Shown: piece by piece, positions 1 through 64,000 of the stretch | How positions within the stretch are numbered: the first letter of the stretch is position 1 | Layout: the number at the start of each line of letters is the position of its first letter | Source: Sarea resinae | Taxonomy: Eukaryota | Direction: 5' to 3' | Length of the DNA stretch: 64,000 nucleotides | Assembly: GCA_026026165.1 (NCBI GenBank) | Contig: JAPEUD010000027.1 | Span: forward strand, 62,001-126,000 | The notes under the pieces: model-generated | Seen by the model: only the letters and a program-made list of their open reading frames with translations | Told to the model about the DNA's origin: nothing | The model's database searches: none | Translations under genes and position numbers: made by a program

Positions 1-2247
1 TATAAGGTGAAGACACAGGGTCTAGAAGTGATGCTTCCTACTCTACAGCAGAAGCTGCAGAACCTGTGTATGTTGAAAGGAGACAGCACTGCGCTAGTGA
101 TCTAAAACCTTCTTACTAGAACAGATAATAAGTATCTAGGCGAAATAGGCGCTGATACGCTAAAGGATGATATGTATCTACAAGGGATTAAAAACCCCTC
201 TAGGTTAGGGGATAACACTCTACCTACTGTTAATAAGCGACAGCAGCGCGCTAGGATAACACCTAGTCTAAGTGTAAAGGATAATATATATCTACAAAGG
301 ATTAAAACCCCTTCTAGGTTATAGGATAAAACCTAGCCTAATGTCAAAGAGCAATAAGGAGGCACTAGAGTGACACCTAGGCCTAGCCTAAATGACAATG
401 CTAATGAGCTAGCATTAGGAGATAAGTTTAAACACCTCTATATAAGACAAGCAGTGCATAAGGCAGCTGCTAATAAAAGAGCGTACAACCTGCTAACAGG
501 CTAGCTGCTTGACGTTATCCTTAGGACTTAGTAGAAAGATTATTTCGCTAAGGAAAAGATTAAAAGCATTCCTACTAAGGAGGTTACAGGCTAAGAAAAG
601 TGGAAAATAGACTCTATAGGCCTGCTGCGCCTAGAAGGCAAAGCATATGTGCCGCGTGATACAGCTATTAGGTTAGAAATCATAAGGATAAACTATAATA
701 ACTTGTTTAGTAGCTACTTTAGCGCTAAGAGAACGACAGAGGTGATCTAGCGTAAATACTAGTAGACTAATTTAGCTAAGGATGTTAAAGAATATATTAA
801 TAAGTGCGATATATATCAAAGGGTCTAGGTGCCTAGGCATTGCCTATACAGCAAGCTACAGTCATTACCTATACCTTACTAGCTGTTTAAAGAAATCACT
901 ATAGATTTTGTGACAGGCCTGCCGCTAAGCAACATAAGAGATTGCAAGGCCTATAACATAATAATAGTAGTAGTTAACTGCTATATAAAGATAGCGAAAT
1001 ATATTCTATGCTAAACGAATCTAAATGCCGCTATGCTTGCAGACATATTTGTTGACGTTGTAACAACAGCGTATAGCAATCTAAAGCGCATTGTATTAGA
1101 TAGAGGCAGTGTATTTGCAAGCAAGTTTTAGTTAGCGATATGCTATTAAATGCGAATTAAGAACTAGCTTAGCACTGCCTTCTACCTGCAGACAGATAGC
1201 TAGACTAAGAGGCAAAACTAGACGTTAGAACACTACTTGCAGTGCTATATAAGCAGCTGCTAGGACGACTAGGCCCTGCTGTTACCTATAGCTAAGTATG
1301 CATACAATAATAGCATACATTTGTCTATAGGAATGTCACTCTTCTATGCCCTATATAGCTACAACCTAGATCTGCAACTTAATATCGCAGATAATGCTAT
1401 AGAGAGAGAGGTGCTAGCGGTAAACAAGCGCCTTAACGTCCTCTAAAGGGTAAGACAAAGACTAGAAGAGGATCTTGCTAAGGTATAGCAGTACTAAGCT
1501 AAGTAGTACAATAGGAAACATAAGCTAATGCAATACAAAAGAGGCGACAAAGTTATGCTGTTAGCGCGTAACCTTAGCACTATACGCCTAAGCAAGAAGT
1601 TAGAGCACTGCTATATAGGCCTATTTGTAGTACTTAACTCTGTAGGCAAGCAAGCCTACTAGTTACAGCTCTCTAAGGCTTATAGATCTATCTACCCTGT
1701 ATTTTATATGTCGCTGCTTAAGCGCTACTACAGCGACAGCGATACCTTTCACTAGCACTTTAAGCTAGTTAATAGCTAGGTTAAGTAGATTGTTAAGAAA
1801 ATCCTAGGCTATAGAGTACTTAAGAGAGAACGATAATATCTAGTCAAGTAGAAAGGAGCTCTAGTAGATAATACTAGCTAGGAGCTAGCAGAGCACCTAG
1901 CAAACGCTATAGACCTAGTACAGGATTATAAACAGCACTTACTCTCTAACTAGCATAGGGGCCTAGCGAACAAGGAATAGGATGCTAGTGTGCTGTTAAC
2001 TAAGCCCTGCAGTCGACTAAGGAAGCGACTGCTTAGTGATAGCGCTGTAGAGGCGACAGCTAAGAGGCTAAAGGGCTGCCTAAGGAAGAATCTACTACCC
2101 TATAAGGAACCCCTAGCTAGCCTAGAGATGCTAGTAACGAAACGCCTACAAGGAAGGCTATAGAAGTATAGCCTAAAGCCGCAAGTGATTGCAGGAAGGA
2201 GACCTTGCAGCTGTCCTAGAAAGGACACGCTGTTGCAGCACTAGTAA
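1..2247 (+). pseudogene. Gypsy pol C-terminus: linker, integrase (HHCC + DDE core), chromodomain and four AT-hooks
   Basis: De-RIP reading in frame +1: 'HDDPFGGHFGAKRT..YWW..KDVKEYI..CDICQR..P.H.PYG.LQSLPIP...EITMDFVTGLP' (~690-925), 'SDRGSVF...[24 protein letters not shown]' (~1095-1245), chromodomain 'EWIVEEILGHR...YLVKWKG...SWEP.EHLANA' (~1783-1910). Confidence 0.9.
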
Positions 2248-2519
2248 AGAGCTGCTGTTAGAACTCTTTCTACCTCTTTTACCTACAAAGGTTTTTAGGT
2301 GGTTTTAGCGAGCCAACGTAGGGGTAGGCCTGCGATGCGATTGCGTGCTAACAGTGTACAGTCTTTGTAGAAGGCTATTAGGCTATAGGGCTACAATGCT
2401 ACAGTCATAAGAGGAGATAAAGTCATAGAAAAGAAAAGTGAAATTAACCTCTAGCGCTGTCCTAGCGCGAACCTAAAGCTATCTAGTATATAAAGGAAAC
2501 AGAAAGAACTACTATCCTA

Positions 2520-3217
2520 TTACTAACTAGTCTGCCTTGCCTAGCCCTAACTAGCCTGATTGCTAGACCCCTCTAGAGGCGCAGTTATATTGTTATTATC
2601 CTTATTATCACTCTTACCTGCGTGTGTAACAGACAGCAAATCGAACTAGATAACTAGGTTAGCGCTATTATATCGCTAGCGTTCTACATGCGACTTACAG
2701 CAAACTAGAGGATATTATTAAGGCTTTTAACGCTATTAGCAAGTTGTTCTATTGCTACAGCTGTATAGAGCGCGTTGTTAGACAGGTGCTTATTAGCAGC
2801 GTTTATATAGACTTTAACCTAGCGAGTGAATCGCCTCTGTAGATTGTAGAGCGCAGCAGCTAACAGCTCCTTAGCAGGGTTATTATTAGCGTAGCTAACC
2901 ACTACATTAGCTGCCTTAGTGAGCTAGTTTAGGCGCTTGCAGAAGACTGTAGGCACCTTTAGCACGCTAGGTCAGAGCCTAGCTAGCACTATGTAGGAGT
3001 CACTTACCTAACTACACTTCTTATACAACTAAGCACATTGTGTGCACTTTGTAGCTAATAAGGCCTTTGTACAGACAATATCTAGCGTAGACCTAATGAC
3101 CTTAGCGCAGCAGAGGCAGATATCCTAATTCAGTTCTATAGGCTTTTAGAGGGCAGCGGCAGGCTAGTTCACACGTGGCAAAGGCGCGGCAAAGCGTCTA
3201 GGATTTATAATAGGCAT
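2520..3217 (-). pseudogene. Antisense, intron-containing Cys-rich (Zn-cluster-like) gene in the Gypsy 3' region
   Basis: ATG at 3217, in frame to C-x2-C-x11-C-x8-C-x2-C-x6-C. GTAAGT donor at 3007, CTGAC branch site, exon 2 from 2956 ('VP.VF.KRL...LQRRFTR'), second GTAAGT at 2698. The 3' end is approximate. Confidence 0.6.
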
Positions 3218-3569
3218 ATAGAACGTACCTAAAACGTAGTGCGAAAAGTTTGATTGTGCGCGCGCGCACTAGATCACCTACGTTTTATACCTACACACCT
3301 ATAGCTAAGCGACCTCTAAGCGATAGGGAGAATGCCTAATGCAGACAGTTTAAAGCATTCACTCTGTCTATTCACTGCTGCCACCCTAGCGCGGCGTTTA
3401 GCAAACTAAGCAAATAGGACAAAGAACTCCCTTTATTATCTACACAAATTCACTGTTTGCAGCGAATAGCAACGCTACTAAGGCGCTAGCAAGACAAAGA
3501 CTTAACACTATAATGTTATACATCGCGAACAAAGGACCTAGAGGACTAGGTCTTAAGAGAGGAGGTAAT

Positions 3570-3878
3570 TGTAAGGGCTACTACTAATAAGAGTGCTGTA
3601 TACAGCTTAGCGCAGCGCAGGGTAACCACCTAGTGTGGTTCAGCAACGTTTAGGTAAGCTAAGCAAGGTTATTAGTTATATAGATCAATAGGGGCGCTAG
3701 CTATTAGGGCTAGTGTTTAGTGCAATTACAAAGTCAGTGCCTACTAGCAATATCTATATCTATAGTATTAGTTCTGCATCGCTAGGGTGACGCTAGCACG
3801 CTACAGTGCACTAGCCTATTCGATTATGCTATTCCTACCTACTCTACTATAGCTAGAAGTCTAGGAGGCAGTCTGACA
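3570..3878 (+). repeat. 3' LTR of the chromovirus
   Basis: Starts TGTAAG just after the polypurine tract and ends CTGACA, where base composition changes sharply. The partner LTR is outside the window. Confidence 0.65.
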
Positions 3879-6600
3879 TTGCTATAATAAGAATTAAATG
3901 TTTAGAGTATATTCTTCTACTAGTCTGCTAATTCTAGATTTAAATTAATATCTATAATAGTTATTGTTTTTATATCTAGAATAATAATACTATTTAGAAC
4001 TCTATATTAGTGATTTAGTATATATAGATCTTATAGCTATATAAATTCAGTATTAAATGATTTTAGTTTTACTAATTTAGAGGTAATAAGGCTATTTATA
4101 GCAACTATAATACTAGTCTTAATAGCTGCCTTAATTAAAATTAGGTTTGTAATATTCTTAATACAGTTTATACCTTTAATTATTATTTGTTTAACACTTC
4201 TAAAGAATACTTATCTAGTCTATACAATTAATTTATAAAAGAAGCCTTAGAGTTTATTAGACGCTTTTATCTATATTGCTATAGCTTTATTACTATAGAG
4301 GCTTTAAGTAGTACTAACAACTTAAGTTTAGTATATTAGATAAGAGTAATCTCTAAAATTAGTAAAATAGACTTAGATTTACACTACTAATATAATTCTC
4401 TTAAGTGTATAAGTTATTACTATAAACACTATGTTATTAGAGATAAATTTATAGTCCTACCTTAGATTAAGCAATTTAGCTATCTTTATTAGGATTGCTA
4501 TAGTTGTTTAAAGTAGTATAACTATAGTTAATATTGCCTAAATTAGTACTTGTTTAAAAAACTTAGTTTATTATACCTTTACTAGGAAAATTATATTTCT
4601 ACATGCTTAAATAGTAACTATTTAGTATTATAGGTTAGTAGTTATTCTCTTAGCATATATTGTATTTATACTAATTAGAATATTAGTTCTTAAATTTAGT
4701 ATAATAAAATACAATTAGTAGATCTTAGTAGCTTTAGTTCTATTATAGAGGTAGAGTATAAATATAACCTTATAGAAGATGTTTTAAACACTACTACCTA
4801 TACTATAAATCTAGGCTAAAGTTAGTAGTATAAACATTTAGACTTATAAATCTATTACTATAGTGTTATAGAACTATTTATTAACACTAGAATTGCTAAA
4901 CTCTATATTAATAACAACTAATTTAATAGGACTATCTATATATAGAGTAGATCTATTAACTTTAAGAAACTTATAGGTAATAAGGTTATAGGTAGGTGTC
5001 TATTTAATTAGTATTACTAATAATTTAACAATTGTCTTTAGTATAGACACTTACTTTATAAAGTAATTAGACTACTTAAAATAAGTAAAGAGAAAGTTAT
5101 ATATTATAAAGCTATTATAATATACATTATATATAAACTCTAGAATAAATACAGTAAATATAGTATTATATGCTTTCTAAGTATTAGTATTCTCTTTAAT
5201 GCTATAGTCTATAAGAAATTCTTTTTAGAATAAGATATTATTATTATTATTATTATAACTAGACTTTAGAGTTATAACTTCTAATTCTAAATTAAGAGTG
5301 TTATTATTAGGTTATATATTATATTATCTATATAGAATATATATATCTTCTTCTAGTTCTAAGGTAAGGTTAGGTAATTAGAATCCTAGTGCTAGCTATA
5401 CTTACTCTTATAGTATTAGTAGGTGTAGAAATTCTTACTTGCTTTAATAGTATTAGTAATAAGTAGTAACTAATATCTTTAGCTATATAGTGTTTAGTAA
5501 TCTTATAATCTTTATACAATAAATAGTGTTGCTAAATAGCTCTAAGGTATATAGTTTAGTAGTATTAGTTAACTAATTAGATATAGTTGCTGCTATATAT
5601 TATTTTAATTATAAAAGAGTGCTTATAAAGGCAGTCAATTAATTAAAAACTTATAGGTCTTAATAAGGTCTTTCTTATATTTATTTAATTCTTATATATA
5701 GTTATTAAATCTACTAGCTTTTACTTTTATTTTAAGACTAAGATAGATTTCTAATAGAAATCCTTCTTAAATATAGGCAACTAGTTTAGCTTTATTAGTA
5801 TAACTAGCTATTTATAACATATAGATCTTAGTAGAAATATAGGCACTTAGGTAATAGCTTTAGTTCTATATAAAACTTTCTTTACTTACTTTAATATATA
5901 TAGTGTATTCTAATTAAAAGAACTTTAATTTAATATTTAAAATCTAAGTTATTATTAACTTAAGTATAATTACTTTCTAATCTTTAGTAAGGCTAAAATA
6001 CTACTCTTAAGTAATGTTATTAGCTAGGTATTAGTGTAGAGTTATAAGGACTCTATCCTTACTATAATAATGTTTAGCGTTAAGTATTCTCTTAATAAAC
6101 AATTAACTAGTAAGTAGTTCTAAAGAACTTATAGGTGTAAATTATCTAATAACTTCTAGTTTTAAATTATATATACTATTACTACTAGGTATTTCTATCT
6201 TTATAGAGTTAATAGATTTCCTCTAATACTATAAGCAATATTTATTAGTTGTTTTAATTAGTAAAAACTAGCTAGGTAAGAATTGCATTCTAGTCTAGTT
6301 GTCTAGCAAGACTATAAGCCTATTATTTGCTATTATTAGCACTACTTTAGTTGTTAGCACTACTTTAACTACTTATATTAGAGTTTTTAATTGTTTTAGC
6401 TACTTAGCAACTATTATTAGACTATTTTAGATAATTTAACTTTGTTTCTAAGATAAAGCATTCTCTTTTATCTTAAGGAAAGAAAGATAGAAACAGCTTA
6501 ATTAATAATAAGTTAATAGATAAGTTTATTAAAGGTAATTCTAAAGGTTCTATAATATTTGTTTTAATTTAGTTACACTCTAAGTTAGATAGGTTAGTAG
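3879..6600 (-). mobile_element. Older, heavily RIP-degraded Ty3/Gypsy gag-protease relic, cut off at the chromovirus LTR
   Basis: Minus-strand de-RIP reading: aspartic protease 'VVID(T)(G)F..S.VD' (~4880-4918) and 'L.TNILIGMD......IDL....VTI.AC' (~4600-4700), then a pre-RT linker '..PELADQQKNMLQTF' next to 3879. The upper boundary is approximate. Confidence 0.6.
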
Positions 6601-7799
6601 TCTAAAACAACTCTCTAGTAGGTAATCTAGATACTAGATTTAGTAATAGTAGATGTTATAGTTGCTACTATAATTAATACTCTTACTACTAGGCCTCTAT
6701 TATAAATCTACTTTTAAGATAGTAGTGTAGTAAAGCTGTAATAGTATAAAGTCTAAGGCCTAGTTATTATTTACTCTAATAACTTAAACAAACAATATAT
6801 AGATAGAATAAAGTAGATAATAAGTTTAATTAATAATTTAAACTATTAACTAAATCTTAAGATCTATAATAATAAAATTATAATTAAATCTATAGTAGAG
6901 AATATAAGTAATAAGAATAAGCTAATAAAGTAGGTAAAATTAATGTTATTAAATTATTATCTTATATTAAGCAAGCTATTAATAATATAGTACTTATAAG
7001 TGTTCTTAAGATATTATATAATTACACTTATAAGGAATAAAGAGATATAGGTATTATTTAAGTGTTAATATTTGTTATAAGTGACTATAATTAGAAAGAG
7101 TTAACTTTGTATTTATATCTTAGTTCTAACTAAGAGTCTTATAATTAGAGGATATAACTATTACTTTTAAACAATTGCAAATTAGAATAGTTATATCTAA
7201 GTCTATTAGATTAAAATAGATAGAGTTAGTAAGTTGTATTTAAGAGTCTAGCAAATAATAATTGTAAATTAGGATATTTATATCTAAGTTTATTAGATTA
7301 GAATAGGTAAAGTAAGTAAGCTATATCTATATATTTTAATAATTATATCTAAGTGTCTAGGTTTAAATCTATCTAATAGTTTAATTTATAATTAATAACT
7401 TAGGATTAATAAATTAGATTAAATAAGTAGAGAATACTAAGGATTTAAATTAGCCTAATAATTAGATTATAATAGGTTTATAGGAATAGTTTTATAAGAA
7501 TAGGTTTAAGTAACTAAAACTTTAGAAAAACAGTTTTAATTTATCTAACTAGCAGTGTATATATACTACACTAATTAAGATTATAGTCTTATAGAATTAC
7601 TAGTAAGAATTAGTTTGTTCTAAAAGGATATAATCTTAGATTGCTATTAATACTAAGTGTAATATTAGGTGTAATAGGTCTAAATTACTAACTATAATAT
7701 TAGTCTAACTAATATAATAACTTGCTTAGCTAGAGTAAACTATATATACCTAAAGGCTAACTTACTAATAGTATTTTATAGCTATAAACCTATAAGGCG

Positions 7800-9000
7800 C
7801 ACCTAATAAAGAAAGCTATAGAATAGTATAGAACTAGAATTAAGTTATATAAGTAGAGTAATAAGAGTTGCTAAGTATTAAAGCAACTCCTATATAGAAA
7901 GACTTAAATACTAGAGATTAAGACCTTAGCATTTAACTCTATAAGGATAATAGTTATTAAAGTATAGAATCTATATATAATTATTATCTACTAAGCTATA
8001 GGTATCTTACTTTTCTCTACTCTACTAGCTACTAGCTATACTATAAGTAGCTACTTATTAGCGCTATTTAAGCAGCCTACTTAATAGACTTATCTTATAA
8101 TATAGATATTAAAGAAAATAAAAATTAGTAAATTAAACCTAGTTTAATATAGTGCACTATAAGATAAATAGATTTATTAGTTTAACTAGAATCTAAGCTA
8201 CTATAAGCTATCTATATTATAGCTATAAGTCTATATTTATACACACTATACTATTCTAATAAGTATAATAGTAAGGGCTATATATAGGTATAAAAGAATT
8301 GTATTATAGTTAATAGTCTTTTAGATATATAGTTAATAGTAATCTATATAGCTAAAAAACTTCTTAGATCTAGTTATAATTATATCCTATATCTTAACAA
8401 CTTATTTAGCTTAGTTTCTTTATTTAAACACCTTTAGAACTCTAGAATAGAAGCAGTTAGTATAGCTAGACTATATAGAGATCTCTTAGATTTTTTAGTT
8501 AAATTAAGAAATATATATTCTAAGTGTTAGAACTAAAGAGAAATTGCTATATATTCTTACTAAAAAGTTCTCTATATTACTTAGTAAAATAATAATATAG
8601 TTCTAGTTCTCTCTACTGTTTATAAGGCTAGAAATATTAATATATATATTATTAGTAAGTAATAACAACTTATAATAACTTTAACTAATACAGCTATTAT
8701 TAGATAAAGAGTTAGTAATAATATTATTAAGGATCTACTTATTCTACTCTTTCTTAATAATTATAACTACTATATAAACAATGTAGATTAAGTAGTAGAC
8801 TAGCTATACAACTATTTTAAGATAGAAAGAAAGATTCTCTATATTTAATTACCTCTTCTCTTCTAGATTATTAATGCTATAGCTTTTAATACTTAGTGTA
8901 TCTACTAACTACTTAGATATAATAGCTTTATATATTAGTAGTTCTAATTACAGCTTACTTAGTCACTTATAGCAGCTAGTAATAGTTTAAAGAGATAAAA
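7800..9000 (+). mobile_element. piggyBac-type (DDE_Tnp_1_7-like) transposase relic
   Basis: De-RIP reading: 'YILYLDNLFSSVSLFEHLRN.GIGAVGTAR' (8381-8470) and 'IPLFLDDYNHHMN.VD...DQLR....RIWLPLLFWIID....NAW' (8740-8900). Element ends were not found. Confidence 0.7.
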
Positions 9001-9387
9001 AAAGCCTTCTAATAAAGCTATTTAGACTATAGATACTACTAAAAAGGCTAGAGTTACTATATACTAAGAGGAATTTAGTAAGAAAAAAAGTAGTACTATA
9101 TATAGTATAAGAAAGACTATTAATTAACTAGTTCTTATATAATACTAGGTGAAATTAGTAGTAATAAGTAGAGATCTTATTTTTTCTAAACTATATAAAT
9201 ATATAAGAGGTGCTTTATTACTCTATATAGAAATAGTAAGTGCTAAAGAAAGTAGTATTAATAGAGAAGTATTAAACTACTTATTTTAGATTAGTCTATT
9301 ATCTTAGCTAATTATATAGTATATATCTACTTACTTAATTTTAATTTAGCAAGGTTAGCTAGATTACTAGCTAAGGAGATAAAAGAG

Positions 9388-9928
9388 TGTTAGAATTATA
9401 ACCTTAATTCTAGTTACTCTTAAGTATCTAGACTGTTATAGAATGTTATATAATAGTATAGATATATTTAGAAGCTTCTATAAACCTATAGAAGCTAATA
9501 AAACTCTATAGAATCTTATAAAACATTCTAGAAGATTCTATAGCTATACTAACTAAGTATTACTATATGCTAACTAAGTATTACTATATGCTAATTAAGT
9601 ATTTAGAACCTTTTAAAACCCTTAAAAATGTTTTAGAACTATTTAGAAGTCTATAGAATCTCTTAGATATCTATAGAACTCTATTATATAAGGGTTATAC
9701 AACTATCTCCTAACTTTCTTACAAAGCATATATTATTATCAGCCTATTACTTACAAATCACTTATATAATTAGTTATTACTAGAAGTTTCTAGTAAGACA
9801 GTTAAGTCTATATTTTAACTGCCTTACACCTCTATAGCTAGAATCTCTAAGTTTATAATATATAATCATTCTATATAATACTTCTTTAGCACCTTCCTCT
9901 ACTTATAACTTTGTGCTACCTTCTAACA
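9388..9928 (+). repeat. Copia 5' LTR (541 bp)
   Basis: Direct repeat of 30086-30588 with inverted termini TGTTAGAA/TTCTAACA. Carries a 21-bp triplication at ~9545-9605. Confidence 0.95.
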
Positions 9929-9940
9929 GGTTATAAGCCT
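9929..9940 (+). promoter_or_regulatory. Copia primer-binding site
   Basis: GGTTATAAGCCT directly after the LTR, a RIP form of the GGTTATG(A/G)GCCC copia-type PBS. Confidence 0.7.
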
Positions 9941-11019
9941 TAATAGCCTGCTAAAGAAGCCTATAATTTTGTGGGTTTCACCTATAGCCACTAAAATTCC
10001 TTTGAAAAAGAGTAGAACTTCCTCTTTTTCACCTAAAAAGACTAGGTCCTATAGTCTTTATAGTCCCTAGGCAGTTATATAGCCTCCTAGAGGTTATATA
10101 ACTTAACTTACAGATAAGAACCACTTAGAGTAGACTGCTTAAACTAAGCCTATACTTATAGATATTAGGTATACACACACTTAATAAGGATTTTTCTAAT
10201 CCTTTGTGCTGCCTTATAGGTATAATCCTCTCTGAAGAGAAACACCTATAGGAGAGCAAGTTAATTGCTTAATGTATGCTGCCTTTACCTAGATCCTATA
10301 GTACCTATAGCTTGTGTCTATAGAACTATAGTATAGCAGCTTGTGTTCTGCACACCTTAGCAGCTTGTGTTCTGCAAACAGCCTTTGTGCTGCAATTTTA
10401 CGCACCTATAGAACTGTAACAGTTTAAAAGTCACAAAACAGCCTTTGTGCTAATCTTTTATGCATCTATAGAACTTATAACAGTGGTGCAAAAGCATAAG
10501 ACACTCTTTATACAGCTATTCTACACATCTATAGAACTTATAAGTTCTATAGGTGTATAAAAGTCATACTAGTGTGATTCTACTACTTAGAGTAGAATAC
10601 ATATAACAGCTACATCAGCAAAAAGGGAGGTGTGCTACAGGTGACTACAGGTGCGCTGTGTAACCCACGTTACCCACGTTACAAACAGTCAACGCTGTAG
10701 CGCTACATGTACAGTAGTTCAGGTAGCAGCTACTGTAGTACTACATAGAATACACTGACTTTGTATATCTTCTACACAACATATTAGTGTCAACTACATG
10801 ACTATTCTTTTACCTACTAGTAGACTACAGTAGATTCTAGTAGTTATACTTACTAATCTCTAGAGATTAGATAAAATACATGTAGACACCTACTGTATTA
10901 CTAATGAATACAGAATACACGTGTATTTTAGTAGCTACTACATAGCACAGATAACTTATTACATAGAGTCTACACAGTGCGAAAAATAGTGTTAATTATA
11001 CAGCGAATCTACTAACTAG

Positions 11020-13319
11020 GAGAATAGGTTAGTTAGTTGACAATAATGTAAACTATTAATATACTACCTAGCATCTGCTCTAGCTAATTAGGTTTGTAAT
11101 TTGACTTGTTCTTTAGGTGATAGGCCTAGATCCTCTAGATCCTCTCCTCTATTATTGCAGAACCTTTCTGTTAGAACGTGGACTTTTCTAGGAGTCAAAG
11201 TATTGCTATTGTTAATAGCTTTCTTTATTAGTAGAAGGATAGCCTCTTACTACTAACTGCTTAGAAAATTCTATGTAGCTACCTAGCGCTAGTAGACCTC
11301 TAGGTGTTTGTTAGCTGTTATGTTATTTGTTAGCTGTTATATCTAGCTAGTTACTTACTACTTGCGCTGTCTCTAGTGAAATCTTAAGAAGTAAAGCTCT
11401 CTTCTTTCTATTTAGAGAGAGTGTAATAGAGTGCAGTAGATACAATGCATATTAGCTAATAGGTGATCTGTTTAAAAGCATCTAATGTATAACTAACATT
11501 TGCTAGTTTCTAGACCTTGTTAAAGAACTCTTTAAGTATAACACATATAATTACTAGGTAGAATAATCTCTCTTTCTTTCTCTAAAAACTGTTAGATAAC
11601 TAAAACAAGTAGAGAGATTTATATATAGATAGATATATCTTAATAGTTAAAACTATCTTAATCTAGTAGTCAACTTACTTTCCTCTTAAGTCGTTCTAGT
11701 TTAGTGAGAGGCAGATTGTATAGGTCTACTACTAGTTAATAACACTGTAATATAATATATCCTTGTTGCTAGCTTATTCTAATTAATAGCTAATAAGATT
11801 TGATTATTTAGAGTTAGTAGGTAGATAGTAGAAATGTCACCTAATAGTCTTACTTACTATAGGTTTAATATATACAGGCAGCTCTATTTTGTATTATCTA
11901 GAGTCCTTAATAAGATAAGGAAATTAATACTCTATCTTAATCACCTTTGCCTTTATATAAGCCTAGTCCTATATGTTAGCACAGATAGTAGCTATACTAT
12001 CGCTTTTTAGGAAAGGGTTCTAAGTAATAACATATATTTTTATTATTGCCTTAGCTATTAGATAAATATCCTAATGCTTATAGCGCAGATAGCACTCTTT
12101 TAAATGCGCTTAAATCTTTACATATGCTCTTATATCTAGTGTAAGAAGCTAACTTAAACCTGCACTCTAATTATTTGTAAATGTCTATAGGGTGCTAGAC
12201 AATTAGTGTAGCGTTCTTAGTACGTCTATCTCGTTAAAAACATGTGTAGAGGTAGAGTCTAAGTTAATGCTAACTGCTCTAGAATAAGGACTAGAGAATA
12301 AGAGTCCTTTGTTATTGCTTAGAACCTATTATCTATAAGCAAAATCAAAAACAAGTACTCTAAGAGCAAGACTTGCTAATAACAGTAGAGGTAGTATTAA
12401 CAATTTGTTCTAGAAAGTGTCTGTTAACAGATCCTGCATGTAAAGCTCTTCTAGCAGTTGTCTGTTAAAAAGGTTAGGCTTCTAAAGGATATCTCTTTAG
12501 TTAGTTTGTTTTGCTGCCTTCTAACTAGTAGTAGACCTATGTATAGGACGTCTGTCTGTTAGAAGATCTTAGAATCTTATAGGTGATTCTCTTACAGTTT
12601 GATTTGCCTTACTACTTATTTGTTGCTGTTCTACTAAGTACAAGGTAGCCTAGGTGTTATTAGATATATATTGTCTGCTTGTTAGTGTACTCTCTTTGCA
12701 ATTAACTAAGTTCACTTTAATGTGATTTAGCCTAAGGCTTGTTATTTGTCTTCTTATTGCATAAAGACGCTCTTATTTATTCAGATTCTTTCTAGGCAGA
12801 TAATTGCGCCTAGATACTTCTTTGTCTGTTAGTGTACTTATCTAGCTATTAGGAGTCGCTAGTATAAGTTGACTTTCTAGACTCTTAGTGCTGTCTAACT
12901 AATATCCTCTTCTCTAAGTAGGTGTATTCTATGTTATTAGATTAAGTGAATTATCACTATCTTCTGCGTTTTTAGCAGCAGATACAGCGCTAACGTTAGA
13001 TAACTAACTAGGTAGGCTTTGTGTTAGAGACATTGTAGCTTGCTTATAATTCTCTTTATCGCTATCTAATAACATCAGCTATAGTTGCTCTTAGACTAGA
13101 GGAGTAGTAGTAGCAATCACTAGATCTAAACTATGTTTAGTCCTTTAGTAGTAGTCTTTTATTAAGTGCAAGTATTGCAGAAGGCAACTGCTTTGTTTAG
13201 CATAGATTAGATAAGTAGAGATAGAAACAAGCGTTACTATTAGTAAAGTAGTTGAGTTTTTATTCCTTAGCAGACTAAACATCTTGCTAGGAATAAGTCT
13301 AGAGTTGTTTAGGAGGCAT
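11020..13319 (-). pseudogene. Cargo gene: low-complexity N-terminus plus DUF6532-like C-terminal domain, with introns
   Basis: ATG at 13319 (MPPK..). De-RIP motifs 'YVITQNPFP.......ICADIWDQAC' (~11950-12030), 'VVDLYNL......LLDQD.FNY.D', 'LFHPVII.VI..EFF...DAF..I...LICIVSTALYH.LSEWKEG.F...DF' (~11375-11570). GTAAGT introns present. Confidence 0.55.
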
Positions 13320-13849
13320 TGTAAAAGTTACTAGCTTCTCTATATAGAGCAGATTTAGATAGCTAGGAGTTTAGTGCATAAGAGACATTAGCATTAAATA
13401 GGAATTTAAAGAGAGAGAGAATTATTAGTCTAAGTAGAGATAAGCATTGTCACTTAAATTACATCTTTGCAAATTAACAGACAATTATGTCGCTGTTAGG
13501 ACAACTTATGTGATTAATTTAGATTTATACATGCTTAGACTAATTAAAACAACACTAAACAGAACGAAAGAGACTAACTTAAAGTAGATTAGCAGATGTT
13601 AGCTTCTATACCTTGTTAAAGTCATCTAGAAGACACTTATAGTTTAGAACCAACTATTGCTGCGATCCTTACTAGGCTGCTAGAACAGAGTATAGTAGAA
13701 GAGTAGGTGATAACAGTCCTAAGAGCAGCAGACATGTATGTCTGCTGCTCTTAGTATTATAAAGTCGCCTATAATCAAATAAAAACTTATGTCAGCTGTG
13801 TTTGTTACACGTCCTATTTGTCTTTGTCTCCTTTGTATATTGTAGGGTT

Positions 13850-16160
13850 AATAGTAGGGGTTGTTATCTTTAGTATCTATATTATCTTCACTACTAATCT
13901 TAACTTTAACTTGCAGCAGAACTAGCAGATTGTTCTTCTTTAGAGCTGCGTTATTTAGGATACCTCTTAACCTCTAGGTAGCTATAAGTGTATTCTTAAT
14001 TGCAGACTTAGTGTTAATAAATCGATACAAACTCACCTCGCTGCGCTAGCTAATGCAGTGAACCTTATTAAGTGCCTATTGCTTAGAGGTGTCTATATAA
14101 TCAGGTTTAAAGACGACTGCTAGATTCGCGCGAATTAAGGTTAAGCCTAGTGACATTGTGCCTATTGTCCTAACTAAGTAAAAAGGTTCTAAGCTAGAGA
14201 ACATATCTATAGTGCCTTAGAATCGTTCTACTAACCTTAAGCGCTCTGCTATAGAGATTCCGCTATAGAATAGAGCAACTAGCTTGCATCTAATATATTT
14301 TATCCACTGTATATCTGCTGTTAGCCTAAGTGTGTTATCTAGTAGACAAATGCCACTTACTATTGCAATAATAAAGGCTGTGATTAGGAATACAGTAAAG
14401 ATAACTATCTTTTCACTCTCTATCCTTAAATTCACTCCTATATTATTAATAAGATTATCTAGTACTTTTAATTTAGAGGATAACTAGCTAAGCATTTCTA
14501 GATTGTTATACAACAGACATAATTCCTAATCCTTAGTGGCTATAGACCTAACGCTTAATAAGCTTTAGTCTAACCTAGCTAGATTAGGGTAGGCAAGGCC
14601 TAGGAATAAAGAGATAATTTGTAGTCGCTATGCGTATTAGAAATATATTATTAAAGTGATGCGTTATCCTTTGTTTAACTCTAGAATTTAGTTTGTTCTT
14701 GCTACTGTAATAGCTTACTGTTGTTTGTATGCTGTCTTCTAGCAGTTATTGCTAAACTAGACTGACAATTTATATCTGTAGAATAGCAGGAGGTTAATTA
14801 GCAGGTAGCTGTCTAGGTTGACTGCATTTTTATCCTGTTAGATTATTAGCACGCTAAGGAAGCTAACAAAATTCTAGGCATATTAATTAAAGTCTTTATT
14901 AGTAGAAGGCAGTCGCAGTCTGTTAGGTTTTGCTATGCAATTAAATAGATTTTTGTACTGACTTTTAATAAAGTCTAACTTTTTAGGCAAGCATTTTTGT
15001 CTAACGTAAGAGGGATTAGTTGTCTATTAGGTATATATAAGAATGTTTACCTTCTCTCTTAAGTCTCTAGGCACAATAAACAGAGTGCTAGAGAGAAACC
15101 ACATTATAGGCTAGTGTTCCTTATAGCTTTGTCTTAAGGTAGTTAGGTCTTAGATTAGGTTAGTGTTCTTTGATTTAATAATGTGCGCCTTATCTACTAC
15201 TATCTGCTGAAATTAAGTTTCTGCCTACAAATTGCAGCGAAGTCGCAAACACTTAAACAATATCACTAGGATAACATTTAATCTCACGTGTTTGCTACTA
15301 GAGTCTGTTTCTATTAAGTCTGCAAACTTGTGTTCCTATTAGCTGTGCTTAAGAACTATTAGGTTCTTAGCAATCTATTATGCAGTGAACGACTTTTAGT
15401 ATTCTGTCACCTACATGCAGGTGAGATATACTAGGCATATAACTATATTCGCTCCTCTATCTACAGTGATTTAGGAGGTTATAGATCCTAGTTAACATAG
15501 GCATTGTATCTTATAGAGGTTGTCACTAGGACACTTAACGCTGCATTTAGTATTGTTATCTATATTGTCTAATAAACACAAGTGTAAGTAAAATGTTATA
15601 TAATATTTAAAGTCTTATGCAGATAATACCTACTACTAGCCCTTAGATATCTTCTGTTATAGATTCGCTAACTCTTTATTATGTCTAAGTGATTATAGTA
15701 TAAGGTCTGCAAAGTAGCAATAAGAGCTAACGTTATTAGTGTCTGCTAGTAGATTAAGCGTTAGCTATTAATTTAAGTACATATTAAAGAGACACTATAG
15801 CAGACACGCACCTTTCTAAACCCTATCCTATTTGCTAAAAACCCCTCTCTAATTCCGTTGCTTTTGTTGCGTAATATAAACATAATAGCTGTAGCTTAAT
15901 GCAGTAGTAGTTAAATAGGTGCTTAAAGGAACAGTAGCTTTATAGGTATTTAGGTTGTTAATGCAGTGTGTTTAGGAATAAGGAACATAGCTGCTATATC
16001 CTTCTACATTTAGAGTGTGTTGTGTTAAATTGCTAGACTATTTTAAATAACTGTTTAGCGTTTCGCTATCACTAGGTTCGTTCTCTTAATCAGGTTATCT
16101 ACCCTCTCTAATTCGTTATACTATCTGCTAGCAAAAGCACTAAGGTCCTAGAGGCCTACA
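13850..16160 (-). pseudogene. Cargo gene: SNF2-family helicase/ATPase core
   Basis: De-RIP motifs in the correct order: 'LLPHQATAIMFM..E.NGIRGGFLADGMGFGK|T' (intron donor at 15811), 'CPS...QCPC' insert, 'IVICP.HL..MW..E', 'IVVDEAH' (15183-15203), 'WFLSGTP' (~15081-15101), 'EKMVIFT.FP' (ORF 14217-14435), 'GLNL..A..VVFEPDY....QQAL.KVHRIGQ' (~14045-14150). Confidence 0.85.
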
Positions 16161-16248
16161 AAGTAAGGACAAAAGTCAGTAGAGGTTGTCACCTATTATC
16201 CTAGTACTTACTAGGCAGACAATGTTCTGTGCTATATAGATAATTGTC

Positions 16249-16385
16249 AGGTAGCAGATTATTATATAGAGTATTATTAGGTGGCAGATTATTATATAGA
16301 GTATTGTTAGGTAGCGGATTGTTATTTAGAGGATTATTAGGTGGCGGATCGTTATTTAGAGGATTATTAGGCGGCAGATCATTGT
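16249..16385. repeat. 30-bp tandem repeat, about 4.5 copies (10-aa DPPPDD-like unit on the minus strand)
   Basis: AGGTRGCRGATYRTTAT... recurs every 30 bp. Confidence 0.85.
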
Positions 16386-16876
16386 TTTTAACAGGTAGAT
16401 AATCCTTGTCATCGACGTTATCTTTGTTGCTATTATTGTTATTAACGTTATCTTTGTTATTATCTTTGTCCTTAATATCCTCTTTATTAGCATCCTTGCT
16501 ATTAACGTCTTCTTTATCAGCCTTATCTCTTGTTAGGTTATATGCAAGCTTATTAGAAATGTCATCTTTAATTTGCAGTGATAGGTCTATAAGGAGTTAG
16601 CTCTGTAGTAACAAGGAATAGTACTGCGTTTAAGTCTAGCAGCTTACGCTTAACGTTATAGCGACCTAGCTTAGGAACTAGTGACAGACGTTGCGTTTCC
16701 TTCAGCTAATATAGTGATAACTTAGGTGTGCTACTAGACTGACTAACGCCTGCTGCAAGGCCTAGCAACTAACCCTTTAGTAGGTGTTAGCTAGTCTTAG
16801 TAGTAGAGAGTAAGGTTGTATTTAGTGTTATTAGCGAATAGCCTTGTCCTAGATCTATAACTAGCAATTTATTTGT

Positions 16877-17000
16877 AGACAAGCCTAGCAACTAACTCTT
16901 AGACAAGCCTAGCAACTAACTATTAGACGAGCTTAGCAACTAACTATTAGACAAGCCTAGCAACTAACTCTTAGATAAGCCTAGCAACTAACTCTTAGAC
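16877..17000. repeat. 24-bp tandem repeat, 5 copies, flanked by a ~110-bp direct duplication (~16720-16830 and ~17035-17145)
   Basis: AGACAAGCCTAGCAACTAACT(C/A)TT units start at 16877, 16901, 16925, 16949 and 16973. Confidence 0.9.
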
Positions 17001-17756
17001 AGTCGTTAAGTTTTCTATAGCAGAGGCGACAACGACTTAGGTGTGCTACTAGACTAGCTAACACTTGCTGCAAGGCCTAACAACTAACTCTTTAGTAGGC
17101 GTTAGCTAGTCTTAGTAGTAGAGAGTGAGGTAGTATTTAGTGTTGTTGCATTTAGGTTTGCATAATGTGTCTCTAGTTAGATAATTAAACAGTCTGTTGC
17201 ACTAGACAGTTAACAACTGTATTAGGACTAGACATAATACCTTATAGCAGACAGTGCATATACCTAGTCTAGGTCTTATCTGTATAGAAACTAAGTCATT
17301 ACTAGCCTGCTTAAGGTTTCTGCGTTTTACATCCTATATAAGGTTAACAACTAGAAATTAATGTACTCCTATAAGGAGACACTTACAACATAGAATACAA
17401 TTAGTTGTAGGCCTAACTTAAGTACTAGTACAACCTCTTTATTGTATTCTAATCTGATTCTCTCTCTCTCTATATCTGTCTTAATCTTGTTAATAATCGC
17501 TGCTTATAGGATAAACCTAGCAATAATATTACAGATACTATCTATAGTTAGAGATAACAGTAGGAAAAGTCAGGTGCTTATCTTGTTATCTATTGTTATA
17601 TACTATTTAGCTAGTCAGTTGTCTATTAACTGTTAGTAAATGTTAGTTAATAGATAAACGTATATACCTCTTACCTATTAGTAGTCTTATAGGAGGAGGT
17701 GCTGTGTAGATAGTTAGTAGATAAGAAGGTATTAGTGTACAGAGAGTGGCAAGGCT

Positions 17757-18265
17757 ACTAGGCAGAAGGGCATTAGAGTCAGATTAATTGTCTGTTAGCT
17801 GTTAGCAAGTGCTATTCGATCGATATAATTAGATGTCTCCTACTTATAGGTGTCCTTATAAGCCGCTAAACAGTCTAGTTAGTGGCTTTATACTAAGAAG
17901 AAGCTAGCGTACAGATAGTACCTGCTAGAGGACTACTAGGTAGAAGGGCATTAGAGTCAGATTAATTGTCTATTAGTTGTTAGCAAGTGCTATTCAATCG
18001 ATATAATTAGATGTCTCCTACTTGTAAGTGTCTTTATAAGCTGCTAAACAGTCTAGTTAGTGGCTTTATACTAAGAAGAAGCTAGCGTACAGATAGTACC
18101 CGCTAGAGAACTACTAGGCAGAAGGGTATTAGAGTTATATTAAATGTCTATCAGCTGTTAGCAAGTGCTATTCAATCAATATAATTATATGTCTCTTACT
18201 TATAGATGTCTCTACAAGCTGCTGCAATGTCTGTTTAGTGGCTTTCTACTAAGAGAGAGCTAGCT
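17757..18265. repeat. 178-bp tandem repeat, about 3 copies (exon plus intron unit)
   Basis: ACTAGG(C/T)AGAAGGG starts at 17757, 17935 and 18113. Confidence 0.92.
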
Positions 18266-19959
18266 AGCAAGAGGTAGCTAAAGTACTAGAGGCGTTAGAT
18301 AGAGGTAACAGCAGGGTTCTACTTTTAGATTGCAGTTCTTTCTTCACGTTGTCTTACAGCTTCTTACAGATATCTTGCACGATAATAAATAGGTGTTCCT
18401 AATTGTAGCTCTATCTAGCAGCTTGTCTTCTGATTTAGTCTGCAGACAGCATTAGAAAGTTAGCAGACTGTATCACGTCCTCTATTATAGTGTTGACTGT
18501 ATAATTTCCCGCTGCTTAAAGGTTAGTGCAGCTATAGTCAGATAATACTTGCTAGATAGCCCCTTGTAATCTAGTCTTAGCTTTGTTCGACGTAACACCT
18601 AGATTTAGGTACGCTTCTAATAGCCTCTCTTTTATAAGTTCTTATACTTAAGGATTAGGTCTTACAACTGTCTCTTGTTCTAGTTAATAAACTGCATCCT
18701 ATTATATCTCTTGTTAGTCACGTCTGTTGTATAACAAGAGAGTAGCTTACTTAGCTAGATCGTTATAATATGTTAAGAGGCAGAGAGATAACTAGCAAAG
18801 AGAATAAGTAGGAAGTGATTAAGGCTAAGAGTATAGCACTAAACTTAAGTTTAGTATAATAAGAATAATTAGGCTGCTAGACTAAGAGAGATATAACAAG
18901 CTAAAAGATAATAACATAAGAGAACACAAGTAGAGAGCTAATAAGGCTAGAGATAAAGTTAATATCTTAATAGAACGATTATCTGAATTAGTAACAAAGT
19001 AAGGTTATATCTAGTAGGAATTCTTAATTAGGCTAGACTAGGTGGTAGGGGTTTTATAGCTTTAATATTAGATGAATAACGCGTTAGCGCAGCGCAAGGT
19101 GAATAAGAGTAGCAGCAGCAAATAAGAGTAGCAGAAGTGAATAGAGATATAAGGTGAATAGAGATCTAACTAAACAGAACAAAGAATAATAACATTGTAA
19201 CGCGCAAGAAAGAAGACAAAGAAACGTTGCTATTGTCGACTGTTTCTAGCTATTAGCACTTGATGCTATTAGTATATCTAGTGCGCAATATTGCACCTCT
19301 AACTAATATTATATCTGATATACAATATATTATATAGATAATAGTTTGCTTGTGTTTTAGACAGCTATTAGTGTAGGAGTAAGGTTAAAGCAATATAAAT
19401 AGCAGCACTGCTTGTATAGTGTCTACTTAATAATAAAAGTCTAATAGTTAGTCTACTACTTAAGTAAACTGTCTGCTAATATAATGTTAAGATAGAGTCT
19501 TATAATAGAGTATTGACTGTAGTATATCTAGCATTTTAATATTAAACAAAGAGGTAGAGCAAGAATAGTAGAGTAACACTGCATATAAAATCTGCATTTT
19601 AGCTAATAGCTGCTACATGCGTGCAACACACATTAGAGGCACTACCTTATATTATGCAACAGATAAGCAGTGTACTAGGTAGTTAGGTAGGTAAGGTACT
19701 GTAGTAGATACAGTACCTACCTAGGTATATCTTAGACTACAATGTAGTAGGTAGTTGCAGTCTACTTAGATTTGTATAGCTACTGTATAATAGCATACTA
19801 AGAGATATACAAATATACTTAAGAGTACCTTACTGTAATATCGTGCTATAGTAGTCCTTAACAATAGACTAGAGTACGTAGTACTATATAGGAGCAGATT
19901 AATAACTAATACAATTAGTAGATTATCTTGTTTGCATACAAATTAAGTCTAGTTTATCA

Positions 19960-21715
19960 CTAAATTCATCTATGTCTTTAGCTAAGGCAGGTCTTTAAAT
20001 CACTTAAACGCTAATTAGAGTAGCTAACCTGCTATACAAAGCTAATCAGACATTTAGACTAGTGTATAGTGTTATCTATTAGTCGACTTTTGTTATATAG
20101 ATAACATAATAGACCTAAAACAGACACTAATATATAGTTTACACAACAGAACGTTATGTGACTACCTCTAGAGAAGGTGCAGTAGACAATTAGGTTTCTT
20201 TGCTAAGGACTAGAGAAAGCTTCTGCTAAACGCCTACTGTCTTGCTGTAGTTACATGTTATAGAGATGCTTTTATTATCACGCTAGACACGCTTATTGTA
20301 ATTAATCAAACTATCTAATGCGCGATAATAAGAGCGCTCTTTTAGTCCTTCTAGTATGCTGTATTTGTCTGTGTATATAATCTTATTAGCAAGGCAGATA
20401 GGAATTTCGTCTAATACATAACAACAGTTATCTCTTAGTGATATCTAATAGACATGTATAGTATATCTACTTACTACTACTTAGGTAGCAAGATAATAGC
20501 CTCTTCTAAGGCAGACTACTTTTGCTTGCATGTTTAGAGCTAGTAACAAAAGGTACTTAGTAGGATAGGAGTCCTGCGTTGTTAGTTCAGGTCTAATCCT
20601 ACAATTAAGTGATATACTATCTGCTTGCTCTTCTTCTAAATCGTAAATTTCTGCAATCTGTTTGTTTGTTAGGTTTTGTGCAGACATATATCTCTTTAGA
20701 GATGCTAGACAATGACAATTAGTAGACAATTGTCTCTTAGGTAAAGATAGTCTAGTTATCTAGACATATGTTATTAAATAGTTATAGTGTTGTGTTATAG
20801 GCTACACTCACGATTTTTAAACGTATAGTTTCTTCTAGAAAAAGTTCGAAGGCAGACTCTAGCTCACTATTATATTTAATCTAAAACGTCTAGTAGTTAA
20901 CGTCTAAGTCTATCTAAACTATCTTATAGCTAGGTATATAGCGTCTAACGACTTGTCAGATAGATTCTATTAAAGGGGATAGAAGAGAGTGTATCTAGGA
21001 TTTAAAGGCGTTCTCTCTATAGTATATATCCTAGATAACATAACGTTTAACTATCTAGTATATAAGGATATAGACATTAAATAGGTATTAGATGTTACTT
21101 ACTAGTTAGAGTCTTTATGCTAGAAGTTGATATTTCTACCGCGCTAGTAGATAGTAGTGTACTACTATTATCTTTGCCTTCTCTATCATTATTATTAGTT
21201 GTGTCACTGTCTGCTGTAAGAGGACTGCGTTCTCTCTTCTCTTAATCTCACTCCTTTTTACAACAATCTTAGATAACAACGTATAAGTATTCCTAATAGT
21301 CTGCCTATCCTTAAGGTCGTTGTCTAAAGTAATCTGCTAGGGCTAAAGAGAAGTCTACCTGCTAGATTATATCTCTAATCAAATTATTAACTTGTTTAGC
21401 CTCTGCTTAAACAGTGTTATATATCTTATGCTGACTCGCGATGCGTTTCACGCAACGTTGCAATGCTGCCTTGCTTTTATTTGTTAGATTAAGAGTATAA
21501 TATGCGTCTGACAGCTAATAATAAGACAATTGTTTAGATCGCCTAGACAGTTAGTTTAAGGGACTAGAGAGTAGACAATAAAGGCTACTAGCAGTTAGCT
21601 AACAAGGTGCTTTTCTCTACTAAGTCTCTCTAGTTAGTGAGGTGCTAATCTTATAGAATCAGGTGTACTATATAGGTCTGCTAGAGTTTGTGCTTTTTCT
21701 AGGTGAGAGCGACAT
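19960..21715 (-). pseudogene. Cargo gene of unknown function, divergent from the transposase
   Basis: ATG at 21715 (MSLSPRKS..) opens a long frame broken only by RIP-type stops. GTAAGT (~21100) and GTGAGT (~20810) donors. Includes ORF 20481-20729. The 3' end is approximate. Confidence 0.5.
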
Positions 21716-21859
21716 AATAATTGTGCTTAGGAAGTCCTATCCTAATATAAGCTTAACACAAAGGTATATGTTAATTAACATATGTGTAGAAATAGAAATC
21801 ACTGCCTTATCTACCTACATTAGTATAAACGTATAGGTTGCCTATATACTAACACTAAT

Positions 21860-24800
21860 GTCACCTAACTAACAACTTAGTCACTCTTTAGACTTTTAAA
21901 CTCGCCTCTATAAATATAATGTGCAAAGCAATCACCTACACTATTATATGCATAGCAACAACTACTAGAGGATATTGCAATGTTAAAATGCTATATATAT
22001 AGTTATAATACAACGCACCCTCTATAGTTGACTTTATATATAAGACGCTGCGATCTACTATTGTTTAAGAAACGCAACAGACACTAAGGCAAAACAGCAG
22101 ATATTAGCTCTACAATTAACAACAACACTAACAGCTACATTAACTACAACATTCTAGCAGATATCTATAGCAGGACAGATATCGACTACGCTAAAGATCA
22201 ACTAGATTATAATAGTAGTTAGTTGTTAGATAGAGTGGCTTATAAGACTACGCTATATATACAATCGCTAGCAAAGCTTATAGCTATCTAGTTAATAGCT
22301 TATTTATTAGCAGGCGAACTATATAAATTGCCTAATCAATCGAATAAAAGACACAATATATACCTTAGTCAATCTTAGGCGCTGTTTAATACTGCTAAAG
22401 ACTACAGACTAGCGCAGTAGTTTCTACAGAACAACATTACCTTAACTGCAATTAATAAGTTCTTTAATAACAACATTATAGGATAAGACTGCTCTAGTTT
22501 CTAATCTGTATATACTCTGCGTCAAAAATTAGACAGGATATTAACTATGCCTAGAACGCTAGGTAGAGAATAGGAAGAAATATCTTTCTTAGGGTATTAT
22601 AATAAGAAGATACAAATGTATCTTAAAGATCTCTTAAGATGTATTTTGTTTCTACTTAGACACCTACAGTTTAAAGAGGCGCTTATATATTTGCCTGTGA
22701 AATTGTATAGGGAACAGAATACTTAACTATACTTAGATATACATACTAGGAATTAGTAGTAGCAGACTTAGGTATACAAATCACACTTATCTAGTATTAG
22801 ATATAGTGCTAACTGTCTACTAGGATACACTGCCTGAAAACTCGACACTAGTCCTAGTAATCTATGCGTCTAATAAAACTTATCTGACTAATTTCTTAGG
22901 CGACAAGCATATGTAGCTAATATATCTTATAATTAGTAACTTGCTAAGCACGCTTTAAGCTAAACCTTTATTGCAAGCGACTATCCTCTTAGGTCTTCTA
23001 CTAGTTTATCTAAAGCAAATCAAAGCGAATAATATTTAAGAGCAGAATTATTATTATTAACTATACTACAATAGACTAGATCAGGCCCTTTAGACACTTA
23101 GAAAGCTAGGAGAGGATAGTATACAGATACTATACACAGATAGTTATACCTAGAATTGTTTTCTATAGCTTGCTAGGTAGGTAGCTAACTATAAAGAGGT
23201 TGTTGCAATATGCAGTATTATATAAGGCTACTATCTAGTATATAAATGTCTATAGGCTGACCTTAGTTGTTGTCTAGAAGATAATAACTAGATAGCAAGA
23301 GACTTAGCAAACTACTAGCAACTTCTAAAGGAGGGCAACATACAAACGCTAGAGCAGAAAGGTGTTAGAAAGACACTTAATAGCCTCTAGTTTCTGCTAG
23401 GTGTTAACATCTACAATCTGCTAAAACTAGATCTACTGTATTAAGTTTATATAGGTATACTACAGCACTTTCTAAACTAGCTAGCAGCATTCCTACTTCT
23501 ACACAAACAACTAGACACTTTTAACTCTCTATAGACTGCAATGCTAGCGTATCTAATTTTTAGTCTGCTAACTAAGACCTATCTCTAGATATTATAGTAG
23601 TAAGAGAAGGAAATGCAGAATGTAGTGAAATTCCTAGTCCCTATTACAGCTATATTATTAGCGAATCTATCTGTATAATAGCACTAGGATTTTAAGCAAG
23701 CAATAACATATATATAGTCCTTTATTGACTTTATCTTCTTTGCATAACTGCATACTTATAACAACAAAACCCTTAAGTGTATAGACCTTCTACTAGGTGT
23801 CTTCTATAAACACAAAGCTATTTTCTAGAGATTTTGTGCTAATAAAGGAACAGTAGCTATAGCGCGCTTAGCATCCTAAACAGCATGTGCTGCAGCGTTG
23901 CAAAGAGCTTTGCAAAGAGCTTCTTAGCTAACAGCTAATAGAAAGCAAAAGCAGAAACACAGTGCACATTCTAATAAGGGTTAGAGAAGAGAAGACAGTA
24001 TATAGTAGGCAGAGGATTGTGTAAGAGAAGAGGCTCTAAAAGCAGGTGCATATTTTAACTTCTCTAAGATGCATATTATTAGTCACTATATATCTATAAT
24101 CAGATAATTTAGGTCTCTTTACAGCTTCTCTACTAACTGTTTAGAGGCTCTCTACTAAACAACAGTAAAGTTAGGCTAGTAAGCATTAAATTATTAATAT
24201 ACTACTCTATAGATATTGAAATACTATGACTAACGTTTCTATTTTAAGGCGCGTGAGATAGCTGTAGAGAGGCTGTTATCTCTTAATATAGTACAGACAT
24301 TAAATACTAGATTGCCTATCCTTAAAGGTTTTAACAGATATCTATTGCGATTATTAGAACAAATTATGAAACTAGGTCTACTAGACTTTATAATCGCCTT
24401 GCTAACGTTTATTAAAACGTTGTTTAGCAAACACAGTCAGCTAAATATTAACTAGCAGATGTTAAACTTATATGTAAGTAGCTAGCTTATAGACAGAGTA
24501 TCTTCTACAATGTGTTTCTAAGAGGCAAATAACAACTATAAAGATGTGTTAGAGTTAACTATCTAATGTACAACATTGTAGCAGAGTGTAGGTAGGAGAA
24601 ACAATTAGGTTTAGGTGAAAGACAATGTATACTATCTAGAGAGACATAGCACAGCTAACAGATAGGCGCTAGTTAGCACCTATTTGTTAGCTTAATATTA
24701 ATTTCTATTTAGTCTTACTATGCTAGGGTTTGCTCTAATATCACTAGCTTTAATCACTTAGGTATAAGCTAAACAACTAGAGAGTTAGGACATAATACAT

Positions 24801-24985
24801 TGTCTACCTATTGTTAAAAGGTTAGACAACATAGCTGCTTATAGTAAAGGCTGTCTAATAACTAACAAGGAGTGTATTATACGCGTTAAAGATATAATAG
24901 GGCTAAGTTATGTAATTAAGATACTTTCTAACAGCTTAGATTGTAAAGAACGTTTCCTAGTAAACAAATATATTGACTAAGAAAC
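21860..24985 (+). pseudogene. Plavaka transposase
   Basis: De-RIP reading: 'PWAPFDT..DYRLAQWF', 'YLKDPL.CI.FLL.HP.FK..L.Y.P....RLYSDMHTGNWWWQTQ', intron 22772-22823, 'DTLPENSTLVPVICASDETHLTNFSGDKHMWPIYLTIGNLP...R.KP', 'PDLLHQV..G', 'FNFPKMHIISHY..MI..FGSL..FSTD.SEALH...VK.GW.ASN' (~24054-24190). Start and end are approximate. Confidence 0.9.
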
Positions 24986-25372
24986 ATACTTTACTAAATA
25001 GATTTTAGAAGTTAACAGAAGTTCTAGTGTAGCTTATATAGCTTATATAGCTTGTGTAGTACAAAATCAACTGCCTAATATCACATAGCTGTTAGTAGAC
25101 ACTGTGTAGTACAGATAGTATGTACAAGTTCTACAGAGATATTATAACAAGTATCTACTATATATAACCTAATAATAAGTACATAGAAGACAATGTATAT
25201 CTATATAGAGATGTATTTACCTTTATATCTACTAGTAGACAAGTATATATACTATAATATTGCTATATAACGCTGTAGATATACTATAGCACTACTATCT
25301 ACATAGAACTAGTACTATATACTATGTATCTACACTATATCTACATAGACCTCTTCTCTTTTTGCTAATATA

Positions 25373-28300
25373 TATTAGGCTTGCCCTAGCAGATAGCCTA
25401 CTATTACAGACTAGGTATCACACTAATCTATAAAAATTGTAGGCTAGTCTGTAAAATCTCTATAAATCTAAGGGATTTAATTCTAAATTCCTAATCTATA
25501 AAGAGTTGTTTAATACAACTCTTAAAAAATGCAAGGATCTAGAGGACTATATTATAAGAATCAAGCAGCTAAATAATAAGCTAAGGGCTAGAGACCTAAT
25601 TCTGCCTAATAAGTTTATAGCTGTATAGACTCTAAACAACCTTACTAGTAACTATAATAATATAGTTACTATTATCACACAAATAATAAATAAAAGCAAA
25701 GATAAGGATATTAACCTAGAGGAAATCTTTGTATAGCTAATAGATAACTCTAAGAGGTTTAGAATTTCTAAGAGAACTAGCACTAGTAATAATAGTCATA
25801 ACACTAGCAAGGATATAGAGGTAGCTCTTACCTCTAAGAGTAAAAAGCACTGTGATAATTGTAGACTAAATAATTACAATAAGTCTATATGCTTTTAAAA
25901 GCATTCTAGCCTAAAAAGGAGTAAAAAGCCTAATGCTAAAAAGCATAGGGCTAACCCCTCTACAGCAGAGGAATCACAAGAGGAAAAGAGCTTTATAGCT
26001 ACAAGCTCTAATTCCTATAGCTGCTCTAAATCAGTGTTAAAACGCACTGTTACAAGCTTAAACTCCTATAGCTGTCCTAAATCAGTGTTAGAATGCACTG
26101 TTACAAGCACAGTCCTAGAAGGTACTGCTATAAAGCTATAAAAAAGCACTGATACACCTAAAGCTTTCTATAGCTATATAAAATCTGAGTCTAACAGCAC
26201 TGCTACAGAGTGGATTCTTAACTCAGGTGCAACAACATATATCTACTATAGAAAGGAACTCTTTAACAACCTTAGACCCTATAACACTACTATAAAGTAG
26301 AGTAACACTAGTAGTTCTACTATAGCAATAGGTATAGAGGATATTAAGCTAATATTTACTCTAACAAATTAAGTAGTAAATATTAGAGATATTCTATATA
26401 TCTCTAACTCTAGTATAAACCTGCTATCCCTAGGGGCAATTATAAATAAGGGCTATAAAGTTAACTTTAGCTCTAAAAATGTCCTTATCCTAGATAATAG
26501 AGGTAGTATCACTGCTAAAGAGACTTATACTAATAAGCTTAGTGTCTTTTAGACTAAGGCTATACCTATAGTGCTAAATAGCACTATAGAGGATATTAGT
26601 CTAGATATATAGTATAAAAGGCTAGGATATATAGAGAAAAGCACTCTAAAAAGGCTATAGAACAATGTAGAGCTTAGTGTTAAGTCTAAAGACTTAGATA
26701 TTAAAGATTACACTATCTGCTTAGAGGCTAAATTTACTAGATATACTAGTAGAACCCTTATAGAAAAGCCTAAGGAATACCTTAAAATTATATGCAGTAA
26801 TATAGAGAGTCTTATAAAACCTCTAACACCTAGTAGTAATAAATACTATATTACTTTCCTAGATCTAGCTATAAAATACCTTAATATTTACCTTCTAAAA
26901 TATTAAAGTAAAACCTTTAGCAAATTTAAAGAATATATTGCTAAAGAGAAAAATTAAAGCCTAAAAAAGCTAAAAAGATTTCACTTAGATAATGCTAAGG
27001 TCTATAATAACACTATATTTAAGGAATTTCATGCTAAAAAGGCATTATAGACTCTTATAATACACCTTATACCTTAAAACAAAATAGCCTAGCAGAAAGG
27101 ATTAATAGGACCTTACTTAATTAAGTAAAAGCCCTATTAAATCAGGCTAATATCCCTAAAAAATGCTTAGAGAAAGCTATTCTAGCTGCTATATACCTCT
27201 ATAATAGGACCTCTAATAGCTCTATAGGCTATAAAACACTCTATAAGCTAAGGTTTAATAAAAAGCCTAACCTAGACTACATAAAATCTAGGGTTCTCTA
27301 GCCTATAAGAGAGAGCCTAAAGAACTAATTAAAAAATTAGATAATAGAGCTAAGCCCTATTACCTAATCAACTATAGCTTAAATCAATACAAGCTGCTAG
27401 ACCTAAAGACAGCTAAAACAATCTAGGCTAGAGATGTTAGGATTATAGAGAACACATTCTATAATTCTACAGAAGGCTATACCTCTGACCTAGAGGCTCT
27501 AGAGGAGCTAGAGAAGGACACATCTAATCTAGAGGATAAGAATCCTATAGGTTTTGAAAATTCACCTCCTACACCTGTTGTAACAGCATAGGAAGAACCT
27601 GTAACAGTAGAAGATCAAAGTTCTATAGGTGATGACAATTTAGGCACACCTGATATAATAGACACTAATAGTGAATCTGATATAGATAAGCTAAGCAGTG
27701 AATATTATGCAAATATAGCTAGCACCTCTAAGCAGTAACAACACTATACAAACTTTATACAAAACTTTATAGTTTGTAACAGTCTGTATACAAGGAGGAA
27801 TCACACTGTTACAGACACCTATAGAAGTCCTATAGATGTGTCTGATCCTAAGAGCTATAGAGAAGCTCTAAAGTCACTCTATAAAGAGGAGTGGCTAGAA
27901 TCAATGCAGAAGGAGCTTACTAAGCTAAAAGAGCTAGGAGTCCTAAAGCTAGTTCCTAGACCTAAAAATGCTAATATAATTAATAGCAGGTAGGTCTATA
28001 AAACAAAGCTAAACCCTAATAATACAACATCAGCAAAAATGTAAATTGCTTTATATACCTATAGTGTTACAACATGAGATTCTATAGTAACAGCATGATA
28101 CTCTTATTTACTATGTATTTTTATAGTGCTACTATATAGCTTTATGTTGCTGTATGTTGTAAAGTGATACTCTATAGACATTTGCTAAATTGCTTATATA
28201 AGCGAAAAATTAAGCGAAAAATAAGCGAAAATAGCTCTAGTGCTATAGGCATTAACGCTAAGACTTCCTAAATAGGAAATTATAAGAATTCATAAAAATT

Positions 28301-29990
28301 CACTTTATAATTAGTTAGCGCTAAGGCTATAGCCTACCCTATAGCCCTATAGGCTAGGCATGCTAAGACTACCTATAAGTGCTAAGTTTGCAAAGTTGCA
28401 CTATTAGTATAAACTAGCTACTAGAGTATGTACTAAGTATATACTCTGTATTATAGGCTTTTAAAGGCTCTTAGAGCTACCTTACTAGCTCTAAGAGATA
28501 AGCAACTCTTTAAGAGGCTGAAACTTCTCTGCGCTTTATAAGCCTCTTTAGCCTCTAAGAGTCTCTAAGAGCAATTCGCTATTTTTACTAATAAATTAAT
28601 AAAAGGAAATCTAAGTAGGTTGCTAAAGGCTTCCTATAAAAGTAAAAGGTTAACTATATAAAGACCTTTATATATACTAGTAATCCTATAGCTATTAAAC
28701 TACTTCTAGTTATAGCTGCTAAACTAGATCTAGAAATATATTAGTAGGATATAGCTTCTATATTTCCTAATACTAGTCTAGATAATCCTATCTATATAGA
28801 GCAGCTAGAGAGTTTTATAGAAGAAAAAAGCAAAGTTTATCTTCTAAATAAAGCCTTATATAGCTTAAAACAAGCTGCTAGGTAGTAGGAAATTTACCTA
28901 AAGGATTTACTTATAAAAATAGGATTTAAAACAATCCTAGTAGATAGCTCTATCTATATTAAAGAGGATATAATAATCACTATATATATAGACAACATTT
29001 AACTATTTAGCAAATTAGCTAATAGTATAAATAGTCTCTATAAAGACCTCTTTAAACACTTAGAAATCTCTAATCTAAGGGCTATAAAATTCTATCTAGA
29101 GATAGAAATCTCTAGAGATAGACTTAATAGAAGAATTACTCTAAATTAGAAGGCTTTTATTACTAATTTATTGATAAAATTCAATAACTTAGGCCTAAAG
29201 CCTATAATAACACCTTTTATAGGTAGTGTAAAGTTAGATAGAAATAGTCTATAAGTAAACCCTAATAATATTAAATAATATTAAAGGGAAATAGGTAGTC
29301 TAATCTACTTAACTATTATTTCTAGACCTAATCTAGCCTATATAGTAAATCTATACACTAGATTTATATAAAATTCTAGCTAGCTGCATTTTAAATCCCT
29401 AGATAGGATCTAGCAATACCTTATCTATATAAAAGACTATAGTTTTATCTATTAGTCTAAATCACAATAAAAAGGCCTAAAACTTCTAGGTTATTGCAAT
29501 TCAGACTAGAGAGAAGATTACAGCAAAAAATCTACAACAAGCTATGTTTTTCTACTAGATAATAACATAGTTTCCTAGAATTCTAAACTGCAAAAAACAG
29601 TTGCTTTAAGCTCTTATAAAGCAGAATACATAGCACTAAAAGAGGCTATAAAAGAGAATTTATATATAAATTCTCTAATCAAGCAAATCCCTTTGCTAAA
29701 AAACAATATTAGTATAGAGGATTCTAAGGCTATATACACTAATAGCCTTTCTACTATAGAACTTGCAAAAAACCTAATGTTTTATTAAAAAACAAAGTAT
29801 ATTGATATACAATATCACTTTGTTAGAGACAACTGTTAAAAGAATATAATTCACCTGAATTATATACCTACAGCTTGTTAACTAGCAGATAGCTTTACTA
29901 AGCCACTTAGCACTTAAAAGTGGCTAGAAGTCCTAAAGGCTATTTAGATACAGCCTACACCTAAAGAACAAACAAGTTCTATAGGTGCAT
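25373..29990 (+). pseudogene. Copia gag-pol (resumed after the Plavaka insertion; N-terminal gag at ~9980-10610)
   Basis: gag 'IRLALADGPLLQ..LY..KGF.SEFL', CCHC 'CDNC...NH....C' (~25851-25893), protease 'WILDSGATTHIC' (~26211), 'WHKRLGH' (~26610), integrase 'HSDNA..QNGLAERINRTL', RT 'K.RWVAKGF', 'KALYGLKQA', 'YVDD', RNase H 'GYCDSDW..KSTTSYVF..ALSSCEAEY..KHIDIQYHFVR..LADGFTKPL'. Confidence 0.9.
28028..28593. mobile_element. 566-bp non-autonomous element (MITE-like) with Plavaka-type TIRs, inserted in Copia RT
   Basis: Left CATCAGCAAAAATGTAAATTGCT, right AGCAATTCGCTATTTTTACTAATA. AA duplicated at 28026-27 and 28594-95. Removing it restores RT 'KTKLNP.NTINKRKS.WVAKGF'. Confidence 0.88.
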
Positions 29991-30085
29991 AAAATTATGC
30001 ACCTACAGCAACTGTTATAAAAAGCAAAGTTTGATAGGAGTTCTAAATTGCATACCTATCCTATAGAATTAAGCTTAAGAGAGTG

Positions 30086-30588
30086 TGTTAGAATTATAAC
30101 CTTAATTCTAGTCACTCTTAAGTATCTAGACTGTTATAGAATGTTATATAACAGTATAGATATATCTAGAAGCTTCTACAGACCTATAGAAGCTAATAGA
30201 ACTCTATAGAATCTTATAGAACATTCTAGAAGATTCTATAGGTATGCTGACTAAGCATCTAGAACCTTCTAGAGCCCTTTAGAATGTTCTAGAACTATCT
30301 AGAAGTCTATAGAATCTCTTAGATATCTATAGAACTCTATAATATAAGGGTTACACAACTATCTCCTAACTTTCTTACAAAGCATACTAATGTTATTATT
30401 AGCCTATTGCTTACAAATCACTTATGTAATTAGTTATCACTAGAAGTTTCTAGTAAGACAGTTAAGTCTATATATTAACTGCCTTACACCTCTATAGCTA
30501 GAATCTCTAAGTTTATAATATATAATCATTCTATATAATACTTCTTTAGCACCTTTCTCTACTTATATCTTTGTGCTACCTTCTAACA
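30086..30588 (+). repeat. Copia 3' LTR (503 bp), preceded by a polypurine tract
   Basis: Direct repeat of 9388-9928, preceded by AAGAGAGTG. Confidence 0.95.
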
Positions 30589-31238
30589 GTATAACCTACC
30601 ACTAGATTCTTATAGCCTTGATTCTATACCCTACACTGTCTTATTTAACTACATAAAGAGGCAGCACAATTTCAAGTCTATTGATTTCAAACCCTATCAC
30701 ACACAATGAATCTATCCTGATAGGGATCTAGGTCAACGACAAAGCAGACAACCAGCGATTGTCCCTCATGTGCCTCTTTTACAACGCCCTTTGCAATTCG
30801 CTGCAAAGTACTGCACCGTTCCTAGTCCCGACGTTCGTCAAACAGAAGTCAATGCTAAAGTGAATATTCATGCGCTATATGAGTGTCGCCAGTACACAAA
30901 ACGCTTTTGCTCAACCAAACTAAGACGCTGCCATGGTTGGGGCAAGATACTTCTCACCTCAGCCTGCTTTTGCAATCGATGAGCTGGAATTGTGACGGGA
31001 TCGTTTAGGCGGTGTCGTCGCCCCATGCGTAGAACCTCTGCTGTTGCTCCGAGTTCGACTTGATCCGGTTGATATATGGTACAATCTAGAGTCATCCGAC
31101 GGTTGATGACGACGCCTCTAATATCAACAGTCGAGAGAAGCATGTCAGAAATTAAGCACGCTAGCCAAAACCAACAAGCGAATATATCGAAGGCTCTTCT
31201 GGAAGGGCAGTGAAGCAAAGCACAACATGCACTAGCAC

Positions 31239-33757
31239 TCATAGCTGACTTCTGGAGGAGCCTACCGAGTTTTGCCTCTCGTGATCCTTGCCTCTCTGCT
31301 CCCTTCCCGTAGTTACCTCGTCCTGGAGCTTCAACGCATCCAACCGCTTTTGACTATCCTGAGTGATGGGGTCTACGTCATCTAAACGTGACGGAGAGTT
31401 CGCCTTTGTCACCTTGCTCGATGTCGAATTCAGAATTGGCCCTGCCTTGTCGCTTTCGTTGTTCTTTGCTTGCTCAGCAAGCTTGTCCCATTTCGCTTGT
31501 CTTGCCTTCTCTCGTTCCTCTGCGTTGTTCTGCAACTCGGTATAATCGTGAGAACAGTCATCGAAGAGCTGAGGATTGATCTCCATGAAAAGTTTCATTG
31601 CATTGTAGACCATTCCATGAATAGTACTGGTCTCAAATGAGCATAAATGAAGGATTGGAGAGTGAAAGAATACCGACCGATTCCAGTGACCCTTGGAATT
31701 TTCATATAGTGGCGCAAACATGATTGGAAGTATTATTTCGACGTTGTCGCTGACGAGATTGCAGAAGTACTCATTATTCCAGAAGTACAAGGCCCTTTCG
31801 GCGACCTATTTACTTATTAAATTTGTCGATGGCATTCAGAAGGATGACAAACCTGGAAATGGGGACTAGCAACGGATTTGGCTAGCTGGTTGAACAAGGG
31901 TTCCTGGACTTTTGCGAATTCTGCGGGGTCCATGACCTCGAAGATATCTTCGACTTCGTTCAAGAACATGACTTCCTTTGTGCTGTTTATCTTCGGCCAA
32001 TATCGTAATAAACCCAGAACGACCTGCACGCAGTATCAGCAAGTGAGCCTTGACCTGCCATTGAGTTGGCAATGCAAAATGCTTACCTCTTCAGTCAGCG
32101 CAGCATCCTTCTCTAGAAATTGGACAATACAGTAAGCCAGCTGAGGATGATACATGCTTAAGCTCTTGACTTTATGCAGTGGTAAGAGTACTCTGGTTAG
32201 GAACAGCTTGTGCTCTTCTTTCAGAGGCAAGGCGAATCCATTGATGATTGACCCTAGAATTTCCAGTAGTTCCGCGATTCCATTGAACCGTTCTGTCTCG
32301 TAGACGAATTGGAAAAAGACATTGTTGATAGACCTCCGAATGAATGATCGTAGATTAAGGAATTTACCATAAATTCGATGTAGAGTCGTTTTCAGAAAGT
32401 CCCTTTCGCGTGGATCCTCGGAGTCGAAAAGCTCGAGGAGCTTGCTACATATCAGTGGGAGCCCTTAACAGATAGTATGAGAAATGACGTACCTGAAGTA
32501 CAAATTGATGATCGATGTATTGCTTGGCTATGTTTGTATTGAAGTCCTGGCTCTCGATGAAACGTAGAAAGAATTCATAGACGACTTGAATATGCGGCCA
32601 AGCAACTTCCAGAACCGGCTCATCCTCTTCTGGGTCAAAAGCTTCCCCCTGTGGGTTTACCGGTGGAGGTATCGGGCGGAACAGATTCTTACTGAACATA
32701 TCCACGACTCTAGGATACATGGGTTCCGTGATGACCTGCCGATTATTCGCAACATAGTCGAGAAGCTCATGGAGAGCTAGCCGTTTGATCTCTTTTGACT
32801 TCATATCGGCACTGGCATCGTTGAAATCAAAGATTATATTGCACTGATCGATCTTCTGCATGAACAGATCCTGCCGCCGATTCGGAGGTACCTCGTGGAA
32901 ACCAGGTAGCTTTTCCAACTCGCGTTGGCGTTGATCCGAGACGTCGAATCTCGAAGAATGCTGTCGTTTTGGTGTCCTTATACCTTCAGGAACATCTTTA
33001 GGGGTGGTTTGTAAACGGTCAAAGAGGGATGACTTGGACCCGGCCTTTGGAGGAGCGAGATCGCCGGGCATAGTTTCGGCCGCGCCTGGTGGAGGAATGT
33101 GCTGCGGCAAAGTAAGTCTCGTGGACGTCATGAACTTCTCAGACATCGAATAAATATGTTGATGATCGCACAAGTAATGCGCGTAAAGTAGGGTGATGCA
33201 ACTCACCGGCGCACTAGGACTAATGATAACGCTAGGAGGTAGAGGTTGACCCTGTCTCGACGGCGTACTGGGCCCACCAGGTGGACCACTGACTCCGACA
33301 GCTGTCTGCTGCTGGGGCACGAACTGGGGCCCTCCTGATAATGAACTGGATAACCCAGCTTGCCCACCATGAGCGGGATTGATGCCATTATTTCCCGTAA
33401 CAGCACCATCGCCTTGCGCGAGAGGTTTACCTCTCGCGTCATTCAAGGTAGTGGTCGAGGAAGTTGGTGTGCCATGATTAGAGTTTGCGGGAGACTGCGC
33501 GTGGCCTGAAGGCCCGGCGGAGTTGTGAGATGGAGACGAGGTACCAGAAGTTGAGTCTTTCTTCTTGGAGGATTTGTTTGAGTCTTTGGCTCGCGAGAGC
33601 TGCTCGTGCTGTTTATGTTAGCATCTTTCTCACTTGGGCAAGTCCACCGCTCTTAAGGAGAAGCATTGTATGCATTGTTTAAGCGGTGATACTTTGGATA
33701 TATGTCCCCCGTAGAGAACATGAGGGGGCTTACAACTCTCTGTCTGAAGCCTTTCAT
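31239..33757 (-). CDS. RTS1: Protein phosphatase 2A B'/B56 regulatory subunit (multi-exon; possible alternative last exon to 30959)
   Basis: Starts MKGFRQRV|intron. B56 motifs '[27 protein letters not shown]', '[10 protein letters not shown]', '[16 protein letters not shown]', '[12 protein letters not shown]', '[18 protein letters not shown]'. Confidence 0.96.
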
Positions 33758-35355
33758 GGTGAATATCTATTGCTCTGTCCTAGTCACCATCAGTGAAGCG
33801 GTATTGTAGGTGGAGACTCGATGCTATGAGACGGCCTGCCGTAAGAGCTGCTGAGCCTCCAAGGAGGCGGAACCTCTTTCGACTCAATGCGAGAGGCACA
33901 ATGGACCAAGAGGAAGGCCAACCGGAAGCAGATTGAAGATGAGAACGCGCTTGAGGCCGGCGGGGATCTCTTGTCGTTGTGCTCTGAACGATGAGGCCAG
34001 GCCACAATAATGAAAGCGTGCTGTTAGGGGGGCTTCGCTTGTCTGGTTGCTGGGGACAGAGCTACAGAAGTATTCGTACCTGGAGGTCGAGTAAGCCAAT
34101 AGTACCTTACCTTAGGATAGGTAGGTAGGTATTGTGGTGATGTTGGTAGCTGAACGTCGCCTTGGTCCACGATCGAAACCTGGAGATAGTGATGCCTGGC
34201 GTCAGAGAGTATGTTCAGATGTGAGACAAAATCTGCTCTGAGGATAGGATTCGGTTCATGAGCCCATACATGAGTTGACCGATGGATTGAGTATCTCAGA
34301 GATATGGATTGCCTTTACCTTCACCCTTCCCAGATTGTTGGCTGTGTACCTCGCACCTGTTTGGGCTGAGTGCGGGTGGTGACATTGGGTACCTCTCTAA
34401 GGTATTTTGGGCTTGAGAGAGGGCCGAAGGCAACGTGAAAGGTAGTACTAGAGTGTCAAGTATCGCAAGCTGAAGCTGCTTGTCGAGGTTTACGTACGTA
34501 TCCAAGAGGAAACAATACTTGAATTCGAAGTAGCTTGTCGTAGTCCAAGCGACCGAGCTGGATGCTGAGGTACTTTGCCTTCATACTAACAGCAGGTATA
34601 CATACCATAGTAGTAGCATGCGGGGCGCTGTGTTCCCATCCAATGGCATCAGTTTTGGCTATGCGGGACCTGGTAGAGTATTGAAATATCACGGTTGGGG
34701 AGCATCCACGAGCTCATACTATCACATTGATATCATCCATATGCATAAAATATTCACGTTAAGGATCGATGGGGAAAATAAGGACGTATAAGAAAGGTAC
34801 TGCCAAATGAAGCGCAAGGCGTCGTCCCTTCGAGTGAACTTAGCATTCGTACGAGGTATACTACGTATATCGCGAAAGGTCAGATAAGGGAAGGTGAGGT
34901 AGCTAAGGTAAGGTACCTATGGATTGGAAGACTTACTCCGGAGAACTCTACCGTGCAAAGTACGAAGTACCTGCCATTCGAACTCCAAGCTTTCTCCTCT
35001 CCGAATCTGCGAGATTCTCGAGCCATTTGCTACGACGGTTCACTAATGCCCAGAGTTGTAATAATCTCAACCATCCATGAATTATACGCCCTAGCCTCTG
35101 AACAAAAAGCTCTCTAGGATAACATTTGGATCTTCAATGGAAGCACTGATAGCTTCTTGTGTCGTGGCTACGGTCTATCAAACCTGTGACGGCTTTGCTA
35201 TGGACGATTCTCCAAGATAGTATCTGTCAATTTATGGACCGCACAGATCCTTCTCTTTGGAGGTTTGACTAGGGACAGTAGATGTCTCACATACCATAAG
35301 TCATAAAGCACCGACGCGATTGAACGATCAAATGCATCGTGCCCTATCGAGTGCA

Positions 35356-37580
35356 ATGGCGACGGCGGATCTCCTTCGGCAAAATCGACAGCAAGATGCG
35401 CAAGTACGAACTTACGCGCATATGACACCTTGGCTCGCAATTCAAGACCTTGAAATAGTGAGCGTGGAGCATCCGTGTGCTATTACAAACATTGACAGAG
35501 CTGTCAAATCCTTAGGTGGAGACTCTGCCATCACAAAGGTACGGAGGAATCCCTCTATCTCCGTATCCGAGTGCTACATCACCTTCTAATGCAAGAGCAG
35601 CTCGTCGTGTCGAAAGAGGATGATAGCGCTTTAGGTCTATATGTACGTCCCGATGATCCACTGTGTAGGCGTATCCTGTCAACCGAGTCAAAAACTAGCA
35701 ACATACTACTGAAGGTTGTTGTGCCAAAGACCACGGGGCGAAAGCGTAAGAGGGGTTCCCAAGGGCCTTTTGAGGAAGAACCTCGTGATGTTGAAGTGCA
35801 TGTGGATGCAGATGAGCCTTTGCAGCATCGGAGCAAGAGAGGGCCATCTTCCTCTTGCTCTGCTGGAGCTATAGATTCAGCGAAACTTATGCGGATGTTG
35901 CGTGATAATGAAGAGAAGTTCAGTATTGTCCCTGTGGGAGTCATTGATCGAACTCGGCGTTTTCGAAGTAAGTGGCCGTGACAGTGCGGTGACTACTCAT
36001 AGAAGGCTAACACTTGCAGGCATGCCGGACTTCCAGTATTCAGCCACCGGAAGCCCCTTCATGAGCCAGATGAGGGATAAGATTCTCTCTTTCGATTGTG
36101 AGTACAAATCATCCGCAGTTGATCATCCTGATTTCTTAGAGTCTTAATTGAAGCAGATCTTCAAATGAAGAAATTCGTCCTGGATCCCAGCAAAGGGACC
36201 AAAATCGGCGCTGAAATCATCCCTCCCCCAAACCTTAGCCACATCTCTGTTCCCTTCAATTACTCGTAGGTCTTCCTCCAAACTCATCCGCGCAAACGAT
36301 CTTTATTCTGACCACACTCTCCAAGTTATCGCCAAAATCCCGCCGTGAAATTAGTAGTAGACGAATACGGTGGCCGCAGAACCATCAACACCCAATCGGC
36401 GACGAAAGTCTTGACTAGTCTAGTTGTCTATGATGTGGCCACTGTGCCGAGCTCGCTCCCAGAAGGGCTGCCGCCAATAGAGTCGTTGGAACCAGGTATT
36501 CAGCAAGCAATTCATGAACTTAGAGCACTTCTCGAAGATCGTCCGATATGGAGTCGCCGCGCTCTCCTGAATAATATCGGCAGTGAGCCACAAGGATACG
36601 CCCTCAAGACTGCTTTGCAGTACGTTGGCTATATGTTCCGTTCTGGTCCGTGGAGGGATTCGATTGTAAGATTCGGGACGGACCCAAGGTCGGATCCAAA
36701 ATACCGTGTTTATCAGACACTCATGTTCCAACTACCCACAAGAGATGGCGATGTAGGGGAAAGGAGATGGCAGGACGAGAGGACAAAATATCATCGCTTA
36801 ACGAAAGGAAAGGAGCAAGACAAATCGAGCCACCTCTTTGATGGCCGCAACTTGACACCTGATGGCAAAGTCTGGCAGGTTTGTGACATAACCGACCCTT
36901 TGCTAAGAAAGCTTCTTGATACAGAAGACATAAGAATAGAATGCGAGGTGAGTATGCAAATCTCAATGTAAGCATGCTTCGCTAATATTACAAAGAAGGG
37001 AGATGGATGGTATCACAACGGCACGTGGGCCAAAGTGAAGGTCATCATGAAAGCCAAGATCAAATCAATCATTGAAGGGGCTCCAATGTCCGACACAGAT
37101 TTCTCTAAAATCATGGAATTACCTAATATCATCGACAATTCTACGCGGGAACAGGCCGTCATGGAAAAAGGAAAGGTCTCGGCAAAAGAGACGCAATGGG
37201 CGAGTGAATTCCGAATGATTGCCAACCCTTCTGCCCCGCGGGAAGCAGCTGCAACTGTGGCACAAGACAATATAGCTTCCAGTGGTGGGGACTATAAAGC
37301 TGGGAAGCAGAAACCTGGTTCTACTGCTGCCCAGGACCGCAGTATTGATGCTCGTGTGGCAGAAATGATGCTTGAGCTTGGACGGAGTGGACCATCTGTC
37401 ACAAATCATTCACCGATAGCGGAGGATGATGATAATGAAGGAGATGGGTTCTATGAATTCGAGGAAGATGGAGACGACGGCGAAAGCGAAGAGCCCGTTG
37501 AAAGTGATGGGGAAGAGGATGAAGGTGAAGGCGAAAATGAGCGAACGAACGTACATAGACCTAAGCAGGACGAGAAATAA
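35356..37580 (+). CDS. TFC1: RNA polymerase III transcription factor TFIIIC tau95/GTF3C5 subunit (multi-exon)
   Basis: 'VSVEHP..I.N.DRA..SLGG', 'FR|MPDFQY', 'L.EDRPIWSRRAL', 'YMFRSGPWRD..VRFG.DPR.DP.YR.YQT', 'WQVCDITDP', acidic tail. Confidence 0.9.
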
Positions 37581-39297
37581 ACCACTTGGTACCATAATTG
37601 AAGTAGCAAGAGGCACTTTGGAAGAGACTCGAGTCGTGAATATACCCTAATCGAAGTTTGAATACAATTGTTTTGCCAGATCTTCTGACAGTCGCATCAA
37701 GTCTAATAGTACATAGTAAGTCGGAAGGGGTATTAGTCGTTCTCGGACTCTCCTCTATTACCATACTTGCACAATAAATGCGGCTCAAACCATCGCTATA
37801 GAGCCGGCCACTAGTAGTTCGGCTTCGAATATACTTATTATGCTTGATTCTATCACATTGATCGTCGGAGCTGATCTGCTGTAGCTTGTTGAGAAGATGG
37901 TCGCTGTTGCCTCCCTGCGGTTCTTCAGGGCGTGATTGGTGACGTTTGAGTTAGAGGGGTTGAGAGGGTCTCATGGATTGGCGTTTTCTGCTTTGAAAGC
38001 TAGATCTGCAATTCAGGCCATTTATGTGCTCTTTGGGCTGTAGATGGCGACGGCACGCGCGCGTCTTCTCATGCTTAGTACATAGGTAGGTGGCGAGACT
38101 GCGCTGATACCCGTACCTGCGATAGACTTCGGCTGTTGACGATAGTCGGCCAAGTCTTTCAAGTGATTCAAAATTCGCTTTTTTGCCGAGCTCTTCTTGC
38201 TCATCACGCTCTTGAAGCTTGAGAGAGCCTGCGCAATTTCTACTATGTAGTTGTCGGTGGCTAGTAGAGTTAAGCGCTCTCTAGTGGAAGGCTTCTGGAG
38301 GAACATGAGCATGCATATCTCGAGTGTGGGACGCTAAGATTAGATAGCAGCGGAGATACAGGGGGGACCAGGTATATATTAGAAAGACCAGAGCTCACCA
38401 CCATCATTACCTTACCGTTGTTATTGCTCATTGTGAATGTTTTCTCGTGTACCATGGTGAAATGTCCGAGGATTTATCCCGCTGACTTGAAGTGCGCGCC
38501 CAATTTTTGGGGGGATTAAGACCGACGTATCTAGCTACTTGGAAAGAGTTGCTGCGTAAGGCTTTGACATCTCTCAATGGGTGATTGGTGCCTCAAAAAC
38601 CCTGGCTAAGTGGACTGATTCTGGGTCTCTACCCACCTACTCCGAGTACCTACTCTACAGTGGAATGATGGGAAACGGTGGATGGGGCTATTAGACCGCG
38701 GATTCGGACATCGGACTCGGGCTTCCAGGCCTCGTAAACGCGAGCACTTGCATCGGAGGAAGTGTGGTATGAAGTAACTTGTTGGATGGAAGCTTGGTAA
38801 TACGATACTGCGTGAGTTCAGAAGCTTCTGGGATGGAAGTCTCCCTGGAGAGCTCACCTCTGGTCTAACAATGCGGGGTAGCTTCACTCTCTTAACGCGG
38901 GCCAGAGAAATGAGTGCATGTGGCTGCCCGGCTGCTTACCTACCTTCCGTTACCATAGGTACTGACATCAGCATTGCTCCCAAATTAGGCGGCCAGTATG
39001 TAGGAGTAGCTACAGTACTGTCCGATGATTACCATTCGAGGGTACGCGGGACGATCGACGATGCTTCATGTCACGAGTAGTGAAAATGCTGGAAGGCTGC
39101 TAGACTCTAGCCGCCATATCTCCGGCCCTTGACCGCGAGCTGTGTGCTCAGATGCTCATTTTCACCAGCATCATCGAATCCCGCTGAGTACGACCACAAT
39201 AGCAGCAGCAAGCTTGTTGGTTTTTGCTTCTATGAAACCATCGACAGTCTCATGCTCATTATCTCTTACTCATCGGATACACCAAGGGAGCTTCAGA

Positions 39298-41083
39298 ATG
39301 GATACGACTATACCTACGGCTTCTAAGATTCATCTTGGTCCTACACATCGTGGTGTTTTCCATGTCCCTAAGGTGAACTCCGAGGCGGCTATCAAGGCGT
39401 CGGAATTGCTGCAGGAGAACCATGAGACGCACCATATCTTTTTCAATAATCAGTTGTTGCATGTAGGTGCCATCCCAATCTTTCTAAGGGTTTGTGATAC
39501 TTGAAAGAAGCCTTTGAAGTCGAAAGTGAGGAAACGTGGACGGGGCTCTTGCGCTGTATATTTCCCCCATCCTTGAATATGGCTAGGCCAGTTAGATGCT
39601 GTGCTTGTGGTTCTTTACCTTCACGTCATATTTCGCAAGCCTGGTGGGCTTTTGATTTCCTGTCAATCGGCTAGGGTTTGCCTCTTGTCTCAATGTCTAA
39701 AACCCCTATCTGATCGGTGTCGAATATCTGACAGAACCACATCGTTCATCATATATTAACCATTTACGCGCTCGGCGCTTCTCCTTCCGTGCTTCAGCAT
39801 GCGTATGACCTGAACAAGACATATCAACGTCCAATGGTCCCCTTGAATGAAACCGTGGTGCATGACCTGCAAGATCCCTCAAGGTTCAAAAAATCTCTCG
39901 GTGAGGAGGTGAATTATCAAAATTATCTTCGGCTTTTCCAATCCGAGATAGATCAGAAGGGATGGCAACTAGTATTGAATGAGTACCTGTTCAAAGGCGA
40001 TGAGGCGGCAGACGATTTGTTAATCAGGTCGTTCGCAGGTCTGCCGTCTAGGAACCAATGGCATTTGAGCAGACCGCTGACCTTTGTCTAGGATTCTTTC
40101 ATCCTATCATACATCTTGGCTTTGGAGTCGAATTCGAGCAGCCAGCTATCATTGCAGAAGCTCTGGCACAGACGGCTGTCCACGACACCTGGCCTTCACT
40201 GCTTCTACAAGGTGCCGAGAGAGCAGCGGGGGATCGAAACGGCAAGCCAGGGTCGAAATCGCTCGTGCAACTACTGGATGAGGTACGCGCGGATCCCAAA
40301 CTGAGCACGTCTGCGCACTGGAGTGATGGTCATAAGATCAGGAACGGGATTTACGAGAGGGCTCCGAAGCAGATGATCCAGTATGCCAGCCAATGGACTG
40401 TAGGGCCCGAGCAATTGGAGGAAAAGACCGCGGAAATGCTCAATGCCGCAGGTATGTAAATACTCAACGCTGATATTAAAATAGTCATGTTAATCAATCA
40501 TTAGTCTATTCCGCAGGTGGCGCTCAACATCCCCCCAAACAGGTGAAATTTGATTTTTTACTCATTCACGACGTCAATTGTTCGATATTTTTCTCGGCTT
40601 TCCTCAAGCAAGCGTGGCTTAGCCCCCAGGTTAAAGCCCGTCTTCTAGAATGGAAGGGCCGTATGGATCTGGCTATGTACGTCTCTCGCGGTTCACCTAA
40701 GCTTCTCCTGGAGGAGATCAAGAATTACCAACCCAAGGAGAAACCAAACCTTGCCGGAGATTCATGGGGTGGAATTTTCGGCAGAGCAAGCGCCTTCGAG
40801 GATGACGGTCATACGAGCAAACTGGTCCGGACACTGGCTCATGGAGAAGAAATATGCAGACCTTTCGAAAGCTTGGGAAGCTTTCGAGTTAAGGGCGATA
40901 TGTGGCTGAAATTGGGGAATATGGGTATGATCGACCTATGATGTTCTATGATCAATGGCCCCCATAGCTGACAATCCAACAGCTATTGACTCGGTCGAAG
41001 ATTGCGGAGATCAGTGGGTCCGTTCGGCTGGCTTTGATGAAGCGTGGGAGAAATTTGAGGATAGGCCGCGAGCACAGCTTTGA
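39298..41083 (+). CDS. Questin oxidase / HypA / AflY-like oxidoreductase (multi-exon)
   Basis: 'LLQENHETHHIFFN..LH|NHIVHHILTIYALGAS', 'HPIIHLGFGVEFEQPAIIAEALAQTAVH', 'KFDFLLIHDVN', 'DDGH.SKLVR', 'WVRSAGF'. Ends ...RAQL*. The start could lie further upstream. Confidence 0.88.
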
Positions 41084-41950
41084 TCATTCTATGAAATCTG
41101 GCCTGAAAGCCCTCTGAAGCATAATTTAAGTTCGCGCTTCTACTATGCGTTTCGATCTATGAGATCAATTTACGGCATTGCTTCTCAACAATATCTCAAT
41201 ATTTTCCCAACCTCTCCCGTGTCCATTGACCTATATAGCACGTCACCTGGGCTTTCGCCAATTTCAACTCCAAATCCTTTCTCCTGTCCGTTCTGAATCC
41301 ATACCAGTTGACATTAGAAACAAACTTGCAGTGATTAGGCTCGTGCGCTTGTTGCCAACCCTAGATGCGTGTTTCTTCATAGTCTTGTTGGCAAGATCTG
41401 CAGCCAGCTAAAAGGGCCTTTTTTAGCTTCTGTTATGTTTCTGGTCCAAGGGCGACTTGACGGCTGATTTGAGTATGGCCAGTTGAGATAGTAGAGCTGG
41501 GCTGCTGTTAAAGGTGAGATGAAGGTGATGAATTAGTTGCGTGGCGGGGAAGCGCGGGGCTTGGGTTGAGGAAGGAAATTCAAGTTGGGGACGGCCTGTT
41601 GTCGTACTAGGTTTGAAAGTATACTACTATGAGTAGTTTTACACTAAACACGAGGAGTGAGTGGCTGGTGACAATTGAGGGGTTCCGGGTTCTGCTGCGC
41701 AGTGCTTTCGTACGTTTCGAGTATTAATAGTGCAGGTCGCCACGGAATCTCCCGTCGCAGTGTGTCGAGATCCTAAGTAATGAGGCGCTATCTGCTCCGT
41801 AGCTCTCCGTCTATCTCAACACGTTATGTCACTTACCTACGGCATGTATGAGTAGTTGTATGGTTGTCCAACCTCCATCATCACAACATCATTATAACAT
41901 ACATCTAGCACCTGCTTACGCGTACTACGATTTCTATCAAAGAGTTCACG

Positions 41951-43204
41951 ATGGGATCCTCGAAGGGCGATGATGACCGCAAATCGACTCAAAACGACGA
42001 GAATCCCTTTATCGCTTTCAGGCGATATGCGGACGTACAGGTGTCGCAGTTCCTACAAAGCGTCGTCGGCCTACCGTCGACTTTTACCGCCCCACTCTCA
42101 CAATGGCCTCCTTCACAGAATTCTAGACAGCGCCACGAGGAGGAATCTAAGGAGGGTTTGGGGAATGTAGCAAAGTCCGAGGCTTCGGATGACAGGAAAG
42201 CGCGGGAAGAGAGAGAATCCGGGGAGGCGGTCAATCTGCCTGTCAAGAAATTTACCGGTAACCCAGAAACAAGCGCTTCGAATCAAGGTTCCGGATATCA
42301 AAGCTCCGAGATGGGCTTTTTCCAACCAGATTTGGTTCAGTCATCAGATCTGGTTCAATCATTTTTATACAATACCCCGTCGGTCTTCCGGATCATGTTC
42401 GGCGACAATAGTTCGTACTACTTCAAAAACATCATTCTCCCGGAAATGGCAGCAGCCATGCAGCTACCGTACCCCATCGGATATATGCTATTCAGCCCTT
42501 ATTCTCCTGTCTATCTGGAACGAGACGAACGATTGCGGCACGAAGCGGGCAAGTGGCGGGCAGCGTTTGAGGACCTCATGATTGCCCAAGAGGGACAGCC
42601 TATCCCTGAACGGAAGGCCTTTTCCTGCGGCACAGATGGTGGAGAGTGGATTACGGAGTTGCTGAATCGCGGAATGCTCGGGGGCTGGGAGCGACTTGGA
42701 CAAACTTTGTTCGACCGACACATTCAGGAGAACCCCTCTATCATGCAGGCCTTGGATCAACTTCGAAGAGAAGTGCTTGGAGAAAATGAACGAGATGAAT
42801 CCTATGATACTGAAATGGATCTATACGAGCGCTTCCTGGGCTCGCAGTACGCTCCACCCTCATCTTCGCAAGAGACACGGACCGTGTCATCTTCGTCTAC
42901 TAGTTCGACTTCGTCCAGCGCATCTACCAACCAATACTCATCTCCGGGCGGCTCGCTCGGTATAGTCTCCACTCTTACAACGACCGAGCGAACCACTATG
43001 CCCGACGGTAGCGTTCAGACGAAAGTTGTGCTCAAGAAACGATTCGCCGATGGTAGGGAGGAGAGCAGCGAGACAATTCACAGGGCTCACGGTATGCAGG
43101 ATACACATAAGGTAGATTCGATGACTACCACTGGTGAGGGCAGAGAGGAGGCCTCGAAAGAGGAAGGGGCCAAGAATCAGAAGAAGGGCTGGTTTTGGTC
43201 CTGA
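41951..43204 (+). CDS. Hypothetical protein of filamentous-ascomycete type (417 aa, single exon)
   Basis: Long ORF with 'NPFIAFRR.AD', 'SPYSP..LE', 'WR.AFEDL', 'TEMDLYE', 'STLTTTERTT.PDGSV.TKVVLKKRFADGREES.E', ending KKGWFWS. Confidence 0.85.
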   Translation: MGSSKGDDDRKSTQNDENPFIAFRRYADVQVSQFLQSVVGLPSTFTAPLSQWPPSQNSRQRHEEESKEGLGNVAKSEASDDRKAREERESGEAVNLPVKKFTGNPETSASNQGSGYQSSEMGFFQPDLVQSSDLVQSFLYNTPSVFRIMFGDNSSYYFKNIILPEMAAAMQLPYPIGYMLFSPYSPVYLERDERLRHEAGKWRAAFEDLMIAQEGQPIPERKAFSCGTDGGEWITELLNRGMLGGWERLGQTLFDRHIQENPSIMQALDQLRREVLGENERDESYDTEMDLYERFLGSQYAPPSSSQETRTVSSSSTSSTSSSASTNQYSSPGGSLGIVSTLTTTERTTMPDGSVQTKVVLKKRFADGREESSETIHRAHGMQDTHKVDSMTTTGEGREEASKEEGAKNQKKGWFWS

Positions 43205-43735
43205 TTGGAGCGTCGATCTTCATCAAAGGGTACTGGTGTTCAGGGGGCATCAAGGTCTTACTCTGACTCGGTCGTTTGTCTCAATGGCCATTTTCAAATG
43301 GATTTCAGGTGATCAGTGTTTTTAGTACAGACCAATCCAATATCGCGCATTATTGCGGCACACACCATGGCGAGCGTGTTATGATCTTTTCTTGTATGTT
43401 ACGGATGTAAGGGCTATGGCCGCTGTCCAGGATTTCCGCACTAAGATTGCCTATACATTCATCGTAGGCAATGGGGATATTCACAGAAAGCATCCTATTG
43501 TCATCTGTCTCTCGGCATCAATAGATCTCAAGAAGTACATAGCAAGGTAAGTAAGGTAATAGATACCCGATGTCGATCGATTCAATTCACTGCTATAAGA
43601 AAACATGACTCCTCCACACGATCTCTCAATTCTCTAGGTCTCGGTATCTCTTCGTCTCACATCATCACCTTACCAGACATCCCCATCTTAATTTCTCAAC
43701 CAGGGCTTCATCGGCATCGTTCTGACACTTTTAAC

Positions 43736-45091
43736 ATGGCGTGCCCCCTTAACCTCATCCTGAATCCGGAGCCGGAGCCGGAGCCAGAGCCAGAGCCGGA
43801 GCCCGACCAAGCTCCGTTCAGCTCAGCACAGAATCTGGCTACAGAAGATGGACAGAGCATATCACAGGAGCCTCTTACTCCAGCCGAAGGCATCGAATCT
43901 CAGTCAGCCCGAAAGAAAGCTCTCCCAACGTTCAACTTCACTCCTAATAAAGGAGCTCTCTATGAGCGTCGTTGGAATACTCTACAGGATCGCCTTCCAC
44001 ATCTGGCTTCTAAGAGACCGGGTGATGACATCGAAGATGACGCGGACAGGCCACCAGAGCATGAGATGGACTTTGACAAGTTCAACATCTTCAAGGCTCT
44101 ACAGTCTCACCCGGAACTCATGCTGACAATGGCTCGGCACTTGGATGTGGACGACCTTGTCTCGCTGTACGCCATTTCAAAGGACTTCCATATGTTGGTT
44201 AATTCACGTCTCACGGCCGTCATCCTGTCTCAGTCTTTAAGCAAAGGTCCCGAATCGTCTCGCACATTTCTCTTCAAGGTACACAAACGATTATGCATCA
44301 ACGACCCATTCGGCCGCCCAAATCCCGAGGAAGAAGGTGAAATACGCTTGGTGCCTAGCTTTCGCTGGCTGCGCATGGTACTATACCGTGAAAAGGTTGT
44401 TGATGAGATAATCATGTATTTGGCCGCTGAAGGGATACGTCTGCCTAGGCGTGCGAGTTTGGCGATAAAGAAGATTTGGTTCTTGATGGATATCCCAGTA
44501 AACGCAAGGCGTATTGGATTGATGCACAACAAGGAATTCTGGACAAATGACGACCTCTATTTCGCTACCATGTTCTTCATCAAATTAGATATGCGTTTCA
44601 ATGATCCTCTCGACAGTACCGGTGAAACGGAGGTTCGAAAAATGATGCTCGCGCAGAGGAGCCTAACGACGTTGTGGAAGACGCTCAAGAGGAAAGAAAT
44701 GTTGACGCAGTACGAGACGCTACAAATGTTTGTACGTTGGTCGTGGCAGCCTGCCCCTCAACATCGCGGCATGAGCATCTTTGGCGTACCAGCAAAGGAG
44801 ATCGGGAGATTGCAGTTAGAAGGGTGGGGAGCGGGGATGGCGAAACTATTGCGCCCAGACGAACTTGTGATGAGGGAAGGGATCAGACGGAGACTGGCCT
44901 TGGATGGGAGATATATGAATATGATGCTCTGGGGTTATGTGAATCTTGATACTCTCGAAGATGTGCCAGAGCCGGAACTCTTCGAAGGAGGGGACGATGT
45001 CAAGCTAGGGTTCGAGGATGGAAAAGGAGAAATTCTACCTGATCCTGGGCATTCGCCGAAGTGGGGAAATATGCCCCGCGATGGAACGTGA
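43736..45091 (+). CDS. Hypothetical protein with an F-box-like segment and an N-terminal (EP)n tract (451 aa)
   Basis: Long ORF. 'HPELML.MARHL.VDDLVSLYAISKDFH' resembles an F-box. Also 'FFIKLDMRFNDP' and 'L.RPDELVMRE..RR.L'. Confidence 0.8.
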   Translation: MACPLNLILNPEPEPEPEPEPEPDQAPFSSAQNLATEDGQSISQEPLTPAEGIESQSARKKALPTFNFTPNKGALYERRWNTLQDRLPHLASKRPGDDIEDDADRPPEHEMDFDKFNIFKALQSHPELMLTMARHLDVDDLVSLYAISKDFHMLVNSRLTAVILSQSLSKGPESSRTFLFKVHKRLCINDPFGRPNPEEEGEIRLVPSFRWLRMVLYREKVVDEIIMYLAAEGIRLPRRASLAIKKIWFLMDIPVNARRIGLMHNKEFWTNDDLYFATMFFIKLDMRFNDPLDSTGETEVRKMMLAQRSLTTLWKTLKRKEMLTQYETLQMFVRWSWQPAPQHRGMSIFGVPAKEIGRLQLEGWGAGMAKLLRPDELVMREGIRRRLALDGRYMNMMLWGYVNLDTLEDVPEPELFEGGDDVKLGFEDGKGEILPDPGHSPKWGNMPRDGT

Positions 45092-46956
45092 ACGTGAAGT
45101 CGGCGAGGGCTGTTTGGGAGATCGGGGACTGTATAATTTTAGAAATCACTCAAGACATTGTCCTCAAGCAGACTGCTCCAGAGTACTACGTAGACGGAGT
45201 ACTACGTACACACCTTAGTAGATGCTCCAGAGTAGAGGTATCCAAAGTACTCCGTAGTACGGAGTATTCCGGTATGCTTTAGGTTGGGAGTTCGGTATCC
45301 GAGTGCCAAGACTTCTTCTCAGTCACCATAGGTTAGCGAAGAGTGCGTGAGTGATCCCCGACCGGCCGACGACAAGCCAACAGTCAATCTCCCTCTAACG
45401 TGCAGTCAGTGCTCTCACCCACAGTACGGACCGTCTGAAGTCGAGTCTTCCCATAGAGTTTGTGATGAGAGCCAGTGGTAGGGTCTTCGGCAGATATTCG
45501 ACAAGTCAGCAAGGGAGCGTACACACATTACGCCACGGACGATGGTCGGTGAGCGAAATATGGGGCGTGTCGTTGCCTGGCGATGTACAAGCATGCTAGC
45601 AACTCCCCAACCGCCTCAAATTCAACAACGTCTGTAGGTCTGCAAGCTACGCAGGTCCGATGGCGCTTTCGTGGAAGGAGGATCTGATGCATCTGATACG
45701 AAGTGGTTGAAACGCGTTTGGAACCGGGACATTGATGGATCGATAATCGCCAAGAGCGGTTATCGTGACCCTCCTACAGCTAAATTACGCCCATCCTTCC
45801 AGCCCTCACGCTGTGGGTTACTTCCTCAGCAAGATGTCTAGAAACCACTGGACGATCGAATACTACCCGAATATCATCTAAGGTACTCAGGATATGCCAG
45901 ATAAAGACATATCTAGCCACAGCGCCTCCACCCACTCCGACCAGTACGATGAGTGGCAGCCAATGCGACATATGTACGAAGTTACTACGACAAATGATAC
46001 TTACGATATCTTCTTGGTTGAGACCATCTCCGCACCAATGTCGAACTCAACATTGATCGAATCAAAGGCCCAATCTGGACCTTACTTGGCCAGTTCGAAT
46101 ATTGCGAGCCTTTTACGGATCTTCCACGCTGCCATCTCCCGTCGACAGGTGACGAGTATCTGATGATGGGCCTTCAGCTTGTGGGACAAGCTTGGTGGTA
46201 CCCTGTCATGTACTGACGCACAGTCGTTCATCCTATGGATTTGGAGCCTCAAGTGGCTCTCGATGTATCCATTCTATCCATGAAGAGGCTCGTCAGAAAG
46301 TCGCGGCGGTTGGCTCTTGCTCGACGCTTTTTGAAATTGTCGCACCTCACACACCATATGCCTTTCGCTATCGCGGGTGTAGAGCAGGAGCTCGCTCTTC
46401 GCTCTAACAAGATGATACTTAGGCGCCCGTGCTAGACGTGAGGTGATTCTCGATTTCGATTTCTTGTCTTTCATTCAACTTTCAATGTCAGCGTCGTAGA
46501 TAGATTTTGGTGTGACACGTTGCCACGGATCACCATTAGAGCCTTTCCGTGGAGAGTGGGGATGAATGGGTGGATGGAGGATCGGTACCGGCTCGCCCCG
46601 CTGCTTTAACGATGTTCCGCTGGTCACGTTCTGCACCACTACCGCCCCATGAACCTCGTAAAGTCGAATAGGGTAGTGATATTTGCACCGGCTGTAATAG
46701 TGGTATCTCGCAGAGGAAACAGAAAGGAAAGGGAGAACAAGTAAAATCGGCTTGGCCTGTCTGAGGACTTATCCGGTTTTTTCGCGACGGGATCACGAAG
46801 GGTAAGTGCTCTTGAGATCTCCCTGTCGGATTCACAACTACTGCTTTCTCTCGCATGCTAACTCGCGACCTTCGCCAAAGCGGCTTGCCCCAAAAGCTGA
46901 CTGACGAGACGGCCAACTGATCTAATCAAATTATCACAGATGCCTGCGATGCCTAC

Positions 46957-49900
46957 ATGGCGGCGTCGCGCGGGAGTCAATCGATGAGAAATCAGTGGGA
47001 ATCAAGAGAGGATTACAGATCTCGAAGTAGTGTTGCCTCGCAGGGCTCGGAGAGCCGCCGTGCGCGCTCACTAAGAACCGAACGAGGCTCTGTGAGGGAG
47101 GTTCGAGCTACCGAGAGGGATCTCGACGACGAAGCAATCACATCTGCTCGTCGACGGCCACCGTCGCCGGAGAGACGTAAAACACGACACCACCACAGGT
47201 CTGATCAGATTTCCTCGTCCGCATCCCCCCAACGAGCTCCCTGGCGCGCAGAGCAGAGCTCGAAGCGATCTCGGGATTCGGGTCATCAAAGAGAGCCTGA
47301 GAGGCGAAGGCATCATCACCACTCTTCATCTTCCACCAAACGTCCCCGAAGCCGAAGCCGAAGCCGTAGTCCTTCACCATCCCGCAGCCACCACAAGAGG
47401 ATCCGCCATAGGAATAGCCTGACCCCCGATCGCTCCGAAGGCTCGGCAACCTATAAATCTCGCATGCGTGGTAGACACCACAATCTTCCAACTAGGAATT
47501 CCCCTGATCGCAGCAGGCGCTCCACATATCGAGAATTTCGAGAGGAAAATCCAGCAAACGTTCCTAGAGACTTCGAGACCTACTCAACTAGTTCGTACAA
47601 GAGGCGTTCCAGATCACCAATCTCAAGGCGAGGTGCTCCATCAACCACATCCCATCGACGCTCTAGATCTCCAGGGCATCGTACACATCGAGAAGATCGT
47701 GACGTTTCGCCATATCGACCACCCTCTCGGCAACATCCCGTGCGTCGACGTACACCTCCACCGCTGGAGGATATCGAACTAGACAGACGAGGTCCAGATA
47801 AAGGTCGCTCGACATTTGCCAAAGTTGGTGGTCCTCGATCCCCAGGGCTAGGCCTACGATCGCCGTCCCCGCAGTCACGCTCGACTGCTGGTGATTGGGA
47901 TCTTCATTACAAACGAACACCCCCTTATCATAGACGAGTCTACCCGGAATCTGAGAACTCACGCGGGCCTTCCGTGTCCCCACGATCCCACTCTCGGCGC
48001 GGTCGACGCAGTCCTTCACCTTCTTCGTCTGTCCTCGATCCACCTTACCAACGACGAGCAAAGATGCGGACCTCATCGCCGAAGCCCATCCAATCTATCG
48101 CCTCCAGCCGCGAGGATGAACCTCCCTCTCCGCCTCGGCCCATACCGAGCTTTAGTGATATGGACGATACACTAGCAGGCGATGCACGCATTAGAGAAAC
48201 CTTTCCCATGCACGGAATGAAGGCCACCAACCTCCAGCAGACATCTCGACCTCCTAGACCTCACATTGACAGCCGATCATCATACTCGTCGTCGCCACAG
48301 TATATACCTCCAAATTCATCACATCACATTTCTCCACAATCCGGAACACCACCATATGGCAACGGTAGAGGAGGATGGGGAGCTTCACCGCCTTATCATG
48401 GCCAGCATGGGTAATTTCCTTTCTATAGCTTTTGTGCTTGCTGTCACTGATACCGTGAAAGGCCACCTATGCATGGCTATCCTCCAAATCAGCCTCCATA
48501 CCGTCAAAATAGTTACCCTCCTTCAAACGGCCCACAAGGCCAATTTTATCCACCAAATCAGTATGGAGCGCCACACAATCAAATGCAACCTGGGTATCAA
48601 GGTCCACCATTTAGAGGTGGCCATACTGGCTATCGTGGCAGTCATTTTAGCACCTCGCAAGATCGACGGTTTTCTGGTTCCGGGCCAGCACCTCAAAGTT
48701 TTCCGGCGCAACCGGCTTCAAGGGGACGGGGCGGACATTTTAGCAATCTTTCATGGACGGCTCCAGGAAGAGGCGGGGGAGGCGGTGGAGGTGGTGGCCG
48801 AGGGCAAGGAGAGCAAGCACCGCAAGGCACGATGCATCAGCAATCCCAATCACGCTCTCCTCCGCCGCGGCCTCACCAGGGCTACGAACAATCAAGGAGC
48901 GATGTGGAGGCCGAAGATAATCCCTTTCGTCCTTCTAAGGACCTGCGAGTTGAAGATCAGCGCATGGAGGATGAAATACCTCGGACTGAGACTCCTCCAG
49001 ATACAAGGAATATGCCTCCTCCTTCCCGTTCATCAGATACACAACCACAGCCCAAGGAGGGACCCAAGTTCAGTTTCGCGTTCAAGTCAAAAGCAACTGC
49101 TCCAGCGCCAATATCTCCTAAAGCAGATCTCTCGCAGAAATTGCGGGAACCCCCTCTGCGCGGCCGAGATACTATCAATCGTGATGGCTCTAAAATTCAG
49201 CCTCCGTCTCGCAAGTCTAGATTTGATCAAGTATATGATCGCCGGTCTGAATCGAAGCCCGATTTTCGGGAATCGAGGCCAGACTATCGCGACTCCAAGT
49301 TCGACTATCGCGACCCGAAGCCAGAATACCGTGACTCAAAGCCAGACTATAGGGACCCGAGGGAAGACTATCGTGGTTCGAAGCCAAACTATCGCGACTC
49401 TAAGCCAGAATACCGTTCGGAGCGTCGACAAGAATCTCGACCGGTGTATCGAGTCGAGCCTAGAGCCCCGCTACCTCTTGAGAAGAGAATCGAGAAACGA
49501 ATAATAAAGAGGATAAAGCCCAGGCCTGTCATTTCTACTGACTTCGCTGCTTCGGACTCAGTATACTATCGAAAACCGGGAAACGAATCTGTCGTTGGGT
49601 CTGGTACTTATGGTAAAGTCTTCAAGGCTATTCATGTTTACACTAAAAACAAGGTGGCGCTGAAGAAAATCCGAATGGAAGGCGAACGAGATGGCTTTCC
49701 GGTCACAGCTATTCGCGAAATCAAGCTCCTTCAATCCTTGAAGCACGAAAATGTTGTTAGCCTTCAAGAAGTGATGGTAGAGAAAAATGACTGTTTCATG
49801 GTTTTCGAATACCTATCGCACGATCTCACTGGTCTTCTCAACCATCCGACTTTCAAGTTGGAGCATTCACATAAGAAGCACTTAGCTAAGCAACTATTCG

Positions 49901-50872
49901 AAGGGCTTGACTATCTTCATCGAAGGGGAGTGCTCCACCGCGACATCAAAGCTGCAAATATCCTCGTCAGCAGCAAAGGTCAACTCAAGCTCGCCGATTT
50001 TGGTCTCGCCCGATTTTTCGCAAAGCACAGGCAATTAGACTATACAAATCGCGTCATTACCATCTGGTATCGATCACCTGAGCTCCTTCTCGGCGAAACC
50101 CAATATGGCCCCGCCGTTGACATCTGGAGCGCCGCTTGCGTGCTCATTGAGATCTTTACCAAACACGCCATATTCCCCGGCGACGGGGGCGAGATCAACC
50201 AGCTTGATAAAATCTACAACATCCTTGGCACGCCCACTACGAACGAATGGCCTGCATTAGTCGAGATGCCTTGGTTCGAGCTATTGAGGCCAACGGAGCG
50301 AAAAGCAAATGTTTTTGCCGAAAAGTATCAGGAGAGGCTGACTCCCGCTGCGTTTGAGCTATTGTCTGCTATGTTTCTTTATGACCCTGCCAAACGCCCT
50401 TCCGCATCCGATGTCCTGGAGCATCCTTACTTTACCACTGAGGAGCCTTTGCCTAAGGCTGCGACTGAGTAAGTCTTCCCCTGTCATCTAGATGACGCAG
50501 ACCTTTCCCCTCCATTCATCAATAGAAGGAGCAAAAAACTAAATGAGAGCACGAGACTGACATGAGAAAAAATATAGACTTGAATCTCTCGAAGGCGACT
50601 GGCATGAATTCGAATCCAAAGCCCTCCGCAAGGAGAACGAACGGCGTGATAAGGAAGCTCGGCGTGCTGAATATCGTGAGCATCATAAAGAGAAAGAAAA
50701 GGATCGCGAGAGCCAACGCGAGAAAGAGAAAGAAACTCAAAGAGAGAAGCGCAGGGGTGCTCCTCCTGGGAACGAGAAGGTCGAAAGAGAAACCAAGAGG
50801 CTGAAAGGCGCTTCGTCTTCCTCGCTTGGAAAAGATAGAACAGGGGAACCGGATGTTGAGATGGAGATATGA
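46957..50872 (+). CDS. CTK1: RNA Pol II CTD kinase (CTK1/Lsk1/CDK12-like) with RS-rich N-terminus; 3 exons
   Basis: Kinase motifs 'VGSGTYGKVFK', 'DGFPVTAIREIKLL', 'HRDIKAAN', 'DFGLAR', 'DYTNRVITIWYR'. Introns at ~48411-48461 and 50469-50577. Last exon 'LEGDWHEFESK' to TGA at 50872. Confidence 0.93.
49249..49419 (+). repeat. 21-bp coding tandem repeat, about 8 copies (heptad D/E-Y-R-D-S-K-P)
   Basis: Translation DFRESRP DYRDSKF DYRDPKP EYRDSKP DYRDPRE DYRGSKP NYRDSKP EYRSERR. Confidence 0.9.
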
Positions 50873-51597
50873 AATCAGTTTGGATTGGCTGCTGATCATG
50901 TCGTTTGACTTGATCGGGCATGTGGGTGATCAGGGCTTCGCTTTACTCTTCCCCTCGGATTTTCGGCGTTGCATGGCAGCAGGCCGTATGGTATGGTATG
51001 GTATGGTATTATTTGCATGCATTTGGTAGCGTCGGGGTAGTTCCCCTTGGACTAGTTTTGTATCATGGTCAGAGAGATAGATAGCGGTAGAAAGATATAC
51101 TCTAAATCTACCGATACATTGCCGTCATTTAGGGAGGTTGCCACCTCACTTTGCTCTGCAGTGCTTGGAAGTTGGGGGTCCCAACCTCGTACATCAGAAA
51201 CCAGCCATGGCACCAGCTGGAATAGTGGAGTCTAGGGCGATGAAAAGGTCTATATCGGGGGTTTGGGGAAACAATTGGAGGTATGAAAACTGGAGGACGT
51301 TCATCCTTATCGATAAGGGATACAATTTCCCCCGCCGTTCTCGGCTCGAGAAGAACAAGCACTCTACATAGTAAGGCTTTCGGATTATTCCGATCGCAAC
51401 ATCATCATTGTGCATCTCCACTTGCTTATATATCAATCGCATCCAAGGCGCGCCCAATTTCCTCAACGGTCGTCGTCAATCTCCATCATCTGTAGCATTA
51501 CTGTTAGCTTCTGACCGTTGCATATATCATTATCTCAGTCTTTTCTCAAGTGTCGTTTCAGGTTCGATATAATCATCTTGCCTCTACAGCAGCAGGC

Positions 51598-53040
51598 ATG
51601 CCACCCCAGCCTGCCCTTCCTGAGCCCGTTCAAGCCGACCCCGATTCAATGCTACGCCGCAAATTTGGCAAGGAAGTAGCCAACTACTATGCCGGCATGT
51701 CAAGAACCATTCCGCTGTTCTCTCCTTTCCGTCCTAACCGCCTCTATTAATTCAGGCTCACCGCTCAATCGCGTCGCGTTTTTGCGTGCCGATCACCCCT
51801 TCCTCTCAGCCGCAGTCCAACATCCCTCGACGTCATTCCTCCTAGTCAAAAATCTCGCGCCCCTGAGCAAAGACCCAACAAAGCTCGCCTATGCCTCTTA
51901 CAAAGACGTGAAGCCCCTTATCGGCGAAGACCCTTTCTCCAAGTCCGAGGAGGAACTAATTCGTGAATTCAACTCATCGGCTACGATCCCACAGCTTTTA
52001 TTCCTGGGCCTCGACGAACGCGATCCGCATAGTTTCGCGTGGAATGACTACAAGGGCGCCCCCTTTTTCGCGCTTGATGTCACGCCGAAGGGCAGCACAG
52101 AAGCGCAGGCCAAGGGCGTCATCGCAGAGATGGAAGCGCGGGGGATGAGCTTCCTCGAAGGTCGCACGCACATGTATCTGAACGCGCATGAAGGTAAGCC
52201 AACCAAGCAATTTTCCCTCCAGCTTTCTTTCCTATTCCCTCCCCCGACATTCTATTCGTGCCCATGTCCCACCCCAGAATCTTTCAAATTAACACTCCCA
52301 CTTGGCGAAACCCAGCCGCCATATACGCCCAAGCCCGCGCAATCCTAGACTGGAATTTCCGCAACCCGTTTTGCGCACAATGCGGCCAACCCACGCTCTC
52401 CATCCATGCTGGCATGAAACGAATATGCCCGCCAACTGATCTCGCCTCCCTCTCCAGCCCAATAACAGGCAGCACGACAGCCACCCAGCCGACCCCTACG
52501 CGCGGAAGCTGCGCCACACGAAAAGGCGTGTCGAACCTCTCATTCCCTCGCACGGACCCAACTATTATCGTAGCAGTCGTATCGCATGACTCGCAACGCC
52601 TTCTCCTAGGCCGCTCCAAACGCTTTCCACCCCTCTTCTACTCCACGCTGGCCGGCTTCGTCGAACCCGCCGAGAGCGTTGAGGAGGCCGTCCGCCGCGA
52701 AGTCTGGGAAGAGTCCGGCGTATCCCTAGGCCGCGTCGTGATCCACTCGACGCAGCCGTGGCCGTATCCCGCGAATCTTATGATCGGCGCCATTGCGCAG
52801 TCCGTGCCAGGTGGGGAGGAGATCCATCTCAAACACGATCCCGAGCTTGAGGACGCGAAGTGGGTTTCCGTGGATGAGGTCCGGGAAGCGCTTCGGATTG
52901 GCACGTCCGGGTTGGGCGAGGAGCCCAAGAAAGAGTGGAAGGAGGGTGGCTTGCGCTTTCCGCCCGAGACCGCTATTGCGAATCAGCTAATGACTGCTGT
53001 TGTTGAGGGCGGGTTCATGGATCTGACGCCGAAGATCTAG
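51598..53040 (+). CDS. NPY1: NADH pyrophosphatase (NudC/NUDT12-like Nudix hydrolase); 3 exons
   Basis: 'GSPLNR..FLR', 'FCAQCG', 'FPRTDP', Nudix box 'AGFVEPAESVEEAVRREVWEESG', 'TQPWPYPANLM'. Introns 51695-51755 (GC-AG) and 52194-52315. Confidence 0.94.
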
Positions 53041-53593
53041 CGGGCGGGACGAGCGTTTGTGGCTCTGTTTCTCGGTAGGGCCAAGGTAGGGCCAGATTGG
53101 CTTTGATCTCTTCTGTCTCACTCTATACATGTGTCAGCGATGACCTGTTGGGGCTGAATGTAGTAATCAAGTAACTCAGGTTCGATGGGAGTGAGTAGGA
53201 AAGATATATCATATAGAGATAGAGTGATGACATATAAGTCCACACTAGATGGAACGTTTATATATGCAATTCTTCACGATACCAAGAGTGGCACACCTTA
53301 TTGACCGCAAGATCCTTTGACCTGATGTGGCTTGTTCGCCTGCTTTGTTTGAGAAGAAAATGGCGAACCACGGATACAAATACAGCCACGATTCACAAAC
53401 TTTGGGAGATTCCAAAAATAAACTTGGAATATGAAACGTGACGGATGGACAGGTAGAGAGACAACGCCATGATGCAACACCCAACAGACAAAACCCATAA
53501 TATGAATGCCCCCAACCCAGCAAACCGTCACCCCATCAATGACCGACCGATCGACGGGATTACCATTCCATACAGTCGGGCACTCTCGGTCGC

Positions 53594-55441
53594 TCACTCC
53601 TCGTCGTCGACTCTCGCTCTCTTAGCCCCTCTGCCTCCTTCATCTTGGATGCCGTAGCGTTTACTCCCTGCCCCTCCCCCTCCACCGCCGCCACCACTAC
53701 CACCAGCCGTAGCTTCCGAGATCATGGCGTCGATATTGAACGGATCCGCGGCCGGAGCTCCAGGGCCCGTGATATCCTTCTCGAATTGCACGGGGCCATC
53801 CCTAGCCTCGACCTCGCTGGCACCCTTGAACCCCTGTCCAGCTCTCCCGAGCACCTCAAATCGGCTACTTTTCCCGATCCGGTCCATCTCCGCGGCGCCA
53901 CCATCGCCGCCGTCATCCTCGTCGTCCATGCCAGCACCCGCCCGCGGTCTATAGATCGAACTGATGGCATCCTGAGCGGCAAAGAGTGGTTTATCATAAG
54001 CCTGGTCCTCATTGAATCCTGTATCGAACCCAGACGTTTGGTTGAAGAGACGTGAATCCCACATGCTCTCGGAGCTGGCAGTGGGCTTGGCGAGCCCCAA
54101 GGCCACTTTTTCGGAGATATCGCGGTTTTGTTCGCGCGCGAGCACGGCGAGGCGCCGTTCGTTGCCCATGCGGGATTGGCGGAGTTGTCGCTCGGCTTCA
54201 CGACGGCGTTCGCGGCGGAGTTCTTCGCGTTCGCGGGCAGCGTCTTCGTCCGAGGCAGGAGAGGCGGATCGGGAGGACACTGGCGATGCACTACTATGGC
54301 GGCTCCCTGGGGACTTAGAGGGGCGGCGACGAAAGCCGGTGGCGGCGGAACGCTCTTCACGGGCTTTCTGGGCCAGTTGCCGGAGGTGTTCTTCCTTTTG
54401 TGCTTTTTCTTTCTCGGCGACCTTTTGTTGCATGAGAGCGCGTTGTTTGACTTCTTCGCGGGCGTGGCGGTCGGCTGTGAAGAGGGCTTCCGCGAATTGG
54501 GCGAATTTGTCATTGATAGTGACATCCTGGAGGCCGCGCCCGTCCGCTGCGAGACGTTTGTCTAGCGGTACCGTGTAGCCCTTTGGATTTTTCCAGTTGG
54601 AAATGGTGGGTGGAATCTTCCAGGCTTCTTGGTCTTCTGCGGTGAGCTTTCGCGGCGGAGAATGCATGACTGGAGGAGGTGGCGATGGAGGACCTCGAGG
54701 GATCTTCTTGTGCTTGAATTTTGGCGGTTCCATGGGGTCTTGCTGTCTTTCCACGATTTTCATAATGCGGTCGTTCTTTTTCGTATTATCGCCCATTTGG
54801 TTCGCAGGTGTGTAGCGCACGTATGTCGGATCCCTCCTGCTGACACCCTTTACGTTTTTCGGTTTTTGTGCGGCCACAGCGCCGGAGACCAGAGCTTCGA
54901 GTGCCTTCTTGGTCTTTTCCGTCTGTGCTGCCACTTCTTCCTCGGACGGTCTTTCCAAGGAGATCTCGCCCACATCTGCACGTTGTCGTAGAGGGATCAG
55001 GTCCTTGAAGGAGGCGTGTACGATCCGCTTGTCATTGTGGCCTTGTCGAGCGATCGCGTCGTACTTGACCTTCCCCTCAGCATCGACCTGTACTGCGAGG
55101 GCATTCGAAGAGGAGGTCGACTTGCGGCCCATGTCGAGCGGGTATTGTGCCACCGGTATCTCCGGGAAAGCTCCTCCATCACCGTAATCGTCCGCAGCGC
55201 GAGGGCGCCATCCTGCGCGTTTCCCGTAGGGCGGAGGACCAGTCCTCTGCTATGGAATTAGTGCAACCTTTCTCCACATTGCGGGTAACATTACCTTCAG
55301 GACCACTTGCGTCTCGTCGAGAGCACCGGCACCCAGTACTCGAGGGCCTTTCTGCCGGGTATGTGCGGGCAGTTCTTCATCCTCGCCGGTGTATTTTGGC
55401 TGCGGTAATGCTTTCGAGAGAGACGTCGCCACCGAAGCCAT
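53594..55441 (-). CDS. PRP45: Pre-mRNA splicing factor Prp45/SKIP/SNW1
   Basis: 'DPMEPPKFKHKKIPRGPPSPPPPVMHSPPRK', 'SNWKNPKGYTVPLDKRLAADGR', 'RDISEKVALG'. First exon MASVATSL.., one intron at ~55236-55294. Confidence 0.97.
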
Positions 55442-56013
55442 CTTGAGGCAGACTCAGCCAATGCAATCAAGTGCTGAGAGGAGTGGCATAGACGGGCGAC
55501 GCAGTGATGTCGAAGAGAAGATCAAGATCAAGATGAGGATGAAGATGAAGATGTATCTTCGCAATGCTGTGATGGACGTCGTCGCGTGCAGTTGCCATCC
55601 ATGATCACTGCTTCGGCTGGTCCTTCCGTCACCGCCTCGAGCAGCGGATTAGGTAATATCTGACACATCCCCCACGGTATCATGGAGCAGAAGGGTACGT
55701 ACCTGCCCGAGAGGGCCGAGAGGGCCGAGGCACGGCCGTGATCGCCTTCTCCCCAGACAGAGCAGTCGGGACTGCGCAGGACCTACTCCGGAGTACTCGA
55801 GTAGGGCTATCGATAGGGGAGAAGGGTGTGAGGAGGGGAGAGCAAATACATCATACATAGTAATTGGAATACCTGATCTTATACGACCTCTCCGTGCATC
55901 CACATCCACATCCACATCCGCATCCCCTCCCCGCTATTTACTCACTGCTCCAGCCGCGCGCCTCCAGAGACCAGCCATAGCTCCTCTTCATCGGGACAGA
56001 CGCTCACTCTGTC

Positions 56014-57261
56014 ATGGCTGCTCAATCCAAACAGGCCCTGCTGCCTCCCTGGGGCTATGCAATAGCTGGAGCAACAGGCGCGGTACTGGCAAATGCAGCC
56101 GTCTACCCTCTGGACATGTGAGTGTTTGATTGCTTTGGCCATCCTCCCCGATTGTGCCTTCTGTACACCCTTCTCGATTGAGACTTGGTATCCCTCGACA
56201 TCCTTAGATATCGCAACTAATTCTCCTCCGTATAGCGTCAAAACCCGTCTTCAAGTCCAAATCAAGGAAAAGCCCTCCCCTGAATCCTCCTCCTCCACCA
56301 CCCCCTCCCCAACACCGAGTACTCACTACGACGGCGTTCTCGACGCAATTCGCAAAATCACCGACGCCGAAGGCATCAGCGGTCTCTACAACGGCCTAAA
56401 TGGCGCCCTTCTCGGTGTTGCCTCCACGAATTTCGCCTACTTCTACTGGTACTCCGTCGTACGCACGCTCTATCTCACGACCTCAAAGACCACCACGCCC
56501 CCTAGCACCGCCATCGAACTCTCCCTCGGCGCCATTGCAGGCGCCGTCGCCCAGGTCTTTACCATCCCTGTGTCTGTCGTGACGACGCGGCAGCAGACGC
56601 AGAGCGGGAGCGAGAAAAAGGGTCTCCTGGACACTGGACGCGAAGTCATCGACAGCGAGGACGGATGGTCAGGCCTATGGCGCGGCCTGAAGGCTAGCTT
56701 GGTGCTGGTCGTCAATCCCGCGATTACGTATGGTGCCTACCAAAGATTGAGGGATGTTCTATACCCCGGAAAGACCAGCCTGAAGCCCCGAGAAGCGTTC
56801 GGTGAGTCCCACCTCCCTCGCCCTCCATTCCCTCCTTCGCTGCCCTTTCCCTTCGTTCACACATATCTATTTACCATTTGTCTAACACGTCATTACCAGT
56901 CCTCGGCGCCCTCTCCAAAGCCCTGGCAACAATCGCAACCCAACCCCTGATCGTGGCCAAAGTGGGTCTCCAGTCCCGGCCGCCTCCCGCCAGAAACGGC
57001 AAGCCCTTTAAATCGTTCATCGAAGTGATGGCCTTCATCCTGGAGCGCGAAGGTGTGCGGGGTCTCTTCAAAGGCATTGGCCCGCAGATCTCAAAGGGGC
57101 TGCTTGTGCAGGGAGTACTGATGATGACAAAGGAGCGCATGGAATTGTTGTTTGTCATCCTGTTTGCTTACCTACGGAGACTCAGGGATGAGCGCTTGAA
57201 GAAGCTCGCCGAGAGGATGGCGCAAAGTGCTAAGGGTGCATTGCCTGTTGTTGTAAAGTGA
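56014..57261 (+). CDS. ANT1: Peroxisomal adenine nucleotide transporter (mitochondrial carrier family); 3 exons
   Basis: 'AIAGATGAVLANAAVYPLDI|VKTRLQVQ', 'STNFAYFYWY', 'ELSLGAIAGAVAQVFTIPVSVVTTRQQT', 'SLVLVVNPAITYG', 'TQPLIVAKV.LQ'. Confidence 0.9.
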
Positions 57262-57786
57262 GCTGTGCCTTTGGTACGGCTCCCAAGTGATGGTGGCTTG
57301 ATACGACATAGGCTTTTGATGTTGGCATTTATCCGGCTTTCTACTGTTGATTCTTGGGCGCGTACATGTTGTTGATAGCATTTTTCTTACCACGGGATGA
57401 CCTACCTATATATACATATGTTCTATAACGAATTCAAAGAGTCAGATTTCGCTTCATTCCACTTGACATCCATAGCCTCCTATGCCGGACAGAAAACAGG
57501 GACCGGAATAAAGCTCTTGAATCTGCATCAATAGTCTAGTATAATATACCTTCCTAAAGAACAGGTCTATGAAGTTGTTGCGTTGCTCCTACTGCTGCGT
57601 TGGCATCGAACCCCAAACATGACTAACACAAACACCAGACTCGCCCTCCTTTTGATGAACCTTTCTGAAGAAGAACAAGGAAGAGAAACAAAAATAAAAG
57701 AAAAGCTAAGTAGACATGGTCGAGGTCATTTCGACCGCCTCCAGATGACCTGCCGAAAGTGGTGAACCAAAGATCTCAACCTTAGA

Positions 57787-60700
57787 CTACTCGAGTCCAA
57801 TCCAGCCGTCTTCTCCTTCTTCACCATCCCCTTCAACTGGAGCAGACATGCCATCATGCGTACTGTTGTCATCTCCGTTCGCCCCACCAACGAGATCTAG
57901 AGCCAGCTTGTTGATAGGGGCGTTGGATTGCGAATTCGATATGTATTTGGCTTTCGACGTCGCAGCAGGCTGCTCGAGGAGGTAGTCAAGGGCGTATATA
58001 TTCGACTCGGTGCTGTCATCAAGTGCATTAGTCTTCGAAGACAAGAAAAAAAATTTCTGCAAAGGCAGGCTTTCGAAGAACGAAAGAAAAGCTAAAAGGG
58101 AGGGGTGCAAACTAACAGCCTGATCAACTCGCCTCGAATGCGAGCCACGGCTTTCGCCACCGTCCTCAGCTCTGCCGCCAACGTTCCCGCAGCTTCTTTC
58201 ATCTCCGCTCCGCGCCCGCTCAATACGGATTCCAGCCAAAGGAGGTTGAACTCGAGATGTGGGCTCTCGTCTGTGACGTGCGCGACGAAGCGCACCAGGC
58301 GGGCTAGATAGACACTCGGTAAGCCGCGCACTACAAAGGGAATATCCTTGACGGGCACGGCCTCGTAGACGCGGCGGAGGAGGGCGCGCTCGTTGAGGCG
58401 GAAGGCCATGATGAGTGCTTTGAGGGGGTCATGATCGGTCTGAAGAGCGTGCAGGGTGTTGGCGGGCGTAATGTCGATGTCGAGATCGATGGGGTCAAAG
58501 GCCGTGGCCGAGGAGTCGAGAGAGTAGATGAGGAGCCCTTCTGTTGACGCGGCGCAGAATGCGCGACCGGTGGGCGAGAATGCGACGGACGGGACACGCA
58601 CTTCGGGTCTGGTGCGTCGGAGGGAGGGATCGCCTCTCGTGGCACCGGGGAGGGAGCGATCAAGGCGGTCCTCGAGGTCCGAGGCATCACCTTGGGTGTC
58701 GATGAGGCCTGCGGGGCCAGCTTCAGTGAGAAGCTTGCTGTTGAGAAATTCTTGTGTGCCGTCGAGGGAGAGGTTGACTGAGATGGTGTATTTTTTGAGG
58801 AGGGAGCCCGAAACGACGTCATAGAGACAGATATACTTGCTGTTGCCGCCCGCAAGGACGCATGTGCCGTCTGCACTGTACGTGACGGTGTTGAGAGCTT
58901 TGGTTCCTGCGGCATTGGCGGCTGTGCGGCGATCTGTGAGCTTGCGGCCGCCGGAGACGTCACGGCGCGCGTCGAGGCCAGATTGCTGGGAGGCATCTTC
59001 AACGGACCAGAAGGTGAGTTGGCCGTCGAGGGTGGAGACGGCGATTTGCGCCGAGTCAGGGCGGGAAGCGACGCAGAGAACGTCGGCTTGGAGCTGGAGA
59101 GGTTCGGAGGTCTGTGTGCGCCCGAAAATGCTCCAGACGCGGACGGTGTGGTCCCACGAGCCGGAGATGAGGGAGCCGCCATTAGGGGCGAATGAGAGCG
59201 ATGATACAGGACCTTCGTGGCCGGTCAGTTGGTCGAGGAGCTGGCCTGTTTGGACCGACCAGATGTGGATATCAAAAGAGTCGAGCGATCCGGCGCAGAC
59301 GACTTCGCCGCTCGGGTCGACTGCTATGGAGGAAAAGGAGAGGCGGGTTGGGGCGGTGAAGGTGCGAAAATTGCGGTAGCGTATGAGGTCCCAAGCTCTT
59401 ATTGAACCGTCCAAGCTCGCGGTGAACAAAACGTTTCCTCGTTTTGAAAATTCGCAAGCTGTGACTCCGCTCGTATGCTCGGTGAAAGTGACAATACAAA
59501 ATCCAGAGGCTACATCCCAGACTTTTATCTTACCATCGTCTGCCGTTGTGATGATCTTTTGCCCATCCGGGGAGTACACGATAGAATTCATTGAATCGAA
59601 GTGGCCTTGTTGTTTCAGGATATAAGACTCCGACTGCCATTCCCAAACCAAAAGCTGACCCAATTTGGATGCGCCAAAAGCGAGCCATTCGCCCGTTTTG
59701 TTGATCGTGACAAAATCAATGTCATTTTGAGAGATACTGCTCTGATCAGCCATTGGAAAGATACATGATCGTCAGAAGGAGATATACCTGAGGTTATGTA
59801 TCATATTGAAGTCGGGCAGCTCGTAGAGACCAAAGATCCCGTTGGAGAAGCCAACTACCAACAAGTTCGAATCTGGATGAAAGGCCGCGCAATTCAGTTT
59901 AGCGTTCTGCATGAAATAGTTCCTTTGTGCTATTCTCCATTGCAAGTTGGCGTCCTCGTTGTCCATGTCCTCGTCCTCATCGGGGGCGCCAGACTTGCGC
60001 ATGTACTTCCAATGGAATAGAGCCCCGTCATTACTGACTGTGTAGATCTGCGATTGCATTAGAGGTAGACATTTTATCATGGTTCATCTGCTTACCGTCT
60101 CTTGATCTTTTGAGAACCAAGCCGCTTGCACTCCCGCTCTATGACCAGCCAATGCGGTCGGCACGAAGCCCTCCTCCGGATCTAGACTCCATATTCTGGC
60201 TGTCAAGTCTTTAGATGCGCTCAGGAAGAACCGCGAGTCACTTGACCATTGTATACTCTGCACAGTATCATAGTGTCCAGCGTACTCCCTATGCCGAACG
60301 AACGGCGCAAAATCGAGCTCTCCTTCGGTGTTCGAGTCCGGGGTTGATGGTGTATGCCACACTTCGATTTTCCGTCCTAGCCCGACAGCGAAATGGCGAC
60401 CTGATGGAGAGAATTCTAAGGTAGAGACGGGGGACTTGAGCGAGAAGTGATGGAGCGCAATTCTGCGAGGGAAGTTTGTTAAGATAGCCTTGCCATCCTC
60501 GTCAATCGAGAGGAGAAGATTGCCCCGCGGCGTTAGAGCTATGTGGGCGATGTTTCGACGATGGGCGAATGGGAGGGTATATGATTTATTGCTTGAACAG
60601 GCCGGTTAGCACATCTAGGCCCCATATTGCAGCTCTTCATATGCGTCCTTACTTGACCAGGTCGAAGACAGACACTCTATTGCCCACAGGTGATAGCAGG

Positions 60701-60845
60701 CAAGTTCCGTCTGGTGTAAAGAGCAAATTGCCCTTGCAGTAGACAGTCCCTAACAGGTTGGAGAACTGGGAAAAGGTCAGCGCATAGTCAAGAGAAATCG
60801 AGGGATTAGGGAAAGGGCAGAGCATACTCTGAAGTCGGTCTTCAT
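57787..60845 (-). CDS. PWP2: Periodic tryptophan protein 2 (Utp1), WD40 subunit of the SSU processome (multi-exon)
   Basis: 'MKTDFR|FSNLLGTVYCKGNLLF', 'KLGQLLVWEWQSESYILKQQGH', 'GFCIVTFTEH', 'RAWDLIRYRNFRTF', Utp12-like C-terminal region. Confidence 0.96.
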
Positions 60846-61233
60846 GGTCACCGCGATGTCATGGTGCAGAGGGCGTACGGTGGAGATATCCCATCGAAGT
60901 GCTTGGAGTGACTTTGCGCGAAACTTCAAAATAATTTATCCGAGCGGGCATTCGAGCGGAGACACATTATTCCTGGCCGGAGGAGGAGAGGATTCATCCA
61001 GATCGGGTTAGCGTCCGAGCTCCAGCATCTTCGCTTGTTGAACCCCTATCCTCGGCCAATTTTGTAGGAAGGGAAGGGAGGAAATTGGGAAATATCAACA
61101 AGGCAAACATCACGAGCCTCAGCCTCAGCACCCGCAACCCCGAATCCATCATCTCTTCGATCAGTCGAGGCACTGTTCTGATCTGCTTGTTCTCGCCCGG
61201 CTCTGTCTTTTGCAACAGAAAACATCATCAGCA

Positions 61234-62783
61234 ATGGCTCCCCCCACAGTAGAGTCGGCGTCTCCCATTGGGATTGCCAATGTGAGCATACTCTGCCTCG
61301 CTGACCTGTCCCAGAGAGATCAACCAACTGACAATTGTGACTTCTAGCTCCCGAACCAAAGGTAATTTGACGCCGTCGGTCGATGTTCTATGCATACAGG
61401 ATGAAGCTAAGCTGGATGACTGGTCAGACACAAGATTGTTGCGAAGAGAGGAGCCGCCTTCACGATAATGGTACGCCAGGAACTCGCCCGTCTCCCCAAT
61501 GAATCTATCTATTCTGACGCGCAATAGGTCGCTGGTGAGTCGGGACTGGGCAAGACCACTTTCATCAACACCCTCTTTTCGACTACCATCAAGAACTACG
61601 CCGACCACAAACGCCGCCATGCCAAGCAAGTCGACAAGACCGTCGAGATCGAGATCACCAAGGCCGAATTGGAGGAGAAGTTCTTCAAGGGTAAGAGACG
61701 ACAATGAACGAAATGAGCTTGTTTCGGTCTTTGACTTTTGTAGTTCGTTTGACGGTCATCGATACGCCCGGCTTCGGCGACTACGTGAACAACCGCGACT
61801 CGTGGATGCCGATCATCGAATTCCTGGACGATCAGCACGAGTCGTACATGTTGCAGGAGCAACAGCCTCGCCGGGTTGACAAGATCGATCTCCGTGTGCA
61901 CGCTTGCTTGTACTTCATCAGACCCACCGGTCATACCCTGAAGCCTCTGGACATTGAGGTCATGAAGAGATTGAGCTCAAGAGTTAACTTGATCCCCGTC
62001 GTTGCCAAGGCCGACACTCTCAGCCCTGCTGACCTTGCCCGATTCAAGCAGAGGGTATACGAAACAACACCCCTTGCAAGGAGCGAAGTTGCTAACACTC
62101 ATGCAGATCCGAGCTGTCGTCGAAGCGCAAGGCATCAAGATCTACCAACCACCAGTCGAGGAGGATGACGAGGCCGCCGCCCAACATGCTCGCAGTCTGA
62201 TGGCTGCCATGCCTTTTGCTGTCATTGGATCCGAGAAGGACGTAAAGACCGGTGACGGGCGCATCGTCAAGGGCCGACAATACTCGTGGGGCGTGGCCGA
62301 GGTCGAGAACGAAGACCATTGCGACTTCAAGAAGGTCCGCTCGATCCTGATCCGCACGCACATGCTCGACCTTATCCACACGACCGAGGAGCAGCACTAC
62401 GAGGCGTACCGCGCGCAGCAGATGGAGACGCGGAAATTTGGCGAGGCCCGCCCCAGGAAGCTCGACAACCCCAAGTTCAAGGAAGAGGAGGAGAACCTAC
62501 GCAAGCGCTTCACAGAACAGGTCAAGGTCGAGGAGCACCGATTCAGACAGTGGGAGCAGAAGCTGATCGCCGAGAGAGATCGTCTCAACAAGGATCTCGA
62601 GAGCACTCATGCTGCGTATGTCTTTCCCCTTTCCGTTTTCCTTTTGATGGCACCATCGATATCTTCCCGGCTCTCACACTTTGTTGAAAACCTACTAATG
62701 CCTCATATAGGATCAAGAACCTCGAGAACGAATTGGAGCAGATGCAAGGCAGTGCCATGCGCAGCCACGGCCGAGGTCGTTAA
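61234..62783 (+). CDS. CDC12: Septin, Cdc12/AspC/Spn4 group (multi-exon)
   Basis: 'PIGIAN|LPNQR|HKIVAKRGAAFTIM|VAGESGLGKTTFINTLF', 'DTPGFGD', 'AKADTL', 'GRQYSWG', coiled-coil tail 'KRFTEQVK.EE.RFRQWEQ'. Stop TAA at 62781-83. Confidence 0.93.
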
Positions 62784-64000
62784 TCGTATTCTAATACTTC
62801 AGAGGCCCAAAAAAAGATGCGTTGAGAAACGGAGGCTCGCGTGGAGGGAAGGGATAGCAGAGCAGAGCTTATGCTGCGACAGTCAAAAGGGCAGGAGAGT
62901 CATGCGAACCTGTGCCGTACTGGGAGGTGGATTGCTAGCTGGCACTTTTTCTCTCGAGCTGTGGAGGGGACAGGGAAGGGGAGGGGAGGGGAAGGGAGGA
63001 AAGCGACTCCTCCAGACGGCCTCCCTTCGTCGAGTTGTTTTCTACCGATGGTGCTATTTTCTTTTGTTGTTTCAGGCTCCCTTCTTGAACTTTCGCGCGA
63101 CAAACGTGTTAGCGGTGTTGTTGTTATTCTAAAGATTATTTTAACTCCTATACCTATACCTATCACTTCCCTTCCTACCGCACCTTGGATGCAGAGAGCT
63201 TAGATGTGATGTGATGATGATATTCAAAACGCCGAGCTACTCGTATCTTGCTTTCTTCAGACTTGGGATTTGGATCTTGGATTTGGGTTTAAATTCATTC
63301 TTATTACTCTCGGACCACGTAGACTGCATAAAAGCCTGCATGCATTTCATATCTATTCTGTAGAAGAGAATATTCGAGCCAGGGAGGTATGAGCTCTTTG
63401 GCTTGGCTTGGCCTGGCTTGGCTTGTATTTTATTGTATTTGATACCAATGATGAATTTCGTCCTGCGTAAAGTCGCTGCAATTCGACTCCCTCGGTGTTA
63501 CACCCTCTCTCCCCCCCTCTCCCTCTCTCACTATTTCTCTCTCCTGCTCACGCTTACACTTTTTGGTTGTCGGTGCGTTTGACTGTGACTGCTTTCGACT
63601 GCTTTTGAGGAGGACAAGAGGATAGGAAGGAATGGGTTAGGAGGGGGGTGTTGACAGGCTCGACTCCCCCATCACCCCCCAAAACAAACGCAATCATCGT
63701 GCGCGATCTCTCGGGCAGCAAAGTATGCAATTATTTGCAGGATGAAGACCCTTGGTTGCTTGGTTGCTTTGCTTGCCTCAGAACACGAGAGCCTGCATGA
63801 TGAAATCTCCCAAGTGAAGAAGACGAAGCGTAAACAATGATGAATGTCTTCTCGCTGCCCAGATGATCGTCAACGCCCCCACCATTACTCCACCCTCTGC
63901 CCTTTTATCGCGGAATTCATCTTCCTTGCTCTCCCTCTATTGATCCTGCGTATAGCCCTCATCTTTGTGTATAGTCTCTACATCATCCAGGCGCTCACTC

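What the first reader, a model, noticed from the sequence alone, without database searches (positions are those of the whole stretch)
10613..25370. 14.8-kb cargo-carrying Plavaka transposon with defined TIRs and 2-bp TSD: transposase + SNF2 ATPase + DUF6532-like + unknown gene
Seen: both ends are exact. CATCAGCAAAAA at 10613 and its RIP-altered inverse ending at 25370 are flanked by TA/TA, and Copia gag continues on either side, so the whole segment inserted as one unit. It contains a Plavaka transposase (+) and at least three intron-containing genes (-). Known: Plavaka transposases are described mainly from basidiomycetes, often near TET/JBP genes, and are related to CACTA/EnSpm transposases. 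Inference: this is a multi-gene ascomycete Plavaka family with its own chromatin-related accessory module. I do not recall a description of this architecture, and RIP hides it from normal annotation.
Basis: partly seen in the sequence, partly recalled or inferred. Interest (0 to 1): 0.88.

Follow-up and report, generated by a model that had tools for sequence, protein, structure and literature searches.

The report
RIP-killed giant Plavaka transposon carrying SNF2
A 14.8-kb jumping-DNA element of the Plavaka type, now mutated to death by the fungus's own repeat-mutation defence, sits inside a Copia retrotransposon and carries a chromatin-remodeller-like (SNF2) gene beside its transposase, a cargo not reported for this transposon group in the papers I could search.

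Summary
The observation largely holds. Window 10613-25370 is bounded by an 18-nt inverted repeat. Its four mismatches are all RIP-type transitions, and the pattern occurs only at the two ends (expected 0.07). TA flanks both ends.

The termini (CATCA...) and 2-bp duplication match the published PlavakaB signature (PMC12730594). A Plavaka transposase hit (PF18759, E=1.5e-18) lies on the + strand.

On the - strand there is a degraded SNF2-family ATPase. Pfam misses it. It was found through four relatives from a 1.84-billion-protein search, and a profile built from relatives gives E=3e-22. A DUF6532-like stretch scores just below Pfam's cut-off, and a further stretch at 18.5-21.1 kb is stop-depleted but unidentified.

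The element sits between the LTRs of a Copia element. The right flank is Copia gag-pol; gag on the left flank was not shown, and no empty site was seen.

In one public run, summed contig depth is about 10-22 times the ~425 of two zero-mismatch contigs in every bin inside the element. This suggests the cargo belongs to the repeated unit.

Giant Plavaka elements with accessory genes are already known (24.4 kb in Gymnopus; red algae). This is therefore a new variant of a known kind, dead in this copy. Interest is moderate.

The parts
10613..25370 (+). Whole PlavakaB-type DNA transposon copy (14,758 bp), RIP-degraded
   Evidence: The TIR pair occurs only at these ends. Summed depth in run X1 is even and multi-copy across the element.
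10611..10612 (.). Left copy of the 2-bp target-site duplication (TA)
   Evidence: Read directly from the sequence. It matches the 2-3 bp duplications of PlavakaB (PMC12730594).
25371..25372 (.). Right copy of the 2-bp target-site duplication (TA)
   Evidence: Read directly from the sequence.
10613..10630 (+). Left terminal inverted repeat, CATCAGCAAAAAGGGAGG
   Evidence: Its first 11 nt are identical to the printed 5' end of Plavaka-11_AB in Table S1 of PMC12730594.
25353..25370 (-). Right terminal inverted repeat, RIP-altered (TATTAGCAAAAAGAGAAG on the - strand)
   Evidence: It agrees with the left repeat at 14 of 18 positions, and the 4 differences are all C>T or G>A.
22092..24989 (+). Plavaka DDE transposase pseudogene: one reading frame of 966 codons with 71 stops. 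The Pfam-matched core is 22830-23474.
   Evidence: PF18759, E=1.5e-18, 67.6 bits, profile positions 105-322 of 325. Stop count. The extent beyond the Pfam core is judged by eye from the translation.
13932..15910 (-). SNF2-family ATPase pseudogene (both helicase lobes). A low-complexity N-terminal region probably reaches about 16596.
   Evidence: phmmer against 1.84 billion proteins gave 4 hits, of which 3 carry SNF2-rel_dom. tblastn of P0001 residues 1045-1444 aligns to 15206-13965, E=1.5e-10. A profile of 5 relatives gives 15215-13932 at E=3.2e-22, 15560-15387 at E=1.5e-4 and 15910-15641 at E=0.03, all colinear. The 13932-15215 piece has 22 stops in 428 codons.
11200..13327 (-). DUF6532-like pseudogene frame (709 codons, 52 stops). 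The Pfam-matched part is 11357-11554.
   Evidence: PF20149, E=1.9e-4, 21.9 bits, below the 24-bit cut-off (E=0.0038 when the whole frame was scanned). This frame is depleted of stops, 13-14 against a median of 25-26 per 750 nt. Stop count.
18488..21112 (-). Unidentified, formerly coding-looking region in two - strand frames
   Evidence: Stop depletion: 13-17 stops in the best - frame at 18.5-20.0 kb against window medians of 24-26, and 14-16 at 20.0-21.1 kb against 23-25. No Pfam hit and no PDB sequence hit.
16876..18264 (.). Internal non-coding tandem repeats: 24 bp x 5.2 at 16876-17001, and 178 bp x 2.9 at 17755-18264 (blastn extends this to 17619)
   Evidence: One X1 contig lacks 336 bp (16831>17168).
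9384..9936 (+). 5' LTR of the host Copia retrotransposon
   Evidence: blastn direct repeat with 30082-30594, 86% over 557 nt. TGTTAG...CTAACA ends seen.
25373..30081 (+). Host Copia gag-pol (RIP-degraded), continuing directly after the insertion
   Evidence: Retrotran_gag_2 E=1.5e-8 (nt 25383-25757), Pol_BBD E=6.4e-12, SH3_retrovirus E=8.8e-11, RVT_2 E=3.8e-31.
30082..30594 (+). 3' LTR of the host Copia retrotransposon

Best explanation
Window 10613-25370 is one dead copy of a roughly 14.8-kb autonomous cut-and-paste DNA transposon of the PlavakaB lineage. This lineage belongs to the CMCT clade, related to EnSpm/CACTA and Transib/RAG1.

Shown:
- It inserted at a TA in the 5' part of a Copia LTR retrotransposon, about 680 bp after the 5' LTR and 10 nt before the recognisable gag domain.
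- The mobile unit consists of an 18-nt CATCAGCAAAA... inverted repeat at each end, a DDE transposase gene near the right end (+ strand), and - strand genes.
- The - strand genes are an SNF2-family ATPase of a sparse Pezizomycotina-type subfamily, a DUF6532-like gene, and at least one further unidentified coding region. Tandem repeats lie between them.

Inferred:
- The transposase bound the terminal and subterminal repeats, excised the whole unit, and reinserted it with a 2-bp staggered cut.
- The depth profile suggests roughly 10-20 copy equivalents in the genome. RIP then riddled the copies with C>T and G>A changes: 71 stops in the transposase frame here.
- Because all parts of the element show the same summed contig depth in run X1, the SNF2 and DUF6532-like genes were carried along in most or all transpositions.

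Speculative (about 30%):
- The SNF2 ATPase served the element, for example by opening chromatin at donor or target sites or by counteracting silencing.
- This would parallel the TET/JBP dioxygenase of Agaricales PlavakaB and the methylase/SET/2OG cassette of red-algal Plavaka.
For: - Ends: the RIP-tolerant TIR pattern is found only at 10613 and 25370, with 0.07 hits expected. TA lies on both sides.
- These features equal the published PlavakaB definition, CATCA..TGATG with 2-3 bp duplications (PMC12730594, passages).
- The first 11 nt equal the printed terminus of Plavaka-11_AB (supplement Table S1).
- Transposase: PF18759, E=1.5e-18.
- SNF2: 4 hits at E<=1e-3 among 1.84 billion proteins, 3 of them with SNF2-rel_dom.
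- SNF2: tblastn E=1.5e-10.
- SNF2: a profile of relatives gives three colinear - strand pieces, the best at E=3.2e-22. The match includes the subfamily's Cys cluster and its EPDY-type motif (KPDY in the window).
- Whole-unit repetition: in run X1 all 24 bins inside the element have summed depth 4154-9517, against about 425 for the two listed contigs with zero mismatches. There is no step between the cargo and transposase regions. The Copia flanks reach 28,679-85,898.
- Of the places that differ in X1, 804 of 829 are transitions. This count covers the whole laid stretch 9000-27000, including the Copia flanks.
- Nesting: an LTR pair and Copia gag-pol domains directly to the right.
- RIP: indices.
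Against: - The tool itself warns that summed contig depth is not a copy number. Individual copies could not be inspected, so truncated or cargo-less copies cannot be excluded.
- No empty-site Copia contig (joint 10612>25373) was listed.
- The left flank has no gag Pfam hit.
- SNF2 gives no Pfam or PDB hit directly. Its best relative is only 24% identical.
- DUF6532 is below Pfam's gathering score.
- Seven metagenome loci hold SNF2 relatives. In the two I scanned (L002 and L005, 24 ORFs of at least 120 aa), no Plavaka gene was found. A tblastx of the element against all seven loci matched the helicase-C part in L001-L003, plus three weak short hits in the SNF2 gene region in L005 and L007 (E 4e-4 to 4e-3). 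One locus type lies among ordinary host genes. The SNF2 subfamily is therefore not exclusively Plavaka-borne.
- The catalytic D/D/E and the C(2)C and H(3-4)H motifs could only be guessed by eye under RIP.
Confidence: 0.8

Rival explanations
1. Passenger capture. The element is a Plavaka transposon, but the SNF2, DUF6532-like and unidentified genes are host genes picked up once by an ancestor of this family. They were amplified passively and have no role in transposition or silencing escape.
For: - Relatives of the SNF2 gene occur outside any detectable Plavaka context. In L005 the neighbours are WD40-cyclophilin, SnoaL and amidohydrolase genes. L002 has no Plavaka ORF.
- The named relatives are single 'hypothetical proteins' in Chaenotheca, Sclerophora and Rhynchosporium, each in a cluster of one member.
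Against: - Cargo of about 11 kb was retained in what looks like 10-20 copy equivalents with even depth.
- The retained genes are of chromatin-related type, like the accessory genes of other Plavaka lineages.
- Neither point is decisive.
Confidence: 0.35
2. Composite element. A shorter Plavaka element received a nested insertion of a different mobile element that brought the SNF2 and DUF6532-like genes. The composite then amplified, or only this copy is composite.
For: - The cargo lies on the opposite strand from the transposase.
- Blocks of tandem repeats at 16.9-18.3 kb separate the modules.
- Depth varies about 2.3-fold between bins.
Against: - No internal LTRs or strong TIR pairs delimit the cargo. 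Self-blastn found only tandem repeats.
- Of the 25 longest inverted repeats shown, 24 are 70-83% complementary. The only perfect pair (19 nt, 11720/12522) lies inside the DUF6532-like frame and has no TE-like flanks.
- Six-frame Pfam found no second transposase, integrase or recombinase inside.
- Depth shows no step at any putative internal border.
Confidence: 0.1
3. Chance ends. The inverted repeat and TA flanks are coincidental in AT-rich RIPed DNA. The interval would then be a patchwork of unrelated degraded repeats, one of which is a Plavaka transposase fragment.
For: - TA is the commonest dinucleotide class in RIPed DNA, so TA/TA alone is weak evidence.
- No empty site was seen.
Against: - The 18-nt pattern occurs only at the two ends, with 0.07 expected and 0 of 100 shuffles reaching 2 hits.
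- It begins with the published PlavakaB terminal motif.
- The ends coincide exactly with the interruption of a Copia element between its LTRs.
- They also coincide with the bins where depth drops from Copia level to element level.
Confidence: 0.02

Closest known systems
PlavakaB families of Agaricomycotina (for example Plavaka-11_AB of Agaricus bisporus and PlavakaB-1_GyCo of Gymnopus confluens; Kojima 2025, PMC12730594)
   Same: [quoted passage not shown]
- The transposase matches PF18759.
- The first 11 nt of the terminus are identical to Plavaka-11_AB as printed in Table S1.
- The element is large: 9.9 kb and 24.4 kb are listed there.
- It carries genes besides the transposase.
   Different: - The host is a RIP-active, presumably Pezizomycotina, fungus. 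The paper reconstructs Plavaka from Agaricomycotina only (passage).
- No TET/JBP gene is detectable here: none in Pfam, and no colinear cluster of PE-type motifs in a low-power regex scan.
- Instead the cargo is an SNF2-family ATPase and a DUF6532-like gene.
- Transposase phylogeny was not tested.
Giant Plavaka elements of red algae (Bostrychia moritziana, 17.4-19.1 kb, accessory genes PAG1-3; bioRxiv 10.1101/2025.02.11.637652)
   Same: - Both are Plavaka-lineage transposase elements well above 10 kb.
- Both carry a cassette of several accessory genes of chromatin or DNA-modification type.
- Both have tandem repeat arrays inside the element (passages).
   Different: - The accessory genes differ: an N6-adenine methylase plus SET, and ParB plus a 2OG oxygenase there, against an SNF2 ATPase and a DUF6532-like gene here.
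- The host kingdom differs.
- No homology between the two cargos was found or tested.
Plavaka elements of Tuber (Chinese white truffle genome, PMC12581995)
   Same: - It is an ascomycete host.
- The element belongs to the Plavaka group of CMC/CACTA and makes 2-bp target duplications (passage).
   Different: - The TIR motif reported there is 5'-CATAC-3', not CATCA.
- No accessory genes are mentioned in the passage I read.
- The supplement figure was not seen.
EnSpm/CACTA two-gene transposons (maize En/Spm type)
   Same: - Both have a related DDE transposase within the CMCT clade.
- Termini start with CA.
- Subterminal short repeats are present.
- There is more than one element-encoded product.
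   Different: - CACTA termini and 3-bp duplications were not met here (CATCA and 2 bp).
- The transposase hits Plavaka and not the EnSpm Pfam families.
Starship giant cargo-carrying elements of Pezizomycotina (recalled, not read here)
   Same: They are large multi-gene mobile elements in RIP-prone ascomycete genomes.
   Different: - They move by a tyrosine-recombinase 'captain' (DUF3435).
- Six-frame Pfam found no such gene here.
- They are much larger.
- They lack the CATCA TIRs and TA duplication.

Membership tests
Plavaka (PlavakaB lineage, CMCT clade) | Transposase matching Pfam PF18759 above the gathering score | tested here: met
   67.6 bits against a cut-off of 26.3, E=1.5e-18, profile positions 105-322 of 325, nt 22830-23474 on the + strand, with stops read as X.
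Plavaka (PlavakaB lineage, CMCT clade) | Termini 5'-CATCA..TGATG-3' (PMC12730594) | tested here: met
   The left end is CATCAGC.... The right end on the + strand is ...GCTAATA, which is GCTGATG with two G>A changes. The pattern occurs only at these ends.
Plavaka (PlavakaB lineage, CMCT clade) | Target-site duplication of 2 or 3 bp | tested here: met
   TA at 10611-12 and at 25371-72; 3 bp does not fit. This is weak on its own because TA is very common in RIPed DNA.
Plavaka (PlavakaB lineage, CMCT clade) | [quoted passage not shown] | tested here: inconclusive
   There are 71 stops in 966 codons. Candidate remnants (ASNKT for SSDKT, YLVY for a CxxC) were judged by eye only and compared with recalled motifs. 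No alignment to intact references was possible: the word-based search with the RIPed query found nothing.
Plavaka (PlavakaB lineage, CMCT clade) | Placement of the transposase inside the PlavakaB clade in a CMCT phylogeny | not tested
   No intact reference transposases were available as tool-held sequences.
Snf2-family ATPases | Pfam SNF2-rel_dom (PF00176) and Helicase_C (PF00271) hits | tested here: not met
   0 hits with the RIPed translation, even at E<=10. 0 PDB sequence hits at E<=0.01.
Snf2-family ATPases | Significant homology to proteins that carry both Snf2 lobes, colinear over both lobes | tested here: met
   - phmmer gave 4 hits at E<=1e-3 among 1.84 billion proteins. Three of the four have SNF2-rel_dom and two also have Helicase_C.
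- tblastn of P0001 gave E=1.5e-10.
- A profile of 5 relatives gave pieces at E=3.2e-22, 1.5e-4 and 0.03, colinear over hmm positions 26-661 of 688.
Snf2-family ATPases | Intact Walker A (GxGKT) and DExH motifs | tested here: not met
   The window reads RIGFRK and DKAH where the relatives' consensus has GlGkT and DEfH. The changes are of RIP type, so the gene is a pseudogene.
DUF6532 (PF20149) | Pfam hit above the gathering score | tested here: not met
   21.9 bits against a cut-off of 24, E=1.9e-4, covering only profile positions 119-182 of 194. I therefore call it 'DUF6532-like' only. RIP damage may explain the shortfall.
TET/JBP-carrying Plavaka (TET+ PlavakaB) | A TET/JBP dioxygenase gene inside the TIRs | tested here: not met
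   There was no Tet_JBP Pfam hit in six frames. A RIP-tolerant regex for nine short PE-type motifs found no colinear cluster. Both tests have low power on RIPed DNA.
Copia LTR retrotransposon (host of the insertion) | LTR pair flanking gag, protease, integrase and RT in Copia order | tested here: met
   LTRs 86% identical over 557 nt. Retrotran_gag_2, Pol_BBD, SH3_retrovirus and RVT_2 occur in that order on the + strand. No rve hit, and no matching 5-bp duplication was found.
Starship | DUF3435 tyrosine-recombinase captain gene at one end | tested here: not met
   No such Pfam hit in six frames of 10613-25370 at E<=0.01.

The most novel reading that the evidence does not exclude
A PlavakaB lineage of Pezizomycotina carries its own Snf2-family chromatin remodeller, with a DUF6532-type partner and a further unknown protein, as a conserved and functional accessory module. 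The element would use this module to open chromatin or evade heterochromatic silencing during transposition. That would make chromatin remodelling, beside DNA demethylation (TET/JBP) and the red-algal methylase/SET cassette, a third independent counter-silencing toolkit recruited by Plavaka transposons.
Probability: 0.25. Interest if true: 0.7.

Novelty: new variant of a known kind. Interest (0 to 1): 0.45.

Why it matters
Plavaka elements keep turning up with chromatin- or DNA-modification genes on board: TET/JBP in mushrooms, and a methylase/SET/2OG cassette in red algae.

An ascomycete PlavakaB family that carries an SNF2-type ATPase would extend this pattern to ATP-dependent remodelling. 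It would give a concrete candidate for a transposon-encoded anti-silencing or target-access factor.

It also shows that RIP hides multi-gene DNA transposons from standard annotation. Pfam misses the SNF2 gene completely here. RIPed 'AT-isochores' may therefore hold unrecognised element architectures.

This copy is dead, and the other copies in the one run examined also differ by RIP-type transitions. The biology can be tested only on a de-RIPed consensus or on an intact relative in another species.

Tried and rejected
- Whole genome: none is held for this window. Genome-wide TIR-pair collection, a de-RIP consensus and an empty-site search could not be done.
- Pfam and PDB sequence searches on the SNF2 region translated with X at stops: 0 hits. 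The gene was recovered only through the exhaustive phmmer search.
- Word-indexed homologue searches with RIPed queries failed. The DUF6532-like frame gave 0 hits among 7998 scored candidates. The transposase frame gave 0 among 8000.
- The third homologue search, with the intact relative P0001, found only itself and one Rhynchosporium protein at E<=1e-10.
- Metagenome scan with the helicase-C fragment P0008: 7 loci.
- ORFs of at least 120 aa in L002 and L005 (24 ORFs) show SNF2 and Helicase_C and host-type genes but no Plavaka.
- tblastx of the element against all 7 loci matches the helicase-C part in L001-L003, plus three weak short hits in the SNF2 gene region in L005 and L007.
- tblastn of 10 selected L001-L003 ORFs against the window matched only the helicase-C part at E<0.1.
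- The genome search on those loci's records: not held.
- Runs X2 and X3 (same study as X1) hold next to none of the stretch. I draw no inference from that.
- Empty-site joint 10612>25373: not listed among the X1 joints. Contigs there are short, so this says nothing either way.
- TET/JBP hypothesis for the unknown region: no Pfam hit and no colinear motif cluster.
- PDB sequence searches of the two stop-depleted frames: 0 hits at E<=1.
Dropped.
- Earlier notes of this scan: nothing on this genome. Nothing by sequence. The 'Plavaka' notes all concern Naegleria and did not bear on this case.
- Iyer et al. 2014 (PNAS), the original Plavaka description, is not held. What I say about it comes from citations in other papers or from recall.
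- Region 1-9383 has no tblastx similarity to the Copia or to the element.

Full report
**1. The observation**

The sequence at the stated coordinates is as described.
- The left end reads CATCAGCAAAAAGGGAGG from 10613.
- The right end, read on the - strand from 25370, is TATTAGCAAAAAGAGAAG.
- The two ends agree at 14 of 18 positions. All four mismatches are C>T or G>A, the changes that repeat-induced point mutation (RIP) makes.
- A RIP-tolerant IUPAC pattern of these 18 nt, with up to 2 mismatches allowed, hits the 64-kb window only at these two places. Dinucleotide-preserving shuffles give a mean of 0.07 hits, and 0 of 100 shuffles reach two.
- TA precedes 10613 and follows 25370. A 3-bp duplication does not fit.
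- TA/TA alone is weak evidence in such AT-rich DNA.

RIP is clear. The element has TpA/ApT 1.72, (CpA+TpG)/(ApC+GpT) 0.72 and GC 0.336. The gene-rich part of the window (31-64 kb) has 0.66, 1.25 and 0.512.

**2. The host element**

Self-blastn shows a direct repeat, 9384-9936 against 30082-30594, 86% identical over 557 nt. Its ends are of the TGTTAG...CTAACA type.

Immediately right of the insertion, the + strand carries these domains in order:
- Retrotran_gag_2 (E=1.5e-8, starting 10 nt after the junction)
- Pol_BBD
- SH3_retrovirus
- RVT_2 (E=3.8e-31)

The element is therefore nested in a Copia retrotransposon.

- Region 9937-10612 gives no Pfam hit.
- It holds a 61-bp tandem repeat that varies among copies (joint 10373>10435).
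- By eye, the reading frame runs through the junction once the element and one TA are removed. This places the insertion at the very start of gag or in the 5' leader. I could not test it.
- I did not find a matching 5-bp duplication for the Copia.

**3. The transposase**

Six-frame translation with stops read as X gave one strong Pfam hit. It is Plavaka transposase PF18759, E=1.5e-18, 67.6 bits (cut-off 26.3), at nt 22830-23474 on the + strand. The same frame reads on from about 22.1 to 25.0 kb and holds 71 stops in 966 codons. No EnSpm, integrase or tyrosine-recombinase family was hit.

**4. The cargo**

*SNF2.* Pfam and PDB sequence searches with the RIPed translation found nothing. An exhaustive phmmer search of 1.84 billion representatives, using the 699-residue frame 13300-15398 (-), found 4 proteins at E<=1e-3, the best at 3.4e-7.
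- Three of the four carry SNF2-rel_dom, and two also carry Helicase_C.
- The two named ones are hypothetical proteins of Chaenotheca gracillima and Sclerophora amabilis. Chaenotheca gracillima is Pezizomycotina, class Coniocybomycetes; Sclerophora's lineage was not looked up.
- The only further relative of the best hit is from Rhynchosporium agropyri, in Leotiomycetes.
- tblastn of the best hit aligns its residues 1045-1444 to 15206-13965 (E=1.5e-10).

A local profile built from five relatives matches three colinear - strand pieces:
- 15910-15641 (E=0.03). This is motif I, interrupted by a 69-nt stretch that starts GTAAGA and ends TAG, so it looks like an intron.
- 15560-15387 (E=1.5e-4). This is a Cys cluster specific to the subfamily.
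- 15215-13932 (E=3.2e-22). This runs from motif II to the end of the helicase-C lobe and includes the subfamily's EPDY-type motif (KPDY in the window).

The Walker A and DExH positions read RIGFRK and DKAH, and there are 22 stops in 428 codons. It is an SNF2-family pseudogene of a sparse, divergent Pezizomycotina subfamily.

*DUF6532-like.* Frame 11200-13327 (-) gives PF20149 at E=1.9e-4 and 21.9 bits. This is under the 24-bit cut-off and covers only profile positions 119-182. The frame is clearly depleted of stops, with 13-14 per 750 nt against a median of 25-26. I call it DUF6532-like and do not file it as a member.

*Unknown.* The - strand frames between 18.5 and 21.1 kb show a similar depletion of stops, with 13-17 against window medians of 23-26. 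There is no Pfam or PDB sequence match. A low-power scan for PE-type TET/JBP motifs found no colinear cluster.

Between the SNF2 gene and this region lie tandem repeats of 24 bp x 5.2 and 178 bp x 2.9.

**5. One unit or a patchwork?**

No genome is held for this window. One public run, X1, holds 53% of the sampled words of the stretch.

I laid its contigs at 80% identity or more on 9000-27000, which placed 6891 pieces.
- The two listed contigs that match the window with zero mismatches have depth of about 425.
- The summed depth is 4154-9517 in all 24 bins inside the element, about 10-22 times that.
- There is no step between the DUF6532-like, SNF2, unknown and transposase regions.
- The Copia flanks lie at 28,679-85,898, and the drop falls in the two bins that hold the junctions.
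- 804 of 829 differing places are transitions. This count covers the whole laid stretch, Copia flanks included.

The tool warns that summed depth is not a copy number, and I could not inspect single copies. Even so, the simplest reading is a family of roughly 10-20 copies in which the cargo is as repeated as the transposase, later mutated by RIP.

Against a nested foreign element:
- There are no internal LTRs or convincing TIR pairs.
- There is no second transposase.

Against obligatory linkage of this SNF2 subfamily with Plavaka:
- Seven metagenome loci hold relatives.
- The two I scanned, L002 and L005 (24 ORFs of at least 120 aa), have no Plavaka gene.
- Across all seven loci, tblastx matched the helicase-C part, plus three weak short hits in the SNF2 gene region.
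- One locus type lies among ordinary host genes.

**6. Comparison with what is known**

Kojima 2025 (PMC12730594) is the closest work. I read passages from the main text and hits in the supplement zip.
- It defines PlavakaB by the termini 5'-CATCA..TGATG-3' and 2-3 bp duplications, and places Plavaka in a CMCT clade with EnSpm and Transib/RAG1.
- Its Table S1 prints a Plavaka-11_AB terminus whose first 11 nt equal those of this element.
- It lists PlavakaB consensus lengths of 9,895 and 24,396 nt, both with a PE-type TET/JBP gene.
- That paper reconstructs Plavaka from Agaricomycotina. In Ascomycota it reports TET-carrying Helitron and IS3EU only.

Other relevant work:
- Plavaka with 2-bp duplications, but CATAC termini, is reported in Tuber (PMC12581995, passage).
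- A red-algal preprint describes 17-19-kb Plavaka elements with three accessory genes. It states that in basidiomycetes only TET/JBP was known as a Plavaka accessory gene.
- Gene models that contain both chromatin-associated domains (including SNF2_N) and transposon-associated domains have been counted across eukaryotes (bioRxiv 10.1101/2021.11.30.470311, passage).

Literature searches:
- 'Plavaka': 20 papers hold the term, 16 listed.
- 'DUF6532': 1 paper.
- 'Kyakuja' + 'SNF2': 4 papers.
- 'EnSpm' + 'SNF2': 5 papers.
- Two broader queries.
- From the listings, and from passages read in 8 papers, I saw no description of a Plavaka or EnSpm element carrying an SNF2 gene.
- The library lacks most subscription journals and Iyer et al. 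2014.

**7. Verdict**

This is a real, precisely bounded, RIP-inactivated PlavakaB-type transposon nested in a Copia element. Its ends and duplication are textbook for the lineage as defined in 2025. Size and 'accessory genes' as such are not new.

The SNF2-family ATPase is new relative to the papers I could search, and so, less securely, are the DUF6532-like and unidentified genes. They appear to be part of the repeated unit in a Pezizomycotina-type genome.

Whether this cargo served the element or was a passenger is open. I give about 30% to a functional role. I rate it as a new variant of a known kind, with interest of about 0.45.

Noticed in passing
window 4001-9383: This block has much lower GC (0.20-0.25; TpA/ApT 1.67, (CpA+TpG)/(ApC+GpT) 0.28) than the Copia or the Plavaka element, so it is more heavily RIPed. 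It has no tblastx similarity to either. Its identity is unknown.
   Followed up: partly
window 9360-9387 and 30064-30085: About 28 nt upstream of the 5' LTR align with the stretch upstream of the 3' LTR (the polypurine-tract region). The 5 bp flanking the two LTRs do not match. The Copia may be part of a tandem or recombinant LTR arrangement, or the LTR borders may lie further out.
   Followed up: no
window 10373-10560: A ~61-bp tandem repeat (tatagaact...taaca units) lies in the Copia 5' region. One X1 contig skips one unit (10373>10435), so the unit number varies among copies.
   Followed up: no
window 16831-17168 and 17619-18264: Tandem repeat arrays lie inside the element (24 bp x 5.2; 178 bp x 2.9, not a multiple of 3). 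One X1 contig replaces 336 bp (16831>17168) with 23 other letters, so the arrays vary between copies. This is reminiscent of the repeat arrays next to accessory genes in red-algal Plavaka.
   Followed up: partly
window 11720-11738 and 12522-12540: A perfect 19-nt inverted repeat, 783 nt apart, lies inside the DUF6532-like frame. This is unusual in RIPed DNA. The flanks show no TE-like extension or duplication.
   Followed up: partly
window 10640-10760 and 25270-25350: Short subterminal motifs of the type CTACAG/CTGTAG recur in both orientations near the left end: CTACAGGTG twice, and ACCCACGTT x 2.2 at 10663-10682. RIP-altered look-alikes (CTACAT, CTGTAG) recur near the right end. These are possible transposase binding sites. 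Judged by eye only.
   Followed up: no
window 31239-63129: The AT-rich transposon island ends near 31 kb. Beyond it lie ordinary eukaryotic housekeeping genes: PP2A B56 subunit, TFIIIC Tau95, a protein kinase, SNW/SKIP, a mitochondrial carrier, a Utp12-type WD40 protein and a septin.
   Followed up: partly
L004-L007 (for example L005:6671-10617): In four metagenome loci, the relative of the SNF2 gene is a string of short ORFs (122-263 aa) followed by an AAA_11 helicase-like ORF. Its ORFs have no SNF2 Pfam hit in L005 (the only one of the four scanned with Pfam), next to a WD40-cyclophilin gene. It looks like a decayed gene conserved in arrangement across four assemblies.
   Followed up: partly
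window 15387-15560 (-) and relatives P0001, P0002, P0004, P0009, L002: This SNF2 subfamily has a Cys cluster (C..C.C) between motifs I and Ia. It also has an EPDY-type motif (EPDY in P0003, EPSY in P0004, KPDY in the window, PdY conserved in the profile of relatives) where typical Snf2 proteins have a D..WNP-type motif; that comparison is from recall. No Pfam family beyond the generic SNF2 domains describes it.
   Followed up: partly

What the first reader, a model, noticed from the sequence alone, without database searches (positions are those of the whole stretch)
13850..16160. SNF2-family ATPase carried inside a DNA transposon
Seen: the Q motif, Walker A (split by an intron at 15811), DEAH, SGTP and HRIGQ occur in order on the minus strand, with a Cys-rich 'CPS...CPC' insert after motif I. 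It is RIP-mutated like the rest of the element. Known: SNF2 ATPases remodel protein-DNA complexes, and RIP targets duplicated DNA. Inference: the gene was multicopy as part of the element and may aid transposition or counter silencing rather than being a one-off host capture.
Basis: partly seen in the sequence, partly recalled or inferred. Interest (0 to 1): 0.72.

Follow-up and report, generated by a model that had tools for sequence, protein, structure and literature searches.

The report
SNF2 motor gene inside Plavaka transposon
A dead, mutation-riddled copy of a DNA-motor (SNF2) gene lies inside a 15-kb Plavaka-type jumping gene in a fungal genome, and an intact relative elsewhere also sits beside a Plavaka transposase, so these transposons may carry their own chromatin motor.

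Summary
Observation confirmed. On the minus strand, about 16100 to 13851, lies a RIP-wrecked, spliced SNF2-family ATPase gene. All motifs are in order: Q, Walker A split by a 69-nt intron at 15811-15743, DKAH, SSTL, HCIS*. There are 41 in-frame TAA/TAG stops and no TGA. The 'CPS...CPC' insert is a conserved family signature.

Interpretation supported. The gene lies inside a 14,758-bp PlavakaB-type DNA transposon (10613-25370). The termini begin CATCAGCAAAAA, the first 11 nt matching curated PlavakaB families, with a TA/TA target duplication. A near full-length Plavaka transposase remnant lies at 22346-25037 (+).

A 566-bp relative in the same window (28028-28593) has the same termini. Contigs show its empty site.

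Contigs of the one public run that holds the locus give flat summed depth across the SNF2 and transposase parts, about 20 times the unique flank. So the SNF2 gene was amplified with the element.

In a metagenome contig, an intact SNF2 gene with the same Cys signature lies 850 bp upstream of a Plavaka transposase. A Chlorociboria gene model fuses an SNF2-type lobe, a Plavaka transposase and DUF6532.

Function is inferred only: chromatin opening, anti-silencing or repair help. None of my six literature searches found an SNF2 gene described as Plavaka cargo. New variant of a known kind.

The parts
10611..10612 (.). left copy of the 2-bp target-site duplication (TA)
   Evidence: Sequence read. Matches TA at 25371-25372. 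Weak alone, because TA is the commonest dinucleotide here.
10613..10630 (+). left terminal inverted repeat CATCAGCAAAAAGGGAGG of the PlavakaB-type element
   Evidence: Pairs with 25353-25370 at 18 of 18 positions if 4 transitions are allowed, with 0 transversions. The first 11 nt equal the 5' ends of the curated families Plavaka-11_AB and PlavakaB-1_GaAu (supplement of PMC12730594). The pattern YATYAGCAAAA has 3 hits in the window against 0.29 expected.
13851..16100 (-). RIP-inactivated SNF2-family ATPase gene. Exons about 16100-15812, 15742-15634 and 15568-13851. The start codon was not identified.
   Evidence: RIP-tolerant alignment to P0003 residues 5-697 of 713. PDB and representative searches. 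41 in-frame TAA/TAG stops.
15743..15811 (-). intron 1 (69 nt, GTGCGT...GCTAAC...CAG), splitting Walker A between K and T
15569..15633 (-). intron 2 (65 nt, GTAGGT...TAG). Inferred from the frame change and from the family alignment.
   Evidence: The boundaries are an inference.
15495..15548 (-). Cys-rich insert KCSVKCPSDNLYKIQCLC between motifs I and Ia. It is the family signature H...CPS-x(9-11)-C(C)PC.
   Evidence: H123, C139, C149 and C151 are invariant in alignments A1 and A4. The same motif is in the SNF2 gene of L001.
15183..15194 (-). motif II, DEAH read as DKAH (GAA to AAA)
15081..15092 (-). motif III, SGTP read as SSTL
14046..14060 (-). motif VI, HRIGQ read as HCIS*
16201..18288 (.). 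Repeat-rich spacer between the divergent SNF2 and transposase genes. It holds a 15-nt array that gives an N/P-rich stop-free frame (16201-16596, minus). It also holds 113-nt repeats flanking a 24-nt x6 array (16720-17147), and about 178-nt x3-4 repeats (17619-18288).
   Evidence: Another copy in the genome lacks 336 bp here (joint 16831 to 17168).
22346..25037 (+). RIP-inactivated Plavaka transposase gene, near full length
   Evidence: RIP-tolerant alignment to Panus rudis P0027, residues 39-865 of 867: scores 171 and 442 against a reversed control of 71. Alignment to the PF18759 ORFs of L001: scores 125, 166 and 210 against controls of 76 at most. Motifs HTGNWWW, ASDKT and GD..WP.Y.TIGNL are recognisable after TpA reversion.
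25353..25370 (-). right terminal inverted repeat (reverse complement TATTAGCAAAAAGAGAAG, a RIP form of the left one)
   Evidence: Depth steps from 9290 to 38906 between bins 24673-25339 and 25340-26006, and a contig joint lies at 25372.
25371..25372 (.). right copy of the 2-bp target-site duplication (TA)

Best explanation
The flagged stretch is a dead, RIP-mutated copy of a spliced SNF2-family ATPase gene. The gene is cargo of a 14,758-bp PlavakaB-type cut-and-paste DNA transposon (window 10613-25370), which itself sits in the leader of a Ty1/copia retrotransposon.

Anatomy of the element:
- 18-bp inverted termini that start CATCAGCAAAAA.
- A TA/TA target duplication.
- The SNF2 gene on the minus strand.
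- A repeat-rich spacer.
- A divergently oriented, near full-length Plavaka transposase gene on the plus strand.

The whole unit was amplified to roughly twenty copies in this genome and then hit by RIP, so this copy does nothing now.

How intact elements most likely work:
- Shown for the family: the transposase recognises the CATCAGCAAAA ends and moves the element, making 2-bp duplications.
- Inferred: the SNF2 protein is a Rad5-like two-lobe motor core without RING or HIRAN, and with a probable zinc-knuckle insert (H...CPS...CPC) after motif I.
- Inferred: it uses ATP-driven translocation on double-stranded DNA to open or clear chromatin on the element itself. This would keep the ends and promoters accessible and counter heterochromatic silencing. 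The role would parallel the one proposed for the TET/JBP dioxygenase carried by basidiomycete Plavaka elements.
- A role in repairing the excision break is the main alternative for the same protein.
For: Gene identity. All motifs are in order, and the alignment covers residues 5-697 of 713 of P0003.

Fold of an intact relative: the AF2 model has pLDDT 70.5. The 50 best-ranked Foldseek PDB hits shown (of at least 500) are all SNF2-family ATPases (Chd1, ISW1, Mot1, Rad54, CSB and others), E about 1e-16 to 1e-13. A family profile against PDB ranks Rad5 first at 9e-39; the next hit is 8.6e-29.

Transposase in the same RIP block.

Termini:
- 18 of 18 positions pair with only transitions differing, with a TA/TA flank.
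- The first 11 nt are identical to the starts of two curated PlavakaB consensus sequences. The main text of that paper gives CATCA..TGATG termini and 2-3 bp duplications (PMC12730594).
- YATYAGCAAAA has 3 hits against 0.29 expected, and all three are at element ends.

Family behaviour shown in the same window: a 566-bp element (28028-28593) has the same 12-nt termini and AA/AA flanks. Contigs of other copia copies join 28025 to 28594, which is an empty site.

Co-amplification: summed contig depth is 6070-9290 in every bin from 12000 to 25339, against about 349 in the flank. There is a step up at 25340 and a joint at 25372. Of the 913 listed differences between copies, 860 are transitions.

Independent loci:
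- L001 has an SNF2 gene of the same family (blastp 6e-45 to P0002; same CPS...CPC, GIGKT, DEFH and SGTP). Downstream lie Plavaka transposase ORFs (PF18759, E 1.8e-46 and 6.1e-25) and a weak, sub-threshold DUF6532 match (E 0.0013).
- P0023 of Chlorociboria aeruginascens carries Helicase_C (SNF2-type by PDB), Plavaka and a weak DUF6532 match (E 0.0028) in one model.
Against: - The function is not tested at all.
- The window's SNF2 gene is oriented away from the transposase. In L001 and P0023 it is upstream on the same strand.
- The window's SNF2 is far closer to P0002/P0003 than to L001's SNF2: RIP-tolerant score 321 against about 64, where the reversed-target control was 68. L001's membership therefore rests on blastp to P0002/P0003 and the shared signature. 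The association could reflect separate captures.
- Context could be examined for only 2 family members (the window and L001). For the 15 other family proteins the neighbours are unknown, and each is a singleton or small cluster.
- No Plavaka protein shares a contig length with any SNF2 family protein.
- The helicase lobe of P0023 shows no blastp match at E<=1e-3 to the family or to the SNF2 ORFs of L001.
- The TIR pairing alone scores no better than control comparisons: 20 against 21.8 and 22.2.
- Only one run holds the locus. It may be the source of the window, and the tool warns that summed contig depth is no copy number.
- The left end (10613) was outside the stretch laid.
- In L001 the element ends are not on the contig, so it is not shown that its SNF2 gene is inside the element.
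Confidence: 0.7

Rival explanations
1. One-off capture. A host SNF2 gene was picked up by this genome's Plavaka family and amplified passively. It has no role for the element. The L001 and Chlorociboria cases are separate accidents or unrelated helicases.
For: The window's SNF2 resembles P0002/P0003-type proteins far more than L001's SNF2: scores 321 against about 64. Its orientation relative to the transposase differs from L001 and P0023. Family proteins in sequenced fungi are singletons. The P0023 lobe is not detectably of the same family.
Against: Two independent loci with the same rare Cys signature both lie beside Plavaka transposases. That is 2 of the 2 family members whose context could be read. 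A third locus has an SNF2-type lobe in the same position. The gene is full length, with its own introns and upstream region, and is not a fragment. The family is sparse and patchy across Pezizomycotina, with 30-40% identity between members, which is typical of element-borne genes.
Confidence: 0.15
2. Composite or nested repeat. The SNF2 gene belongs to a different mobile element, or to a segmental repeat, that lies inside or beside the Plavaka element and was co-amplified with it.
For: About 3.2 kb (10631-13850) and 4 kb (18300-22300) of the unit are unassigned. The repeat arrays at 16201-18288 could mark an internal junction. SNF2 helicases are reported in other transposon kinds, Inton and Enton (passage in PMC3627910).
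Against: Depth is flat across the unit, with no step at the SNF2 borders at a resolution of about 667 bp. No second pair of termini and no second transposase or integrase was detected. L001 shows the same pairing in compact form, with 850 bp between the genes.
Confidence: 0.1
3. A host SNF2 gene that merely lies in a RIP-affected, repeat-rich region and was degraded by RIP leakage. It is not part of any element.
For: RIP can spread into neighbouring single-copy DNA (recalled). The whole stretch 1-30600 is RIP-like.
Against: The gene lies between matched PlavakaB termini. Its summed depth is about 20 times the flank, with many diverged contigs.
Confidence: 0.03

Closest known systems
PlavakaB DNA transposons of Agaricomycotina (CMCT/CACTA-like). 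PMC12730594: passages, section 3.2.2 and supplement text read. First described by Iyer et al. 2014, PNAS, which is not held and is recalled only.
   Same: PF18759-type transposase. Termini CATCA..TGATG; the first 11 nt, CATCAGCAAAA, are identical to Plavaka-11_AB and PlavakaB-1_GaAu. 2-bp target duplication. Carries an accessory gene that acts on chromatin or DNA.
   Different: The host shows RIP and has Pezizomycotina-type relatives, so it is not a basidiomycete. The accessory gene is an SNF2 ATPase, not a TET/JBP dioxygenase. The paper's text and its held supplement contain no 'SNF2', and the supplement contains no 'helicase'.
Giant Plavaka elements of red algae with accessory genes PAG1-3 (bioRxiv 10.1101/2025.02.11.637652; passages read)
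   Same: Large (17-19 kb) Plavaka elements. They carry non-transposase genes with predicted chromatin or DNA-modifying domains, and tandem repeat arrays next to an accessory gene.
   Different: Their cargo is a methylase/SET protein and a putative 2OG oxygenase with a ParB-like domain. No SNF2 motor is named as cargo. Different kingdom.
Inton and Enton transposons encoding an SNF2 helicase (Kapitonov et al., as cited in PMC3627910; one passage read, original not seen)
   Same: A eukaryotic DNA transposon that encodes an SNF2 helicase beside its transposase. The helicase is thought to take part in transposition.
   Different: A different transposon kind. I saw no sequence or description of them, so homology of the helicases is unknown.
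Rad5 (K. lactis, PDB 6L8N) and the Rad5/16-like group of SNF2 ATPases
   Same: Best profile match among solved structures (E 9e-39). Large insertion between the lobes.
   Different: No RING or HIRAN domain was detected in the 12 family proteins scanned. The family has its own H...CPS...CPC insert after motif I. Sequence identity is low.
VANDAL transposons with the VANC anti-silencing protein (as described in a passage of the Bostrychia preprint)
   Same: Concept: a DNA transposon that carries a factor acting on its own chromatin state.
   Different: An unrelated protein and superfamily, in plants. Here the anti-silencing role is only a hypothesis.

Membership tests
SNF2-family ATPases | Helicase motifs Q, I, II (DExH), III and VI (HRxGQ-like) in order in one gene | tested here: met
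   All are present in RIP-mutated form at 15910-14046 on the minus strand. Every change is a C-to-T or G-to-A transition.
SNF2-family ATPases | Pfam SNF2-rel_dom (PF00176) and Helicase_C (PF00271) above threshold | tested here: not met
   The window copy read with X at stops matched 0 families at E<=1, because of RIP damage. Intact relatives meet it. PF00176 is in 5 of the 6 best hits and in 7 of 7 further family members. Helicase_C is in 3 of 6 and 3 of 7.
SNF2-family ATPases | Two-lobe RecA-like fold of SNF2 remodellers | tested here: met
   Tested on the relative P0003, not on the window copy. AF2 pLDDT 70.5, pTM 0.61. The 50 best-ranked Foldseek PDB hits shown are all SNF2-family ATPases.
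SNF2-family ATPases | DNA-dependent ATPase / translocase activity | not testable with these tools
   Needs biochemistry on an intact homologue.
Rad5/16-like SNF2 group (Rad5, Rad16, Ris1, Lodestar, SHPRH) | RING finger inserted between the lobes (HIRAN as well in Rad5). These defining features are recalled. | tested here: not met
   No RING or HIRAN Pfam family was found in the 12 family proteins that have an SNF2 domain. Rad5 is only the best profile match.
Plavaka (PlavakaB) DNA transposons | Plavaka transposase (PF18759) | tested here: met
   Met by RIP-tolerant alignment to PF18759-bearing proteins, at 22346-25037 (+). Scores are 442 and 171 (P0027) and 210, 166 and 125 (L001), against controls of 76 at most.
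Plavaka (PlavakaB) DNA transposons | Termini 5'-CATCA..TGATG-3' | tested here: met
   Left end CATCAGCAAAAAGGGAGG at 10613. The right end at 25370 is its RIP form. 11 nt equal curated PlavakaB consensus starts.
Plavaka (PlavakaB) DNA transposons | 2- or 3-bp target-site duplication | tested here: met
   TA/TA at the 14.8-kb element. AA/AA at the 566-bp relative, whose empty site is shown by a contig joint from 28025 to 28594.
Plavaka (PlavakaB) DNA transposons | Repeated in the genome as one unit | tested here: inconclusive
   Summed contig depth is about 17-27 times the flank and flat over 12000-25339.
TET/JBP-carrying Plavaka | TET/JBP dioxygenase gene inside the element | tested here: inconclusive
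   No Pfam hit in 18300-22000. Pfam also missed the SNF2 gene, so sensitivity on RIP-damaged DNA is poor. 10631-13850 was not scanned.
RIP (repeat-induced point mutation) | TpA excess, CpA/TpG depletion, and transitions between copies | tested here: met
   Indices are 1.6-2.1 and 0.29-0.89 over 1-30000, against 0.45-0.9 and 1.09-1.43 beyond 32000. 860 of 913 differences between copies are transitions. Stops are TAA/TAG only. The usual thresholds are recalled, not from a call.

The most novel reading that the evidence does not exclude
A lineage of Plavaka transposons in ascomycetes has long carried its own SNF2 chromatin motor. The motor is a RING-less, Rad5-like core with a private zinc-knuckle insert. 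The element uses it to keep its own chromatin open, or to clear proteins from its ends. It would be a motor-based counterpart of the TET/JBP demethylase carried by basidiomycete Plavaka elements. It would also be the source of the sparse, patchy 'orphan' SNF2 genes seen in Pezizomycotina genomes.
Probability: 0.35. Interest if true: 0.8.

Novelty: new variant of a known kind. Interest (0 to 1): 0.62.

Why it matters
Accessory genes in eukaryotic cut-and-paste transposons are rare. The few known ones (TET/JBP in fungal Plavaka/KDZ, VANC in VANDAL, PAG genes in red algae) point to transposons manipulating their own epigenetic state. A transposon-borne SNF2 motor would add ATP-driven chromatin remodelling to that list.

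It would also give a directly testable system: transposase with or without SNF2, Walker A mutant, and accessibility or silencing read-outs.

It would further explain a set of divergent, patchily distributed fungal SNF2 'hypothetical proteins' as transposon cargo rather than host remodellers.

For annotation, this RIP block is now resolved into a copia element that bears two Plavaka-family insertions.

Tried and rejected
- **Pfam on stop-masked six-frame reads.** 13600-16400 minus strand and 18300-22000 both strands gave nothing but two sub-threshold chance matches (TPR_8, DUF4359). Pfam is too insensitive on RIP-damaged DNA.
- **Wrong frame.** A first PDB search used the wrong frame and found nothing.
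- **No genome.** No whole genome is held for this window, so copy counting by BLAST was impossible.
- **The two 540-bp LTRs as ends of one clean copia.** The flanking 5-mers AAGAG and GTATA do not match. Both LTRs are preceded by purine-rich tracts, so a tandem or recombined copia is possible. Further LTR copies near 3940-4463 and 24821-25324 scored no better than shuffles.
- **Other ORFs of L001 and P0023.** The ORFs pre564, o4325, o7250, o8876, DUF6532 and o10423, and the remaining P0023 segments, gave no score above controls anywhere in 1-31500.
- **24-nt repeat of 16862-17000.** It is not found elsewhere in the window.
- **Metagenome scan.** 70 distinct loci were kept, but only L001 is a family member. 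tblastn of the L001 ORFs against all 70 loci found no other.
- **Contig-length fingerprinting.** Used to link SNF2 and Plavaka proteins to the same contigs. There were 0 matches among 24 Plavaka hits.
- **N-terminal extensions.** Those of P0002, P0005, P0007, P0014 and P0016 show no similarity to Plavaka-locus proteins.
- **Earlier notes of this scan.** Nothing relevant.
- **Literature.** Iyer et al. 2014 is not held. Searches for 'Plavaka'+'SNF2', 'Plavaka', 'SNF2'+'EnSpm', 'SNF2'+'transposase'+'terminal inverted repeats'+'fungi', 'SNF2'+'accessory gene'+'DNA transposon' and 'Enton'/'Inton' found no description of an SNF2 gene as Plavaka cargo. The two SNF2 mentions followed up concern host-TE fusions and the SWIM domain.
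Full report
**Setting.** The window falls into two parts. Positions 1 to about 30600 are AT-rich: GC is 0.20-0.44, TpA/ApT is 1.6-2.1 and (CpA+TpG)/(ApC+GpT) is 0.29-0.89. From 31000 onward GC is about 0.5 and the indices are 0.45-0.9 and 1.09-1.43. This is the signature of repeat-induced point mutation (RIP); the usual thresholds are recalled. No whole genome is held for the window.

**The observation.** Stop-to-stop ORFs in 12000-18500 are all short, the longest being 131 aa. The minus-strand frame of 13600-16400 carries 58 stops, of which 57 are TAA or TAG and one is TGA.

Direct searches gave mixed results:
- Pfam found nothing in the three stop-masked frames.
- phmmer of the main frame against PDB sequences gave 31 hits at E<=10. 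Thirty are SNF2-family ATPases (best Chd1, E 0.0017) and one is LytH. An earlier attempt used the wrong frame and found nothing.
- The same query against 1.84 billion representative proteins gave 6 hits at E<=1e-3 (best 2.3e-7). Five of these carry PF00176. The named ones are hypothetical proteins of Chaenotheca gracillima, Sclerophora amabilis and Oculimacula yallundae.

I then wrote a Smith-Waterman that lets T before A count as a former C, and A after T as a former G, at a penalty.
- Against P0002 it scores 321, where shuffled and reversed targets score 56 at most. Plain BLOSUM62 gives 152 against 33. The doubling under a CpA-to-TpA model is itself evidence that the damage is RIP.
- Against P0003 the alignment runs from residue 5 to 697 of 713, window 16078 to 13860. 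Identity is 22% as read and 31% after TpA reversion.

- Q-type LLLH* at 15910-15896.
- Walker A EGFLANRIGFRK at 15847-15812.
- A 69-nt intron at 15811-15743, with GTGCGT, a GCTAAC branch site and CAG; then the T of GKT at 15742.
- The Cys-rich stretch at 15548-15495.
- DKAH at 15194-15183.
- SSTL at 15092-15081.
- HCIS* at 14060-14046.

A second intron of 65 nt (15633-15569) restores the frame; its exact borders are inferred. All 41 in-frame stops are TAA or TAG. I could not identify the start codon.

**The SNF2 family.** The nearest relatives form a sparse family. A word-indexed search with P0003 found 12 proteins at E<=1e-10. They include Aspergillus thermomutatus, Helicocarpus griseus and Penicillium chermesinum proteins and several metagenome proteins, mostly singleton clusters.
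- All are about equally distant from the window copy: 28-33% identity after reversion in 15 of 16 comparisons.
- The 12 with an SNF2 domain show no RING or HIRAN domain.
- H123, C139, C149 and C151 (P0003 numbering) are invariant in alignments of 9 and 11 members.
- A family profile against PDB ranks Rad5 first (9e-39), ten orders ahead of Rad26.
- An AlphaFold2 model of P0003 (pLDDT 70.5) finds only SNF2-family ATPases among the 50 best-ranked Foldseek hits shown.
- Motifs I, II and III are invariant or nearly so, so intact members should be active ATPases (inference).

**Relatives beside Plavaka transposases.** A metagenome scan with a four-member alignment kept 70 distinct loci. Only one, L001 (an 11,344-bp contig), matched over nearly the whole protein. 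The rest share only the motif I region, and none has a match to L001's ORFs.

In L001:
- The SNF2 ORFs (1396-3683) are homologous to the family along their length: blastp 6e-45 to P0002 and 3e-40 to P0003.
- They carry GIGKT, DEFH, SGTP and the same H...CPS-x10-CPC insert.
- About 850 bp downstream, on the same strand, lie two ORFs that match Pfam Plavaka transposase PF18759 (E 1.8e-46 and 6.1e-25). A weak DUF6532 match (E 0.0013, 19.2 bits against a cut-off of 24) follows.
- Arrays of 13- and 18-nt repeats lie between the two genes and, inverted, at the contig end. The element's ends are not on the contig.

A search with L001's transposase found P0023 of Chlorociboria aeruginascens, 2001 aa and 52% identical. 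In one gene model it has Helicase_C (304-411), Plavaka (887-1200) and a weak, sub-threshold DUF6532 match (1655-1784, E 0.0028). The PDB matches of its helicase lobe are SNF2 ATPases. However, the lobe shows no blastp similarity to the family.

**The transposase in the window.** Running L001's ORFs through the RIP-tolerant search over 3500-31500, both strands, gave hits only for the two transposase ORFs. They fall on the plus strand at 22358-24401, with scores 125, 166 and 210 against controls of 76 at most. P0023 segments hit the same place.

Panus rudis Plavaka proteins align better still. P0027 residues 39-865 of 867 align to 22346-25037, with scores 171 and 442 against 71 for the reversed target, and about 66 stops. 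So a near full-length Plavaka transposase gene lies 6 kb from the SNF2 gene and is divergently oriented. Tandem repeats (16201-18288) lie between them.

**Borders of the element.** A transition-tolerant search for inverted repeats between 9929-13860 and 24350-25450 ranked this pair first:
- Left: 10611-10630, TA|CATCAGCAAAAAGGGAGG.
- Right: 25372-25353, reverse complement TA|TATTAGCAAAAAGAGAAG.

The pair differs at four transitions and no transversion. Its score (20) is no better than control comparisons (21.8 and 22.2), so alone it proves nothing. Three independent lines then support it.

1. The published PlavakaB termini are CATCA..TGATG with 2- or 3-bp duplications (PMC12730594, section 3.2.2). 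In that paper's supplement, two consensus sequences seen (Plavaka-11_AB and PlavakaB-1_GaAu) start CATCAGCAAAA. This equals the first 11 nt of the left end.

2. The pattern YATYAGCAAAA occurs three times in the window against 0.29 expected. The hits are at 10613 (+), 25370 (-) and 28028 (+). The third begins a 566-bp element (28028-28593).
 - Its other end, TTTTTACTAATA, is the RIP form of TTTTTGCTGATG.
 - It is flanked by AA/AA.
 - Contigs of the run join 28025 directly to 28594, skipping 568 bases. That is its empty site in other copia copies.
 - This shows the family's ends and its 2-bp duplication in this very genome.

3. Depth steps at 25340 and a contig joint lies at 25372.

The element is therefore 10613-25370, 14,758 bp, and holds both genes.

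**Copy number.** One public run holds the locus: 0.54 of the sampled words. It may be the source of the window. Its contigs were laid on 12000-31999 at 80% likeness or more.

| Stretch | Summed depth |
|---|---|
| Every bin from 12000 to 25339 (lowest in 18003-18669) | 4623-9290 |
| SNF2 bins | 6070-7116 |
| Transposase bins | 6157-9290 |
| Copia body | 33450-40234 |
| Bin holding the 566-bp element | 4006 |
| LTR bin | 132894 |
| Unique flank 30676-31999 | about 349 |

The tool warns that summed depth is no copy number. Read roughly, the unit is about 20-fold the flank and flat across both genes. Of the 913 listed differences between copies, 860 are transitions. The left end was not in the stretch laid.

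**Context.** The element sits in a Ty1/copia retrotransposon.
- LTRs with TGTTAG...CTAACA ends lie at 9388-9928 and 30086-30588.
- gag, integrase and reverse-transcriptase frames run from about 25380 to 29800 (+) (and the text printed).
- The 5-mers outside the two LTRs do not match, and both LTRs follow purine-rich tracts. The copia may therefore be tandem or recombined; I left this open.

**Mechanism.**
- Shown: the anatomy, the family ties, the co-amplification and the RIP death of this copy.
- Inferred: in intact elements the transposase acts on the CATCAGCAAAA ends.
- Inferred: the SNF2 motor acts on the element's own chromatin. The first possibility is chromatin opening or anti-silencing, by analogy with TET/JBP cargo of basidiomycete Plavaka and with VANC of VANDAL (passages in 10.1101/2025.02.11.637652).
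- Inferred: the second possibility is help with repair of the excision break, as Rad5- or Rad54-like motors do (recalled).
- I put the structural reading at 0.7. The anti-silencing role is perhaps half of that.

**Known or new.** The Bostrychia preprint states that in basidiomycetes only a TET/JBP gene was found as Plavaka cargo. PMC12730594 does not mention SNF2 in its text or in its held supplement.

One passage in PMC3627910 cites SNF2 helicases in 'Inton and Enton' transposons. So a transposon-borne SNF2 has precedent in other element kinds.

Six library searches found no description of an SNF2 gene in Plavaka or EnSpm elements. Iyer et al. 2014 could not be read and may bear on this.

Verdict: a real feature, ordinary as a RIP relic. 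It reveals a new variant of a known transposon kind.

Noticed in passing
window 28028-28593: A 566-bp non-autonomous PlavakaB-type element (MITE-like) inside the copia. Its termini are CATCAGCAAAAAT... and ...TTTTTACTAATA (a RIP form), with AA/AA flanks. Contigs of other copia copies join 28025 to 28594, which is the empty site. Its bin depth is about 11 times the flank. Only the terminal 12 nt resemble the 14.8-kb element.
   Followed up: yes
window 9388-9928 and 30086-30588; body about 25373-30085: A Ty1/copia retrotransposon with 500-540-bp LTRs (TGTTAG...CTAACA) and readable gag, integrase and RT frames on the plus strand. It is the most abundant repeat here: summed depth is about 100 times the flank for the body and about 380 times for the LTR bin. 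The flanking 5-mers AAGAG and GTATA do not match, and both LTRs follow purine-rich tracts. The structure may be tandem or recombined.
   Followed up: partly
window 4001-9387: A far more severely RIP-mutated block: GC 0.20-0.24 and (CpA+TpG)/(ApC+GpT) about 0.3. It has no detectable similarity to the copia body or to any protein tested. It may be an older copia copy that shares the LTR at 9388-9928.
   Followed up: partly
window 16201-16596 (minus strand): A 131-aa stop-free frame rich in N, P, L and D (NNPLNNDPPPNN...). It is made by a 15-nt tandem repeat and lies just upstream of the SNF2 gene. It is unusual in a stretch where every other frame is broken. It could be a low-complexity N-terminal extension, or it could simply be repeat DNA.
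   Followed up: no
window 16720-17147 and 17619-18288: Two tandem-repeat blocks lie in the spacer between the divergent SNF2 and transposase genes. One is a 24-nt x6 array between two 113-nt repeats. The other is about 178-nt x3-4. One contig of another copy lacks 336 bp here (16831 to 17168). L001 likewise has 13/18-nt arrays between its SNF2 and transposase genes. These may be protein-binding arrays.
   Followed up: partly
window 10631-13850 and 18300-22300: About 7 kb of the element has no assigned gene. Pfam on 18300-22000 found nothing, and the ORFs of L001 and P0023 do not match. Further cargo such as TET/JBP or DUF6532 could be hidden by RIP.
   Followed up: partly
window 1-4000: This stretch is also RIP-like (TpA/ApT 1.8-2.1) but has higher GC (0.39-0.44). 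It has no ORF of 90 aa or more and no match to any protein tested. The RIP block therefore runs off the left end of the window.
   Followed up: partly
L001 1-250, 3778-4130 and 11150-11344: Arrays of the motif CTGTCCTCCCAAA / CCAAAATGTCCTG lie in one orientation at the contig start and between the genes, and inverted at the contig end. They look like CACTA-style subterminal repeats. A CATCAG at 234-239 may or may not be an element end.
   Followed up: partly
protein P0023 (Chlorociboria aeruginascens, 2001 aa): This gene model fuses an SNF2-type C-terminal lobe, a Plavaka transposase and a weak, sub-threshold DUF6532 match (E 0.0028). It is probably several transposon genes merged by the annotator. 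It shares this gene order with L001.
   Followed up: partly
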